A DNA stretch of 63,969 nucleotides. Source: Chiloscyllium plagiosum. Lineage: Eukaryota. The notes under the pieces were generated by a model. That model was not told where the DNA came from. It was given only the letters and a program-made list of their open reading frames with translations, and did no database searches. Shown here piece by piece: positions 1 through 63,969 of this stretch. Both the position numbers and the translations under genes were made by a program. Every line of letters begins with the position of its first letter. Position 1 is the stretch's first letter. Location: NCBI RefSeq assembly GCF_004010195.1, contig NC_057738.1, positions 31,709,164 through 31,773,132 of the forward strand. The letters are read 5' to 3'.

Positions 1-606
1 AACAACAACTATTCACAAAGTTGGGGGGGGGGGGGGGGGCTTACCCCCTTTCTCTTAACGGTTTACTATCTGCTTCCAACTCTATAACAATATGCTGTTC
101 CAATGAGACACTTAGTAAAATTACATCAATTTAATTTCAAAACCACACAACTTTGGTGTCTTTCTTCTTTCAGCTAAAGATCTCCGTGGGTCAGCTTCTT
201 TCTTTTTACTGCAAATATGTTTCATATGAAAAGGTACCTTTGATAGAGAGTGTTTCCTAATTTCTTGGGTCTCCCTTGACAGCAGTTGCTCTGTCTCCCA
301 TTTTCAAAATGCCTGCATTTTTATACTCCCAACATTGGATCGTCTCATCGGTTCGATATTGGCAAAACAATAAATTTAAACTCGATTGGATTTTAGTATC
401 CTGGGACATAATTTAAACCGATTGGTTAAATTTGATTTGTTGTCAAAACAGCAACTGAAACCAAGGTATCCATTTCACAGCTAAATCTTACATATTTTCG
501 ATTTTCTAGTACACTCTGGGAATGCCATCTAGTCATATACATAGGTGCTTGTATCTCTCAGTTCAGAACACTCTGTCTTAAAGGGACAGTACACACCTTC
601 ATAACA
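1..606 (-). mobile_element. LTR-like segment (probably Gypsy-type solo LTR, runs off window start)
   Basis: Ends in CATAACA (600-606; TGTTATG on minus, a typical LTR terminus); TATAAAA-like motif on minus near 318-324; no ORF. Confidence 0.4.
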
Positions 607-963
607 GTGTATTCCTGGCTGAAATGACTGGCAAAACAAAATACAGGAAATTTCAATGATGAATGTAGTTCTCTTGCTTGCAGAGAAGTCGACATAGAAC
701 TTTACAGTATACGTACAATACAGGCTCCTGATCTATTGTACCTGGTAAAAAAAACTACACAGTAAAATGCAACAGATAATTAACTACCTAAATTACATTC
801 ACAACAACACCTCTACTAGAGCAGGTACAAACACAGAGAATTATTTAAAGAAAAGTTTAAAATGAAGTTTACTTCATTCACAGAGCATAGAACAATTCAG
901 AAAAATTATGATCTTAACTGTAGGACTCAGATGCAATGGCACCATCTTTAGCAGCACAATCAG

Positions 964-1164
964 GGCAAAAGTGAGGACTGCAGATGCTGGAGATTAGAGT
1001 CTAGATTAGAGTGGTGCTGGAAAAGCACAGCAGGTCTGGCAGGCATCCAAGGAGCAGGAAAATCGATTTCCTGATGAAGGGCTTTTTCCCGAAATGTCGA
1101 TTTTCCTGCTCCTTGGATGCTGCCTGACCCGCTGTGCTTTTCCAGCAGCACCTCTAATCTAGAC
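964..1164. mobile_element. PLE fold-back mini-element (family A) with degenerate hammerhead motif
   Basis: Inverted arms 999-1066 / 1097-1164; centre CTGATGA-AGGGC-TTTT-TCCC-GAAATGTC (1071-1098); unpaired tail 964-998 shared with other copies. Confidence 0.8.
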
Positions 1165-1334
1165 ATTGATATAATGAGATGAGAGACACAATAATGCATG
1201 ACATGACAGGAAGTAAGAGACGTTAAAATGATAAGTGGCCCTTCAAATGAAAAAAATATGGTCGAGAGAAAGAAAGAACTTTAAAGTGGAAAGATCCATG
1301 AGAGAATGACTTAAATTAAGGACTCCCTAGATGT

Positions 1335-1420
1335 CAATAAAGTGTGGTGCTGGAAAAAGCACAGCAGGTCAGGCAGCACCTGAGGAGCAAGGGAGTCAAT
1401 GTTTCAGGCATAACCTTCGT
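1335..1420 (-). mobile_element. PLE family A terminal fragment, hammerhead core lost
   Basis: GTGTGGTGCTGGAAAAAGCACAGCAGGTCAGGCAGCA matches the family A arm; no CTGANGA. Confidence 0.7.
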
Positions 1421-1462
1421 ATGGGCAACTCCATATTGCAACATAGCACCTGAGAGACTGAG

Positions 1463-2536
1463 CTACAGAACTGTGGAGGAGTCGTGGTCCCCAGAGGATA
1501 ATGAACGGACAGAAGCAGGTAAAGCATGAGAAGCCAAATGAGATTGGTCACTGATTTTATATCTAAGTGATGGGGGAAAACAGCTGTAAAGAAGTCTGCG
1601 GAGATAGAATCGAAATCTTTCACCCAGAAATGCATAAATGACTGGGTTTAAACAGCAGTGTACAAATGTGATGGATTCAGTTACTTGCTGGGCAATCAGT
1701 AGATGTATTCGGAACTCACAGCCAGTTAAAACATTCTGTTCTCTCAATGACTCCAGCAACATCACAACATTGTACGGTGTCCAAAATACAAAAAACACAA
1801 TGACCACAGTAAATATAACTTTTATAGCCCTGTGTTTCTTATAGCTCCTGTTTTTATGCAGTGTTTGAATTATTCTTGTATAACAGAAAACTATAAAAGC
1901 CAATGGAACACAAAAACCCAAAACAATGGATTTGAAAAGGACAAAGAGTTTCCAATTTGAAACATTGCCCTGTGGAAAGAAAGTATGACAAACATATCTT
2001 TCCCCATCAGGTTGGATTGTGTTAAATATCATTGTGGGAAATGAGGCAACCAAAGCTACACACCACATCACTACACTTGAAATGATCCCATTTCGAACAG
2101 TCCTAGTCCTGACCGAAAATACAGCGTGAACAATTGCAAGGTAGCGGTCTACAGTTATCAAGATTATGAACATTGTGCCTCCATTGTAGCCAAGCTCATA
2201 AGCAGCAGAAACAATCTTGCAAAAGGCTTCTCCAAAAATCCATTGATTTGCAGCAGAATATGCCCAAAAAGGAAGTGTGCTCACAAACAGCAAGTCACAC
2301 AATGACAAATTGAAAAGATAAATGTCTGTCATATTCTTCAAACGTTTGTGTTTTAGAAGAGCCCACAACACAAGTGTGTTCCCAGGTAGACCAAAGAGAA
2401 ACACGAGGGAGTACAGGACTGGTAGGAAGGTTGCACCAAAAACATTTGCAGATCCCATATCACATGGAGCAAAGTGTTCTTCATAGTCATAATAGAAGTA
2501 ATTGAATGTACTGTTCGGCTCTTCCATTATGTTCAT
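1463..2536 (-). CDS. CC chemokine receptor (CCR4/CCR5-like; 357 aa, single coding exon)
   Basis: 7TM protein with GNTLV, LSLCD (D2.50), TLPFW, DRYLAIVHAV, FWTPYN, E7.39 (TESI), HCCLNPVIY and a Tyr/acid-rich N-terminus. True ATG at 2536 (ORF track starts at an upstream GTG preceded by an in-frame TGA). Exact orthologue cannot be assigned by eye. Confidence 0.95.
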   Translation of the reverse strand: MNIMEEPNSTFNYFYYDYEEHFAPCDMGSANVFGATFLPVLYSLVFLFGLPGNTLVLWALLKHKRLKNMTDIYLFNLSLCDLLFVSTLPFWAYSAANQWIFGEAFCKIVSAAYELGYNGGTMFIILITVDRYLAIVHAVFSVRTRTVRNGIISSVVMWCVALVASFPTMIFNTIQPDGERYVCHTFFPQGNVSNWKLFVLFKSIVLGFCVPLAFIVFCYTRIIQTLHKNRSYKKHRAIKVIFTVVIVFFVFWTPYNVVMLLESLREQNVLTGCEFRIHLLIAQQVTESITFVHCCLNPVIYAFLGERFRFYLRRLLYSCFPPSLRYKISDQSHLASHALPASVRSLSSGDHDSSTVL

Positions 2537-2559
2537 CTTGTAACGCACCTTTCAGTAGA

Positions 2560-2576
2560 CTAGAAAGGTAAAAAAT
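2560..2576 (-). other. Splice acceptor of the CCR coding exon
   Basis: Minus strand TATTTTTTACCTTTCTAG|TCTACT, 23 nt upstream of the ATG. Confidence 0.7.
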
Positions 2577-2704
2577 AGCAGTCAGTGATGGTCATTATTG
2601 AATTAGTGCACAATTGAAATTACAGAGCTATGTTACACAATTGAGTTCAAACCTTTTTATTTCTGCTAATAACAGTTTTAAACAACAATATTATGCAATG
2701 CTAA

Positions 2705-2815
2705 CAAAAACTGAAATTGCTGCATATGTTCAGCATGTCTGGCAGGATCTGTGGAGAGACAAATACTGTTAATGTTTCAAATCCATTGACTCTTCCTCAG
2801 ATTTCTCAGTAGTTT
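2705..2815 (-). mobile_element. Old PLE family C fragment (in putative CCR intron)
   Basis: AAACTGAAATTGCTG...CTGGCAGGATCTGTGGAGAG...GTTAATGTTTC...CTTCCTCAGA; similar to 4725-4930 and 22300-22510. Confidence 0.55.
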
Positions 2816-2951
2816 CTCATCACCTTGACCAACATCCAGAAAGTGGTTTAATCCATCCTCTAGTTTCATTTCATTGATAAAAAACAGTGACTGATGATTA
2901 ATTTAGAAGTGGTTACAAACAAAAATTATAATTAAATTATTTGCCATGAAC

Positions 2952-3090
2952 ACTTACGATTAATTGTATGAGAGAGAAGTACGCTTCCAGTCTCCACATA
3001 AATTACTGCTTCAGAGTTGCTGTTGGTCACATTTCCTGTCACTGGCTTATACGTCAAATTGCTGATTTTATCTATATCTTATATATGATC
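2952..3090 (-). promoter_or_regulatory. Candidate non-coding first exon and promoter of the CCR gene
   Basis: Minus-strand donor ATC|GTAAGTG (GT at 2957-2956); ETS site ACAGGAAAT near 3032-3040; TATA-like ATATATAAG near 3078-3086. Confidence 0.35.
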
Positions 3091-3365
3091 AGGTATATTT
3101 GATCACAATTGAACCTTCTGTTTCTATCTATAATGGGAACTGACATTTAGCTGATATCCAACAACCACCCACACCTTGAATCTAAGGCTTTAACTAATCC
3201 TGAGATAAAGCTCTCTTGTAAAACTTGATCATTTATAATTGTTAGAAATCTCACAGATTTTTCAGTATTTTTGTTTTGAGTTTCTTATCAGCCTTTATTC
3301 TCTATCCCTGACTGCCCTTGAGAAGGTAATGTTGAGTTGCAAGTTCCAAATCGGACAACTGATTT

Positions 3366-3642
3366 GGGGCAGCATAGTGGCACAGCAGATAGCACTGCTG
3401 CCTCACAGCGCCAGAGACCTGGGTTCAATTCCTGCCTCAGGTGACTTTCTGTGTGGAGTTTGCACATTCTCTGTGTGGGTTTGCTCCGGTTTCCTCCTAC
3501 AATCCAAAAATGTGCATATTAGGTGAATTGACCATGCTAAATTGCCTGTAGCGTTAGGTGAAAGGGTAAATGTATGGAAGTGGGTTGTGGGTTGGTGTTG
3601 GGCCGAAGGGCCTGTTTCCACACCATAAATAATCTAATCTAA
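3366..3642 (+). mobile_element. HE1-type tRNA-derived SINE
   Basis: A-box/B-box head (GTGGCACAG...GGTTCAATTCC), core GTGTGGAGTTTGCACATTCTC, CR1-like tail ending (AATCT)n. Confidence 0.85.
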
Positions 3643-3794
3643 AAAACAACTTTCTATTCATACTGCTGCAATTTCCCAGAAAAACGTATGTTGTTATTAT
3701 TAGATTCCCCACAGTGTGGAAACATTTTTTTTTCAATGCTTATTACGTGCATCTAATGGGTTACTTTGTGCAAAAAGTAAAATCATGTGAGGAT

Positions 3795-4116
3795 TGCTGC
3801 CTCACAGCGCCAGGGTATCAGGTTCAATTCCAGCCTTGGGTGACTGTCTGAATGGAGGTTGCACATTCTCCCTGTGTCTGCGTGGGGTTTTGGCTGGCTA
3901 CTTCAGTTTCATTCCACTGTCTAAAGATGTGCAGGTTAGGTGGATTGACCATAATATAATGCCCCCAATGTGTCCAGGGATGTGAAGGCTAAGTGGATTT
4001 GCCATGGAAAATGTGGGTTACAGGCATATGGTAAAGAGTCTAGATGGGATGTTCTTCAGAGAGTTAGTGTAGAGTTGATGGTTTGAATGGTCTCTTCCCA
4101 CACTCTAGGGATTCTA
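3795..4116 (+). mobile_element. HE1-type SINE
   Basis: GCTGCCTCACAGCGCCAGGG...GGTTCAATTCC...TTGCACATTCTCCC...GATGTGCAGGTTAGG...GGGATTCTA. Confidence 0.85.
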
Positions 4117-4724
4117 CTTAATGATTCTATACATTGTCTTGCACAGCAGAGTTGTGAACCCCAAACTTTTATCTTGCAGTGGATACATGTTAATCTCTTA
4201 CTGAATCTTAAATGTGCTGCTGGGGTAGTCTCCCAACCTCTGGGTTCAAGTCTCACCTGTGTTATATATGTGTCATCAGCCAGCTGGAAGCTGCAAGCAT
4301 TTCTTCATCAACTTCTCAATTTTTGTGACTGCTGTGCTCCAAATGCACATTTCATCTTGATGGTTTTCTTCAGTGTTCTGCTTTGAAAATAGAAAAATTT
4401 GAGCCTTTGACCAACATTTAGATAATGAGCAGTCAATTCTGCAGTCATTATAGATGCATACATGGAAATGCATAAACACTTAACGCTTTGTCTCTTTGAA
4501 TATTAACAAATACAAGTTTCACACCATTTTAAAAAAATCTGCTTTATTGTTCCAAAGATTAATACCATCCCATTAGCTACAGCCAACATTATAATAACCT
4601 AGACAGGAGTCAAAACGTTGCAAATCAACTTCCTAGCTTGGCGAACATACCCACAACCACAGCAACATTATAATCCATCCACTATCCTGCTGCCTATTCA
4701 ATTAATCTGTCTATTTCTCTTTGT

Positions 4725-4930
4725 GTGAAAGCAAAATATTGCAGATGATGGAAATCTGAACAAACACAGGAAATGCTGCAGAGATTCAGCAGGTCCTGGT
4801 CCTGGACATAGAAACAGTTAATCTTTCAAGTTTGATATGACTCTTCATCAGAATGAGTTTTTCTGTACCACTGTTCCTTTCTCCATAGATGCTGCCAGAC
4901 TTGCTGTATAATCTCTTTGCAACCCCATTG
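4725..4930. mobile_element. PLE family C fold-back element with degenerate hammerhead
   Basis: Minus strand ATTCTGATGAAGAGTCATATCAAACTTGAAAGATTAAC (~4817-4854); degenerate inverted arms. Confidence 0.6.
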
Positions 4931-4947
4931 TTTCCGCCCCACAGTTT

Positions 4948-5195
4948 AGATTAGATTAGATTCCCTACAGTGTGGGAACAGGCCCTTTGGCCCAACCAGT
5001 CCACACTGACCCTCCGAAGAGTAACCCACCCAGACTAATGCACCTAACCCTATGGGCAATTTAGCATGGCCAATTCACCTGACCTGCACATCTTTGGAGT
5101 ATGGGAGGAAACCCACACAGACACAGGGAGAATGTGCAAACTCCACACAGACAGTCACCCGAGGCTGGAAATGAACCTGGGACTCTGGTGCTGTT
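4948..5195 (-). mobile_element. HE1-type SINE
   Basis: (AGATT)n tail at 4948; GAGAATGTGCAAACTCCACACAGACAGTCACCC core on plus. Confidence 0.85.
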
Positions 5196-5289
5196 CATTT
5201 AGCATTGTATCATTCACAAACTCAGATGCATTAATCTCTGATTGTTTGTCATTAACATAGATTATGAATTTCTGAGCTCTGATCCTTGC

Positions 5290-6490
5290 AGCGCAGGTGA
5301 ACAGCGCTGGGCTATTCATTGCCTGCCAACTTGAAAAAGTCTCAATTATGTCTACTCTCTGCTTCCTGTCTGTTAACTCATCCTCGAACTGTGTTAATAC
5401 ATTACACTGAACTTCATGGATCCTTTTTTGTGGCTCTTCGTTGAATGCGTTTCAAAACTCCAAGTACACCACATCTGGTCCTGCTTTACCTCCCTTACTA
5501 GTTATATCCTCAAAGAACCTCAACAAACTTGTTAAACAGGACTTTCTTTTAGTAAAACCATGGGTCAGACATTTCGGTTAAAAGCCCTTCATCTGGAATC
5601 AAGTTTCACGCTTTTTCCTGAAACATCGATTTTCCTGCTCCTCGGATGCTGCCTGACCTGCTGTGCTTTTCCAGCACCACAGTCTCGACTCTAATCTCCA
5701 GCATCTGCAGTCCTCACTTTTGCCTTTTAGTAAAACCATGTTAATTCTTCCAAATCATACTCTGTTTATGCAACTGCAGTGTGAAGCCTTGTTTAATAAT
5801 AGATTCTAACATTTTCCCAACTGTTGATATTAAACTAACTTGCCTGCAGTTTAACATTTTCATCCTCTTTCTTTCCTGGATAACAATATAACATTTGCCA
5901 ACTTTCAACCTAATGGGACCATTCCTGAGTCTGAACAATTTTGGAAAATCATAGCCGGAGACATCGCTTTTACAGCCCAAGGGTGTAGGCTATCAGATCC
6001 TAGGGATTTCTCTGATTTTATTCCCTAATGTTTCTCCGTTATATTTTTTCCGTTGATATTAATTCCTAAATGTCCTCACGCATTTTAGGCATTAGGTTGC
6101 CATACATTTTTGGAAAGAAACTTGTGTCTTCTGCTGTAAAGACAGATACAAGATTTCTTTTGGTACCTCTGTGTTTCCTTTTGCCCCACAATATTTTCTC
6201 CTGTATCTGCATCTAAGGAATCAACAATTACTTTATCTACTCTCTTCTTTATTTTCTTTTGATAAAAGTTCTTTCAATCTGTTTGTATACTTTTGGTCAG
6301 CTAATTTCACATTTTACTTTTCCCCTCTCATCAACCTTTTGGGGGGCCCTTTGCTGGTTCCCATTTCTATTGGGAATAAAACACTCCCAACCTTTGGACT
6401 ACTTACTGCATTTTTGCAATATTATATTGTTCTTCTTTTCATCAAATATTATCACTAATTTCTTAGTGAGCCACAGATGTCTCTGAAATA
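5290..6490 (-). mobile_element. CR1/HER1 LINE fragment (degenerate RT)
   Basis: Minus ORF remnant NCRQVSLISTVGKMLESII; interrupted by a PLE at 5563-5723. Confidence 0.75.
5563..5723 (+). mobile_element. PLE family A insertion with 17-bp TSD
   Basis: TSD CTTTTAGTAAAACCATG at 5546-5562 and 5724-5740; arm, tail and two partial inverted hammerhead halves. Confidence 0.85.
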
Positions 6491-7653
6491 AATGTCCTCT
6501 CATTATTAATCCTTTAGCAATTGGAAACTATTGCCTTTATTTACTCCAAATGAATTCTTTATCACCTTAAACATGTTAACTTTTGCTGATCTGAAAAGAA
6601 CAGCTCAGTTTCTCGAGTCAGTGATAAAAGTGCAATAGATCTTGATGTGGAATGAGTTTGGGCGGAAATAAGGAATAGCGAGGGAAAGAAGTCATAGATG
6701 GGAATCAACTACAGACACCCAAATTGTTGTAGGACAAAGTATCAATCAGCAACTAATGAAGGAATGTAACAAGGTTACTACACTTGTCATAGGTGATTTT
6801 ATTTTGCATATTGATTGTATAACTCAGATTGGAAAGGGTGACTTTGAAGATAAGTTTGTAGAGATTATCATGGATTGCTTCTTCAAGCAGTATTGTCAGA
6901 GCCCTTGTTAGTTTTCCTTATTTTCATTTATCAGTTTGGTTGAAACTGTGAGCTGAGAATTGAGGTGACCTTTGGACAGGGAGTAGCAGTTTGTTTCTTT
7001 CAAAAAAAGGGAGAACAAGCAAACTTCTATTTGTTTATACAATTTGGTATGAAAGTTATTTGAAGGTTGATTCTCGTTCAAGGAACACCGTAGATGTTTT
7101 GACCCTGAAGATGTAATATGCTCAAGGTTTGACGGATATTTGATGTGGACAGGAGACATTGCAGGGAGGCTGGTGCCAACCAACATCATAAAGAGAATGT
7201 GGAAAACGAACAGAGAGAAACCAAAGTTTGAACCTGTTTTGAACTGTGTTTGTTTATCAGAAGGATTGTGGATGCCACAGCTATAGGATTGTAAGAAGTT
7301 TGATTGCTCCCTGGTTATCCTTCCATTATCAACATATTGCTTGGTGAATATAATTTCGATTACAAGAATTAAATGAATATTCTCCGGAGCCTGCAGGAAG
7401 CTATTTGCATTGACCTGTGTCTTTAGAAATTAAGAATGCAATTCCATGTGATACTATGCATCTTGGAAACTGTTCTTAGTGAGCTGGCCAGTTACATACT
7501 CCATTTTCCTTTTAATTTATCCCTTAACTGTATCCGTTTGTGTCTGAGTAGAGGCTTGATTCAAAGAAGATTGGGTTTAAATCATAAAAATTAGTTTGAT
7601 TATCTTGTTTAACTTTGCTCTGAAAACATTACTCTATTAATAATAAATTGTTA

Positions 7654-8153
7654 NNNNNNNNNNNNNNNNNNNNNNNNNNNNNNNNNNNNNNNNNNNNNNN
7701 NNNNNNNNNNNNNNNNNNNNNNNNNNNNNNNNNNNNNNNNNNNNNNNNNNNNNNNNNNNNNNNNNNNNNNNNNNNNNNNNNNNNNNNNNNNNNNNNNNNN
7801 NNNNNNNNNNNNNNNNNNNNNNNNNNNNNNNNNNNNNNNNNNNNNNNNNNNNNNNNNNNNNNNNNNNNNNNNNNNNNNNNNNNNNNNNNNNNNNNNNNNN
7901 NNNNNNNNNNNNNNNNNNNNNNNNNNNNNNNNNNNNNNNNNNNNNNNNNNNNNNNNNNNNNNNNNNNNNNNNNNNNNNNNNNNNNNNNNNNNNNNNNNNN
8001 NNNNNNNNNNNNNNNNNNNNNNNNNNNNNNNNNNNNNNNNNNNNNNNNNNNNNNNNNNNNNNNNNNNNNNNNNNNNNNNNNNNNNNNNNNNNNNNNNNNN
8101 NNNNNNNNNNNNNNNNNNNNNNNNNNNNNNNNNNNNNNNNNNNNNNNNNNNNN
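7654..8153. other. Assembly gap (500 N)
   Basis: Run of N. Confidence 1.
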
Positions 8154-8199
8154 AAAGACGGGACCCCGCGGGTCCGTCTTAACACATGTCAACTCAATG

Positions 8200-9790
8200 C
8201 TCTCAATGTGAATAAGGGAAATCACAGCAATACGATAAAAGATTTGTCTACGGTGGTCTTTGGAAATAGACTAGGGAAGATCTATGAGCAGTGACTGACA
8301 TTTAAGCACATATTTTATTTAAGCAGACATTATATATAAACTTATTCCAGTCAAAAAGAAGAAATTGAAGAGAAGGATGAACATTCTGCATGTAAAACGT
8401 GGTTAAGGAAAGTATCCAATCAAATAAAAGGTGTTATCCAAATCAACAAAAATTAAGATAGCCAAAGGACTAGAATTATTTTATCGGAACCAGCAGCTGA
8501 TGAATAGGAAGCTAATAAAAGTGGTGAAAGTTGCTATGAAAAGTAAATTGGCAAAAAATCAAAAACAAGCAAACAGAGCTCCTACAGATTTATATAATCC
8601 AAAGCTAAAGTATTTTTTGCACACTCAGAAGATGCAACTCGGAAGTTGATAATGGGGAGTAGAGAAATGGCGGATAACTTAAAACAGTATATTGCTTTGG
8701 TCTTCATGATGGAGGATGATATAAACATCCCAAAGATAACAGAGAAGCAAAGTACTAATGGGAGAAAAGATCTTGTAATGGTCCTCAATATGAGAACAAC
8801 ATATATAACAAAATAATGGGAGATAAGTTGCTAGGATCTGATGAGCTGCATGCACTGGTTTTCCAGGAAGTGATTGTCGTGACAGTGGAGATATAGCGTT
8901 AAAATATTCCAGAATTTACAGGATTGCTCATGTGATGCCCCTTGTTCGACAAGGGAGGGAGACAGAGATCAGGAAACTACAGTTGGATTAATATTGCTTA
9001 TTGGGAAAATGCTAGAGTCCATAATTAAGGAAGAAATAAGAGGCTATTTAGAAAAACTTAACACAATAAAATAGAGTAAATGTGGTTTTGCTAAAGGGAA
9101 ATCGTATATGACATTTTGCTGGCGTTCTTTGAGGATATAACAAGCAAAGTTCATAAGGGGAACTTGATCTGAATTTTCAGAAAGGCATTCGATAAGGTGT
9201 CACATAGAAAGTTATTGTACAGGATAGGAGTTCACAGTATTGAGATTAATGTATTAGCATGGATTAAGAACTAGTTAAATTGCAGAGGACAAAGAAGTTG
9301 CATTGATGGATTTTTTTTCAGTTTGGTTGGGCATAAGTTGTCGAGTGCCATCTGGATCAGTCCTAGGAGGGGGCAGAACATCATGTCTCCAAATTTTCTG
9401 ATGATACAAAAGTAGATGGGACAGCATGTTGTGATGAAGACATAAGGAATCTGAAGGGGATACAGATTGATTCAGGACATTTGCAAAATCTAGTCAAATG
9501 AACCTACATGTAGGAAAGCATGAGGTCATGTATTTTGTAGAGAAAATCAAAAGTCATGCTATTAATTAAATAGAGAGAGACTCCAAAACGTATGACACAG
9601 AGGGATTTGGGTGTTCTTGTGCATGAAACACAAAGAGTTAGCACACAAGTACAGTAAGTAATTCTGAAGGCAAATTAAGTTTTGAACTTCAATGCTCAGG
9701 GGTTGGGTGGGCAGTGGAGATTAAAAATACCAAAGTCTTGTTGTGAGTACACAGGATGTTGATGAGGCCGCACCTTGATTTTTGGTCTCT
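8200..9790 (+). mobile_element. CR1 LINE fragment (degenerate ORF2)
   Basis: Remnants of GKMLESIIK (9003) and KAFDKVSH (9182). Confidence 0.75.
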
Positions 9791-9809
9791 GTATTTTGTT
9801 CTATTTGTT

Positions 9810-10130
9810 CAAGAGGTATGGACATTGCCAGCATTTATTACCCATCCTTAATTGCCCAAAGGGCATTCAAAAGACAAGCAATTGCTGTGGGTCTAGAGTC
9901 ACATGTAGGCCAGACCAGGTAAGGATGGCAGATTCCCTTTCCCAAAGGATATGAGAGAACCAGATGGTATTTTGCAACAACTGACAGTGGTTACATTGTT
10001 CCCATTCACCAACCTTTTGTTTCAGATTTTTATTGAATTCAAATGTCACCATGTGCCATGGTGGGATTCAAATTCATATTCCCAGAAGGATAGTCTAGGC
10101 TTCTGATTGGCTAATCCAGTGACACTGCTT
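9810..10130 (-). mobile_element. Second shark SINE family (tRNA-like head, CR1-type tail)
   Basis: B-box-like GTGGGATTCAAA near 10061; tail GCATTTATT resembles the reverse complement of the CR1 end near 52475. Confidence 0.55.
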
Positions 10131-10569
10131 AGAAATGCTGCACTGGTATTTTAAGCTTTGCTAAGATGATTCTCCAGGTTAATTCTTGGGATGAAGAAGT
10201 TGACTTAGCAAGATTATGTAAGGCCTGGTCTTATGCCTTACATCCTTATTCCTAAGAAGATTGCAGGACTAGAGAGCAGGTGTACATAAATCTCTGAGCA
10301 AATAATAAAAGATGTGGTGTCATGGGCTTTATCAATAAGGCTACTTCAAGCAGAAGAGTAGAATTAAAATGATTCCCCTAATTCCCCCATTCAGGATGTG
10401 AGAGCATGAGTGACTTTATACCTGCATTTGACCAGGTGTGGTATCAAAGAGCCCTAGCAAAACTAGATTTAGGGGGCAAACTCTCCACTGGTTGGTCAGT
10501 TGTTTCAGCTGCAGGATATTTCTGCAGGAGTTCCTCAGGATAGTATCCTTGGCCCAACCATCTTTAGCT

Positions 10570-13500
10570 AAAAGCCGCGACCTCTGAAACTACAGCACAA
10601 TTGGCTGTGGATCAGGTCTGGACTCTTGAACAGCGAGTCCAATCCTTAGAGAATCACATTGATGACCTTGAGAATCGAGGTTGTTGAAAAAATATTCATT
10701 TGCTGGGCCTTCCAGAATGGGAAGAGGAAGGCCAGCTTACAGTGTTCCTTGAACAGTGGTTTCAACAGCTGTTAAATCTGGAGGCTGGATCAGGCCAGGT
10801 AAGGGTGGAATGGGCCTACTGGGTTGCAATACGTGGGCCCAGCTCAAACCAGCGTCCCCCGCCCAGTCCTGTTCCGGCTGCAGAGCTTCAAGGAGAGGCA
10901 GATACTCTTAGAAGCCTCCCGAAATCTTGAAAATGATCCCCAAGCCATGATCTATAAAGGATCCAAGATCATGTTATTCCAGGGCTTTTTCCCAGCTCTG
11001 GTCTGAAAAAGGAAGGCGTTTGATGAAGCGAAGAAGTATTTAAGGGACTTAGATATTCAGTACTCCTTGCACTACCCAGCAACGCTACCCTTTAACCATT
11101 AAGGGTCCGTGTATAACTTCGGATCGCCGGAAAAGGCCAAGGAATTTTTGGACTCTCTTAGATAAACTGTAAGAGTTAATTGATGTTGTTTTGCTTTCCC
11201 CCCACTGCGGTTTACATCCCCCTTTTTTTATATATATTAATCCCTTTTTTTTACCTTAATGTTTAATATTATCTTGGGGGATGGGGAGAGAGATTTATTT
11301 ATTTGTTCTCTACTTAACGATTTTCTCCCCTTTTTTTTATTCTATATATATATGCCGGGGGTCTAGTTAATGTTGGTGGGGGGAGGTGGTTACCTTATCC
11401 TATTTTATCTCTGTCTTTAGGAGCGGGGTTGTCAAGGGTGGGGCACTGGTTGGGAGAGGATACGATGGACTTTTGGAAAGGAAGTGATAACCCCTGGAAC
11501 AAGGGGGAAATCTCCATTTAAATCCGTTTTATATTTTTTTTATTTAGAAATAGTTTTTTATTATACTGTTGTGACTGTATTAGAGAGCCTTTATTTTTGT
11601 GAATTTTATATGCTCTATGCTCGGGATGTTCTGGATAGGGTTTCCCCTCATGAGGGGTCTTGGACTTGCCCGGATGATTATGGTTGATCAGTTGGTTAAG
11701 TGGTGCACCTGGAATGTCAAGGGGAGTAATTCACCAGTCAAAAGGAAGAAAATATTATCAAACCTCAAGAAAGAAAGGGTTGATATAGCTCTCCTACAGG
11801 AGACACACTTATTGGATAAAGAACACTTGAAATTACGAAAGGGTGGATTTGATCAGGCCTTTTTTTCTTCTTTTAGCTCAAAAAGCAAGGGAGTTGTTAT
11901 TCTTATTCAGAAGAATTTCCCTTTCAAAATCCTAAATCAGATAAAAGACGAGCTGGATGATATATTCTGATTAAAGCCCTTATAAATGGAGAGGAATATG
12001 GGATTTTAAATTTGTATTGCCCCCGGCCCATCCTTTTAAATTTATAACGGAAGCCTTCTCAAAATTGATGGCTCTCGGTGCTCGTCATACAATTATAGGG
12101 GGAGACTTTAATTGTATTATGGATCTGGAAATAGATAGGATTCCCAAGAGTACTGCAGGAGTATCTCCCAGATCTAGACAATTGGTGGAGCTGAACAAAG
12201 AATTAGGATTAGAAAATGTATGGAGATGTCTTCATCCACAGGGCAGAGATTTTTCTTTTTACTCCAATCCACATAAATGCCATACCAGAATCGATATGTT
12301 TTTTGCCCCCTCAAGTTTTTTAAATTCCATATCATCCTGTAAAATAGGCAGTATAGCAATTTCCGATCACGCTGCTGTATATATGGAAATCAAGGCGAGG
12401 AACAATGAGACATCCCCCCGGCATTGGCATATGGACCCCTTCCTGATGAAAGATAGTAAATTTGTAAAGTACTTCTCTCAAGAATTTAAAACTTTTTTAG
12501 AAATTAATTCAGGTACGGCTAGCAACCCATCAATGATGTGGGAGACCACCGAAGTTTACGCGCGAGTTTTGATCATCTCATACTCAGCGACCCAGAAAAA
12601 CTTAAAGCGAGAACAATAGCATCTGCTCGAAGCTCGCTTAAAAGCGGCTGAAACAGTATACGCTGACAGACCTTCTATTATCAAATTACAAAGGATTACG
12701 GCCCTTAGGACAGCTCTAAACACCACGCTTACCCAAACGGCTAAGAGGGAACTATTATTTGCAAAACAAAGGTTATATAAATTTGGCGATAAACCTGGTT
12801 GACACTAGCATTTCTTGCAAAGAAAAAGAAGGCCCCTCAAACTATCACGTCTATCAAGGAAAGTACGGGTATTTTGACTCATGATCATAAAAGGATTAAC
12901 GCAATCTTTAGAAAATTTTATTCTGATTTATATAAATCACAGGATTGCAAAGACAGGACTAGGAGGATGCAGTCATTTTTTAAAAACCTGACCTTTCCGG
13001 ACCTAACTCTGGAACAGGTATCAGTCCTGAATGTTCCCTTAACAATCCAAGAAATACTTGACACAATCAGGCAACTTCAGAGCGGTAAGACACCTGGCCC
13101 AGATGGCTTTCAAGCTGAATTCTATAAAGAATTTACAGGAATATTGGCTAGTCCACTTATGGACATGTATAACTATTCATACAGTCAGGGCTGTCTCCCG
13201 CCTTCGCTGAAAGAGGCGAATATCTCTCTTATCCTCAAAGAAGGAAAGGACCCAGAAGTTGTATGTCATACAGACCAATATCCTTGCTAAATGCAGATTT
13301 TAAAATCCTTTCTAAAACTTTAGCATTGAGACTAGAAAGGGTACTGCCACATATTATAAAGGAGGATCAGACGGGGTTTATTAAAGGTCGTAGATCATCC
13401 AATAATGTCAGAGGGTTTTGAATGTGATTCAAGCCTGTCATCAGGGAAAGATAACAGGAGTAGTAGTCTCATTAGAAGTGGAAAAGGCATTCAACAGGGT

Positions 13501-15823
13501 TGAATGGTCATATTTGTTTTACACATTGGAAAGGTGTTTACCAAATGGGTCTCAACATTAAATAGTAATCCCAAAGCAGTTGTGATTACCAATGGATTAG
13601 GCTCAGATAGCTTCAGTGTGGATAGGGTCTGCCGTCAGGGATGTCCTCTCTTGCCATTGCTATTTATGCTAATAATTGAGCCACTAGCAGAAGTTATATG
13701 GGCTGACCCTAATATAACGGTCCTGAGGATTGGTACAGGTAAACATAAAATTACCCTTTATGCAGATGATGTTCTTCTTTTTCTCAGTAAGCCCCTGATG
13801 TCCGTGCCTCGTTTCATCCAAGTTATTAATACATTTAGTGTATTTTCAGGTTATAAAATTAATTTCTCAAAATCAGAGGCTATGCCAATGGGTGACCTTG
13901 CTAGTATATCCCACTTATTTGATGGATCCCACTTTCCCTTTTGGTGGTCCCTGGAGGGTTTCTTATATTTAGGCATTTTTATTACCCCAGTATTTGGTCA
14001 GTTATACAAGGCTAACTTTGTGCATTTACTGGAAAGGATAAGGCAGGACCTCCAGCGATGGTGTGACCTTCCAATTTCCTGGCTAGGTAGAATAGCACTA
14101 ATTGAAATGAATGTCCTGCCCTGTCTCCTATACTCCATGAGAATGCTTCCGGTGATGCTGCCGAGGCTGGCACTACGTAAATTATATGGCTGGTTGGGTT
14201 CCTTTATCTGGAATCATAGACGACCCCTCATTAAGCTGAAGAAGCTACAGCTTCCACAGGCAAGGGGAGGACTGGATTTCCCATATTTTAGGATATATCA
14301 GTTAAGTTCCCTATTAAATTACATTGGGTCTTGTCTGACCCGCAATCAATCTGGCTGGACATCGAGGCTTCTCAAGTAAAATGCCCAGTTATTAACCTTT
14401 TATTTTCAGACAAGAGGAATATCATCACAGATCAATGCAAAAACCCTATAATACTAAACACAATTAAAGCTTGGAATATAATGCGGCAAAATGAGGGCAA
14501 TTCACATAAAACATCCCCCTATGCTCCGATAGTGGGAGCATGGGGATTTCAACTGGGGCTTACAGATGTCACTTTCAAACTCTGGACATCCAGGGGTATC
14601 TCCTGTTTAGGGGATCTGGTTAAAGAAGGGGTCCTGATGTCTTTTGAACAGCTGCGTCAGAAATTTGGATTACCTGATGGAGACTTCTATCGATACTTCA
14701 AAATTTGAGATTACATACAGAAGAAGACTATGTTATTAGATAGTCTTTATAAATCAGATAGAAAACATAGAATGCTATGGCCAATGGGGGTATCTTCCGT
14801 CAGTACTATTTATCACTTATTACAAGATGAAGTATCGGGAGATATGGACAATCTGCTTAAAACATGGGATCAGGATTTGGGACTAGAAATCTCTATAGAA
14901 ACATGGAATGACATTTGGGAAAACGCCAGAAGAATCACCATCTGTAACAGAACTCAGGCTATCCAGCTGAAGATACTTCATAGGGCCCATATAGCACCGG
15001 ATCGATTGGCAAAATTTAAGGCAGGAGCATCTTCAATGTGTCCCAAATGTAAAATAGAGGTGGGCACTCTTGTACATTGCTTATGGACCTGTCATAAGAT
15101 CTGTAGATATTGGACTAAAGTAGCAAGTGCTCTGACAGAAATCTTAGGAACGGAAATTAGAGTGGACCCTGTATCTCTCCTTTTGGGCTTTTCAAACTTA
15201 CCCTGCCTGGATATGCACAGGAAGAGATTATTTTCTATTCTCTCTTTCTGTGCAAGGAAAAATATTTTGGTAAACTGGTTGGCTGAGGGCCCCCCTGGAC
15301 TTTCAAATTGGCACAGATTAATTATGGAATGTATTCCCCTTGACTTCCTTACAAATATGGTGCACCAAAAGACCGCATTATTCCACAAAATATGGCAGCC
15401 CTTCTTGAATTATATAAATACAGATATTTCGACCATCCTAACTAGGGCTTTTATTTAATTGAGATAGTCCGGGGCCCCTTGGGAGAGGAATCCTGCATGA
15501 ATACGGGTTTTGTTACATTTGATGTTAATACATTCCGAGCATGTATCTCACTACCCAATTTCTGTGTCATCCGTTGTTTTTTTTTCTTTTATTTGAATAA
15601 TGTAAGAGACTTAATTATACACTCTGGTTAGTTGTAGGTTAGATTAGTAGTTAGCTGAGTTTTGTTTTTTTTTTCTTGGTATTTTTCTTTTGTTAAATTT
15701 TGGTTATTATTTATTTAAGATTTAATTGTATATCAATGTTTATACTTGGGGTTTTTTTATTTGTAAACTTGTAAAAATATGTTAAATTTTCAATAAAAAT
15801 ATCTATATATATAAAAAAGAAAA
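10570..15823 (+). mobile_element. L1-clade LINE, 5'-truncated within ORF1, inactive
   Basis: ORF1 remnant DDLENRG..KNIHLLGLPE to ~11165; ORF2 APE-RT-zinc knuckle; AATAAA at 15792-15797; A-tail 15813-15823. Confidence 0.95.
11674..15458 (+). pseudogene. L1 ORF2 (endonuclease/reverse transcriptase), frameshifted
   Basis: TWNVKG, LLQETHL, IIGGDFN, RIDMFF, SDH; GKTPGPDG, RQGCPL, LYADD, FLYLG; CPKC...HCLWTC; split over several ORF-track segments. Confidence 0.93.
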
Positions 15824-16004
15824 GTTTCACAGAGGTGTGAATAGATGAGGGTTTTCACATTCCCCAAGGATTTTGAGTCTTTGTTTTCATCCCACCATGG
15901 AATGCAGCATTATGATTTATAGTCACTAGTCTGTCTGGTGTCTATCTTGTTAAGACACACAATTGTCTGCAGGGGTCCTCTGACCTTTAACTTATCTTAG
16001 AGGT

Positions 16005-16147
16005 ATGATGAGGAGGTTCCAGTGTTGAACTGAGGTGGACAAAGTTAAAAACCTAGCTACCTGATCAAGGCGCAGTGCTCCGAAAGCTAGTACTTCTAAA
16101 TATACCTGTTGGACTATAACCTAGTGTTGTGTGATTCTTAACTTTGA
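16005..16147. mobile_element. PLE family B fragment with degenerate hammerhead
   Basis: TAC-CTGATCA-AGGCGCAGTGCTCC-GAAAGCTA-GTA (~16058-16093) plus family B arm and tail. Confidence 0.75.
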
Positions 16148-16427
16148 TCTTATATGGAATAGGAACATTAGAAATTGCACTTTCAGAGATTAAAAAATGC
16201 TTGTAACAGGGTAATGAGTACAAAAGAGTGGGAATCGGTGAAGTGCTCCATCAGAGAGTTAACACTGGGATAACAAGTTGCAACCATTCTATGATTCTAT
16301 CTATTAAATTAAACCTGTCATTGGGTCATACTGCACAGAAGAGGTCCTTCACGTTTGCACAGGCTCGTCTACACTAATCTCACTGTCACGTTTCTACATA
16401 TTTCACTCATCTGTCTATGTCCCGGAG

Positions 16428-16752
16428 TCATAGAATTCCTACAGTGTGAAAGGAGGCAATTCAGCCCATCGTGTCCACAACAACCTTCCATAGAGCATCC
16501 CACCCAGACCCATGCCTGTAACCCTGCATTTCCCATGGTAAACTCACCTAGCCTATACAACCTCAGACAGTATGGGCATTTTAAGCATGGCCAGCCACCT
16601 AACCTGCACATCTTTGGCTGGGGGATGAAATCAGAGCAAACCCACGCAAACACAGGGAGAATGTGCAACCTCCACACAGTTACGCAAGGCTGGAATCGAA
16701 CCCAGGGTCCCTGGTACTGTGATGTAGCAGTGCTCACCACTGAGCCACCGTG
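16428..16752 (-). mobile_element. HE1-type SINE (full length)
   Basis: Tail CATAGAATTCCTACAG; core GAGAATGTGCAACCTCCACAC; head GGAATCGAACCC...CACTGAGCCACCGTGC. Confidence 0.88.
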
Positions 16753-16809
16753 CTGTCCTGTAGAGGTCTATTAACATTCTTCTTTTTTACTGAACTCCCA
16801 AGTTATGTC

Positions 16810-16899
16810 TTTGAGGAGAAAGTGAGGTCTGCAGATGCTGGAGATCAGAGATGGAAATGTGTTGCTGACCTGCTGCGCTTTTCCAGCAACACATTTCCA
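16810..16899. mobile_element. 90-bp PLE family A mini-hairpin with 14-bp TSD
   Basis: TSD TCCCAAGTTATGTC at 16796-16809 and 16900-16913; arms ATGGAAATGTGTTGCTG / CAGCAACACATTTCCAT. Confidence 0.85.
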
Positions 16900-19119
16900 T
16901 CCCAAGTTATGTCCCCTTTACCAGGTCCTTAACATTTATCGGAAGCGACCCCAGGAGCAACACTGTGTACTGCTCTCCAGTCTGAAAAATAACTGCTGTC
17001 TGTTTTCTGTCTCTTCAGCTCATTTTGTACTCACACCGCCAGAGCCATGGGTTTCAATTTTGCAAAGAGAATTACGTACTTTACAAAACACCTTTTAAAA
17101 GTCTATGCAGATGTCATCCACATGATCTGCGTCATTCTCTCCTTTCGTGTCCCTGAACATTCTGACATGGTAAGTGTATGTCTACTTCTGCAGACTGACA
17201 CCAGCTTTTTTTTTATATCTCAAGGTGAGAAATCAGATTAAAAATTACCGAGGTAGAAAATTCCCCTCCCCCAGACAACTGACAAGAATAGAGTGAGTGA
17301 AACGTTATCAGCCTCAGCATGTTCTTCCTGCCGATAACTTGATGATTTGAGAAGGTGTTTTCACCCGTAGACATGGACCGCCAGTACTGTAATGAGCAAA
17401 GTAATTGTTCATGTCTGAAGACACCTTCACTCTTTAATGAAACCTGACTATATCTTCCACTAACATTCTCACGTACACTATAGCACTGCATCTGTTATCA
17501 CTGAAATCTGCAACCACACCCCCCAATCCTCCAGCTCACTATTATCTTCCCACCACTAACTATGACATCATGTTCCGCTCATTTTGCCTCCATTTTAAAA
17601 TCTTTATTGCCTACCATCGAACTGAACTCCATGTCAAGCTTGAGACATTCTCACTGTGATCCTCTCTCAATCTTTCCAAAATGACTTATCAACCTCGCTA
17701 ATGTAAACCTCGACCTCAGCACACCTTGCCCATTCCTCTCTTGAGTTCGTGACCTTCCCAAAGATCTCTCAAAACACAATCAAGGCCAAAGCCTTCCCTA
17801 ATGACTTGCTGATTTCCCTCACAACTAAGCTCACTTCCAACCCCACTCCCTTCTATGATGTCTCTCAAAGAAAAGATATTACTCAAATTACTCACAGCAG
17901 CACATGACTATCTTTCTGCAGTAGTTGATTCACTTTGAAATATTTGAGTTCTTTCATATAAGGAGCACAAAACGTTATCATATTACAGAGCATACAGTGA
18001 GCATTATTGGTGAAGGTTAGAGTGCAGGAATAAAGAAGCCATTCTACAAATTGCTTTGGTGAAAACATGCACCTTATCATTTTGCCTGAATGTCTAATCT
18101 TTTACTTCTTCTCTCTTAAGAATGCACACATCACCCAGCAAAGACTAATTCGCCTAAAAATATCGCGCTGAAATGCTGCAGACCTGTCTTCCTGAGCCAA
18201 TCACACGTCTAACCAAACCCTTTCATCGCAACCACACTGAAATCTAACCAATCCTGTCGAACATTATTCATTTACAGCCTGTCTACAAGAAGCAGGACAA
18301 ATGCAATTTGGACCTAACATCACTCTCTCAGACTAACTACCAACAAAATGAATGAAGCAGCCCTTACTCATCAATAATCCAGTCACTGACTCTCGGTTTG
18401 CGTTCTGCTCGGCCTACTCAACTCCAGAGCCCATGAGAGACCTTGGCACAAACATGGAAGAAAGAGTTACATTCAAGCTTCTAGCTGCTCTCAAGAGTGA
18501 TGAGGACAATGCTGCAATTCTTCAATGTAATTCAACAGCTGCCTGGAAAGCAGACTTCCAGAAGTATTGTCAAACAAAGAGACCTTGGGTGTAGGTTCAA
18601 AGTTCCTTGAAGGTGGTGTCACAGGTAAACAGAGTAGTGAAAAAGGCAAATGGTATGTTTGCTTTTATTGGTCAGTGCATTGAGTATAGAACGGGGGAGG
18701 TCATCTTGCAGCTGTATAGGACATTGGATAGGCCACGTTTGGAATACTGCATTCAATTCTAGCCTCCCTGCTGTAGGAAAGATATTGTGAAACTTGAAAC
18801 AATGCAGAGAGAATTTACAAGGGAGTTGCCAGGGTTGGAAGGTTTGAGCTATAAGGAGAGGCTGAATAGGCTGGGACTATTTTCTCTGGAGGGTCAGAGG
18901 CTGAGGATTATTGAGGTTTATAAAATCATGAGGGCATGGATAGGGGGAATAGCCAAGGTTTTTTTCCTGGGGTGGGGAAGTCCAGAAGTAGAGGACATAG
19001 GTAAAAGAAGAGAGGGGAAAGATTTAAAAGTGACATAAGGGACAGGCAACATTTTTATGCAGAGGGTGGTGCATGTATGGAATGAGCTACCAGAGAAAGT
19101 GGTGTAGGCTAGTGCAATT

Positions 19120-19255
19120 CTCCCTACCTTTTATCTTCTCCTGCTGAACACACTCTGCTCATTCCTGAAGAAGGGCCTGTGCCCGAAACGTCGAATCTCC
19201 TGTTCCCTGGATGCTGCCTGACCTGCTGTGCTGTTCCAGCAATAAAGTTTCAACT
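19120..19255 (+). mobile_element. PLE pLTR fragment (family A variant)
   Basis: Pyrimidine-rich leader, intact hammerhead motif, arm GATGCTGCCTGACCTGCTG, AATAAA at 19241. Confidence 0.8.
19161..19196 (+). ncRNA. Minimal type I hammerhead ribozyme motif (family A, intact core)
   Basis: ATTC-CTGAAGA-A-GGGC(CTGT)GCCC-GAAA-C-GTC-GAAT: helix I ATTC/GAAT, helix II GGGC/GCCC, palindromic ACGT helix III; predicted cut after C19192. Confidence 0.75.
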
Positions 19256-19739
19256 ACAATATTTAAAAGGCATCTGGATGGTACATGAATAGGAAGGGTT
19301 GAGAGGGATATGGGTCAAATGCTAGCAAATGGGACTAGATTAATTTAGGATATCTGATCATCATGGACGAGTTGGACTGAGGAGTCTGTTTCCATGCTGT
19401 AAGACTCCATGATTCTAAGAGATATCACGAGCGTGGTCTGCATTTGATCAGGCAGCAATGGCCAAGGAAAATGATTAGGAATTTGGAAAAGACAGTGTTG
19501 TGTGACTGATACCAGAATATCCACTCTGATAACAAACTATGATGGACTTGTGGCTACAAAGATATGGGAGGAATATTCCGATTTCAGAGGAAGAAATTAT
19601 TTGTGTCCAGTTTTGGTCACAAAGTGCATGTGGTGTAGTAAGCAGATATCTGGTCCCCATGAACAATTTTGATTATGTTATAGGTAGGATGACTCTAACT
19701 GTAAAATAATATAAATGCACACTTTTAATAGCTCATAAA

Positions 19740-20327
19740 CAAACTGCAAAAAGGTTTGCAAAATTACTTCTGTTCAATGGATATAATGGTCTGGCTGCTC
19801 CTAGTTCCACACAGGCCCCCAGAGGAATGAAAGGAAACACCGACTAGAATATAGTCTTTTAGGTTTGATTGATAAATTTATCTTTAATCAGCTTAAGTTG
19901 TTCTCTCACCTCACGTTTATGGATCAGTTTGAAAGGACTGAAACCTGTGGATTCATCAGGGACATCCAAAATATAACAGTGGGAATTCCTTTTTCCCAAT
20001 GACTAAGACATTTCCGAGAAGAGGCTTTGATCAGTCTTTAATGCCATCTTTCCAACACTCCCTTGAGATTGTTGAACATAAGTGAAAGATAGAAATAATT
20101 TTCTTCCCAAACGATTGATTATTTCTTTGAATATTTGTGATATAAAAATTGACTCTTGATCTGATTGTATTTCTTCAACAAATCCATACTTTTTTAAAAA
20201 TGCTAACCTTTCCACCACTGTTGTTTTCAGTATTTTCCCTCAAAGACACTGTCTTAGGATATATTGTTGCAACATCCATAATTGTTAAAAGGTGTTAATT
20301 TCAAATCTTAGTTTTAAGTAGAGGCCC
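19740..20327 (-). mobile_element. Gypsy LTR-retrotransposon integrase remnant
   Basis: Minus strand GPLLKT...LLTIMDVAT, IQSDQESIF, QQSQG, DESTGFSPFKLIHKREVR. Confidence 0.8.
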
Positions 20328-20780
20328 TATCGGAGAAATTTGCCCAGTAGGTTAGAGATCACAAAACACAGCTCAAAGTGCAATTGATAAACCGTTTATT
20401 GTAAGCGATATCGCTGGAGGAGAAAATAGACTAGCTGACACAGAACTAATAGTCTGCACAGAGAATTTGATTTCTCCTCCCACAGCTGAGGATGTGACCA
20501 GTTTTATAGCTCGGGAATTCTGGGTGTCCTGGTACAATTTGGCCAATTTGCTTTTGTGGGTCTATCGTAGGTTAGCAAATCTTTTCCCACAATTCCCCCT
20601 TTTTTTTGTTTTGCTTAGGGGAGGGACAAGAAGGGGGCAATGTAGCCAGAGCCAGGGGGATTGTCAGGTGGGGGGGGGGTCCGTATCGGACAGGTAGCTC
20701 TCAGTGTCCGAGTCCGGCCCAGCAGAGGCTATCCAGGGGCAGGGCTGTTCTCCCAGTGGACCTGTGCTAGCTGAGTGGTT
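20328..20780 (-). mobile_element. Retrovirus-like 3' end: internal segment, PPT and ~264-bp LTR
   Basis: Minus strand AAAAAAAAGGGGGAAT (20607-20592) then TGTGGG (LTR start 20591); TATAAAA (20508-20502); AATAAA (20400-20395); imperfect terminal inverted repeat at 20328. Confidence 0.65.
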
Positions 20781-21335
20781 TAATCTCTTTCTGTCACTAT
20801 TTTTCTTTGTTCTCTCTTTCCAAATCAAGCTTTCTTATTTCCAATTCTCTATTTCTTCTTTTCTCCTCATTTTCACTCCATTTTCCCTCTGTTTTCAGTA
20901 AAATTTAATCTTTCATTCTTTCTTTCCTCTAATTCATATGTTTTCACTTCATTTCTCTCTCTAAGTCAGTTTTATTTTCAATTCAGACTGTCTCCTAGCC
21001 AATTCTGGGTGCAAACTCTCAATTGCAGTTTCTGTCCTAATTTAAAATGCCGAATAATCATTTTATACATCTTATTCTTGCAAGGTCTCATTTTAATTTC
21101 TACTTAAATTTATCTGCTACCTTTCAGTTTAGTCTTGGTTAATATTTCAAGTGATATTAAGTGATTAAGCATTATGCCTTCTGCTCTCATCAACATTCAA
21201 TTCTACCTTGAATATTCAACCCATGCAAAAACTTCACAACATAGACATTTACACTTATATTCAGAACCTCAACATACACTATTCACGAAAAGAGTCACAT
21301 ATCCCTTTTAAGTTCAATGAATTCAAATCCCCCAT
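20780..21335 (-). mobile_element. Probable Gypsy gag 5' region
   Basis: Purine-rich (E/K/R-coding) minus strand; CCCCCA next to TGTTATG at 21329-21342 resembles a PBS/LTR junction. Confidence 0.35.
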
Positions 21336-22299
21336 TGTTATGATATGAACAGATGATGCTCCTAGACAATCGAGATCTCAGGATAAAACCTGGATTGATA
21401 GATTGTGTGCTTTGTTTTGTTTAGTTAATTAATGTGCTGGCTCGTCACTGAAACATATTCATAACAGGCTGCAGATTTTCTCTAACAGTAGAACAGTTTA
21501 TTGAACAAAAGAAGGATTTTTTGAAAACCATGCTTTCTAAATAGAAGGTGGTTAGCAAGGTCTAAAATGCACAAGAGACCAAAATTCAAAACAGCTTCCT
21601 GAGACTATGCATTTCAGAAACACAAATTCAGAGAAATCGCACATCTGTTTCAACTCTTTAGACTTCTACCAACTGATCCCTTCTTGCCCATAGACTGCGG
21701 AGACAGTTCAGTGAGTCCTTTCCAAATTTGTTGACATGAAGTGTTTCTCAAATCTAAACTTCCTCAATTCTAATAACTGCAGATTTCTCACCAAACCCTT
21801 CCGGTTTAGAAGTCTCACAAATTAAAACTTTCTGCTGAGGTGACTTGCTCCATCAACCCTTTAGAGAGACACACAAATAGCTTCTAAACTTAATGCTGGT
21901 AACTTCAGGGCTGATTTTTTGAAAGAATCAATTTATTCATCCTAGATTTTTCTGAACTGGAAGCAAAGCTTTATACTCTACCAAACCTATCATAAATACA
22001 GCAGTATAAACATATTTGCATTAATACCACAGGGATCCACAAGAATGCTGTCATTGTACAGCAGAAATTCCCCACCAAATGGCAACTAGGCCTTTCAACT
22101 TTGTTGCTGTCTGTGGGTTAAGCCATGAAATCCTGCAGTTTTGACAAACATATGAATAATGCTGTTTTAGTTTTAGTCTGATTCTGCAGCTTTTGTCTGA
22201 TTTTGATAACAGTATTAAAACACGAACCACTTTGGTTTTGTCCTGCAATAACCTCTGCTATCAATTCATTTATATGGAACCAACTGTATTGTTACACTA

Positions 22300-22510
22300 A
22301 AGTAAAACAGAGAACTGTTGATGCTGAAAGTCTGAAAGAAAAAAAAACTGCTTGAGAAACACAGTAGATCTGGCAGAATCTGTGGAAAGAGAAACAGTTA
22401 ACATTTTGATTCCATTGACCTTTCGTCAGAACAAATTCAAAATGTTAATGCTGCTTTATCACCACAGATGCTACCAGACCTACTGAGTTTCTTCAGCAAT
22501 TTCTGTGTTG
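22300..22510. mobile_element. PLE family C fold-back element
   Basis: Degenerate inverted arms; minus strand GTTCTGACGAAAGGTCAATGGAATCAAAATGTTAAC (degenerate hammerhead). Confidence 0.65.
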
Positions 22511-23185
22511 TAGTACACTGGTCAAAGCCAAGGTATAAAGTCAAGACAGACAAAATTTGAAATTCAAAGTCAGACGGAAACTACATTACAATCATCATGG
22601 GACAGACACTGACCCGAGAGAATCACACTTCTCCTTTTATGGTTATTAACCTATCTGTAAATCCTGATAACCATGAAGAGACTGGGTTTTAACAATAATT
22701 GGACTTATAAGGACTCATAAAGACAATTTTCATATTGCTAGAATTTCACCACAGCTTTCCAATTACGTTCTGCACTCAACTGGAACAGAAGTCAAAATTA
22801 TTTTCTTCTCTGAGAGGACTGTTGTGATTTTCTTGAGGGCTGTATTTTTATTTGGGGGTTGGGGTACATTTTTTGTTTTTAAGACACTCGTTTCTCATTC
22901 TCATTTAATCGTTTATTGGATGATACAATCACACAGTGCCAATGCCAGAAGTATTTGTGCTGGCCAGCAGAGTATTTGGACTGACACAGAATCTGAATTA
23001 GAAGAGTTCGTTGATAGCTTGATTATCTCCCAGTAAAACTAAAGGATCACAAGGAAAGCATTGTTTTCTTTGACATCACAGTATTTAGATTGGCACAAGA
23101 CAACAGTCACAAGTTAGCAACAAATGTATTTGCTTCAAAATAACTGACAAATCTCTACACAAAAATCATCACTTTAACACATCAT

Positions 23186-23670
23186 GTTGTGAAACTTGAC
23201 AGGGTTCAGAAAGGATTTACAAGGATGCTACCAGGGTTGGAGGATTTGAGCTATAGGGAGAAGCTGAATAGGCTGGCGCTATTTTCTTTGGTGTGTCAGA
23301 GGTTGAGGGGTGACTATATAGACTGTTTATAAAATCATGAGGAGCATGGATAGGGTAAATAGACAAGGTCTTTATCCCAAGATAGAGGAGTCCTAAACTA
23401 GAGAGCATAGGTTTAAAATGAGAGGAGAAAGATTTAAAAAGGACCTGAGGGGGGACTTTTTCATGCAGACGATAGTACATGTATGGAAGGAGTTGCCAGC
23501 GGAAGTGGTGGAGGCTGGTACAATAACAACATTTAAAAGGCATCTGGATGGGTATATGAAAAGGAAAGATTTAGAGGGATTTGAGACAAAAGCTGGCAAA
23601 TGGGACTAGATTAATTAAGGATATCTGGTCAGCATGGATGAGTTGGACTGAAGGATCTGTATCTGTGTAA
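23186..23670 (+). mobile_element. CR1/HER1 LINE 3' end
   Basis: RGERFKKDLRGDFFMQTIVHVWKELPAEVVEAG...FKRHLD. Confidence 0.9.
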
Positions 23671-24169
23671 ATCTTGACTGTATTTGCAAACTGATGGGAC
23701 TGAGCTCATGCTGTTGGTGTACCTGACACACTGTGTTTAACTCTTATACCTAGCAAGAAACTGCGAGACAACTCTTAATAATTGTGAATGATAATATTTA
23801 TTTACTTAACATCATTAATATTATAATAAAACACTCCACAAGCTAACAATTTACTCTATAAATCTAATCCACTATCATGTGCTTTAACTTCACTCTGGAT
23901 GATCATATCCCACCACACTAGATCATGACCCTGATCCACATAGCGATGATTGTCTGGTCTTCTCCTGGAAGTCCCAGGGGTGTCTTCTCTTCTCTGTGTT
24001 TGATCTTGAGTTACCACTCCTGAGAGTATTTCCACTATAAGAATCCAGTGATTCTTATACTTAGGAGTCTTTGTGCTCTTTTGGGAGGGTCTTCCATGTC
24101 CACCAATAGATTGGTCAAGGTTTGATCACCCTGAGTGATCGAACCCAGCAGGTATTGACATGCCGATGG

Positions 24170-24471
24170 AAGACCAGCAGGAGGCTGGAAGAACACAGCA
24201 AGCCAGGCAGCATCAGGAGGTGGAGAAGTCAATGTTTCGGATGTAATCCTTCTTCAGGACTGGGGGTGGGTGTAAGGGGAGCTGCAGATAAAGGAGATGG
24301 CGGGGGCAGGATGGTGAAGTGGGGATAGGTGAAGACAGGTAGAGGGTATGACTGGCTGGCCAATGGGAGGAATGAATCCAGTAGGTGGCTGGGAGGAGTA
24401 GAAGGGAGGAGGAGGGGCTGGGAAGGGAATTGGGGGCAGGGAAGGGAGGTTATTTGAAATTGGAGAACTCA
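24170..24471 (-). mobile_element. PLE 3' region with hammerhead motif
   Basis: Minus strand AGTC-CTGAAGA-A-GGAT(TAC)ATCC-GAAACATT-GACT (24227-24261); C-rich leader like 41160-41270. Confidence 0.75.
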
Positions 24472-26089
24472 AATAAGAGTGTGAGGCACTAATTTGTCTG
24501 GTAAACAGCTCAATGTTTCTGATTGTCCCGGGACGACATTCAGGTCAATTCCGTCCCATTCAAATTCAAGTGTATTTTATGGTCTGCAATTGCTGGGTCA
24601 ATTGCATACTGTCTGTTTGTAGCTGCAGCCAGTCTGGATTCTGCAGTTGTTTATTCCAGGGTCTTTCAGCACAGTCACATTTGGCTAAGGCTTGTCTCAA
24701 TTTCCCAGCATGCCTCACTTGTTGTCCATTTTCATAAATCCATCATTTTGAGCAGTCTGTCTGGCCATACACAAGGCTGAACATTTTAACTAGGCAGTTA
24801 CAACCACACTTACCACAACTCTGATCTCAATCCCAGATTTAAATTTAACAATTTCCACAATATTTGTTACTCCCTTTCATGACTTCCTTAGATGCACTGT
24901 CCAAACCCATGACCTCTTCCTTCTCAATGTGCAGGGGCAGCAGATACAAAGGAACACTACCACCCGCAAGTTCCCCTCCAAGCCATTCACCATCCTGACT
25001 GTCACACCGTCACATCACTGTTCCTTCACCGTTACTGCTCAAAATCCTTGAATTCCCTTTGGAAGAGAATTGTGGTCAACCTACAGCACATCGAATGCAG
25101 CAGTTCAAAAAGGCAGCTTACCACCCACCACCTTCTCAGCTCAGTCACTGAGGTCCACATCCTATGAATAAATACATAAACATGCCCTAGCTAATTCAAC
25201 AAGAAGCTCAAGATTCCATATTCAGAATTATAGTTTTCCTGGTTTTGAGTTGGCTGAAATTCCTTTGTTGGCATGAAATTGTTTTCTCTCTCTTTGCAGC
25301 CTTCATCTCCTACTCATTTCCTCTTGCAGTCTTTTCCCCACAGCCCTCTTCTGCACTTTGACCTCCCCCTGCACACTGCTCAGCTTGGAACTCCCCAGTA
25401 CCCATTGGAACTTAGAACGAGAGTTGACCTTTTTGAGAGATAAGTGATTCTGAGGGAACTCAATAGGGTGGGCGTGGAAAAGTTGTTTCCAAGTGTGAGG
25501 GAGATTAGAGCTAAAGCAAACAGTTTAGAAAGAAAGGATCTTCCATGAAAAGATGGAGATGAAGAGAAACAATTTCTCTGATGATTGTTAGCCTTTCGAA
25601 TTCTCTTCCCCAGAGAGTGGTGGAGGCAGAATCATTAAAATGTATTTAAAAACAGAAATAGCCCATCTCTTCCCTTTCTCCCTCTTTCAGCTCTTTCTTC
25701 ATGCTTCCCCCCAACTCCCTTTTCAGTCTCCCCATTTTCAGCTCTTTCTTTCCCCCTCCCCTTTCATGCCCCTTTTGCTCTCTCCCCTTTCCTACACCCC
25801 TATCAGCTGCCTTCTTCTCTCACCTCCTCTCCTCCTTATCTCTCCTGTCCGGATATAGCCTCACCCTGCAGTAACCATTCCCGCCACCCCTGATAAACAG
25901 CCCCCACTCCTGCCCCCTTCCACCCAACTCCATACCAGCCACGGGGCGCTGTCTGCAGTCCAACCCTGTGCAACGGTCATACTATGTAAATGCACACACT
26001 ATTTCGAGCAAACTTTAGAATTGCCATGCACCAAAAAATGAATTTATCCCATCGCTCCCTTTACATGATGACTTTCCGACAAACTCTTC

Positions 26090-26390
26090 TGCAATGGGCC
26101 GTCCACTGACAGGCAATGAGTCACACTTCCTGTCTGAATATAGTAGTCAGTGTCGCAATCAATGGGATTCAAGATTCGTATCTGAGGATGCAATTCTATT
26201 ACTAGATAAGATGAGTTCCAAGTGCCCCTTATGTTGCTACCAATAATTCAAGAGTCCACGTCCTATTATTAAAGGTTTGAATCCAATTGTCAAACGTGGA
26301 TGGATATGAAATCTGTAGCTAGCCACTAATTTCATTTCCAATGACTCATATGTGTCAAGTGTCAATTTCACACATCATTTCCTGACACTG
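26090..26390. promoter_or_regulatory. Candidate immune enhancer (AP-1, ETS and ETS-IRF motifs)
   Basis: TGAGTCA 26117-26123 next to ACTTCCTGT 26125-26133; TTTCATTTCC (GGAAATGAAA on minus) 26330-26339 next to TGACTCA 26342-26348; ATTTCCTG ~26377. Confidence 0.4.
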
Positions 26391-26659
26391 CCCGATATTT
26401 TGCTCCAATTTAGATCTTTTACCAATTGCATTTTGCAAACGAGTTGAGCAAAAAAAAAAAAAATTTGGTTCATTTTTCTTGGAACTGCATAGGAGATCTG
26501 CTGTTTTCAGGATTATGCTTGGAAACCCAACACAAACTTACAAATAATTTTGCAGCTGTTCAACAAGTGCTCAGGAATCTGCCCACTCTAGCATGGCCCT
26601 CGCTCCCCGAAACTGCTTGCTGGGGCTCTCAAACTATACGGCAAGTGTCCTTCATGTGT

Positions 26660-26745
26660 CAAAAAGTGTGGCACTGGAAAAGAACGGTCGTTCAGGCAGG
26701 ATCTGAGGAGTCGACATTTCGAGCATAAACTCTTCATCAGGAATC
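26660..26745 (-). mobile_element. PLE family A fragment with hammerhead motif
   Basis: Minus strand ATTC-CTGATGA-A-GAGT(TTAT)GCTC-GAAATGTC-GACT. Confidence 0.7.
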
Positions 26746-26999
26746 CTTCATTTGTCCAAGAGGGGAAAGAAAGAGCACTAGATTTCCTCTCAATTTAAAT
26801 CATTTCGATAATATAAAATTGAGACCAGTCTTTTTGCCTGGAGAGCAACTCAGTCCCAAGCCTTTTCTGCTGATTTTCTGCTCGTAATAAATCTCCCTGG
26901 ACATCTGAATCTGACATAGCCTCTCTGGTTATCTGGTCAGTGATACTGAAATTAACTAATATATCATTCCTAAACTTGCTGCTTATTAAACTTATAGAG

Positions 27000-27405
27000 G
27001 ATAGAGTCATGGAGGTCTGCAGCATGGAAACAGACCCTTCAACCATCTGCTTTCTGTTATTCCTGAAGAAGGGCTCATGCCCGAAATGTCGATTCTCCTG
27101 CTCCTTGGATGCTGCCTGACCTGCTGCGCTTTTCCAGCAACACATTTTCAGCCGTTCAACCATCTGGCCCAGTTTTTTCAATTAGACTAGTCCCATCAGC
27201 CTGCATTGGTCCCTATCCCTCCATACCTATCCCATCCATATACCTGTCTAAATGTTTCTTAAATGGCAAAATTTTACACACCCTCACCACCACTTCTGGC
27301 AGTCTGTTCCAGACACACCACCACCCTCTGTGTTAAAAAAAATCCACCTGGACTCTTTTGTATCTCTTCCCTCTCCCTTTAACCCTATGCTCTCTGATTT
27401 TAAAC
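27000..27405 (-). mobile_element. CR1 3' end carrying a PLE insertion (27050-27154)
   Basis: CR1 tail ATAGAGTCATGG; TSD TTCAACCATCTG at 27038-27049 and 27155-27166; insert has CTGAAGA-A-GGGC(TCAT)GCCC-GAAATGTC on plus. Confidence 0.8.
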
Positions 27406-29324
27406 TTAATAAAACTATTTGAAAATTCCTTATGAATAGTCAACTGCCTACATTAGGTAACTACAGTCACAAAGTCCCCCCAAGATCTGGCAAGACCCAA
27501 TATTATCCCACTTTCCAACTGTCCAGGTTCCGCAACCTCTCGACTTCTCAATGAGGAAATATTTATCCTCCCTTCCTGTGCATATATTGACGGCTCCAGT
27601 TATCCAACTGAACTGTGCTGCCTGTGTCAATGAGGCCATTTCTCAATTTTGACATCATGGAGCACAGTCATTTGGCACAGCCGCAGAGGATCTTGTGCAA
27701 TATCAGCCAGAGGGGAGTACCAGCTCCCATTTATCAAGGACAATCAAACAAGGAACTGAGGCTGCTGGAGATCTGAAACAAAGACTGAACTTGCTGGAGA
27801 AACTCAGCAGATCTAGCAGCATCTGTGGGAAGGAAGCTTTAAAATATATCTATAGGCTAGTGGCTGGCTTCTTCTATTGATAGTCTTCCTCTCAAGGTAA
27901 TGTTCTCTACGAGGAAGCCGTCTTGGTTGTGTAACCCGAGCCCATGGTCTCAGGAAACAAGTGTACTTTCTATCAGGTCTGGGTTTCCTTTGTGCACTCC
28001 TGTCCTGAGAGCTAACTGCCCCTTGGAAAATGTATTGTCTTCCAGCCCCATTCCACTCAATCTGCGTCTCCACTGATCAATAACCTTATTGATTCTAGTG
28101 CTTCCTACCGGGTCCTGAAAGATTCAAGTGCTCACAATGTTTGTTTGTTCTTCTTCACCTTTTGTTCTTCATCCATTCTTTTCCTGGCCATCATCTTCTG
28201 CTCTCTGTTGTGGCAAAAGAGGAGGGTACATTGGTGTGAACATTGTCCACTTGCCCTTAAAGAGGCAGGACGCTGCATTGGTTTGAAGGGTTTCTACCGA
28301 GACTATTATAGGATGGAGCCGATGGCCTCATATTAACCTCAGCATCTCCCATGATGAAAGCAGAGGGTAGCCATCAGCTACACGGCCTGCCTCCAGTAGA
28401 GAGGGAGCTTTTTGCTGGCTGCAATGTTTTCCCATGTTCCCCGACACACACAAAACGTATGCACACGTCTCTCCTGTAATAGGACTAACTGAATTAGGGG
28501 AAAGGTGACATAGAAGCAGGCATGAACATATAGACAAATGAGGGACTTGTTCCTTCGAGCCTGCTCCATCATTCAATAAGACCGTAGATGATCTGGTTGA
28601 CAAAGTTATTAATGTTGTATTATTGCTTTCAAAGTTTTACTTACTTACAAATAAGAAAACAGGCAGGATGTCATCACATGACCAGAGACCACAGTTTTTC
28701 TGCACTGTAGTACCCAGGGTCAAAGTTGTGTCTATTGATCACTAGATGCTGTTGATATGCAAGTTAGTTTGATCTTAGAGTAGGATAAAAGATTGAAAAA
28801 ATGAGAAAAAAGGGCCAAAGAGCTATACTATTAGTTTTAGATGTAAATAAACCCTGAAGAAATCTTCAAGTAAATGTAATTCAGATATTTCATTTGTGTT
28901 CCGTACTGAGTGCACAAGGAACTGTCATATGGTCTGCAGTGATGACTGTCTCTTTAAAAAAAAAGAGAACAAAGAAAGGTTGAAGACGAGCTGAAGCAGC
29001 GAAAACATCCCACAGCAATCCAGAAATCCCCGTGCTCCAGAAAGCAGAAGAAAATAAGGCTTTCATGACATACTGTGTACTTCTGAACTTGCCAGGTCCT
29101 TGCAGGCTGTCAATTGAGTCAGGATCATGCTATTTAAAATATAAAGGGTCATCAGACACCATGCCGTGTGGGAGTCGAATGTGATCGCAACAGCACAGAC
29201 ACTGACCCAATGGAGAGTCTGCATCCTCCCTCATCATAGATAAGTTTCCAAGAAGCAAATCCAGTTTGTTGTGTTAAACTGAAACACAACAGTGTTTAAC
29301 ACACTGTAGTATAACAGGCACAAA

Positions 29325-29406
29325 TGGCAGCAGGGAGATTTGAATCCATGCCTCCTAAGAGACTAGAACCTTAATCCAGTGCCTTAGACCACTCAGCCAC
29401 ACTGCA
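29325..29406 (-). pseudogene. tRNA-Leu(AAG) pseudogene
   Basis: 82 nt collinear with vertebrate tRNA-Leu-AAG (TGGCTGAGTGGTCTAAGGCACTGGATTAAGG...CTGCCA); CpGs lost; B-box reads GATTCAAAT. Confidence 0.85.
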
Positions 29407-30926
29407 TCAGAGAGCAGATCAATTTTCCTTTGTGTGAATCCAAGGAAAGCAACGGGACCAGACGGAGTACCAAGCCGTGCACTCAGAGCATGTGCAGACA
29501 ATTGGCAGAGGTCTTCTCGGACATCTTCAACTCCTCCCTGCCTCAGGCCACTGTCCCTGCCTGATTCAAGAGGCCAACATCATCCCTGTGCCTAAGAAGG
29601 CTCATGCAGCATGTTTCAATGACGACCGCCCAGTGGCTCTAACCTCGGTGGTGATGAAGTGCTTTGAAAGGCTGGTCATGGCATTAATCAACTCCAGCCT
29701 CCCCACTACTCTTGACCCACTCCAATTTGCCTATCGGACCAACAGATCCATGTCAGATGCCATATCACTTGTGCTTCACTCCTCCCCAGAAATCTTGACA
29801 CCAAGAACAGCTATGTAAGAATCCTACTCATCGACTACAGTTCAGCCTTCAACACTATTATCCCCTCGGGACTGATTACTAAACTTAGTGATCTCAGACT
29901 AAGCCCCACTCTCTGCAACTGGATCCTCAGTTTCCTGTCCCATAGGCCACAATCAGTGAAGATTGGGGACAATATTTCTTCCTCACTAACACTCAACACT
30001 GGAGCCCTCAGGGGTGTGTACTCAGCCCCCTATTGTACTCACTGTATACCCATGACTGCGTCGCCAAATACCAGACTAATGCCATTTACATGTTCGCTGA
30101 TAACACCACCATAGTCGATCAAATCTCAGATGGTGATGAAACAGACTACAGACGGGAGGTGGAAGATCTGGAAAAACGGTGCACTGAGAACAACCTAGCT
30201 CTCAATGCTGACAAAACCAAGGAACTCATTATTGACTTTCGGCGGGATGTTACTCATGCTCCTGTACACATTAACAGCACAGAGGTGGAACGAGGGAGAG
30301 TGTCAAGCTCCTGGGAGTGGTCATCCACAGCAAGCTTTCTTGGACTCTTCATGTGGACGCACTGGTTACAAAGGCCCAACAATGTCTCTTCTTCCTCAGG
30401 CAGCTGAGGAAATTTGGCATGACCCTTGCCAACTTTTATAGGTGCACCATCGAGAACATTCTGTCTGGATGTATCACCACCTGATATGGCAACTGTAACA
30501 TTCAAGATCAGAAATGGTTACAGAGAGTGGTGAACTCGGCCCGGACAATCACACAGGCCAACCTCCCATCTATAGAATCCACCTACCAGGCCCGCAGTCA
30601 AGAAAAGGCCGCCAGCATTCTCAAAGATCCATCCCACCCTGGCAATGTTTTTCTACAACCTCTACCATTGGGGAGGAGATACAGAAGCCTGAACACACAC
30701 ATCAGCCGGTTTTGCAGCAGTTTCTACCCTACTGTTGTTAGAATACTGAATGGACTCACAAACTCTTAACACTCGCCTGTATCTGTGTTTTTGCCACTGT
30801 TTACCTATTATTTACTCATCTTTGCTACTTAACTGCGTAATCTGCCTGTATTGCTCATAAGACAAAGGTTTTCAATGTGCCTCAATATACGTGACAATAA
30901 ATTCAATTCAATCAAGTTCAATTCAA
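29407..30926 (+). mobile_element. Rex1/Babar-clade LINE, 5'-truncated
   Basis: NPRKATGPDG, IIPVPKK, RPVALTSVVMKCFERLV, LDPLQFAYR, FADNTTIV, KTKELIIDFRR; 3' end GTGACAATAAA(TTCAA)n. Confidence 0.88.
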
Positions 30927-31179
30927 AGGAAACAAAAATGTGCAAATTTAAACAATGGGCTGCAATTGGGATAACAGCAACTTTTAACAGAATATAAAAA
31001 AAAAGTTCTAAGTGTAGTGCTGAAGGCACACATAGTTCAGACGAAAACAAATTAAGAATCAGACAGCAGACAGCACACTGAATACTTTGTTACAATTACA
31101 AATGAAATGTCCCCGTAACAGGAAAGGTTAAACCATCACTAGTCATCTCTCTCTGATGAAAGCGCTGTGGTGAAAGAAT

Positions 31180-31415
31180 TGTGGTGACTGTCTGTGTCGA
31201 GTTTGCACACCCTCCCTGTGTCTGCTCTGGTATATTCCACAGTCCAAAGATGTGTAGGTTAGGTGGATTGACCATGCTAAATCGTCCATTAGTATCCAGG
31301 GATGTGCAAGCTAGGTGGATTATCCATAAGAAAAGCAAGGTTACAGGGATAGGGTAGAAGAGTGGGTCTGTGTGGGATGTTCTTCAGAGGGTTGGTGTGG
31401 ACTCAATGGGCCAGG
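31180..31415 (+). mobile_element. HE1-type SINE fragment
   Basis: GTGACTGTCTGTGTCGAGTTTGCACAC...GATGTGTAGGTTAGGTGGATTGACCATG. Confidence 0.8.
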
Positions 31416-33765
31416 GACACACCACCCTTTGTGAGAAAAATTTCCCTCACCCATCTCTTATAAAAATGTGCCCCCCACATCTTGAACCTGTGTCCCCTAG
31501 TAATTGGCTCCCCCACCCTGGAAAAAGCCTCATTGTTTCCTCTCTATCCATGCCATTCACAATCTTATAAATTTGCATTAAGTCATTCTCAACCTCCTGC
31601 ATTCCAGTGAAAACAAACCCAGTCTATCCAACTTTTCTTCATTGCTAAAATCCCCCATATCAGGCAACATCCTGGTAAACCTTTTCTGTACCCTCTCCAA
31701 AGCATCCACATCTTTCTGGTAGTGTGGTGACCAGAACGGTACACAATATTCAAAGTGTGGCTCAGCTAAAGTCCTATAAATTTGCAGCATAACTTGCCTA
31801 TCCTTATACTCAATGCCCCTTCCAATGAAGACAAGCCTGCCATAGGCCTTTTTTACTCCCTTATCCACCTGAACTGTCAGTGAGCTGTGGACTTGCACAC
31901 CCAGATCCCTCTGCATATATACTCCTAGGGGTTCTGCCATTCATAGTATAATTTCCACCTGTCCTTGTACTTCCAAAATGCATCACCTCACATTTGTTCG
32001 GATTACACTTCACCTGCCATTTTTCTGCCCATGCCTCTGACTGATCTATATCCTGCTGTATTCTCTGACAATCCTCCTCACTGTGCGCAACTCCACCAAT
32101 CTTTGTATCGTCCACAAATCTACTAATTAGACCAACTACATTTTCTTCCAAATCATTTACGTGGACCACAAACAGTAAAAATCCCAGCACTGATCTCTGT
32201 AAACACTACTGATCACTGACCTCGATTCTGAAAATCATCCTTCCACCACTATCTCCTATGACTAAGCCAGTTCTGTATCCTTCTTGCCAGCTTACCCCAA
32301 TACCGCGTGACTTAATCTTTTGTACCAATCTGCCATAAGGGACCTTGTCAAAGGCTTTACGGAAATCCAATATCAACTGTTTTTCCCTCATCTACAACTT
32401 TGGCACCTTCTCAAAAAACTCAATCAAATTAGTGAGGCATGACCCCCCCAGCACAAAACTATGCTGTCTATTACTGGTAAATCCACTTGCTTCCATAGAT
32501 CTGGTCTCTGAGAATCGTTTCCAATAATTTCCCTACTACCAACATGAGACTCACAGGCCTGTAATTTCCCAGAGTATCCTTGTTACCCTTCGTAAATAAT
32601 GGTACTACATTGGCTATTCTCCAGTCCTCTGGGACTTCACTTGTGGCCAACAAGGATACAAAGATGTCTGTCAACGCTCCAGCAATTTGTTCTCTTGCCT
32701 CGCACAATATTCTGGGATACAGCCCATCAGGACTCAAGGATTTATCTACCCGAGTACTTTTTAAGACACTCAACACCCAATAGCAACTTTGCCTCGAAAT
32801 TCGACAATCTCTTACCAGAGATCATCCTGCACCAATTCCTTCTTTTCGGTGAATATTGACACAAAGTATTCGTTTAGGACCTCAACTCCTTCCTCTGGCT
32901 CGACACATCAATTCTTTTCTTAGAGCTTGAGTGAGCCAACACTTTCCCTGACTACCTTCATGCTTTCTATATATGTATAAACATATATATGTGATTCTCC
33001 TTAATCCTGCTTGCTAATGACCTATCATGACCCCTTTTAGCAATCCTAACGTCTTGTTTAAATTCCTTTCTACTTTTCTTATATACCTTAAGGGCTTTGT
33101 CAGTTCCCATCCTCCTAGCTCTTATGTATGCTTCCTTTTCCTTTTGATCATAACATCCCTGGTCATTCAAGGTTCACGTAACCTGCCATACCGACTCTTC
33201 ATTCTTGCAGGAACATGCTGCTCCTGAACTCTTATCAACTAACGTTTGAAATACTCCCACATGTCCAATGTGGATTTTCCCTCAAACAGGCACCTCCAAT
33301 CAAAATTCTCCAGTTCCTGTCTAATGTTGTTAAGCTCTGATCCCCAGCATCTGCAGTCCTCACTTTCTCCTAATATTGTTGTAGTTCGCTTTCCCCCAGT
33401 TTAACACCTTCACCCGAGGATTGCTGTTATCCCTATCCATGAGTATCTTAAAATTCACAGTATTATGGTCACTACTCACGAAGTGCTCCCCCACTGAAAC
33501 TTCAGTCACCTGGCCGGGCTCATTTCCCCAAACCAGGTCCAGTTTAATCCCTTGCCTGGTTGGACTATTTGAATACTGTGTCAGGAAACCTCCTGAATGG
33601 TCTTTACAAATTCTGCCCCATCCAAGCCCCTAGCATGAAGTGAATCCCAGTCAATACAGGGGAAGTTAAAGTCACTCACTACAACAGCCCTGATGTTTTT
33701 ACATCTTTCCAAAATCTGTCCACATATTCTGTCTATCTCCTGCTGGTTTCTGGGAGGTCTGTAGT
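31416..33765 (-). mobile_element. CR1/HER1 LINE (endonuclease C-terminus to RT), frameshifted
   Basis: DKSLSPDG, EDWRIANVVPLF, NYRPVSL, LDFRKAFDKVPY, FVDDTKIGG, ERVQKRFTRMLP. Confidence 0.92.
33332..33369 (+). mobile_element. PLE tail-only insertion (~38 nt)
   Basis: CTCTGATCCCCAGCATCTGCAGTCCTCACTTTCTC flanked by CTAATGTTGTT (33321-33331) and CTAATATTGTT (33370-33380). Confidence 0.7.
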
Positions 33766-34065
33766 GTTTGAAATAGTTGATTGCCTCAACATCTATGAAA
33801 AAGTTTCAAAAGGACCGCTTGGAAATAAAGAAAGGTTACATCATTAATTTACTGATAGCAGATGGCAGAATTTTTTTTTCCTGAAATCGTAATTGAGAAA
33901 ATTACTTAAAATTTAAGTACACATGAGAAATTCAGTTTAGGGGGGTAAATACAATTACATTTTTAATTTTATTTTGAAACAAGAGCCAACGGAGACAGTC
34001 TTGTTGGTTTTAAGTTAAAAATCACACAACACCAGGTTATAGTCCAACAGGTTTAATTGGAAGCA

Positions 34066-34100
34066 CACTAGCTTTCGGAGTGACGCTCCGTCATCAGGTG
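34066..34100 (-). ncRNA. Minimal hammerhead ribozyme motif (family B, minus-strand copy)
   Basis: Minus strand CAC-CTGATGA-C-GGAG(CGTCA)CTCC-GAAA-GC-TA-GTG. Confidence 0.7.
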
Positions 34101-34124
34101 ATTGTGCTTCAGGTGTCCACAAAT

Positions 34125-34159
34125 CACCTGATGAAGGAGCGTCGCTCCGAAAGCTAGTG
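34125..34159 (+). ncRNA. Minimal hammerhead ribozyme motif (family B, plus-strand copy)
   Basis: CAC-CTGATGA-A-GGAGC(GTC)GCTCC-GAAA-GC-TA-GTG; helix I CAC/GTG, palindromic AGCT helix III, CUA cleavage triplet (after A34156). Confidence 0.78.
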
Positions 34160-35909
34160 TGCTTCCAATTAAACCTGTTGGACTATAACCTGGTGTTGTG
34201 TGATTTTTAACTTTGTACACCCCAGTCCAACACCGGCATCTCCGAATCATGTTGGTTTTAATGTGCATCAAATAAAAGGGGAAAGTTTATTTGGGAAGAA
34301 ATTAATGACAACTGATGAAGCCTATCAGCCCAATTGCACTCCTGAGGCTGAACAAAAACGAAAAGCTCAGGCCTTTTGTTGTCAATTTTAAATGTGGGAT
34401 AGCTTTTCAGAAAAAGAAAAGTCAAGTATAACTTAGCAAATTACTTTTGAGAGAATTGTATGCTTTTTTGAATCTTGGCAGAATTTTGGTAATGCTTGAA
34501 ATCACACAATAATATTTGATTTCTGTTTTAAAGGTATTGTGAAAATATGCTTTTAAAAAAACAAATAACCTGGACAGCAAGGTTTCTCCAAAGCTTCTGG
34601 ATCAGATAGAATAGTAATTGATGGATTGGCTCATTTAGAATTAATGAACAGTGACAGGGAAAAAGTGACAATGCACCATATGAAAATGGAAATTATTCTC
34701 TTGGGGTATAGTTACTTGGAATATATCAAGTGAAAGGAAAATACTCATGAAATTAAATCATATCAGCTTTCTCTTGGAGATATGTAAGCCTTTGCCTATG
34801 AATTTTCTACAAGAGCTGAGTTGGATGATTTGGCCATTACCAGAATGTTGGGACCAGGCAGGGAGGATACATATGCATCCCCACCAATTTTAGGTATTTT
34901 GAAAAGGTCATCTGGAGGTCAAGAGTGCATGGCGTGATCTTGGGATACCTATTTAAGTGTGCAGAAACAATTATTACAACTGAAATAACTAACTTGAGGA
35001 GATGCATGGTGAAATTGCATTGAAGAATGGGCCTCAGACATGTACATCTACTTAACAAAATGGTTATTGTGGCCTGGAAGAGCACAAAATTATAGTTCAA
35101 CTGATGAAGCTCATAATCCACAGAGAAACTGACTTTAAAACAATGAAAGTGGTATTGGTGAGAAGGTAAAAACTAAAGTAAAATGAACTTTGGATCAGGA
35201 CAATCAGAAACTAAGAAGGGAAATACTTAAGAAATCCACAAGATGGGTTGAGATGAAGGGTAAACTGAAGAATCTTTTCTATCCAACCACAATCCATCAC
35301 TGAATGTAATATAGCCAGCTAAAAATGAGCCAATGAAGAGAGGAGAATTCCAACAATTCCATGTTGGAACCCAAGGCAATGGTTGGCCCGAATCTATCTA
35401 GGTCAGTGATGTTGGGGCTGGACCAACGGCCAAAAAGGGGAAACTGTTACATTTTGAGGTTCCTGAAAAACTGAAGTTCCCTAATATTTACTATCTAGCA
35501 TTACATTTCTTTCTAACAGCTATTACAGCATCACTTTTCCAAAACTCTAGCATATGAAAACAAAGTCAAGAATTACAAAAATATTGAGGTCACGTTGCCC
35601 AACGATGGGCATTAGCAATTCATCTGGTGCCAAACGCATCCTATCATCAGTGTGTCATTTATTTGAAAATGAGCTTAGAAAGAATAGCAAAGTTACCCTC
35701 ATACTAGGACAGGCAAGGGGATAATGAGCATCCAGTGTCATGAGTGTCTGTACAATGGCCATTGCTTAAAAGGGTTCAGATGATTGATGAACACAGAGTA
35801 AATAGCCTGCCCCCCTGAAATATGAGGCAACAATAAATGTCAGGCTCTGAGAGAGCAGGACAGGAGACACCAGAGAGAAGCCTGGAAAGGCTAGGCCGAT
35901 TCCACACTG

Positions 35910-35951
35910 GGGTAACCACGCTCGGGTAACCACGCTCGGGTAACAACGCTG
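35910..35951 (+). repeat. 3 x 14-bp tandem repeat
   Basis: GGGTAACCACGCTC twice, then GGGTAACAACGCTG. Confidence 0.9.
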
Positions 35952-36015
35952 GGGCCAAGACAGTTCAAAAGCCAGATTCTACACCCGAGCCAGGTCAAAT
36001 CCATGCTGGAGTATT

Positions 36016-36368
36016 CATAGAATCCCTACAGCATGGAAGCAGGCCATTCGGCCCATCGAGTCCACACCAACCCTTTGAAGAACATCCCACCCAGACCCAG
36101 ACCCCTACCCTATCCCTCTAATTCTGCCTTTCCCATGGCTAATCCACCTAGCCTGCATATCCCTTGGATGCTGTGGGCAATTTATCATGGCCAACCACCT
36201 AACTTGCACATCTTCAAACTGTGGGAGGAAACCAGAGCAACCCAGGGGAAACACGCGTAGACATGGTGAGAACGTGCAAACCCCACACAGACAATCACCA
36301 GAAACTGGAATCAAACCCAGGTCCCTGGCACTGTGAGGCAGCAGTGCCAACCATTGAGCCATCACGCC
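36016..36368 (-). mobile_element. HE1-type SINE (full length)
   Basis: CATAGAATCCCTACAG tail; GAGAACGTGCAAAC core; GGAATCAAACCC...GCACTGTGAGGCAGCAGTGC head. Confidence 0.88.
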
Positions 36369-37707
36369 ATTCCTGATTCATTCAGGGATCAAGAATAGAG
36401 TAGATTCAGGGTACAAGGGAGCTTCCCCAGACAGCAATCTTCACCGAGCAGGTGGAAGCCAGTCCTGAAGGAGAGGAAGAAAACTGTGGGGAGAGTTACC
36501 TAATACCTCATCACATGAGAGCAGGATGCTGACCCACCACTTTAACATTCTTCAACAACAGTCTGTATGCCCTGCGGTATCAGTGAACCATCCCCAGTTA
36601 TCCCCTTGGACATTAAATAAAATCTAACTATCATATCAAAACTGCTGCTTCTTAACAATAATCAGAAAACTATTTACAAATTGTCGACTGTCTAAATGCG
36701 ATCACAAACTCCTAAAGTCAAGAATCAGTAACGATTCTATATTGTACCTCAGAGAAAGTGGAATTCCATTAATTGACCCTCCCAAAATGTGAAACATTCA
36801 CATACAAAGAAAACCAAATTGTGAGCCAGAAGACACGGAACACAGTGACAGACTCTGCCATGTTGTTCATTGGACAGATAGTTCATTTACATACATCATA
36901 AAGAAAGAGGGCCCAACTCGGATTTGTCGAGATTCAAAATATTTAAGCCTCTCTCTCAAGAGAGTGCACATGAGAATCCAACACTTGCAGAACTGAAACC
37001 CACATTCATGAGAGCTAAATCTTGCTCAACCTTTGGGCCAAACATCGATACAAAGGCTCAAAAGCAGAAATTGCTGTAAAAACCTACAGAGCGTTTCCAG
37101 CACTTTCTGTTTTTGTTTCTGATTTCCAGCATCTACAGTTCTTTGGGGGTTTTTAATGGATGTAATGGGTACATACATTACGTCCTTGAATGTGGAAGAA
37201 CTTTTGAAGCCAAGAATGGATTCATTAGCCACCTGAGAGCCCAAACATAGATTAACAGAACAAAGACCATCATTCTCAATCTTGAGGGATAGCCATGATG
37301 ACAATGAATGAGCACATGTAACAATGGAACCCAGAAAGCATCTACCGTCAGAATACAATTTGGAAGAGATTGTTTGCAGACACTGCCTTTCAATTTGTCT
37401 GTCAATCAAGTTCTGTTCCAGCAACACATAGACAGCATTGTAGAAAGTGTTTTGGTCACATATGCAACACTGATGATATTGCAGTCATGAGCACACCCAA
37501 AGAAAAGCATGGTTAGAACCTTCACTCGTTGCTTGCAGTAGCTCACTGTGAGTGTCTCATGTACAACAGCATGAAGTATTTAGTCAATGCAAGTCCAATC
37601 AATTATATTGAAGTGGCTGAATCTACCCTGACCAGGGCAAATTGGAGGATGTAGGATTCTGAACTTTCTCAACAAAGCATCATCATAAAGAGAGTTCCTA
37701 AAAAAAA

Positions 37708-38350
37708 ATGACTTGGAGGTGTTGGCGTTGGATAGGGGTGGACAAAATTAAAAATCACACAACATTGGGATATGGTCCAACAGGTTTATTTGGAAGCATT
37801 AGCTTCAGAGCACTGCTCCTTCATCAGGTGGTTGTGGAGAATAAGATCGTATTCACGGAATTTATAGCCATAGGAGTCCAGTGTCATGGAGATGTGATTC
37901 AGTAAACAGTCTTGGATTAAAACTTTCATCTTTTATAATGAGATATGCTGGTTTCTGTTCTTTGATATGTAAATCCCAGAGCTTCTTTTAAATTACAGTC
38001 TCAAGTTAAAAATCACACAACACCAGGTTGTAGTCCAACATGTTTAATTGGAAGCACTAGCTTTTGGAGCACTGCTCCTTCATCAGGTGGTTGTGGCCGA
38101 AGCATTCCAATTAAACCTGTTGGACTACAACCTGGTGATGTGTGATTTTTAACTTTGTGTACCCCAGTCCACTACCGGCATCTCCACATCATTCTCAAGT
38201 TAGCTCAGCTTTTTAAACAATGGGTGTGAATGAAGTCTGTCTGTATCCCAATGCTATGTCAGACTGACAAATCCTCTGTATAGTTTTACAGCATTTTACA
38301 TGGATTCATGCAGTTTTTGAGCAAAATAAAATGTAATTCTGCAAAAACAA
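37708..38350. mobile_element. PLE family B element containing a second family B hairpin (~38009-38192)
   Basis: TSD TCTCAAGTTA at 37999-38008 and 38193-38202; degenerate minus-strand hammerhead cores near 37797-37830 and 38055-38089. Confidence 0.8.
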
Positions 38351-38399
38351 AAATAAAATGCAACATATGTATGGCAGGAGGACCACCCACATATGTTCG

Positions 38400-38670
38400 A
38401 GCTTCTCAAAAAATGCAGAAACCGGTATCCTGCAGTTCTATGAGCCAAAGCAGAGGGCAATCCTGAAAGTTGATGCTTTTGAGAAAAGGCTATGGGTGTT
38501 CATCACGTGAGATGGCAAACCGATAGCTTTCAGATCCGAAAGCTTATCTCAAGCACATTCCTCCAAGCTGGAGTGTGAAACGCCTGCTTTGCTATTTGGG
38601 ATCGCAAGATTCCAAACTGACCGGCTGGCAAAAAAGCAGTTGTCATGGAAACCAATCACAAATTACTGGA
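38400..38670 (+). mobile_element. Gypsy RNase H remnant
   Basis: LQFYEPKQRAILKVDAFEK and DGKPIAF resemble L.YYD...L.VDAS...G.PIAFAS. Confidence 0.6.
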
Positions 38671-41014
38671 GATGAATGACAGAAGCACCACCTGACCCCT
38701 AGTAAAGATACAGGGAGCACAACTTTGACATCTGCTCCAACTTGATACAAAAATGGCCACCTGACATACATTTTGCCAAGCCCAGAAACGGATGCAAACA
38801 TTGCATTGGACCCACAAGCAGACAGCACAAACACCAAGATGGCTGACATAGGGACTCCAAATGGTTCTATTTCATCAATGTGAACAATATCAATTAGAAA
38901 CCGCTAATAAGTAACAAGTGGAGGTATAGTGGAGAGCACTCATAGAGGGATGGCCTGAGGATAGTATCTCTACTCCTGGGCTAGGCAGCCCAGCTACAAG
39001 ACTCATCAGCTCCAGAGATGACTCAGAGTAACATCTCGGAACAGGTTGATTAAAAAAATATCTGGAGGGGTGGCCTGACATGATAAATGTGTTGCCTATC
39101 ACCCTATTTTAAACAATATTTTTATTCACCGTTATGATTTATGTTGTAAATTTGATTTTAATTTCTCCAACTGTTTTTACTACCTGGAAGTCATGGCAAC
39201 ACTTTCTGCATAAGATGGGTGATGGAATTTTCTAACAGTGTTTATGTGGGAGTCTTGACTGCAATCTTATGAATTCATTTTATGAGGTAAGGAAGATGCC
39301 GTAGCACATTTGAGTTGGGAGTGTTTAACATAAGCATTGGAGTAAATTATCTTTATACGTAAATTAAGCAGGGAAATGTTTCCATTTCGAATTTCTTTTA
39401 ACTCATCAGCCTGAAAACCAAAGGTTGTTCTTTAACAATTGTCCAGCTTTTAGTCATTTCCTCATTCTATGATGATGGGCTGTATCTTGCTGAGCTAAGA
39501 AAAATGAATGCTTTGCAAGTTTCACATTGAAAGTGCACTGACTAGAAGAAGAGATACTTGAAAATGTTTGTGTTTTAAGAGGTAAGGTATTTGACCATAT
39601 GTAATTTAGAAATTGCTATATTTAATATGGTTTCATTGCTATTTATGAAGATGATGTATTGGACAAGTGTTAAATTAGAAGAAGGCTATCATTCAGGGCT
39701 GTAGATGTAATGTACAAGAGGAGGTATTTGCTGTCAGTTGTATGTGCATACTTAAAGTAAAGAATCTGACAGGAAGTGACTATCTTCAACACTTTTGTCT
39801 GTGTATTTTGAAAAAGATAGTTTTTGCACAAGTTATGCATGTACTATAGGAGAAAAAGACTCTCCAGGCTTAGATATGTACAAGGATTTTAGAGGGAGGG
39901 ACAATATATTAACCATGTTTTCAGATTCTTAAAAAATGTGCTCATTTACTTCATGATAGAAGGAACCTGACAAGGTTTTCCATATATTTTATGAAACAAA
40001 GTACTTGGGGAGGGGTTTATGTGTGCATTAGTTGAGAGGGCATTTAAAATGATTCCTAGACATAATTTAGAAGGGAAGATAATGTCATCCTGTTTGTAAT
40101 GGTTCTTTAAAATAGGGGATTATTGCAGGGTTTATGCAAGTGCATCAGAAGGGAAGATAATTTTCAAGGTTTGTCAATGGACTTTGGAAGTGAGAACACA
40201 TAACAAAGTAGATATGTACATGTTATAATAATTTCAAGAATGCCCTTGATAAGGTGTTACATTAAAGGTTATTTTTCAAGATAGAAGGTCACAATATTGG
40301 GGCAAATGTATTAGTGTGGATTGAGGATTGGTTAACACACAGAAGACAAGAGTTGAGATTTTTGGATCTTTCTCAGGTTGGAAAGGCATAACTAGTGGAG
40401 TGCAACAAGGATTGATTCTCATGCCTCAATTATTTATGATCTATATTAATAACTTGAAAGAGGGGCAGTGTATAATGTATCCAAATTTGCCGATGATAGA
40501 AAAAAATAGATGAGGGGACATGTTCTGATGAGGACTGAGGAATCTATAAGGCCGGAGTGGTCAAGGATCTGACAGATGGAGTTAAATGTAGGAAAGTGTG
40601 AAGTCATGTGCTTTGGTAGGAAAGGTATTATTTAAAATGAAGGGAGACTCCAAGAGAGTGCAGTGCGAAGGGATCTGGGTGTGCTTGTGCATGAGACACA
40701 AAGGTTGCACGCAGGTGCATACGAATTTAAATGTAATTTTTACAATTTTAGAGTGAGTTTAAAAAGAAGGAAGCATTGTTACAACATTCAGGGTGTTAGT
40801 AAGGACACAGCAGAAGTAATCTATACCATTTAGTTTCCCTGTGATAAGAAAAAGTGTCCGGGAATTGGAGGCTGTTCAAAAGACATTCATGAGGCTGATT
40901 CTTGAGGTGAAGAAATTGACTTATGAATGACAGCTAATCAAGTTGAGCCATTACTCATTAGAGTTTAAAAGAATGAGGGGCGCATTTGTTGAAACTGCAG
41001 GATTCTAAGGTGTT

Positions 41015-42312
41015 CATAGAATCCCTACAGTGTGGAAACAGGCCATTCAGCCCATCAATTCTGGATCAATGGTGCTGGAAGAGCACAGCAATTCAGGCAG
41101 CATCGAGGAGCTTCAGCAAAATCAACGTTTCGGGCAAAAGCCCTTCATCAGGAATAAAGGCAGAGAGCCTGAAGCGTGGAGAGATAAGCTAGGGGAGGGT
41201 GGGGCTGGGGAGAGAGTAGCATAGAGTACAATAGGTGAGTGGGGGAGGGGATGAAGGTGATAGGTCAGGGAGACCAGGACCTGCATGTCCTCGGCAGAGT
41301 GGGAGGAGGAGTTAAAATGTTGGGCCACAGGGTGGTGGGGTTGATTGGTGCGGGTGTCCCGGAGATGTTCCCTAAAGTGCTCTGCTAGGAGCCATCCAGT
41401 CTCCCCAATGTAGAATAGACTGCATCAGGAGTAACGAATACAATAAATGACATTGGTGGATGTCCAGGTAAAACTTTTTGATGGATGTGGAAGACTCCTT
41501 TGGGGCCTTGGATGGAGGCGAGGGAGGCGGTGTGGGCGCAGGTTTTGCAATTCCTGCGTTGGCAGAGGAAGGTGCCATGAAGGGAGGGTGGGTTGTAGGG
41601 GGGGCGTGGATCTGACCAGGTAGTCACGTACGGAACGGACTTTGCGGAAATGGGTGGGGAGGGAAATATATACTGGTGGTGGGGTCCGTTTGGAGGTGGC
41701 AGAAATGTCTTCGGGTGATGTGGTTTATGTGAAGGTTGGTAGGGTGGAAGGGGAGCACCAGGGGGGTTCTGTCCTTGTTACGGTTGGAGGGGTAGGGTTT
41801 GAGGGCGGAGGTGCGGGATGTGGACAAGATGCATTGGAGGGCACCTTTAACCACGTGGGAAGGGAAATTGGGGTCTCTAAAGAAGGAGGCCATCTGGTGT
41901 GTTCTGTGGTGGAACTGGTCCTCCTGGGAGCAGATACGGCGGAGGCGGAGGCGGAGGAATTGGGAATACGGGATAGCATTTTTGCAAGAGATAGAGTGGG
42001 AAGAGGTGTAATGCAGGTAGCTGTGGGAGTTTTACCTTTTTACCATTCAGCCCATTAAGTCCATGCTGACCCTCTGATGAACATCCCACCCAAACCCACA
42101 CCCCTACCCTGCCCCTGTAACTCTGCATTTCCCAGGGCTAACCCACCTAGGCTGCACATCCCAGACACTACGGGGCAATTTAGCATGTCCCATCCATTTA
42201 ACCTGCACATCTTTAATTTGTCAGAAGAAACCAGAATACCCAGAGGAAGGCCACGCAGACACAGGGAGAATGTGCAAACTCCACACAGACAGTCACCTCA
42301 GGATAGAGTTGA
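41015..42312 (-). mobile_element. HE1-type SINE interrupted by a PLE
   Basis: Tail at 41015-41058, body at 42043-42312; duplicated CCATTCAGCCCAT at 41043-41055 and 42043-42055. Confidence 0.8.
41059..42042 (-). mobile_element. Penelope-like element (Neptune-type): RT C-terminus, GIY-YIG endonuclease and pLTR with hammerhead; degenerate
   Basis: Minus strand KNAIPYSQFLRLRLRRICSQED, TPLVLPFHP, GTFLCQRRNCKTC (Cys linker), NVIYCIRYS*CSLFYIGETG..FREH..PVAQHFN; pLTR ATTC-CTGATGA-A-GGGC(TTTT)GCCC-GAAACGTT (41121-41155). Confidence 0.9.
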
Positions 42313-42460
42313 ACTCAAAGATGTGCAGGTTAGGTGAATTGGCCATGCTAGGTGCATTAGTCAGAGGGAAATGGGTCTGGGTGGGTTACTCTTCAGAGAG
42401 TTAGTGTGGACGTTTTGGGCTGAAGGACCTGTTTCCACACTGTAGGGGATCTAATCTAAA
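42313..42460 (+). mobile_element. HE1-type SINE 3' half
   Basis: GATGTGCAGGTTAGG...CCTGTTTCCACACTGTAGGGGATCTAATCTA. Confidence 0.75.
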
Positions 42461-42579
42461 AAAAATCTCAGGTCCTTGGTTGAGGAGTTATTTCCACTAG
42501 TGAAAGAGCTTCAAGCTAGGGGATATAATCACAGAGTAAAGGGACACTCATTTAAACCTGAAATGTCAAGGACCTTCAG

Positions 42580-43225
42580 TTCAAATAGTCCTCACCAACC
42601 ATAGTTCCCAAATTAAACTGGTCCCCACTGCCTGCACTTGGCCTATATCCCTCCAAACCTTTCCTATGCATGTACTTATCCAAATGTTGCAACTGTTCCT
42701 GCATCCACCTTTTCTTTTGGGTGTTCATTCCCCACACAAACCACTCTCTGTGTAAAATGTTTCCCCTGTTGTCTTTTTAAAATCTCTCTCTTCTCACCCT
42801 AATTCTGCCCCCTTGTCTTGAAATCCCCACCCTAGGGAAAAGACCTCTGCCATTCAGCTTATCTATACCCCACATGATTGTATAAACCTCTATAAGGTCA
42901 CCCCTCAACTTCCTATGCTCCAGTGAAAAATGTCTCAGCCTAACCAACCTCACTCTATAACTCAAACCCTCCATTCCTGGCAATATCATGGTAAATCTCT
43001 TCTGAACTCTCTCCAGCTTAATAATATTACTCCTACAACAGGGCAACCAAAATTGACATAGTACTTCAGAAAAGGCCTGACCAACGTTTTGTACAACCTC
43101 AATGTGACATCTTAACTCCTTTACTCAAAGCTCTGAGAAATAAAGGTAAACATGCTAAATGGTTCCTTAACTATCTCTATGTGATGCAAACTTCAAAACC
43201 TCATGTACCTGAACCCCTAGGACTC
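42580..43225 (-). mobile_element. CR1/HER1 LINE 3' fragment
   Basis: KLERVQKRFTMILPGMEGLSY...LRGDLIEVY. Confidence 0.88.
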
Positions 43226-43404
43226 TATGATGATAGTGAATGTCTGAAATTCTCTGTCCCAGATAGAGCCTTGTGGAAGCTAGATCATTGAAAGTATTTG
43301 AAAATGAGTTGGATTGATTTTTGAAAAATCAGGGAGTTGAGGTCTATGAGGATCTGACATAAAGGAAGAGTTGCAGTCTGGGGCAGATCAGCATGCTCTT
43401 ATAG

Positions 43405-43670
43405 AATGGACAAGTTAAAAATCACACAACACCAGGTTATAATCCAACAGGTTTAATTGGAAGCACTAGATTTCGGTGCGCTGCTCAGGTGGTTGTGGCG
43501 AATAAGCCCATAAGACATAGAATTTATAGCAAAAGATTACAGTGTCATACAACTGAAATGATATATTGAACAAACCTAGATTGCTGTTAAGTCTTTCACC
43601 TTTTGGATTGGGTTGCAGGTTCCGGTTCATTCATATGTAAATCCCAGAACTTCTTTTAAGTCACATTAAT
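43405..43670 (-). mobile_element. PLE family B fragment
   Basis: AAGTTAAAAATCACACAACACCAGGTTAT arm; body matches 37830-37990 and the reverse complement of 49390-49570. Confidence 0.8.
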
Positions 43671-43924
43671 TGTTGGACACCGTTATCAAATGAAGGCAAT
43701 TAGTTTAGGTGTGGTTTTGTATGTTTACTTGTTGTGGAATTGGAGGCTTCCTGATTTATGTCAACTCATCTAACCAAGTATTTGCTTACGATTACATATG
43801 CAAATGACACCGAAATCTACCTCAGAGCACAAGCACCAGCACCGTTACACCCCTTGATCATGTTCTTATGGATGGATTGGGAGGAAGGCTAATCAAATCA
43901 CTTGCTCTAAATTCTGTGTATATG

Positions 43925-44060
43925 GTCCTGCTCCACAGCTACCTGATGAAGGAGCAATGCTCCAAAAGCTAGTGCTTCCAATAACCTGTTCGATTATAAC
44001 CTGGTGTTTTATGTTTTTTAAATTTGTCCACCCCAGTTCAATGCTGCCTCCTCTACCTTA
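43925..44060 (+). mobile_element. PLE family B pLTR with degenerate hammerhead
   Basis: CTGATGA-A-GGAGC(AAT)GCTCC-AAAAGCTA (G12 lost) plus arm and tail. Confidence 0.75.
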
Positions 44061-44503
44061 TAGAATGGGTGAGTCATATGGGTCCAAAAGGCCACCTCTT
44101 CTTCCGATTTCTTCTATCCTTATAACTGGTAGATAGTTAAGAAGATGTACATAGAGATCTTAGAGGAAAAGTACTTGTTAATGGTTGTAGATGCATCTTG
44201 TGTTGGATGATACCTGTAAGGAGTTACTTATGTATTTCAAAAGAAATGCACTGAGTTAAATGTATACAATATTTCATTATATCTATCCTTTAGGAAGTAT
44301 GATAGTTTAAATATTTTGAGGCACCATGCTAGAGGGGAACATGTTTGATGTTTGCACATGTTCTTTAGAAGGGAATGTTCAGGTATTGCCTCTATACTCA
44401 TTCAGAAAGGATGGAATATGGTGAGGTGTGTTCATGCATTTTATAACGCAAGCCAACTGGCCAATTGTACCAGGTATGTGTGTGATTTAGAGAAATGCCA
44501 GTT

Positions 44504-44782
44504 CATAGAAACCTCTACAGTGTGGAATGGCCATTCACTCCTTCAGCCTGACCCTCCAAAGAGCAACCAGCCCCCTATCCTATCCCTACATTTCCCACAG
44601 CTAATCTACATAGCCTGCACATCTTTGGATTGAGGGAGGAAACCGGAGTACCCAGAGAAAATCCGCAAAGACACAGCGAGAATGTGCTAACTGTACACAG
44701 TCAGTCACCCGAGGGTGGAATCGAGCCTGGGTCCCTAGTGCTGTGAGGCAGCAATACTAACAACTGAACCATCATGCCATCC
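44504..44782 (-). mobile_element. HE1-type SINE
   Basis: CATAGAAACCTCTACAG tail; GGAATCGAGCC...GCTGTGAGGCAGC head. Confidence 0.85.
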
Positions 44783-45334
44783 TTGGTGGATTCTGTCTAT
44801 GTACTTTACAATATTAGGAGTAAGCTAAAGTTTATATATGTATTTAATTGTGTACATTAGATGAACAAGGCACTTGGAAAGGATTTCTATGTATTCTGGA
44901 ATGGAGGAATCCTAACTAAATGTTTACACATGCTCAAGAAGGCACAGTTAACAAATAAATTAGCATTTGACTCACAAAATGTTTTAGATTGGAAGCTCTT
45001 GATCAAGGCTTGCATTTATATTTTAGAAATGAAGTATTAGCCAAGACCAGAATATGCTATTTCAAATCACTTTTAAAAGGAGGATATTTGGAAATATTTC
45101 TTTATGAACTTTCAAAGGAACTTAGTAAACTCTGACAGATGGGGAAGTATTTACTGTGATTGAAAAAAAGGTATTTGTAAAGGGTTAGTATAACATAGGA
45201 AGAAGGGAAGTTAAGTGAAGGTACTTGGCAAGTATTTTAAAAATACTTTGTGGAAAGGATAATCTCCAGTTAGTGTCACTAAGTACTTCAGAAGCAATCG
45301 TATTTGACAGTTGTAAGAGCAGATAGGAAAGAAA

Positions 45335-45545
45335 GCTAAAAATCACACAATATCAGGTTGTAGTCCAACAGGTTTATTTGGAAGCACTAGCTTTTGGAGC
45401 ACTGCTCCTTCATGAAGTGGCACAACACCTGATGAAAGAGCAGCGCTCCGAAAGCTAGTACTTCCAAGTAAACCTGTTGGACCATAACCTGGCGTTGTGT
45501 GAGTTTTAACTTTGTATACCCCAGTCCAACACCTGCACCTCCAAA
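45335..45545. mobile_element. PLE family B fold-back element
   Basis: Inverted arms around 45420; plus-strand CAC-CTGATGA-AAGAGC(AGC)GCTCC-GAAAGCTA-GTA at 45426-45460. Confidence 0.85.
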
Positions 45546-46140
45546 AGATAGGAAATATATATTCTGCAAGTATGGTTCAATTTCTGTGGCTTGTAAAAAC
45601 ATTTTAAGCAAGACAAAGATGCAGGCATATGGTCTATAGTATAAAGATGACTGCTTATTTTCTGCTGTAATGACCTGATTACAAGGAGGTTATGGTGCCA
45701 TTGTTTTGTCACCCCAAACATTGAACACCATTGATTTAAGATAAATAAAACTATAAATTGTTTCCTTTTGTATTTTTCATTTAAAAAGCGATGTTTATCT
45801 AAAACTTATCTATCCATTTTTTAACTTGTTGATAGAAATATGGTTCATTTCCTGATCCCACCAGTGGAAGGATACATTTTGCATAGTAAGTGTAAAATAA
45901 AAAATTTGCAAGTCTCACGTTATAGGGTTTCAGCAGTTTCAACATTTCTGAAGGGAAGTTATTTTGAACATACTTAGAATTATAATTCCCAGAAATCAGG
46001 GGTTGTGTGCAGATGGGAAACTAAAACTGGTCAAAGGAAAACCAGGAAGGCTGAAGAAGCTGTGATTCAGTCAAAACTGCTAGTAGGACATAACTCTTTT
46101 CTTCGGGCTCCAGATATTGAAAACAAAATTCCACAAACAG

Positions 46141-46163
46141 ACTTGTTTTCCATTCTCATCCAG
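46141..46163 (+). other. Splice acceptor of the XCR1-like A coding exon
   Basis: ACTTGTTTTCCATTCTCATCCAG|GAAC, 37 nt upstream of the ATG. Confidence 0.7.
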
Positions 46164-46200
46164 GAACGATCACACAAAGCTGTGCTTGAAAAGTCCAGCT

Positions 46201-47298
46201 ATGTCAACAGCAGAACCTAAAATCCATACTGACTTCTATGAATATCATGGCTACTATGACGATTATGGAAATGATTCGGCATTAATTTACTTATGTGAGA
46301 ATCATGAACCCAATGCATTTGGAGCCACTCTGACACCAGTTTTGTTCAGCCTCACCTTTATTATCAGCCTGGCTGGGAATGCCCTAGTTTTGTGGGTCCT
46401 GGTGAGATATGAGAGGCTGAAGACTGTGACGGACATCTTCATTCTGAATCTGGTCACCTCCAATTTACTCTTCACCTTCTCGCTCCCTTTCTGGGCTGTG
46501 GATCACACGAGAGGATGGATCTTTGGCAAGGTCATGTGCAAAATCATGAGTTCAATTTTCTTCATTGGCTACTACAGTGGGATCATGTTGCTGACACTGA
46601 TGACCATCGATCGATATTTTATTGTAGTCCATCCTCTGCCTGCTGTCAGAATCAGGAAGGTCTCCTATGCCATAGCAGCCAGCTCAGTCGTTTGGGGAAT
46701 TAGTATGGCAGCAACAGTCCCTGAGATGATCTTCTCTGATATTGTGGGTCATGAGGAGAACAGGCTGTACTGTATCAGTGACTATCCACCTGAGAGTGCT
46801 CAAATATTGGAACTGTTGGGCTATTATCTGCAAAATATCTTGTTCTTCTTCATCCCCTTTGTTGTTATTGTGTTCTGTTATTGGAGAATTCTCAACACTG
46901 TCATTAGATGCAAAGCCAAGAAGAAACACAAGACAGTGAAACTTATCTTGTGGATTGTGGTGGTGTTCTTTGTGTGCTGGACACCTTACAATGTGGTCAT
47001 CCTCCTGTTCTCTTTGGTAACATTGAAAGTCCCGGCGTTCGAAACCTGTGAGATGAACATCCACTTGACTTACATGTTTTACATTTCCCGGGACCTGGCT
47101 TATTGCCACTGTTGTCTCAACCCCTTCTTTTATGCTTTTGTGGGGACAAAGTTCAGAAACCATTTAACTTTGATCCTCAGGAAGTATTTTCCTCAGATGG
47201 GGATCCATAAGCCACCGAGACACAGACGCAGAAGCCATTATCTGAGCAGTTCAACTGACTATTCCAATGCTTCTTCCACATTTAACACATATCTTTAA
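46201..47298 (+). CDS. XCR1: XC chemokine receptor 1-like, paralogue A (365 aa)
   Basis: 7TM; GNALVLWVLVRYE, QNILFF, HKTVKLI, R7.39 in ISRDLAYCHCCLNPFFY and FVGTKFRNHL are XCR1-type. First ATG after the acceptor is 46201 (ORF track starts at an intronic TTG). Confidence 0.88.
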   Translation: MSTAEPKIHTDFYEYHGYYDDYGNDSALIYLCENHEPNAFGATLTPVLFSLTFIISLAGNALVLWVLVRYERLKTVTDIFILNLVTSNLLFTFSLPFWAVDHTRGWIFGKVMCKIMSSIFFIGYYSGIMLLTLMTIDRYFIVVHPLPAVRIRKVSYAIAASSVVWGISMAATVPEMIFSDIVGHEENRLYCISDYPPESAQILELLGYYLQNILFFFIPFVVIVFCYWRILNTVIRCKAKKKHKTVKLILWIVVVFFVCWTPYNVVILLFSLVTLKVPAFETCEMNIHLTYMFYISRDLAYCHCCLNPFFYAFVGTKFRNHLTLILRKYFPQMGIHKPPRHRRRSHYLSSSTDYSNASSTFNTYL

Positions 47299-47390
47299 CT
47301 TGTTCATAGGCCAGTGCAAATTGAAACAAGAGATTTCAATTGTTTGCGCCCATTGATAAATCCAAACAATTCATTTACGGTGTGGATTAA

Positions 47391-47609
47391 CTAGGAGAAA
47401 GTGAGCACTGCAGATGCTGGAGAGCAGAGTCGAGAGTGTGGTGCTGGAAAAACACAGCAGGTCAGGCAGCATCTGAGGAGCAGGAGAATCGATGTTTCAG
47501 GCATAGAGCCAGAATTCCTGGGGAAAGATTTATGCCAGAAACATCAATTCTCCAGCTCCTCGGATGCTGCCTGACCTGCTGTGCTTTTCCAGCACTACAC
47601 TCTCAGCTA
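47391..47609. mobile_element. PLE family A fold-back element with 11-bp TSD
   Basis: TSD GTGTGGATTAA at 47380-47390 and 47610-47620; ~75-bp arms 47432-47506 / 47529-47604; hammerhead core degenerate (CTGGGGA). Confidence 0.85.
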
Positions 47610-47756
47610 GTGTGGATTAATTCCAATCTAACCAATACAACATACAGTAGCAACCAGGGCAACATGAATATATCCAGCACCATTCACAAGGCAGCATGCA
47701 TTTATAAAGCATCTTCAAAGTTTGAGGCATTTTGCAAGTACACTACTAATCATTTT

Positions 47757-47875
47757 TAAAAATCATACAACACCAAATAAACACAGGCTTATTTGGAAGC
47801 ACTAGTTTTCAGAGCACTGCTCCTTCATTTTTAACTTTGTACACCCCAGTCCAACACCAGCACCTCCAAATCATG
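47757..47875. mobile_element. Internally deleted PLE family B element
   Basis: TTAAAAATCATACAACACC...GGAAGCACTAG...TTTTTAACTTTGTACACCCCAGTCC; contains AATAAA at 47776-47781. Confidence 0.7.
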
Positions 47876-49389
47876 ACTATTAATTATAATTTAACATCAA
47901 ATCAAGTCAGCAAATATCAAGATAGGTTACCAAAGGCTTGATCAAAGAGGTGGGTTTTAAGAAGCATCTTAAAGTAGGAGTGAGGACAAGAAACCCAGAG
48001 GGGAATGGGAGGAAATTCTAGAGTTTACAATCAAGGCCAAGAGTGAATGGGGCTCCCAATGACAACACGAAGAGAGTGAAGAACACAAGCTGAATCCAGC
48101 CTTTTACGTGGGGTAGGTCCAATCAAACCCTGTAAGCTGTGAGAATGACTCATACTAACCATTCACAATTCAAGGTCATTCCATTCAAATCCTTTACAGT
48201 GAGACATGCAACCAAGTAAGCCCTTTCCAGAGTGAGATATACTCACGCTGACAGTTACCAAATTTGGAACAAAAACAGAATTTGCTGGAGAAACTCAGCA
48301 TGCCTGGCAACACCTGTAGAGAGGAAAAGAGAGTTAAGAGCAAACATTTTGAGTCCAGCGACCCTCATTCTGCTACAAATAATAAGTTTCACGTTTGGGA
48401 AAGCTTTTATTATGTCCAGGATTAACCCTAAGGTAGTAGCCTTTGCCATATGGACTGTAATGGTTCAAGAAGACAGCAATCCACCCATTCCTCAATGGTA
48501 ATTAGGGATGACCAACAAGGTTGGCCTTAAAGATGACACTCACAATCCATGAATGAGTTAAAAGTGTAACACTCTGGCCTCCAGTTGAGGTGATAAGGGT
48601 CCCAGCTCCATTCTAAAATCTTGAATGCATGATCTGGATTGATTCTTCACTGTAGTACTGAGGGAGCTGTCTGAATTATCATTATATATCATCAAGAGCA
48701 GGATTTTAAACACCTGGGACTCTGCTAATACCTGGTCTATACACTAAACCACATCCATTTGTAACAGCGGACTACTTACAAAAACTCAAACAATTCCATA
48801 TCCAACCAAGGTCTACCTTTCTCCATTCACAGGACTTAAACTTTGAGTCCTGTCAAACACCTCCTGAAAGATTAAACATAGTCAAGTTATCTTTATCCAT
48901 CAACTTAGTTACTTGCTTAGAAAATTAACTGGTTGGTGAGAAATGGTTTTGTTTACCAAATGCCATGTTGCGGTTCTTTAATAACATAACCAGAGTATCA
49001 TACCGTGCATCTCTAGTCGTCCCTTTGAACAATGTCCCAGTAACTGAGGTTAACCTACTGGGCTTCTGATTCTCTGGTTCTGATGTGCTGTCCTCTTTGA
49101 ATGTAGGTACTAGATTAGCTTTCCTCCCAATCCATCCATAAGAACATGATTAAGGGGTGTAACAATGCTGTGCTTGTTCTCCAAGCTAGATTTTGATGTT
49201 GTTTGCATATGTAATCATAAGCAAATGCTTGGTTAGATAAGTCAGGAAGCCTCCAATTCCACAGTGAGTAAATATACAGAACCACACCTAAACCACTTGT
49301 CTTCATTTGAGTATGATGCTCAAGTCACATCCAACCTTTTACGTGGGGTAGGTCCAATCAAACCCTGTAAACTGTGAGAATAACTCATA

Positions 49390-49695
49390 GTTAAGTTAAT
49401 GTGACTTAAAAGAAGCTCTGGGACTTACATATTAATGAGCTGAAACCTGCAACCCATTCTAAAAGGTGAAAGATGGAAGAGCAATCCAGGTTTGTTCAAT
49501 ATATCATTTCAGTTGTATGACACTGTAATCTTTTGCTATTCATTCTGTGTCTTATGGGCTTATGCTTCACAACCACCTGATGAAGGAGCAACACTCCAAA
49601 AGCTAGTGCTTCCAAATAAACTTATTGGATTATAACCTGGTGTTGTGTGATTTTTAACTTTGTCCACCCCAGTCCAACACTGGCTCCCCCACTTC
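49390..49695 (+). mobile_element. PLE family B 3' fragment with degenerate hammerhead
   Basis: CAC-CTGATGA-A-GGAG..CTCC-AAAAGCTA-GTG near 49574-49608, then arm and tail. Confidence 0.8.
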
Positions 49696-50839
49696 ATTTT
49701 AAACAGTCTTACACCTTGCATTTTTCCACCTAGCCTGACAGAAGCTTTTGGAGTTCATTGACTTTCACATCCTATAATCTGACACAGAGTTAGGGTCAGA
49801 ACTAACTGAGTCCACGAACAGCAGAATCCACCTTTGCAAACATCCCCACTGAATTCAAACAAATTAGATTTTTCACAACAGCATAAGATTACTTATTACT
49901 ATTAATTACTAAAAATTACTATTGTTCAATTATCTTTATTGTTTGTAGCACACTGGTTTAATAGGCCTTTTTGAATCTTAACCCATAATTATAAACCTTA
50001 TTATCCTGCAGGTTGAGGAGGTAGCATTTTAAAGGCTATGGTAATCTCACTTAGCACTGTTTTTACACATAGGTTCAAAGGGTGTCAGAATGGTTTCAAC
50101 CCCAAACTAGAGACTTTAGAAGATAATTTGAAGTGATGCTTTGGTACTATGCTTGAGCAGTGCTACATTGTTATCTCATTGCTCATATTAAAATGCACTT
50201 TATGTCATTAAACTGCAGATTAATCTACTCTTGTCACTTTACTTAGATGCTATATCATTCAGCGATATTTTCTGAACTATACAACATTTTGTTAACCATT
50301 TATTGTCTCATTAATTGTTCATTATCTGAACAACTGTACAGTTTCATGTTAATTTGTTGGTAAAAGACGTTATTAATTATCATAAACTCTTAAATTGTTA
50401 GCTAACTCATTGCATATTATCTCATGATATTTGATTGAGCCAATCATTATTGTACTAACTGTATTTTTCATTCAGCTGTATATTGTCTCATTAAAATTCC
50501 TATTTGTGTTCTAATTATTTTCATTATTCAACAATGCACTATACCATTAACTTATCACTATCTCAGTTATCAGATAGCCCATCAAGCTGGACATTATCTG
50601 AACAGTTGTGTGTTTTCTCAACTTCATCAAATTGTTCCTTATCTTATACATCAACACATCATAACATTACTTCTTATGTGTTGAATTACTTTTACATTAT
50701 CTCATCAACAGCAACAATAATAATGATAAATATACCTTGACACAAAATCATAGCATAAGAAAATATCCCTTGGTGCTTCATAAGAAGGTAATGAATTTAA
50801 GCTTGGCACCAAGTCAACAAAGAAGACAGCATGAAGATT

Positions 50840-52500
50840 ACTGTGACTGCTTCACCCTTATCTTTTGTACTGATGTGCTGTGCTCCCCCATCACTGATCT
50901 GTGCTCTATCTCCACATTCTCCAGCAGACTGCTCCCCACCACCTCTGGAAGGTTATTTGTCTCTGCCTCCACTTCCACCTCCATCTATCTGCTGTTGAAG
51001 TCCTCTCACAGGTTTTTAGATCATCAAGGGTGGATGATCCATCTTGGCTCTTCCACTGGGACCCTGCATCACAGATACAAGCTTTCAGCTAAATAGATTC
51101 ACTCTACGTGATATCAAGAAATGGTTAGAGGCGCTGGATAGTGCAAGGTCTATGGATTCTGACAATATTCTTGCAATAATGCTGAAGACTTATGTTCCAG
51201 AACTTGTGGCACCCATAGCTGTCTGTTTCAGTACAATACACAACACTGGCATCTACCCGATAATGTAGAAAATTACCTAGCTATGTCCTCTACACAAAAA
51301 GGATAAATCCAATCTAATTACCTCCCATTAGTCTACTCTCAATCATCAGGAAAGTTATGAGAGGTGTCATCAATAATGCATTCAAGCAGCACCTGCTCAG
51401 CAATAACCTGCTCAGTGATGCCCAGTTTGGGTTCTGGCAGGGCCACTCAGCTCCTGACCTCATTACAGCCTTGGTTCAAATATGGGCAAAAGAGCAGAAT
51501 TCCAGAGTTGAGGTGAGAGTGACAGCCCTTGACATCAGAGGAAAACATGGGAAGATAGTTGTGGTTATGGAGGTCAGGGTCTTGATCATCTCTGCAGGAA
51601 TTCATCAGGGTAATGTCCTAGGCCCAACCTACTTCATAAATGTCCTTTCCTCTAACATGAGGTCAGAAAGTCGGGGTGTCTGTCAATGATTGCACAATAT
51701 TCAGCATCACTTGAGACTCTTCAGATACTGAAGCAGTCCATGTTCAAACGTAACAAGACTTGGACGATATCCAGATTTGGGCTGATAAGTGACATATTAC
51801 ACTCATGCCACACAAAGGCCAGGCAATGGCCATCTCCAATCGGAGGCAATCAAATCAATGCCCCTTGATATTTAATGGTGTTATTACTTTATCCCCTGCT
51901 TCAACATCCTAGGTCTTACCATTGACAATACATTGAACTAAGCTCATCACATAAACACAGTGGCTTCAAGAGCAGATCTGGGGGTAGGAATCTTGCAGCG
52001 AGTTACTACTGAATCCTGTCCATCATTTACTAGGTACACGTCAGGAGTGTAATGGCATGCTCCAATTTGCTGGGATGAATGCAGCTCCAACAACATTTAA
52101 GAAGCCTGGCACCATCCAGGACATAGCAGCACGCCTGACCAGAAGCACATCCACAATCATCCACTCCCTCCATCACTGAAGTTTATTCACTATATTGCAC
52201 GAGATGCACTGCAGAAATTCACCAAAGATCCTTAGACAACACCTTCTAATCCAAAACCACTACCACCTAGAAGGGCGAGGTCAGGATAAAAATGGGAATA
52301 CCACTGCAATTTCTCCTCCAAGCTACTCATCATTCTGACTTGGAAATGCATCAGTGTTCCTTCATTGTCTCTGGATCAAAATCCCGGAACATACTCCCTA
52401 ACGGCCTTGTGGGTCTACATATAGCATGTGGACTGCAGTGGTTCGACCAGGCAGCTCACCCAACCAGGGCCTGGCAATAAATGCTGTCGCAGGCAGCAAC
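50840..52500 (+). mobile_element. CR1-clade LINE fragment (second subfamily)
   Basis: LLSDAQFGFWQGHSAPDL, VTALDI, GIHQGNVLGP; 3' end GGCAATAAATGCTG. Confidence 0.8.
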
Positions 52501-53189
52501 ACCAATATACATTTTAAAAAAGACTTCTTCATTTGACACAAACGAAAGAGGAATGACATAGAATGCAGTGATGACGTTGTTCAGAATGACTCATATCTGA
52601 ACAAGCTGACAACTAACTGCCTTTGAAATGCATTCTTTCAGTTCTGGAGAACTCTCGATAGATCATAACCCTTGCAGATGAGGGAACCGATCAGCTCATA
52701 CTTGTTTATCTATCAACATTCTGTACTAAGAAGAATCTTCTGAGGTCAGTCTTTAAATTTACCATTTATTGGTTCTAACTTGATGATCGTTGTCTCCTCC
52801 CTGTTACCTGCCAGATTAGTCTGTTCACAGCACATTCTGTTGCAGTCTCTATCCAGATGATTCCAGAGACGGCTATTTCAAGCTGAAATTAGCCCACCCC
52901 AAACCCCACCCCTTCCCAACCCTACTCTTGAGCGTCGTTTAAATGGTGTGTGGCTGTGTGAATGATTGACTGTTTGAAACTGGTTTAGATCAAAACAATA
53001 TGTCAGGATTTTTATCTGCAAAAGTCGAGAGAGAGAGCTGGCAACAGAGTGAAGTGTTGCGCAGAGAAAGATTCAAGTATAGAGGAGGAACACCAATTAT
53101 GGAGGGGAAATACAGGTACTGAGGAGAAATACAGGTACAGAGCAGGATACAGACAGAGATACAAGAGTGGGAGAAGGTACAAGTCCTAA

Positions 53190-53420
53190 GGAAGATAAAG
53201 GCATACAGGAAGATACAGCCACGCAGAAAGATACAGGCATGCAGGAAGGTACAGGCATGCAGGAAGATACAGGCATGCAGGAAGATACAGGCATGCAGGA
53301 AGGTACAGGTATGCAGGAAGATACAGGCATGCAGGAAGATACAGGCATGCAGGAAGGTACAGGTATGCAGGAAGATACAGGTATGCAGGAAGATACAGGT
53401 GTAGAAGGGGATACAGATAG
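53190..53420 (+). repeat. 18-bp minisatellite (about 10 copies) in a degenerate purine-rich array (~53080-53600)
   Basis: Unit G(A/G)TACAGG(C/T)ATGCAGGAA. Confidence 0.95.
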
Positions 53421-55194
53421 AGGAAGAATACATGTACAGAGGAGAAATATAAGTACACAGGAGGGCACAGGCACCGAGGGAAATATAGGGGCAGGGCAGG
53501 ATGCATGGATGGAGGAGGATATAGCGACATAAAAGGATACAGATACAGAGGGAGATACAGCTACAAAAGGTTTAACAGGTCCTGAAAGGAATATAAGTGC
53601 AGAAGGGAAAAAGGCATATGGCAAATTAAGGTAAGATTAGAAATTAAATTATGTATTCTTCCTTTAACACTTATTATCTGATAGACTAAGGAGCTACTGA
53701 GCTGGAAGTTAAAATTCATGAATAAAATACAAGGACATAAATATAACTTTATACTAACATTAAGCGATGAGAGTCCTTTCGACTAATTGAATAAAAACTA
53801 TATTAATAAAATCAAACACAGTTAAATCCAACTTAACATACGCCTTGGCATTTTGGGCAAGCTTTCTGGCTGTCAACTCAGTAATTTGTGATGTTTGCCT
53901 CTCAGCCTCTTTTTGTCATCCGACTCACCAAAGTGCTGTCAGAGTCCTCAGCACTAGAGGGAGTGCATGGCACCAGTCTGAATTCAGCTAGCACCTATGT
54001 CTGTTCTTTGTCCTCTGATGTGGTTCTTTTGGCATTTTTCCATATTGGGACTGGGTTAGAAGGACTGTTGTCCTGAACTTTCTATATCTCTATTTTCTAC
54101 TTTGTTCCTACGATCTGTGATGTTGGACTTTTTATTTCTTTATTTTTCTGATTTTGTTCCCAAAGAACTTGCACTGAAGATTCTGTACCTAGATACCTTT
54201 TGCCCAAGATAGTGCCATATGTGACGACTTGTAAACTTTTCACTCTACTCATTTGAGTACTTGTGACAATAAAGCAAATCCTAATTCTAATAGGAGGAAC
54301 CCCCGTCTATCCAGGTGTCTAAATCAGCACAATCTCCGTCTCTGCACTCTCTGGCACTGTTCTAGTAACCTTGATGTTCAAGGTGGAGACAAGGAGGTAC
54401 ATACCTGATCTTAAAACAGCAGGAGGTTCTTCAGACATACTATGGGAATCAGTGGTTGGGCACTTTGCTCTTGCTCCAGACCCCCTGCACAATCTCTGTT
54501 TCTGAGCTGTCGTCTGCAAAATGCAGCTTCACTATCAGTCTGTTCTTCTTCTGGCAATCTCCCCCATCCTTCCCCTGATTGCGGTCTTTAAGTGACCATG
54601 AATTGAATGCACAAAGGGCCACTTCCCACCCTGCTTCATTTTGGAGGAGGTCAGGGGCAGTGCGTCTGACTCCTTTCCAGAAAGTAAGGGTGTGTACCCG
54701 CCATCAGCACTCCCACGGCCCTCCTTACCCACCAGCCAGAGCTTTTTAATCTAACTCTGGCAAATGGCCTCCAGAATGTTGTTGGATGGGGGCTCCAGAC
54801 GCTTGTAGTCTCAGAAGTGGCCACTACTCAACGTCGTGTTACTAGGACTCCAGAAGAACAACTGCCTGATCTGATGGGCCAGCAGCTCTCTGAGTTGGGC
54901 TTTCTGCCCTAGTAGGGGGTGGATCTCAATCGAGTCAGTCAACTCTCCTCTAAATATGCCCCATTCTCTCTTTCGATGGCCATCCATTAAAGTCTAAGCA
55001 AAACCCACATCATTGAGCTCCTCCACACTTCAACCCACAATGAGGGGAGATAATCCAGTGAGGGAGATACCACTCCCTATCACAGCCAAGGCCTGAATAG
55101 GCTTCCCTCAGAATTGAAGCCAGGTGTGAAGTGGCCTTTAAGCAATCAATTAATGACCTCAACTGGGGCAAGAGTTTGTAGGCTGTCAGTAGAA

Positions 55195-55362
55195 CAAAGA
55201 GTCAAAAAGTGTGGTGCTGGAAAAGCACAGCTGGTCAGGCAGCTTCCGAGGAGCAGGAGAGTCGATGTTTCAAGCATAAGCTCTTCATCAGGGATGAATG
55301 CCTTTCCCAGAGCTACACTTTTTGACTCTGATCTCCAACATATTCAGTCCTCACTTTTTCCT
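55195..55362. mobile_element. PLE family A fold-back element
   Basis: Arms AGAGTCAAAAAGTGT / ACACTTTTTGACTCT; minus-strand CTGATGA-A-GAGC(TTAT)GCTT-GAAACATC. Confidence 0.75.
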
Positions 55363-55955
55363 ACTAGAATAAAGAGTCAATGATGAAGGTTAATTCACAG
55401 CCATCAGCGCAGAGCCCATGTATTTACAGTTCTGGATAAAAGACCTGTACAATGATAAATTCTAACAAAATCCATTTTCAAAGTTTATACATGAATAATG
55501 TCCAGCCAGTCAAGGTACTGGAGAACAATTAAGGCATTAACTTTCTCAGGAGAGGAACTTCTTATTGGAGAAAATTGATAAGTGCAAAATAATTATCATG
55601 ATGTAATAACTAAAGCATTAAAGCAACCATCCTAAACTTTAATGTTTGAAGAGTGTTAAAAGTCTAGCTTTGGTCTGTAAATATTTTTGAATTTTCAGCT
55701 GGAAATTGCACCAAGCAGCCTGACAGTTACACTCAGCAGAAATATTCAAACCCACTGCCACTTTCATCTTACCAATAAACAAATCTGAGAAAGCTCTTTC
55801 TATTTTTCACATTAGAATCTTTTCATCTGTTTTAGCAAATCTTTCATCTACATTTTATGATAATGTGTTGAATCATATTCTGCAATAGTTACATTTATCT
55901 ACGATCATCTGTACAAGAGCCTCCTCCCTTCCTGCAGATAAAGGATGTACTTCAA

Positions 55956-57040
55956 CTAGAGTCATAGAGTCATGGAGATGTGCAGCATGGAAACAGACCC
56001 TTCGGTCCAACCCGTCCATGCCGACCAGATATCCCAACCCAATCTAGTCACACCTATTGTCTATTGTCACCTGCCAGCACTTGGCCCATACCCCTCCAAA
56101 CCCTTCCTATTCATGTACTCACCCAGAGGCCTTTTAAATGTTGTAATTGTACCAGCCTCCACCACTTCCTCTGGTAGCTCATTCCATACACGTACCACCC
56201 TCTGTGTGAAAACATTGCCCCTTGGGTCTCTTTTATATCTTTCCCCTCTCACCCTAAACCTATGCCCTCTAGTTCTGGACTCCCCGACCCCAGGGAAAAG
56301 ACTTTGTCTGTTTATCCTATCCATGCCCCTCATGATTTTGTAAACCTCTATAAGGTCACTCCTTAGCCTCTGACGCTCCAGGGAAAACAGACCCAGCCTG
56401 TTAGGCCTCTCCCTATAGCTCAAATCCTCCAACCCTGGCAACATCCTTGTAAATCTTTTCTGAACCCTTTCAAGTTTCACAACATCTTTCTGATAGGAAG
56501 GAGACCAGAATTGCACACAATATTTCAACAGTGGCCTAGTCAATGTCCTGTACAGCCGCAACATGACCTCCCAATTCCTGTGACCAATAAAGGAAAGCAT
56601 ACCAAACGCCGCCTTCACTATCCTTTCTACCTGCGACTCCACTTTCAAGGAGCTATGAACCTGCACTCCAAGGTCTCTTTGTTCAGCAACACTCCCTAGG
56701 ACCTTACCATTAAGCGGAAAGTCCTGCTAAGGTTTGCTTTCCCAAAATGCAGCACCTTGCATTTATCTGAATTAAACTCCATCTGCCACTTCTCAGCCCA
56801 TTGGCCCATCTGGTCCAGATCCTGTTGTAATCTGAGGTAACCCTCTTCGCTGTCCACTACACCTCCAATTTTGGTGTCATTGCAAACTTACTAACTGTAC
56901 CTCTTATGCTCACATCCAAATCATTGATGTAAATGACAAAATGTACTGGACCCAGCATTGGTCCTTGTGGCAGTCCACTGGTCACAGGCCTCCAGTCTGA
57001 AAAACAATCCTCCACCACCACCCTCTGTCTTCTACCTTTG
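55956..57040 (-). mobile_element. CR1/HER1 LINE 3' end (relatively young)
   Basis: 199-aa ORF remnant ERVQKRFTRMLPGLEDLSY...VWNELPEEVVEAG; [11 protein letters not shown]; (ATAGAGTC)n-like tail. Confidence 0.92.
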
Positions 57041-57139
57041 AGGGATTCTGGGTAATCCAAGATGTAGGACAGGAAAAATTTCTGGCTGTAACAGCTGCTC
57101 CTTTTTTGAGGTATTTAGGTGTAACTAACTGAAAAAATT

Positions 57140-57830
57140 AGGAAAAGATTGATAAGTGCAGAGCTGTAGACACTATTAACTTGGACTTTCATAAAGCCTT
57201 CTATAATGTTCCACATGGTGGACCTATTAGTATAGTTTGGTCACATGGGATTCAGGGTGAGCTTGCGAGTTGGATGCATAATTGGCTTAATGGCAGGAGA
57301 CAGAGAGTGGTGGTGGAAGGTTGTTTTTCTGACTGGAGGCCTGTCACCAGTGTTCCACAGGGAATGGTTCTGGGTCCACTTTTGTTTTCCATTTACATAA
57401 AAGATTTGGATGCGAATATTGAAGGTTAGTAAGTTTGTGAGCGACACCAAAATTGGTGGCATAGTAGACAGTATAGAAGGTTTTCTAAGATTACAAAGGG
57501 ATCTTGATCAAATGGGTCAATGGGCTAAAAAATGGCTGATGGAGTTCAACCTGAATAAATGTGAGATATTGCATTTTGGTACAACAAACAAGGGTAGGGC
57601 TTATACAATTAATGATATGGCCTTGGTTATTGTTGTAGAACAGAGGGACCCAGGTGCTCAAATACATAATTCTTTGAAACTTGTATCATATATAGGCAAG
57701 GTGCTTAGCACACTTATTTTCATTTCTCAGTCCTTTGAGCATAGGCAATGGGAAGCCATGTTGTACAGGACATTAGTGAGGTCTCTTCTGGAATACTGTG
57801 TTGAGTTCAGGTCTCACAGTTATAGGGAAA
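57140..57830 (+). mobile_element. CR1 RT fragment
   Basis: [35 protein letters not shown]. Confidence 0.85.
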
Positions 57831-59265
57831 ACATTTGCCACTCTCCAATCACCTGGTACTAATCTAATGGACAGTGATGATGCAAAAATCATCATTAAAT
57901 GGTCAGCAATCTCTTCCTTCACTTCCCATAGAAATCTAGGATATATCTCATTTGGCCCAGACAATGTATCTATCATCACGTTTTTCAAAATTTCCAGCTC
58001 CTTCTTAACATCAACCTGTTCAATCACATCAGTCTGTTTCATGCTGTCCTCACAAACGACAAGGTCCCTCTCACCAGTGAATACCGATGCAAAGTATCCA
58101 TTAAGGACCTCCCCTACCTTCCCCAATTAAATACTTTCCCATACCATCTGCTCGTATCCTTCTCTGTGTATATAGTAAAGATCAGGGAGTTGTGATCACT
58201 ATCACCGAAATGCTGCCCCCTGAGATCTAACACCTGACCTGGTTCGTTGCCAAGCACCAAATCAAATATGGCCTCCGGTCTAGTTGACCAATCGACATAT
58301 TGAGTCAGGAATCCTTCGTGGACACACCTGACAAAATCTGCTCCATCCAAACTATTTTAACTAAGGAGGTTCAAATCAATGTTAAGTAAGTTAAAGTCAC
58401 CCATGACAACAACCCTGTTACTTCTACATCTTTCCAAAACTTGCCTCCCAATCTGCTCCTCTGTGTTTCAGTGCTGTTGGGGGGTCTGTAGAAAACTCCC
58501 AATAAAGTGACTGCTCCTTTCCTGTTTCTGACTTCTACCCATGCTAACACAGCAGATAAACCCTCCTCGATGACCTTCCTTTCTGCAGCTGTTACATTAT
58601 CCCTGATTAGCAATGCCACTCCTGCACCTCTTTTTACCTCCCTCGTCTTTCCTTTTGAAACATCTAAATCCTTGAACATCCAATAACTCTTCCAGCCCCT
58701 GTAACATCCAAGTCTCTGTAATGGCCACAACATCGTAGCTTCAAGTACTGATCCATGCTCTAAGTTCATTGCCTTTATCCCTGACACTTTTTGCATTAAA
58801 ATAGACACACTTCAACCTTTCACACTGACTGCAACTTTGCTCTATCAAGTGACTAGCCCTCCTCACAGACTCTTGCACGCTACATTTGCCTGTTCACCAG
58901 CTATCCCATCCTCTGATCCGTAGCTCCATTTCCCGACCCCCTACCAGTCTAGTTTAAACCCTCCCGAAGTACTCTAGCAAACCTCCCGTCCAGGATATTG
59001 ATGACCCTCCAGCTCAGGTGCAACCCGTCCTCCTTGTACAGAACCCACCTTTTCCAGAAGGTATCTCAATGATTCACAAATATGAAGCTCTCCCTCCTCA
59101 CCAATCCTACAATCACGTGTTCAGCTGCACTTGTTTTCTGTTCCTGGCCTCACTAGCCCGTGGCACCAGTAGCAATCCTGAGATTATAACTCTGCTCTTC
59201 CTGTTTTTTAGCTTCCAACCTAATTCCCTATATTCACTGTTCAAGTCCTCATCTCTTTTCCTAAT
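57831..59265 (-). mobile_element. CR1 fragment (ORF1 esterase end, endonuclease, start of RT)
   Basis: Minus strand DGLHL (~59030), GAGVALLIR, GVFYRPPNS, DLVLGNEPGQV, GDSDHN, PGDWRVANV. Confidence 0.85.
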
Positions 59266-60118
59266 GCATGAAGCTCACACAGAGAGCCATGGCAGACACA
59301 ATGGGCCCAATGTCCTCTTTCTGTACCATAACAGTTCTGTGATCAGAGCTGCTGTTGTGGTGTCTGACAGACTTGGTGCATGCTCACTTACACGTTTGGC
59401 TTTTCATCAATGTGTAAGTTCAGGTGCAATTCGTACTGGAGTCACTGTGTGCCTCCCATTCAAAAGCGGGTGGCTGCCTTTAAGAAACAGAGTCCAAGAC
59501 ATTCCCCCTCCTGGTCTGTACAGCCACTGAACAGGGCATCCATCATGCACAACAGCAGGCAGTTCAAATGCAAGCTGCCCACTGTGACTCAATGAATAGG
59601 TCTGGCTTAATCACACATCACAACCGGGAGTTATGTCACTTCACTCTCTTCTCCCCAAACACCAAGTTTTATATCCAGCACTTTCTGACACAAAACCCAA
59701 TGTTCTATGGATTATTGACTTTGTTCAGTTATTGTGCAAAACCTTCAACTTCTGCACTAGTGTAAAACCACCTCTTACAGATCGTTGCCAACCAAACACT
59801 CATTACAGATGTCTTTCCATCAAAGTCAATACTGGGTGTGTATAGATTGGCTCTTGCTGAGGAGAGGAAATGTGACAAAATGTAAAAGGTACTTCAGTGA
59901 ATGCCAATCTTCCAGTTAGACCACAATTAATGGGCACAGCTTTCACTTCTGCTTTCCCAGAACATTCAGTCGGAGGAGAACAGAGGGGTTTGCCCTGCAT
60001 TAGTGCAACCCCTGCACCTCTTCAAGCTAACAACAAGACAAGGCCCTATGATGAATTAACCTTTAACTTTATTCTTGGTTGTGTTGCTTTAAAATAAAGT
60101 GTGTTACATATAAATCTT

Positions 60119-60137
60119 TATTTTTTTTTCTCCATAG
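60119..60137 (+). other. Splice acceptor of the XCR1-like B coding exon
   Basis: TTTTTTTTTCTCCATAG|TTT, 66 nt upstream of the ATG; in-frame TAA lies between acceptor and ATG. Confidence 0.75.
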
Positions 60138-60203
60138 TTTATTGTGCCAACCACTGCACCACACCCAGAATTTCCTCTGTGTTAAGATCACAGAACAGAC
60201 ACC

Positions 60204-61304
60204 ATGGAACAGTCTCTTTCAAATTATTCAGATTATTACGATTATTATTATGATGAATCTAACACAACAGCAGATTATCAGCAGTTTGTTCACTTATGTG
60301 AGAACATTCACATTAATCTATTTGGAGCCATGTTCACACCAGTTTTGTTCAGCCTCGCCTTTATTATCAGCCTGGCTGGGAATGCCCTAGTTTTGTGGGT
60401 CCTGGTGAGATATGAGAGGCTGAAGACTGTGACGGACATCTTCATTCTGAATCTGGTCACCTCCAATTTACTCTTCACCTTCTCGCTCCCTTTCTGGGCT
60501 GTGGATCACACGAGAGGATGGATCTTTGGCAAGGCCATGTGCAAACTCATGATTTCAATTTTCTTCATTGGCTACTACAGTGGAATGATGTTGCTGACAC
60601 TGATGACCATCGATCGATACTTTGCAGTGGTTCACTCTCTGTACGCTTTCAGAGTCAGGAAGGTCTCCTATGCCGTGACAGCCAGCATAGTCGTTTGGGG
60701 AATTAGTTTCATGGCAACAATCCCTGAGATGATCTACTCTGATGTACATCTTCGGATGGAAGGACTGTACTGTTTTAGTATCTATCCACCTGAGAGTGCT
60801 CAAATATGGGAGCTGTTTGGCTGTTATCTGCAAAATATCTTGTTCTTCCTCATCCCATTTGTTGTTATTGTGTTCTGTTACTGGAGAATTCTCAACACTG
60901 TCATTAGATGCAAAGCCAGGAAGAAGCACAAGACAGTGAAACTTATCTTGTGGATTGTGGTGGTGTTCTTTGTGTGCTGGACACCTTACAATGTGGTCAT
61001 CTTCCTGTTCTCTTTGGTAACATTGAAAGTCCCGGCGTTCAAAACCTGTGAGATGAACAACCGCCTGGAGTATGCTTTGTACATTTCCCGGGACCTGGCT
61101 TATTGCCACTGTAGTCTCAATCCCTTCTTTTATGCTTTTGTGGGGACAAAATTCAGGACCCATTTAATCAGGCTTTTGAGTAAATGTTTCCCCCGTTTGA
61201 AAATTTGCAGAGAACTCAGTACCACCTCTGGCAACAGTAGCAAACGCATCAACTCCCGGAATTACTCAGACATCGACATGCCCCTGCATTCAATTGGGTC
61301 TTGA
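60204..61304 (+). CDS. XCR1: XC chemokine receptor 1-like, paralogue B (366 aa)
   Basis: Kozak ACCATGG; 7TM; LEYALYISRDLAYCHCSLNPFFYAFVGTKFRTHL closely parallels mammalian XCR1 TM7/helix 8 (R7.39); Tyr/acid-rich N-terminus. Confidence 0.9.
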   Translation: MEQSLSNYSDYYDYYYDESNTTADYQQFVHLCENIHINLFGAMFTPVLFSLAFIISLAGNALVLWVLVRYERLKTVTDIFILNLVTSNLLFTFSLPFWAVDHTRGWIFGKAMCKLMISIFFIGYYSGMMLLTLMTIDRYFAVVHSLYAFRVRKVSYAVTASIVVWGISFMATIPEMIYSDVHLRMEGLYCFSIYPPESAQIWELFGCYLQNILFFLIPFVVIVFCYWRILNTVIRCKARKKHKTVKLILWIVVVFFVCWTPYNVVIFLFSLVTLKVPAFKTCEMNNRLEYALYISRDLAYCHCSLNPFFYAFVGTKFRTHLIRLLSKCFPRLKICRELSTTSGNSSKRINSRNYSDIDMPLHSIGS

Positions 61305-61477
61305 ACTGAAGGCCCCAAAGTCTGGAAGCAAAATGATCCATTGGAGGGAGGGTGGGATACTCAGCGCCTCCTTCCGCCCCATTCTCAGCCATCCGCTATA
61401 CGAAGGGGCAAAGTTGGAGACTCACCATGACAGAGCTCATCTGTTCTGGGCCTTCCCAGAAATGTGTCAACAATCAC

Positions 61478-61840
61478 ATCCTCAGAATGGGTCAGTCTGT
61501 CAACCCCATTCCCCAAAATGGATCAGTCCAGCAATCTCACCCTCTCCAGAATAAGTTAGTCTGACAATCCCATTCCCCTCTCTACAATGGGTCAGTCTGA
61601 CAACATCCCCCACCCCACTTTCCACAATGAGGCAGTCTGATAATCTCACCCTCCCCGTAATGGATGAATCTGACATCCCTACTTCCCCCAGAAAGGGTCT
61701 TTCAACAATTCCACATTCCCCAGAATGGGTCAATCCAAAGACACCCACTTCCCCACAATGGGTCAGTCTGATGACCCCCCCTCCCCCAGAGTGGGTCAGT
61801 CTGGTGACCCCACCTCTCCAGAGTGGGTCAGCCTGCCAAT
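61478..61840 (+). repeat. Degenerate ~30-40-bp tandem repeat (about 11 units)
   Basis: Recurrent CCAGAATGGGTCAGTCTGACAATCCCAC. Confidence 0.8.
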
Positions 61841-62237
61841 TACACAAATTGAGATTAGACCAAGGCTCTTTGAGATTTGGGCGAACACATCTTTTTATCT
61901 CCATGGGATTACATGGAGGTGCTGGGAAATTGTTTCAAAGGGACAGGGATGTGAGCCAAAAATGGGACGAATGAGTAGCTGTGGTCAAACAAAAGCTGGC
62001 CAGGCGGAAGTGATGCTCCTTTGCTGTTGTGGGTAAGAATCTGCTCATCAGCAGTACGCTACTTTCCGTGTTGCTGTATGTGGTGAAGTTTTGGCTTGCT
62101 CCCCACTTCTGTACCATAGTTATCACCCAATCTGTTTTCTGCTTTATCCAGAGGTTGAAGATGGACCATGCCCAAAGCAACATGATGTATAAATCCCTGA
62201 ATTGACCTCAACCTCATCCCGCTGGCCACGTTAGTCA

Positions 62238-62990
62238 GAGTCATACAGCATGGAAATAGCCCCTTCGTCCCAACTAATCTATGTTGACCAGGTTTCCTAA
62301 ACTAAAGTAGTCCCATTTTCCTGTGTTTGGCCCACATCCCTCTAAATATTTCCTATTTATATACCAGGTCTTTTTAAATGTTGTAACTATACTCGCCTCT
62401 ACCACTTCCTCTATCAGTTCATTCCAAGTACGAACCAGCCATATGTAAAAAAGTCGTCCTTCAGTTCCCTTTTAAAACTTCCTCCTTAAAAATATGCCCT
62501 ATAGTTTTGAACTCCCCTACCCTAGGGAAAAGATCTTTGCTATTCACCTTATCTGTGCCCTTCATGATTTTATAAAAATCTGTAAGGTCACCCCTCAGCC
62601 TCCCATGCTCCAGGGAAAAATGGCTCAGCCTATCCAGCCTCTCTCTATAACCCAAACCCTCCAGTCCTGGTAACAAACTTGTAATTTTTTTCTGCGCCCT
62701 TTCCAATTTAATAATACCCTTCTTATAGCAGAGCAACCAGCACTGTATGCAGTACTCCAAAAGTGGCCTCACCAATGCACAAACAACTATAATATGACAT
62801 CCCAACGCCAATGCTCAATGCTCTGAGCCATGAAGGCAAGTGTGCCAAATGCCTTTTTCACCACCCTGTCTACCTGTGATACTGGTTTCAAGGAATTATG
62901 CACCTGAACCTTCAGATCGTTCTGTTTAACAATACTCCTCAGGGCCCTACCATTAACTGTGTAAGTCTGTACCTTGTTCATCTGACCAAA
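62238..62990 (-). mobile_element. CR1/HER1 LINE 3' end
   Basis: VRPLLEYCIQ, KLERAQK, LRGDL; tail AGAGTCATACAGCATGG. Confidence 0.88.
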
Positions 62991-63034
62991 GTGTTTAGTG
63001 TGCAGCTGCATCAAGCTGTGCATAGACCCTTAGT

Positions 63035-63180
63035 AGGAGAAAGTGGGGACTATAGGTGCTGGAGATCAGAGTCAAAAGTGTGGTGCTGGAAAAACACAGC
63101 TGGAAAAAAGGCAGCATCCAAACAGGAGAGTCGACGTTTCGAGCACAAGCTCTGAAGAGTTTATGTTTGAAACGTAGACC
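63035..63180 (-). mobile_element. PLE family A element with partial inversion
   Basis: Tail GGAGAAAGTGGGGACT..., arm, then inverted hammerhead halves ACGTTTCGAGCA...TGTTTGAAACGT. Confidence 0.7.
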
Positions 63181-63804
63181 ATCAGTACGCAAACGTTAAG
63201 TATCACCCCACATCATGCATGAAACTATCCCTGATGCTGTGAAGAATGAGCCTTGCCACATTTTTGCCGAATGCTCCAGTTCATTGCTCTGTGCTGAGTC
63301 CCCAGTCCTTCACTGAGATGTTAATGCAGAGCTGCTTCATCAATGACCTTCCGTCCATCAAAAGGTCAGAAATGGCAATGTGTTCCAATGATTGTTCAGC
63401 ATCGTTCGCAACTCCTGAAATACTGAAACAGTCCAAGGGGGAACGATTGCTGTCAATGGCCTTTCGGACAGAGCATACTGAGGAGTTGAAACTGTAGAAC
63501 GTGGTGTACCTTCCAAAGAATATGCATTGTGAATCAAGAGTATTGAAAATGTATTGAGACACCTTAAATTGGAACATGTGTAGAGAAAACAAAATGGCTA
63601 TGAACTTTCTGGTAATTTCCAACTGAGCTTGGGCTGTGTAATTAGCATGTAATGTATTTTTGTAAATATTAAGAGTATTATAATTTGTATTGATTGGAAT
63701 ATTCAGTATGGGGACAAACTGAATTTCATTGAAATTTTTTTAGTAAAAATGTTTTGTTATTTTTTCCATTCTTTTTGGAAAGAAGTATATTTTTAGAAAA
63801 AACT

Positions 63805-63969
63805 AAATCCCACATTCACCAGAATGTGCTGGTCTGACTGTCCCACACTTCTCAGAATGAGTCCTCCTGGCAATCCCCCTATTATCAGAATGGATCAGCC
63901 CTCTCTCCACATAATGGGTCAGCCTGAAAATCCCATCCTCACTAGAATGCGGTGGTCTGACTATCCCAA
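63805..63969 (+). repeat. Second block of the degenerate repeat seen at 61478-61840
   Basis: CAGAATG..GGTC.G.CTGAC..TCCCAC units; runs off window end. Confidence 0.65.

Follow-up and report, generated by a model that had tools for sequence, protein, structure and literature searches.

The stretch of DNA analyzed here, referred to throughout as the window, comprises 63,969 nucleotides of the Chiloscyllium plagiosum genome (contig NC_057738.1, positions 31,709,164 to 31,773,132 of the forward strand) and is interrupted by a gap of 500 Ns at ~7650-8150. Three open reading frames (ORFs) for 7-transmembrane receptors lie at 1463-2551 (-), 46087-47298 (+) and 60186-61304 (+), which we take to be a chemokine receptor cluster; Pfam 7tm_1 was recognized in the two that were scanned, and the frames at 46087-47298 and 60186-61304 are 90% identical over 883 bp. 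A near full-length, frameshifted retroelement with endonuclease and reverse transcriptase (RT) frames, presumably L1/Tx1-like, occupies 11584-15458 (+), and many CR1/L2-like fragments are found elsewhere in the window. The focal feature of this report is an insertion at 34002-34261 that folds back on itself and carries a hammerhead motif in each of its two arms; the repeat to which it belongs is termed here the focal family.

The insert proper spans 236 bp (34014-34249) and is bracketed by a direct repeat in which 12/12 letters are identical, at 34002-34013 on the left and 34250-34261 on the right. Because only 4/20,000 random pairs of 21-nt stretches from the window had a 10-mer in common, the probability that this target site duplication (TSD) arose by chance is negligible. 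The last 2 nt of the left copy also fit the family sequence and the first 2 nt of the right copy also fit the family tail end, and this 2-nt microhomology at both outer junctions blurs the TSD limits, such that the honest range is 10-12 bp. The hairpin is formed by arms of 92 nt (34012-34103 and 34122-34213) that are 98% complementary, with 2 mismatches, and that are lengthened in the fold prediction to ~95 by 3 more pairs beyond a 1-nt bulge. The predicted energy of the fold is -182.4 kcal/mol vs -63 for shuffles (z = -27, equaled by 0/200 shuffles). In terms of the repeat, and with positions counted from the hammerhead nucleotide C3, the left half is a tail-less, inverted pseudo-LTR (pLTR) arm (34012-34106, sense on the minus strand) that runs from -10 to +85 and stops at an internal 3' end of the focal family. 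A 9-nt centre linker follows at 34107-34115 and shares 8/9 letters with 34092-34100; it is likely a templated insertion from the joining of the two halves. The right half consists of a pLTR arm on the plus strand (34116-34213), which begins at -12, and a 36-nt tail (34214-34249, +) that lies between the two 3' ends of the focal family and corresponds to the 'tail' of Penelope-like elements (PLEs). This tail is without a partner arm. No empty site was present among the 15 of 731 joints listed for contigs of the public DNA runs described below.

Each arm contains a minimal type I hammerhead motif with an intact core, a call that is based on pattern, family consensus and criteria from the literature. 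The plus-strand motif (34125-34159; C3 = 34128, G12 = 34149, A17 = 34156) has a predicted cut after A34156, a stem I of 3 bp and a stem II of 5 bp; the minus-strand motif (34066-34100; C3 = 34097) has a predicted cut after 34069, a stem I of 3 bp and a stem II of only 4 bp. An extra base follows A9 in both, A on the plus strand, as in the family consensus, and C on the minus strand; the G10.1-C11.1 pair is present in both arms, and helix III consists solely of the AGCU palindrome (34152-34155 on the plus strand). The minus-arm changes at 34081 and 34090 weaken stem II and allow a possible 5-bp alternative hairpin that takes in G8 and A9. An ATG inside the hammerhead core closes after 8 codons. 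A search with Rfam returned 0 matches at the gathering level in the whole window, and hence no hammerhead match; the best of 15 sub-threshold matches near the focal element were to miRNA models fitting the hairpin, and these miRNA and sRNA candidates were rejected because all score below gathering and reflect the hairpin. A preliminary description of this locus, made from the sequence, had reported a ~236-bp insert with a 12-bp TSD, near-perfect ~95-bp inverted arms, hammerhead cores that are complete in both arms and have a single additional base following A9, and a palindromic AGCU helix III, all of which the alignments, patterns and folds reproduce. Its ~36-nt unpaired tail stands as to length and position outside the long hairpin, but not as wholly unpaired, given that parts of the tail are predicted to pair with the TSD copies.

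By BLAST, the focal repeat occurs at seven further sites of the window, as five fold-backs and two single copies with tails. Two of the fold-backs, at 38003-38192 and 45332-45545, have 10-bp TSDs and centres that differ from that of the focal element; in the first of these, 6 nt are shared between the TSD and the arm end. A third, at 43407-44056, is bounded by a 12-bp TSD and is strongly asymmetric, with a tail-less arm that reaches -464 and a tail arm that reaches ~-50. An assignment of its arms to two subfamilies was rejected, as both belong to the same body, one being long and the other short. The remaining two fold-backs, at 47756-47875 (TSD 10/12) and 16005-16146 (no clear TSD), have tail arms without a hammerhead. 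The single copies are located at 49113-49698 (+), with at least 460 bp of non-coding body upstream, and at 37705-37997 (-), with ~160 bp of body. The latter is joined by the 38003-38192 fold-back, such that 37705-38192 consists of a fold-back at the 5' end of an older focal-family copy and mimics the canonical inverted-plus-tandem layout. Additionally, a 61-bp segment of the upstream body stands alone at 48094-48154, 1.2 kb from its counterpart at 49329-49389, with 95% identity. No ORF joined to the focal family was found in the window, where the longest copies contain ~460 bp of non-coding body.

The wider extent of the family was assessed in three public DNA runs, two from organism A and one from organism B, a congener, over the region 33400-34900. 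Contigs matching this region numbered 52,487, 64,039 and 83,440 per run, a minor part of which belongs to another repeat at 33450-33750. The ratio of summed depth over the focal arms to that over the flank was 3-6 x 10^5, and tail depth was 0.41-0.47 of arm depth in the three runs; these contig depths are indicative only and give no copy number, and the arms fit two places. Despite these caveats the order of magnitude is plain, and the focal family is very abundant. Among the 18 of 1,455 loose-end rows listed, pile-ups occur at 34214-34216 and at 34243-34250 in 3/3 runs each and at 34013 in one run; the family has two 3' ends ~36 nt apart, one at the arm end and the other at the tail end. The other loose ends listed (34066, 34125 and 34159) are internal, arising because the focal copy has a 2-nt insertion and a 5' limit, and their consensus is the family hammerhead with an intact core. 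Many differing arm-to-arm junctions are represented among the 15 of 731 joints listed. One joint, from 34073 to 34146, was found at ~35 times flank depth in both organism-A runs, and may represent a multi-copy fold-back form or a recurrent junction. From the ~6% of one RNA run that was covered, 0 reads matched the region, a sample that says nothing about expression or cleavage. DNA patterns of the focal repeat gave 0 matches in viral, metagenome and prokaryote genome collections, as expected for a vertebrate repeat, and no description of this shark family was found in the literature searched, a scope outside which lie Repbase, Dfam and most subscription journals.

A second hammerhead repeat in the window, the sister family, has the same layout of a motif, ~60 nt, a first end and a ~35-nt tail, with no sequence match to the focal family outside the hammerhead core. 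It forms six fold-backs, at 964, 5568, 16814, 47392, 55198 and 63034. A further sister-family copy at 41070-41157 (-) directly follows a broken ORF, the whole feature (41070-42040, -) comprising a broken RT-thumb, a Cys linker and a GIY-YIG remnant and then the sister pLTR, with C3 at 41151. For the 135-aa frame at 41624-42031, 29 homologues were obtained among 100 candidates, the best three being Chiloscyllium punctatum proteins of 78-82% identity, and both RT and GIY-YIG domains are present in relatives. A GIY-YIG region is matched by the second frame, 41122-41424 (E = 1e-7). The shark host proposed in the preliminary description is supported by these Chiloscyllium matches, which make a host resembling bamboo sharks likely. 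Pfam applied directly to the three remnant frames recognized 0/3, and the PLE assignment of the remnant rests on the homologues of its frames. The linker between the remnant frames has the form Cys-x4-Cys-x2-Cys and points to the Neptune type in the sense of PMC8557442. At the level of sequence, the sister family thus identifies a repeat that forms such fold-backs as the end of a PLE. The focal family would presumably have an autonomous partner as well, with the ORF link provided by the sister family only.

The layout of the focal element, an inverted 5'-truncated pLTR plus a tail, is one already published for PLEs. Endonuclease-bearing (EN+) PLE units are depicted with an inverted, 5'-truncated copy at the 5' end and a 30-40-bp tail that is often at one end only (Craig et al. 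2021, PMC8557442, Fig. 2), and pLTRs in inverted orientation, accompanied by a tail of 31 bp and by TSDs of 8-10 bp (the latter in Adineta), have been reported (Arkhipova et al. 2013, PMC3846280). The focal element shares with such units the head-to-head, 5'-truncated copy, the one-end tail, the short TSD and the hammerhead in the pLTR near the 3' end. Unlike these units, it consists of two end pieces without a body, the fold-backs in the window have TSDs of 10-17 bp and a local density of ~one per 5 kb, and an ORF of the focal family is not seen here. The hammerheads themselves resemble the minimal hammerheads (min-HHRs) of metazoan PLEs, for which a type I core, an extra base between positions 9 and 10.1, a G10.1-C11.1 pair, a palindromic 15.2-16.2 and a short helix I are described (Cervera and De la Pena 2014, PMC4209133); the focal motifs have all five features, but differ in having a helix II of 4-5 bp rather than 7-8 and a helix I of 3 bp. 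In Schistosoma, min-HHR pairs occur 100-700 bp apart on opposite strands (PMC4209133); the same study found a monomer to have no activity, and the dimer requirement of minimal hammerheads is summarized in PMC6765202. Sharks are not named for min-HHRs in the accessible part of PMC4209133, and those of PMC6155905 and PMC8969392 hold nothing further on sharks. A link to PLEs had been suspected from the outset, and it is upheld by the inverted pLTR, the tail, the minimal type I hammerhead and the need for a dimer; we regard the PLE identity of the focal element as very likely.

Two other systems are instructive. The Poseidon element of Anolis carolinensis has been studied in vitro, where its protein nicks and extends both strands, two RT start sites bound the tail, and uncleaved RNA serves as template such that hammerhead cleavage is unneeded (Frangieh et al. 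2024, PMC11167929). The focal family is alike in that its two 3' ends bound the tail, as do the two start sites of the lizard element, and in its AT-rich targets. It differs in that the Poseidon ORF starts inside the hammerhead, whereas the ATG in the focal core soon closes; the inverted arm is not modeled in the available text of the Poseidon study. Fold predictions for both shark families pair the tail with the pLTR (34175-34234; 5640-5705; 47392-47490 on the minus strand) and leave the inner 3' end looped out, an arrangement that resembles the stem-loop described for the start sites of the lizard element; it is predicted in 4/5 copies folded and is not significant vs shuffles (z -0.4 to -1.8). 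The second system, the non-LTR retrozymes, comprises tandem units derived from PLE pLTRs that have been reported in one chondrichthyan (Li et al. 2026, 10.64898/2026.07.22.740005). Like these, the focal repeat is non-coding, carries a type I hammerhead and is linked to the PLE pLTR. Retrozymes are same-strand tandem repeats, whereas the focal element is an inverted pair with a tail and TSD; the repeat takes part in none of the window's 7 tandem arrays and each strand has one sense motif, and a retrozyme assignment was rejected. A MITE or fold-back DNA transposon was rejected on the basis of the 36-nt tail past one arm, the 12 differing centres and the variable TSD length, and a tRNA-derived SINE on that of 0 tRNA genes and 0 Rfam matches at the gathering level.

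Taken over both families, the window holds 12 fold-backs, six focal and six sister, or ~one per 5 kb, and these display several regularities. The tail is on exactly one arm in 12/12, an outcome with a probability of ~2 x 10^-4 under independence of the arms at p = 0.5, and the centres are different in 12/12. On the strength of these two properties, each fold-back was likely built anew at insertion. TSDs of 10-17 bp flank 10/12, three of them imperfect (10/12, 14/15 and 9/11), and a clear TSD is missing at the fold-backs at 964 and 16005. The tail-less arm extends further 5' than the tail arm in 10/12 fold-backs (p = 0.04); the focal element is one of the two exceptions, its tail arm reaching -12 vs -10. 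Furthermore, the range from -12 to +4 relative to C3 contains the start of the tail-less arm in 10/12 and that of the tail arm in 2/12 (p = 0.003, for a range chosen post hoc); when the range is widened to +10, tail arms in 5/12 are included and p = 0.09. These starts were placed manually on the basis of local alignments with copies in the window, and one arm, 63153-63178, is only 26 nt long and weakly aligned. At the outer end of the tail-less arm, microhomology to the target measures 2 nt in the focal element, 6 nt at 38003 and ~3 nt at 43407. Two sister-family tail-less arms, 5568-5599 (-) and 63153-63178 (+), stop no more than ~3 nt from the cut site, beside the TSD, and not at the inner end that is usual for such arms. 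Such cut-site ends were rejected as proof of cleaved templates, being also readable as microhomology on uncleaved RNA, and are retained as a lead only.

Together, these features indicate that the focal element is probably a dead-on-arrival PLE insertion composed of two short end pieces of an abundant hammerhead repeat, joined head-to-head. As to how the fold-back arose, we favor, with moderate confidence, a route of two-ended priming. The GIY-YIG endonuclease of a PLE would nick both target strands ~12 bp apart. Both target 3' ends would then initiate reverse transcription of uncleaved element RNA, the start being the tail end for one and an internal site 36 nt upstream for the other, and both primings being assisted by the 2-nt microhomologies. 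Finally, the two short cDNAs would be connected through the ends opposite to those primed, in the focal copy by way of a 9-nt templated filler. We infer these priming and joining steps, as we do the inactivity of the focal element discussed below. Two primings, one per target strand, would explain the single tail, the arm lengths and the microhomologies at both outer junctions. Both focal arms run through the hammerhead cut site, and this fits an uncleaved RNA template, as in the Anolis PLE. A similar process is familiar from L1 twin priming, in which both target nicks prime reverse transcription and the cDNAs are joined, resulting in an inversion inside one TSD. The L1 halves are non-overlapping parts of one RNA, whereas the focal arms overlap, and overlapping arms need two RNAs, a tandem RNA or the reuse of one template. 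Two refinements of two-ended priming are put forward tentatively. Each target nick might have a set role, with tail-end priming assigned to one and internal priming to the other, and the internally primed cDNA would halt at a fixed position just 5' of the hammerhead. If the template RNA itself begins at that position, such a cDNA might be a run-off ('strong-stop'-like) product, to be joined afterwards to the other cDNA at a variable point. The term 'strong-stop' was not found in the PLE literature searched.

The principal alternative also starts from a PLE stub and differs in the source of the inverted arm, which would be made by self-priming, an RNA or cDNA bending back on itself at the centre and serving as its own template. 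A version of self-priming on an antisense template has been proposed for head-to-head repeats (PMC3846280), and it predicts a shorter tail arm, as in 10/12 fold-backs. Self-priming fits the focal copy equally well, where the tail arm is the longer one and the arms, with differences at 2/87 sites and shared subfamily marks, are each other's nearest relatives. For self-priming of a tail-primed cDNA, however, there is no route to a tail-less arm that extends further 5', as found in 10/12 and at its extreme at -464 vs -50; such a cDNA folding back cannot make the tail-less arm longer 5', and an inner-primed cDNA cannot supply the tail. The microhomology of the outer end to the target is as expected if the target primed the tail-less arm, and the Anolis protein extends both target strands (PMC11167929). 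On balance we consider self-priming unlikely, and two-ended priming remains the route that we prefer.

A different proposal, advanced in the preliminary description, is that the fold-back is mobilized in its entirety as a non-coding, ribozyme-bearing unit, and that cleavage by the ribozyme is in a kinetic race against hairpin formation. The intact state of both focal motifs, the very high abundance of the family and the one joint form at ~35 times flank depth in two runs are compatible with such a unit, and the underlying observation, that a transcript of either strand contains one ribozyme and its own antisense, is correct, there being one sense motif per strand. The race itself is not supported. 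Because the focal arms meet head-to-head at their 5' ends, transcription from either side produces the antisense arm first and the sense hammerhead only afterwards. When transcripts of both strands were folded prefix by prefix, core bases C3-G8 had an unpaired probability of ~zero once the core was complete, stem II never formed, and forcing the hammerhead fold cost +57 (plus) and +56 (minus) kcal/mol. In isolated arms, stem II is predicted with p = 0.85 and 0.98 and stem I seldom, with p = 0.04 and 0.12; all these folding figures are equilibrium predictions rather than assays. Moreover, as each strand has one sense hammerhead, dimerization in cis is impossible. The hammerheads of a read-through transcript of either strand would be enclosed in the long hairpin and would lack a same-strand partner for a dimer; they would not be expected to cleave, and on these models the focal element is most likely an inert stub.

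Sequence decay across the family leads in the same direction. Among the 14 focal-family arms of the window, the full core with the 10.1-11.1 pair is kept in two, both of them focal; G12, which sits in a CpG, is lost in four, and the motif is absent from three, with 3/6 focal-family fold-backs having such an arm. The frequency of changes is similar at core and other sites (7/113 vs 71/868, p = 0.58), at odds with the expectation that the core would be kept better than its flanks. Non-CpG core sites change somewhat less (3/102 vs 69/857 other non-CpG sites, p = 0.07), a difference that selection acting on master copies would account for. Helix covariation in the 14 arms, with 90.6% of 85 cells paired and two-sided change at 1/8 pairs, is no better than in shuffles (219/500). 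The intact focal motifs are best explained by low age, and the hammerheads are likely passengers of the pLTR in this insertion. With 12/12 centres different, several arms devoid of a hammerhead and a core that decays like its flank, a self-mobilizing fold-back is not supported, and we judge it very improbable. An origin of the hairpin after insertion, by inverted duplication in DNA repair or by two insertions meeting head-to-head, is scarcely credible: repair joints typically carry a templated filler such as that at the centre, a tendency of PLEs to insert close together is described (PMC6765202) and the 38003 copy abuts an older copy, but both arms lie inside one TSD in 10/12, the tail-less arm ends at the family's internal end and the tail is on one arm in 12/12.

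The significance of the focal element as a single locus is small, as it is likely an inert copy of a described structure; the fold-back population matters somewhat more. How the inverted repeats and tails of PLEs form, and what the role of the hammerhead is, are stated as open in PMC8557442 and PMC11167929, and ~one fold-back per 5 kb locally amounts to a natural experiment on the PLE inverted-repeat mechanism. With copies on the order of 10^5, counting alone would separate two-ended priming from self-priming. Fold-back copies, wherever transcribed, would also be a large source of long perfect double-stranded RNA.

Finally, several observations bear on the age of the focal insertion. The description of the element as young is accurate in the relative sense that it is the least decayed family copy in the window, with arms that differ at 2 of 87 sites, but it does not extend to a very recent insertion, as the element is apparently shared with organism B. 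A contig of 429 nt from that congener aligns to 33609-34036, shows 15 differences over its length and continues for 23 letters inside the focal element, where an empty site would read otherwise; this overlap is shorter than the 31-letter bar set for bridging. The alignment suggests that the focal insertion predates the split of two species that are ~3.5% apart.
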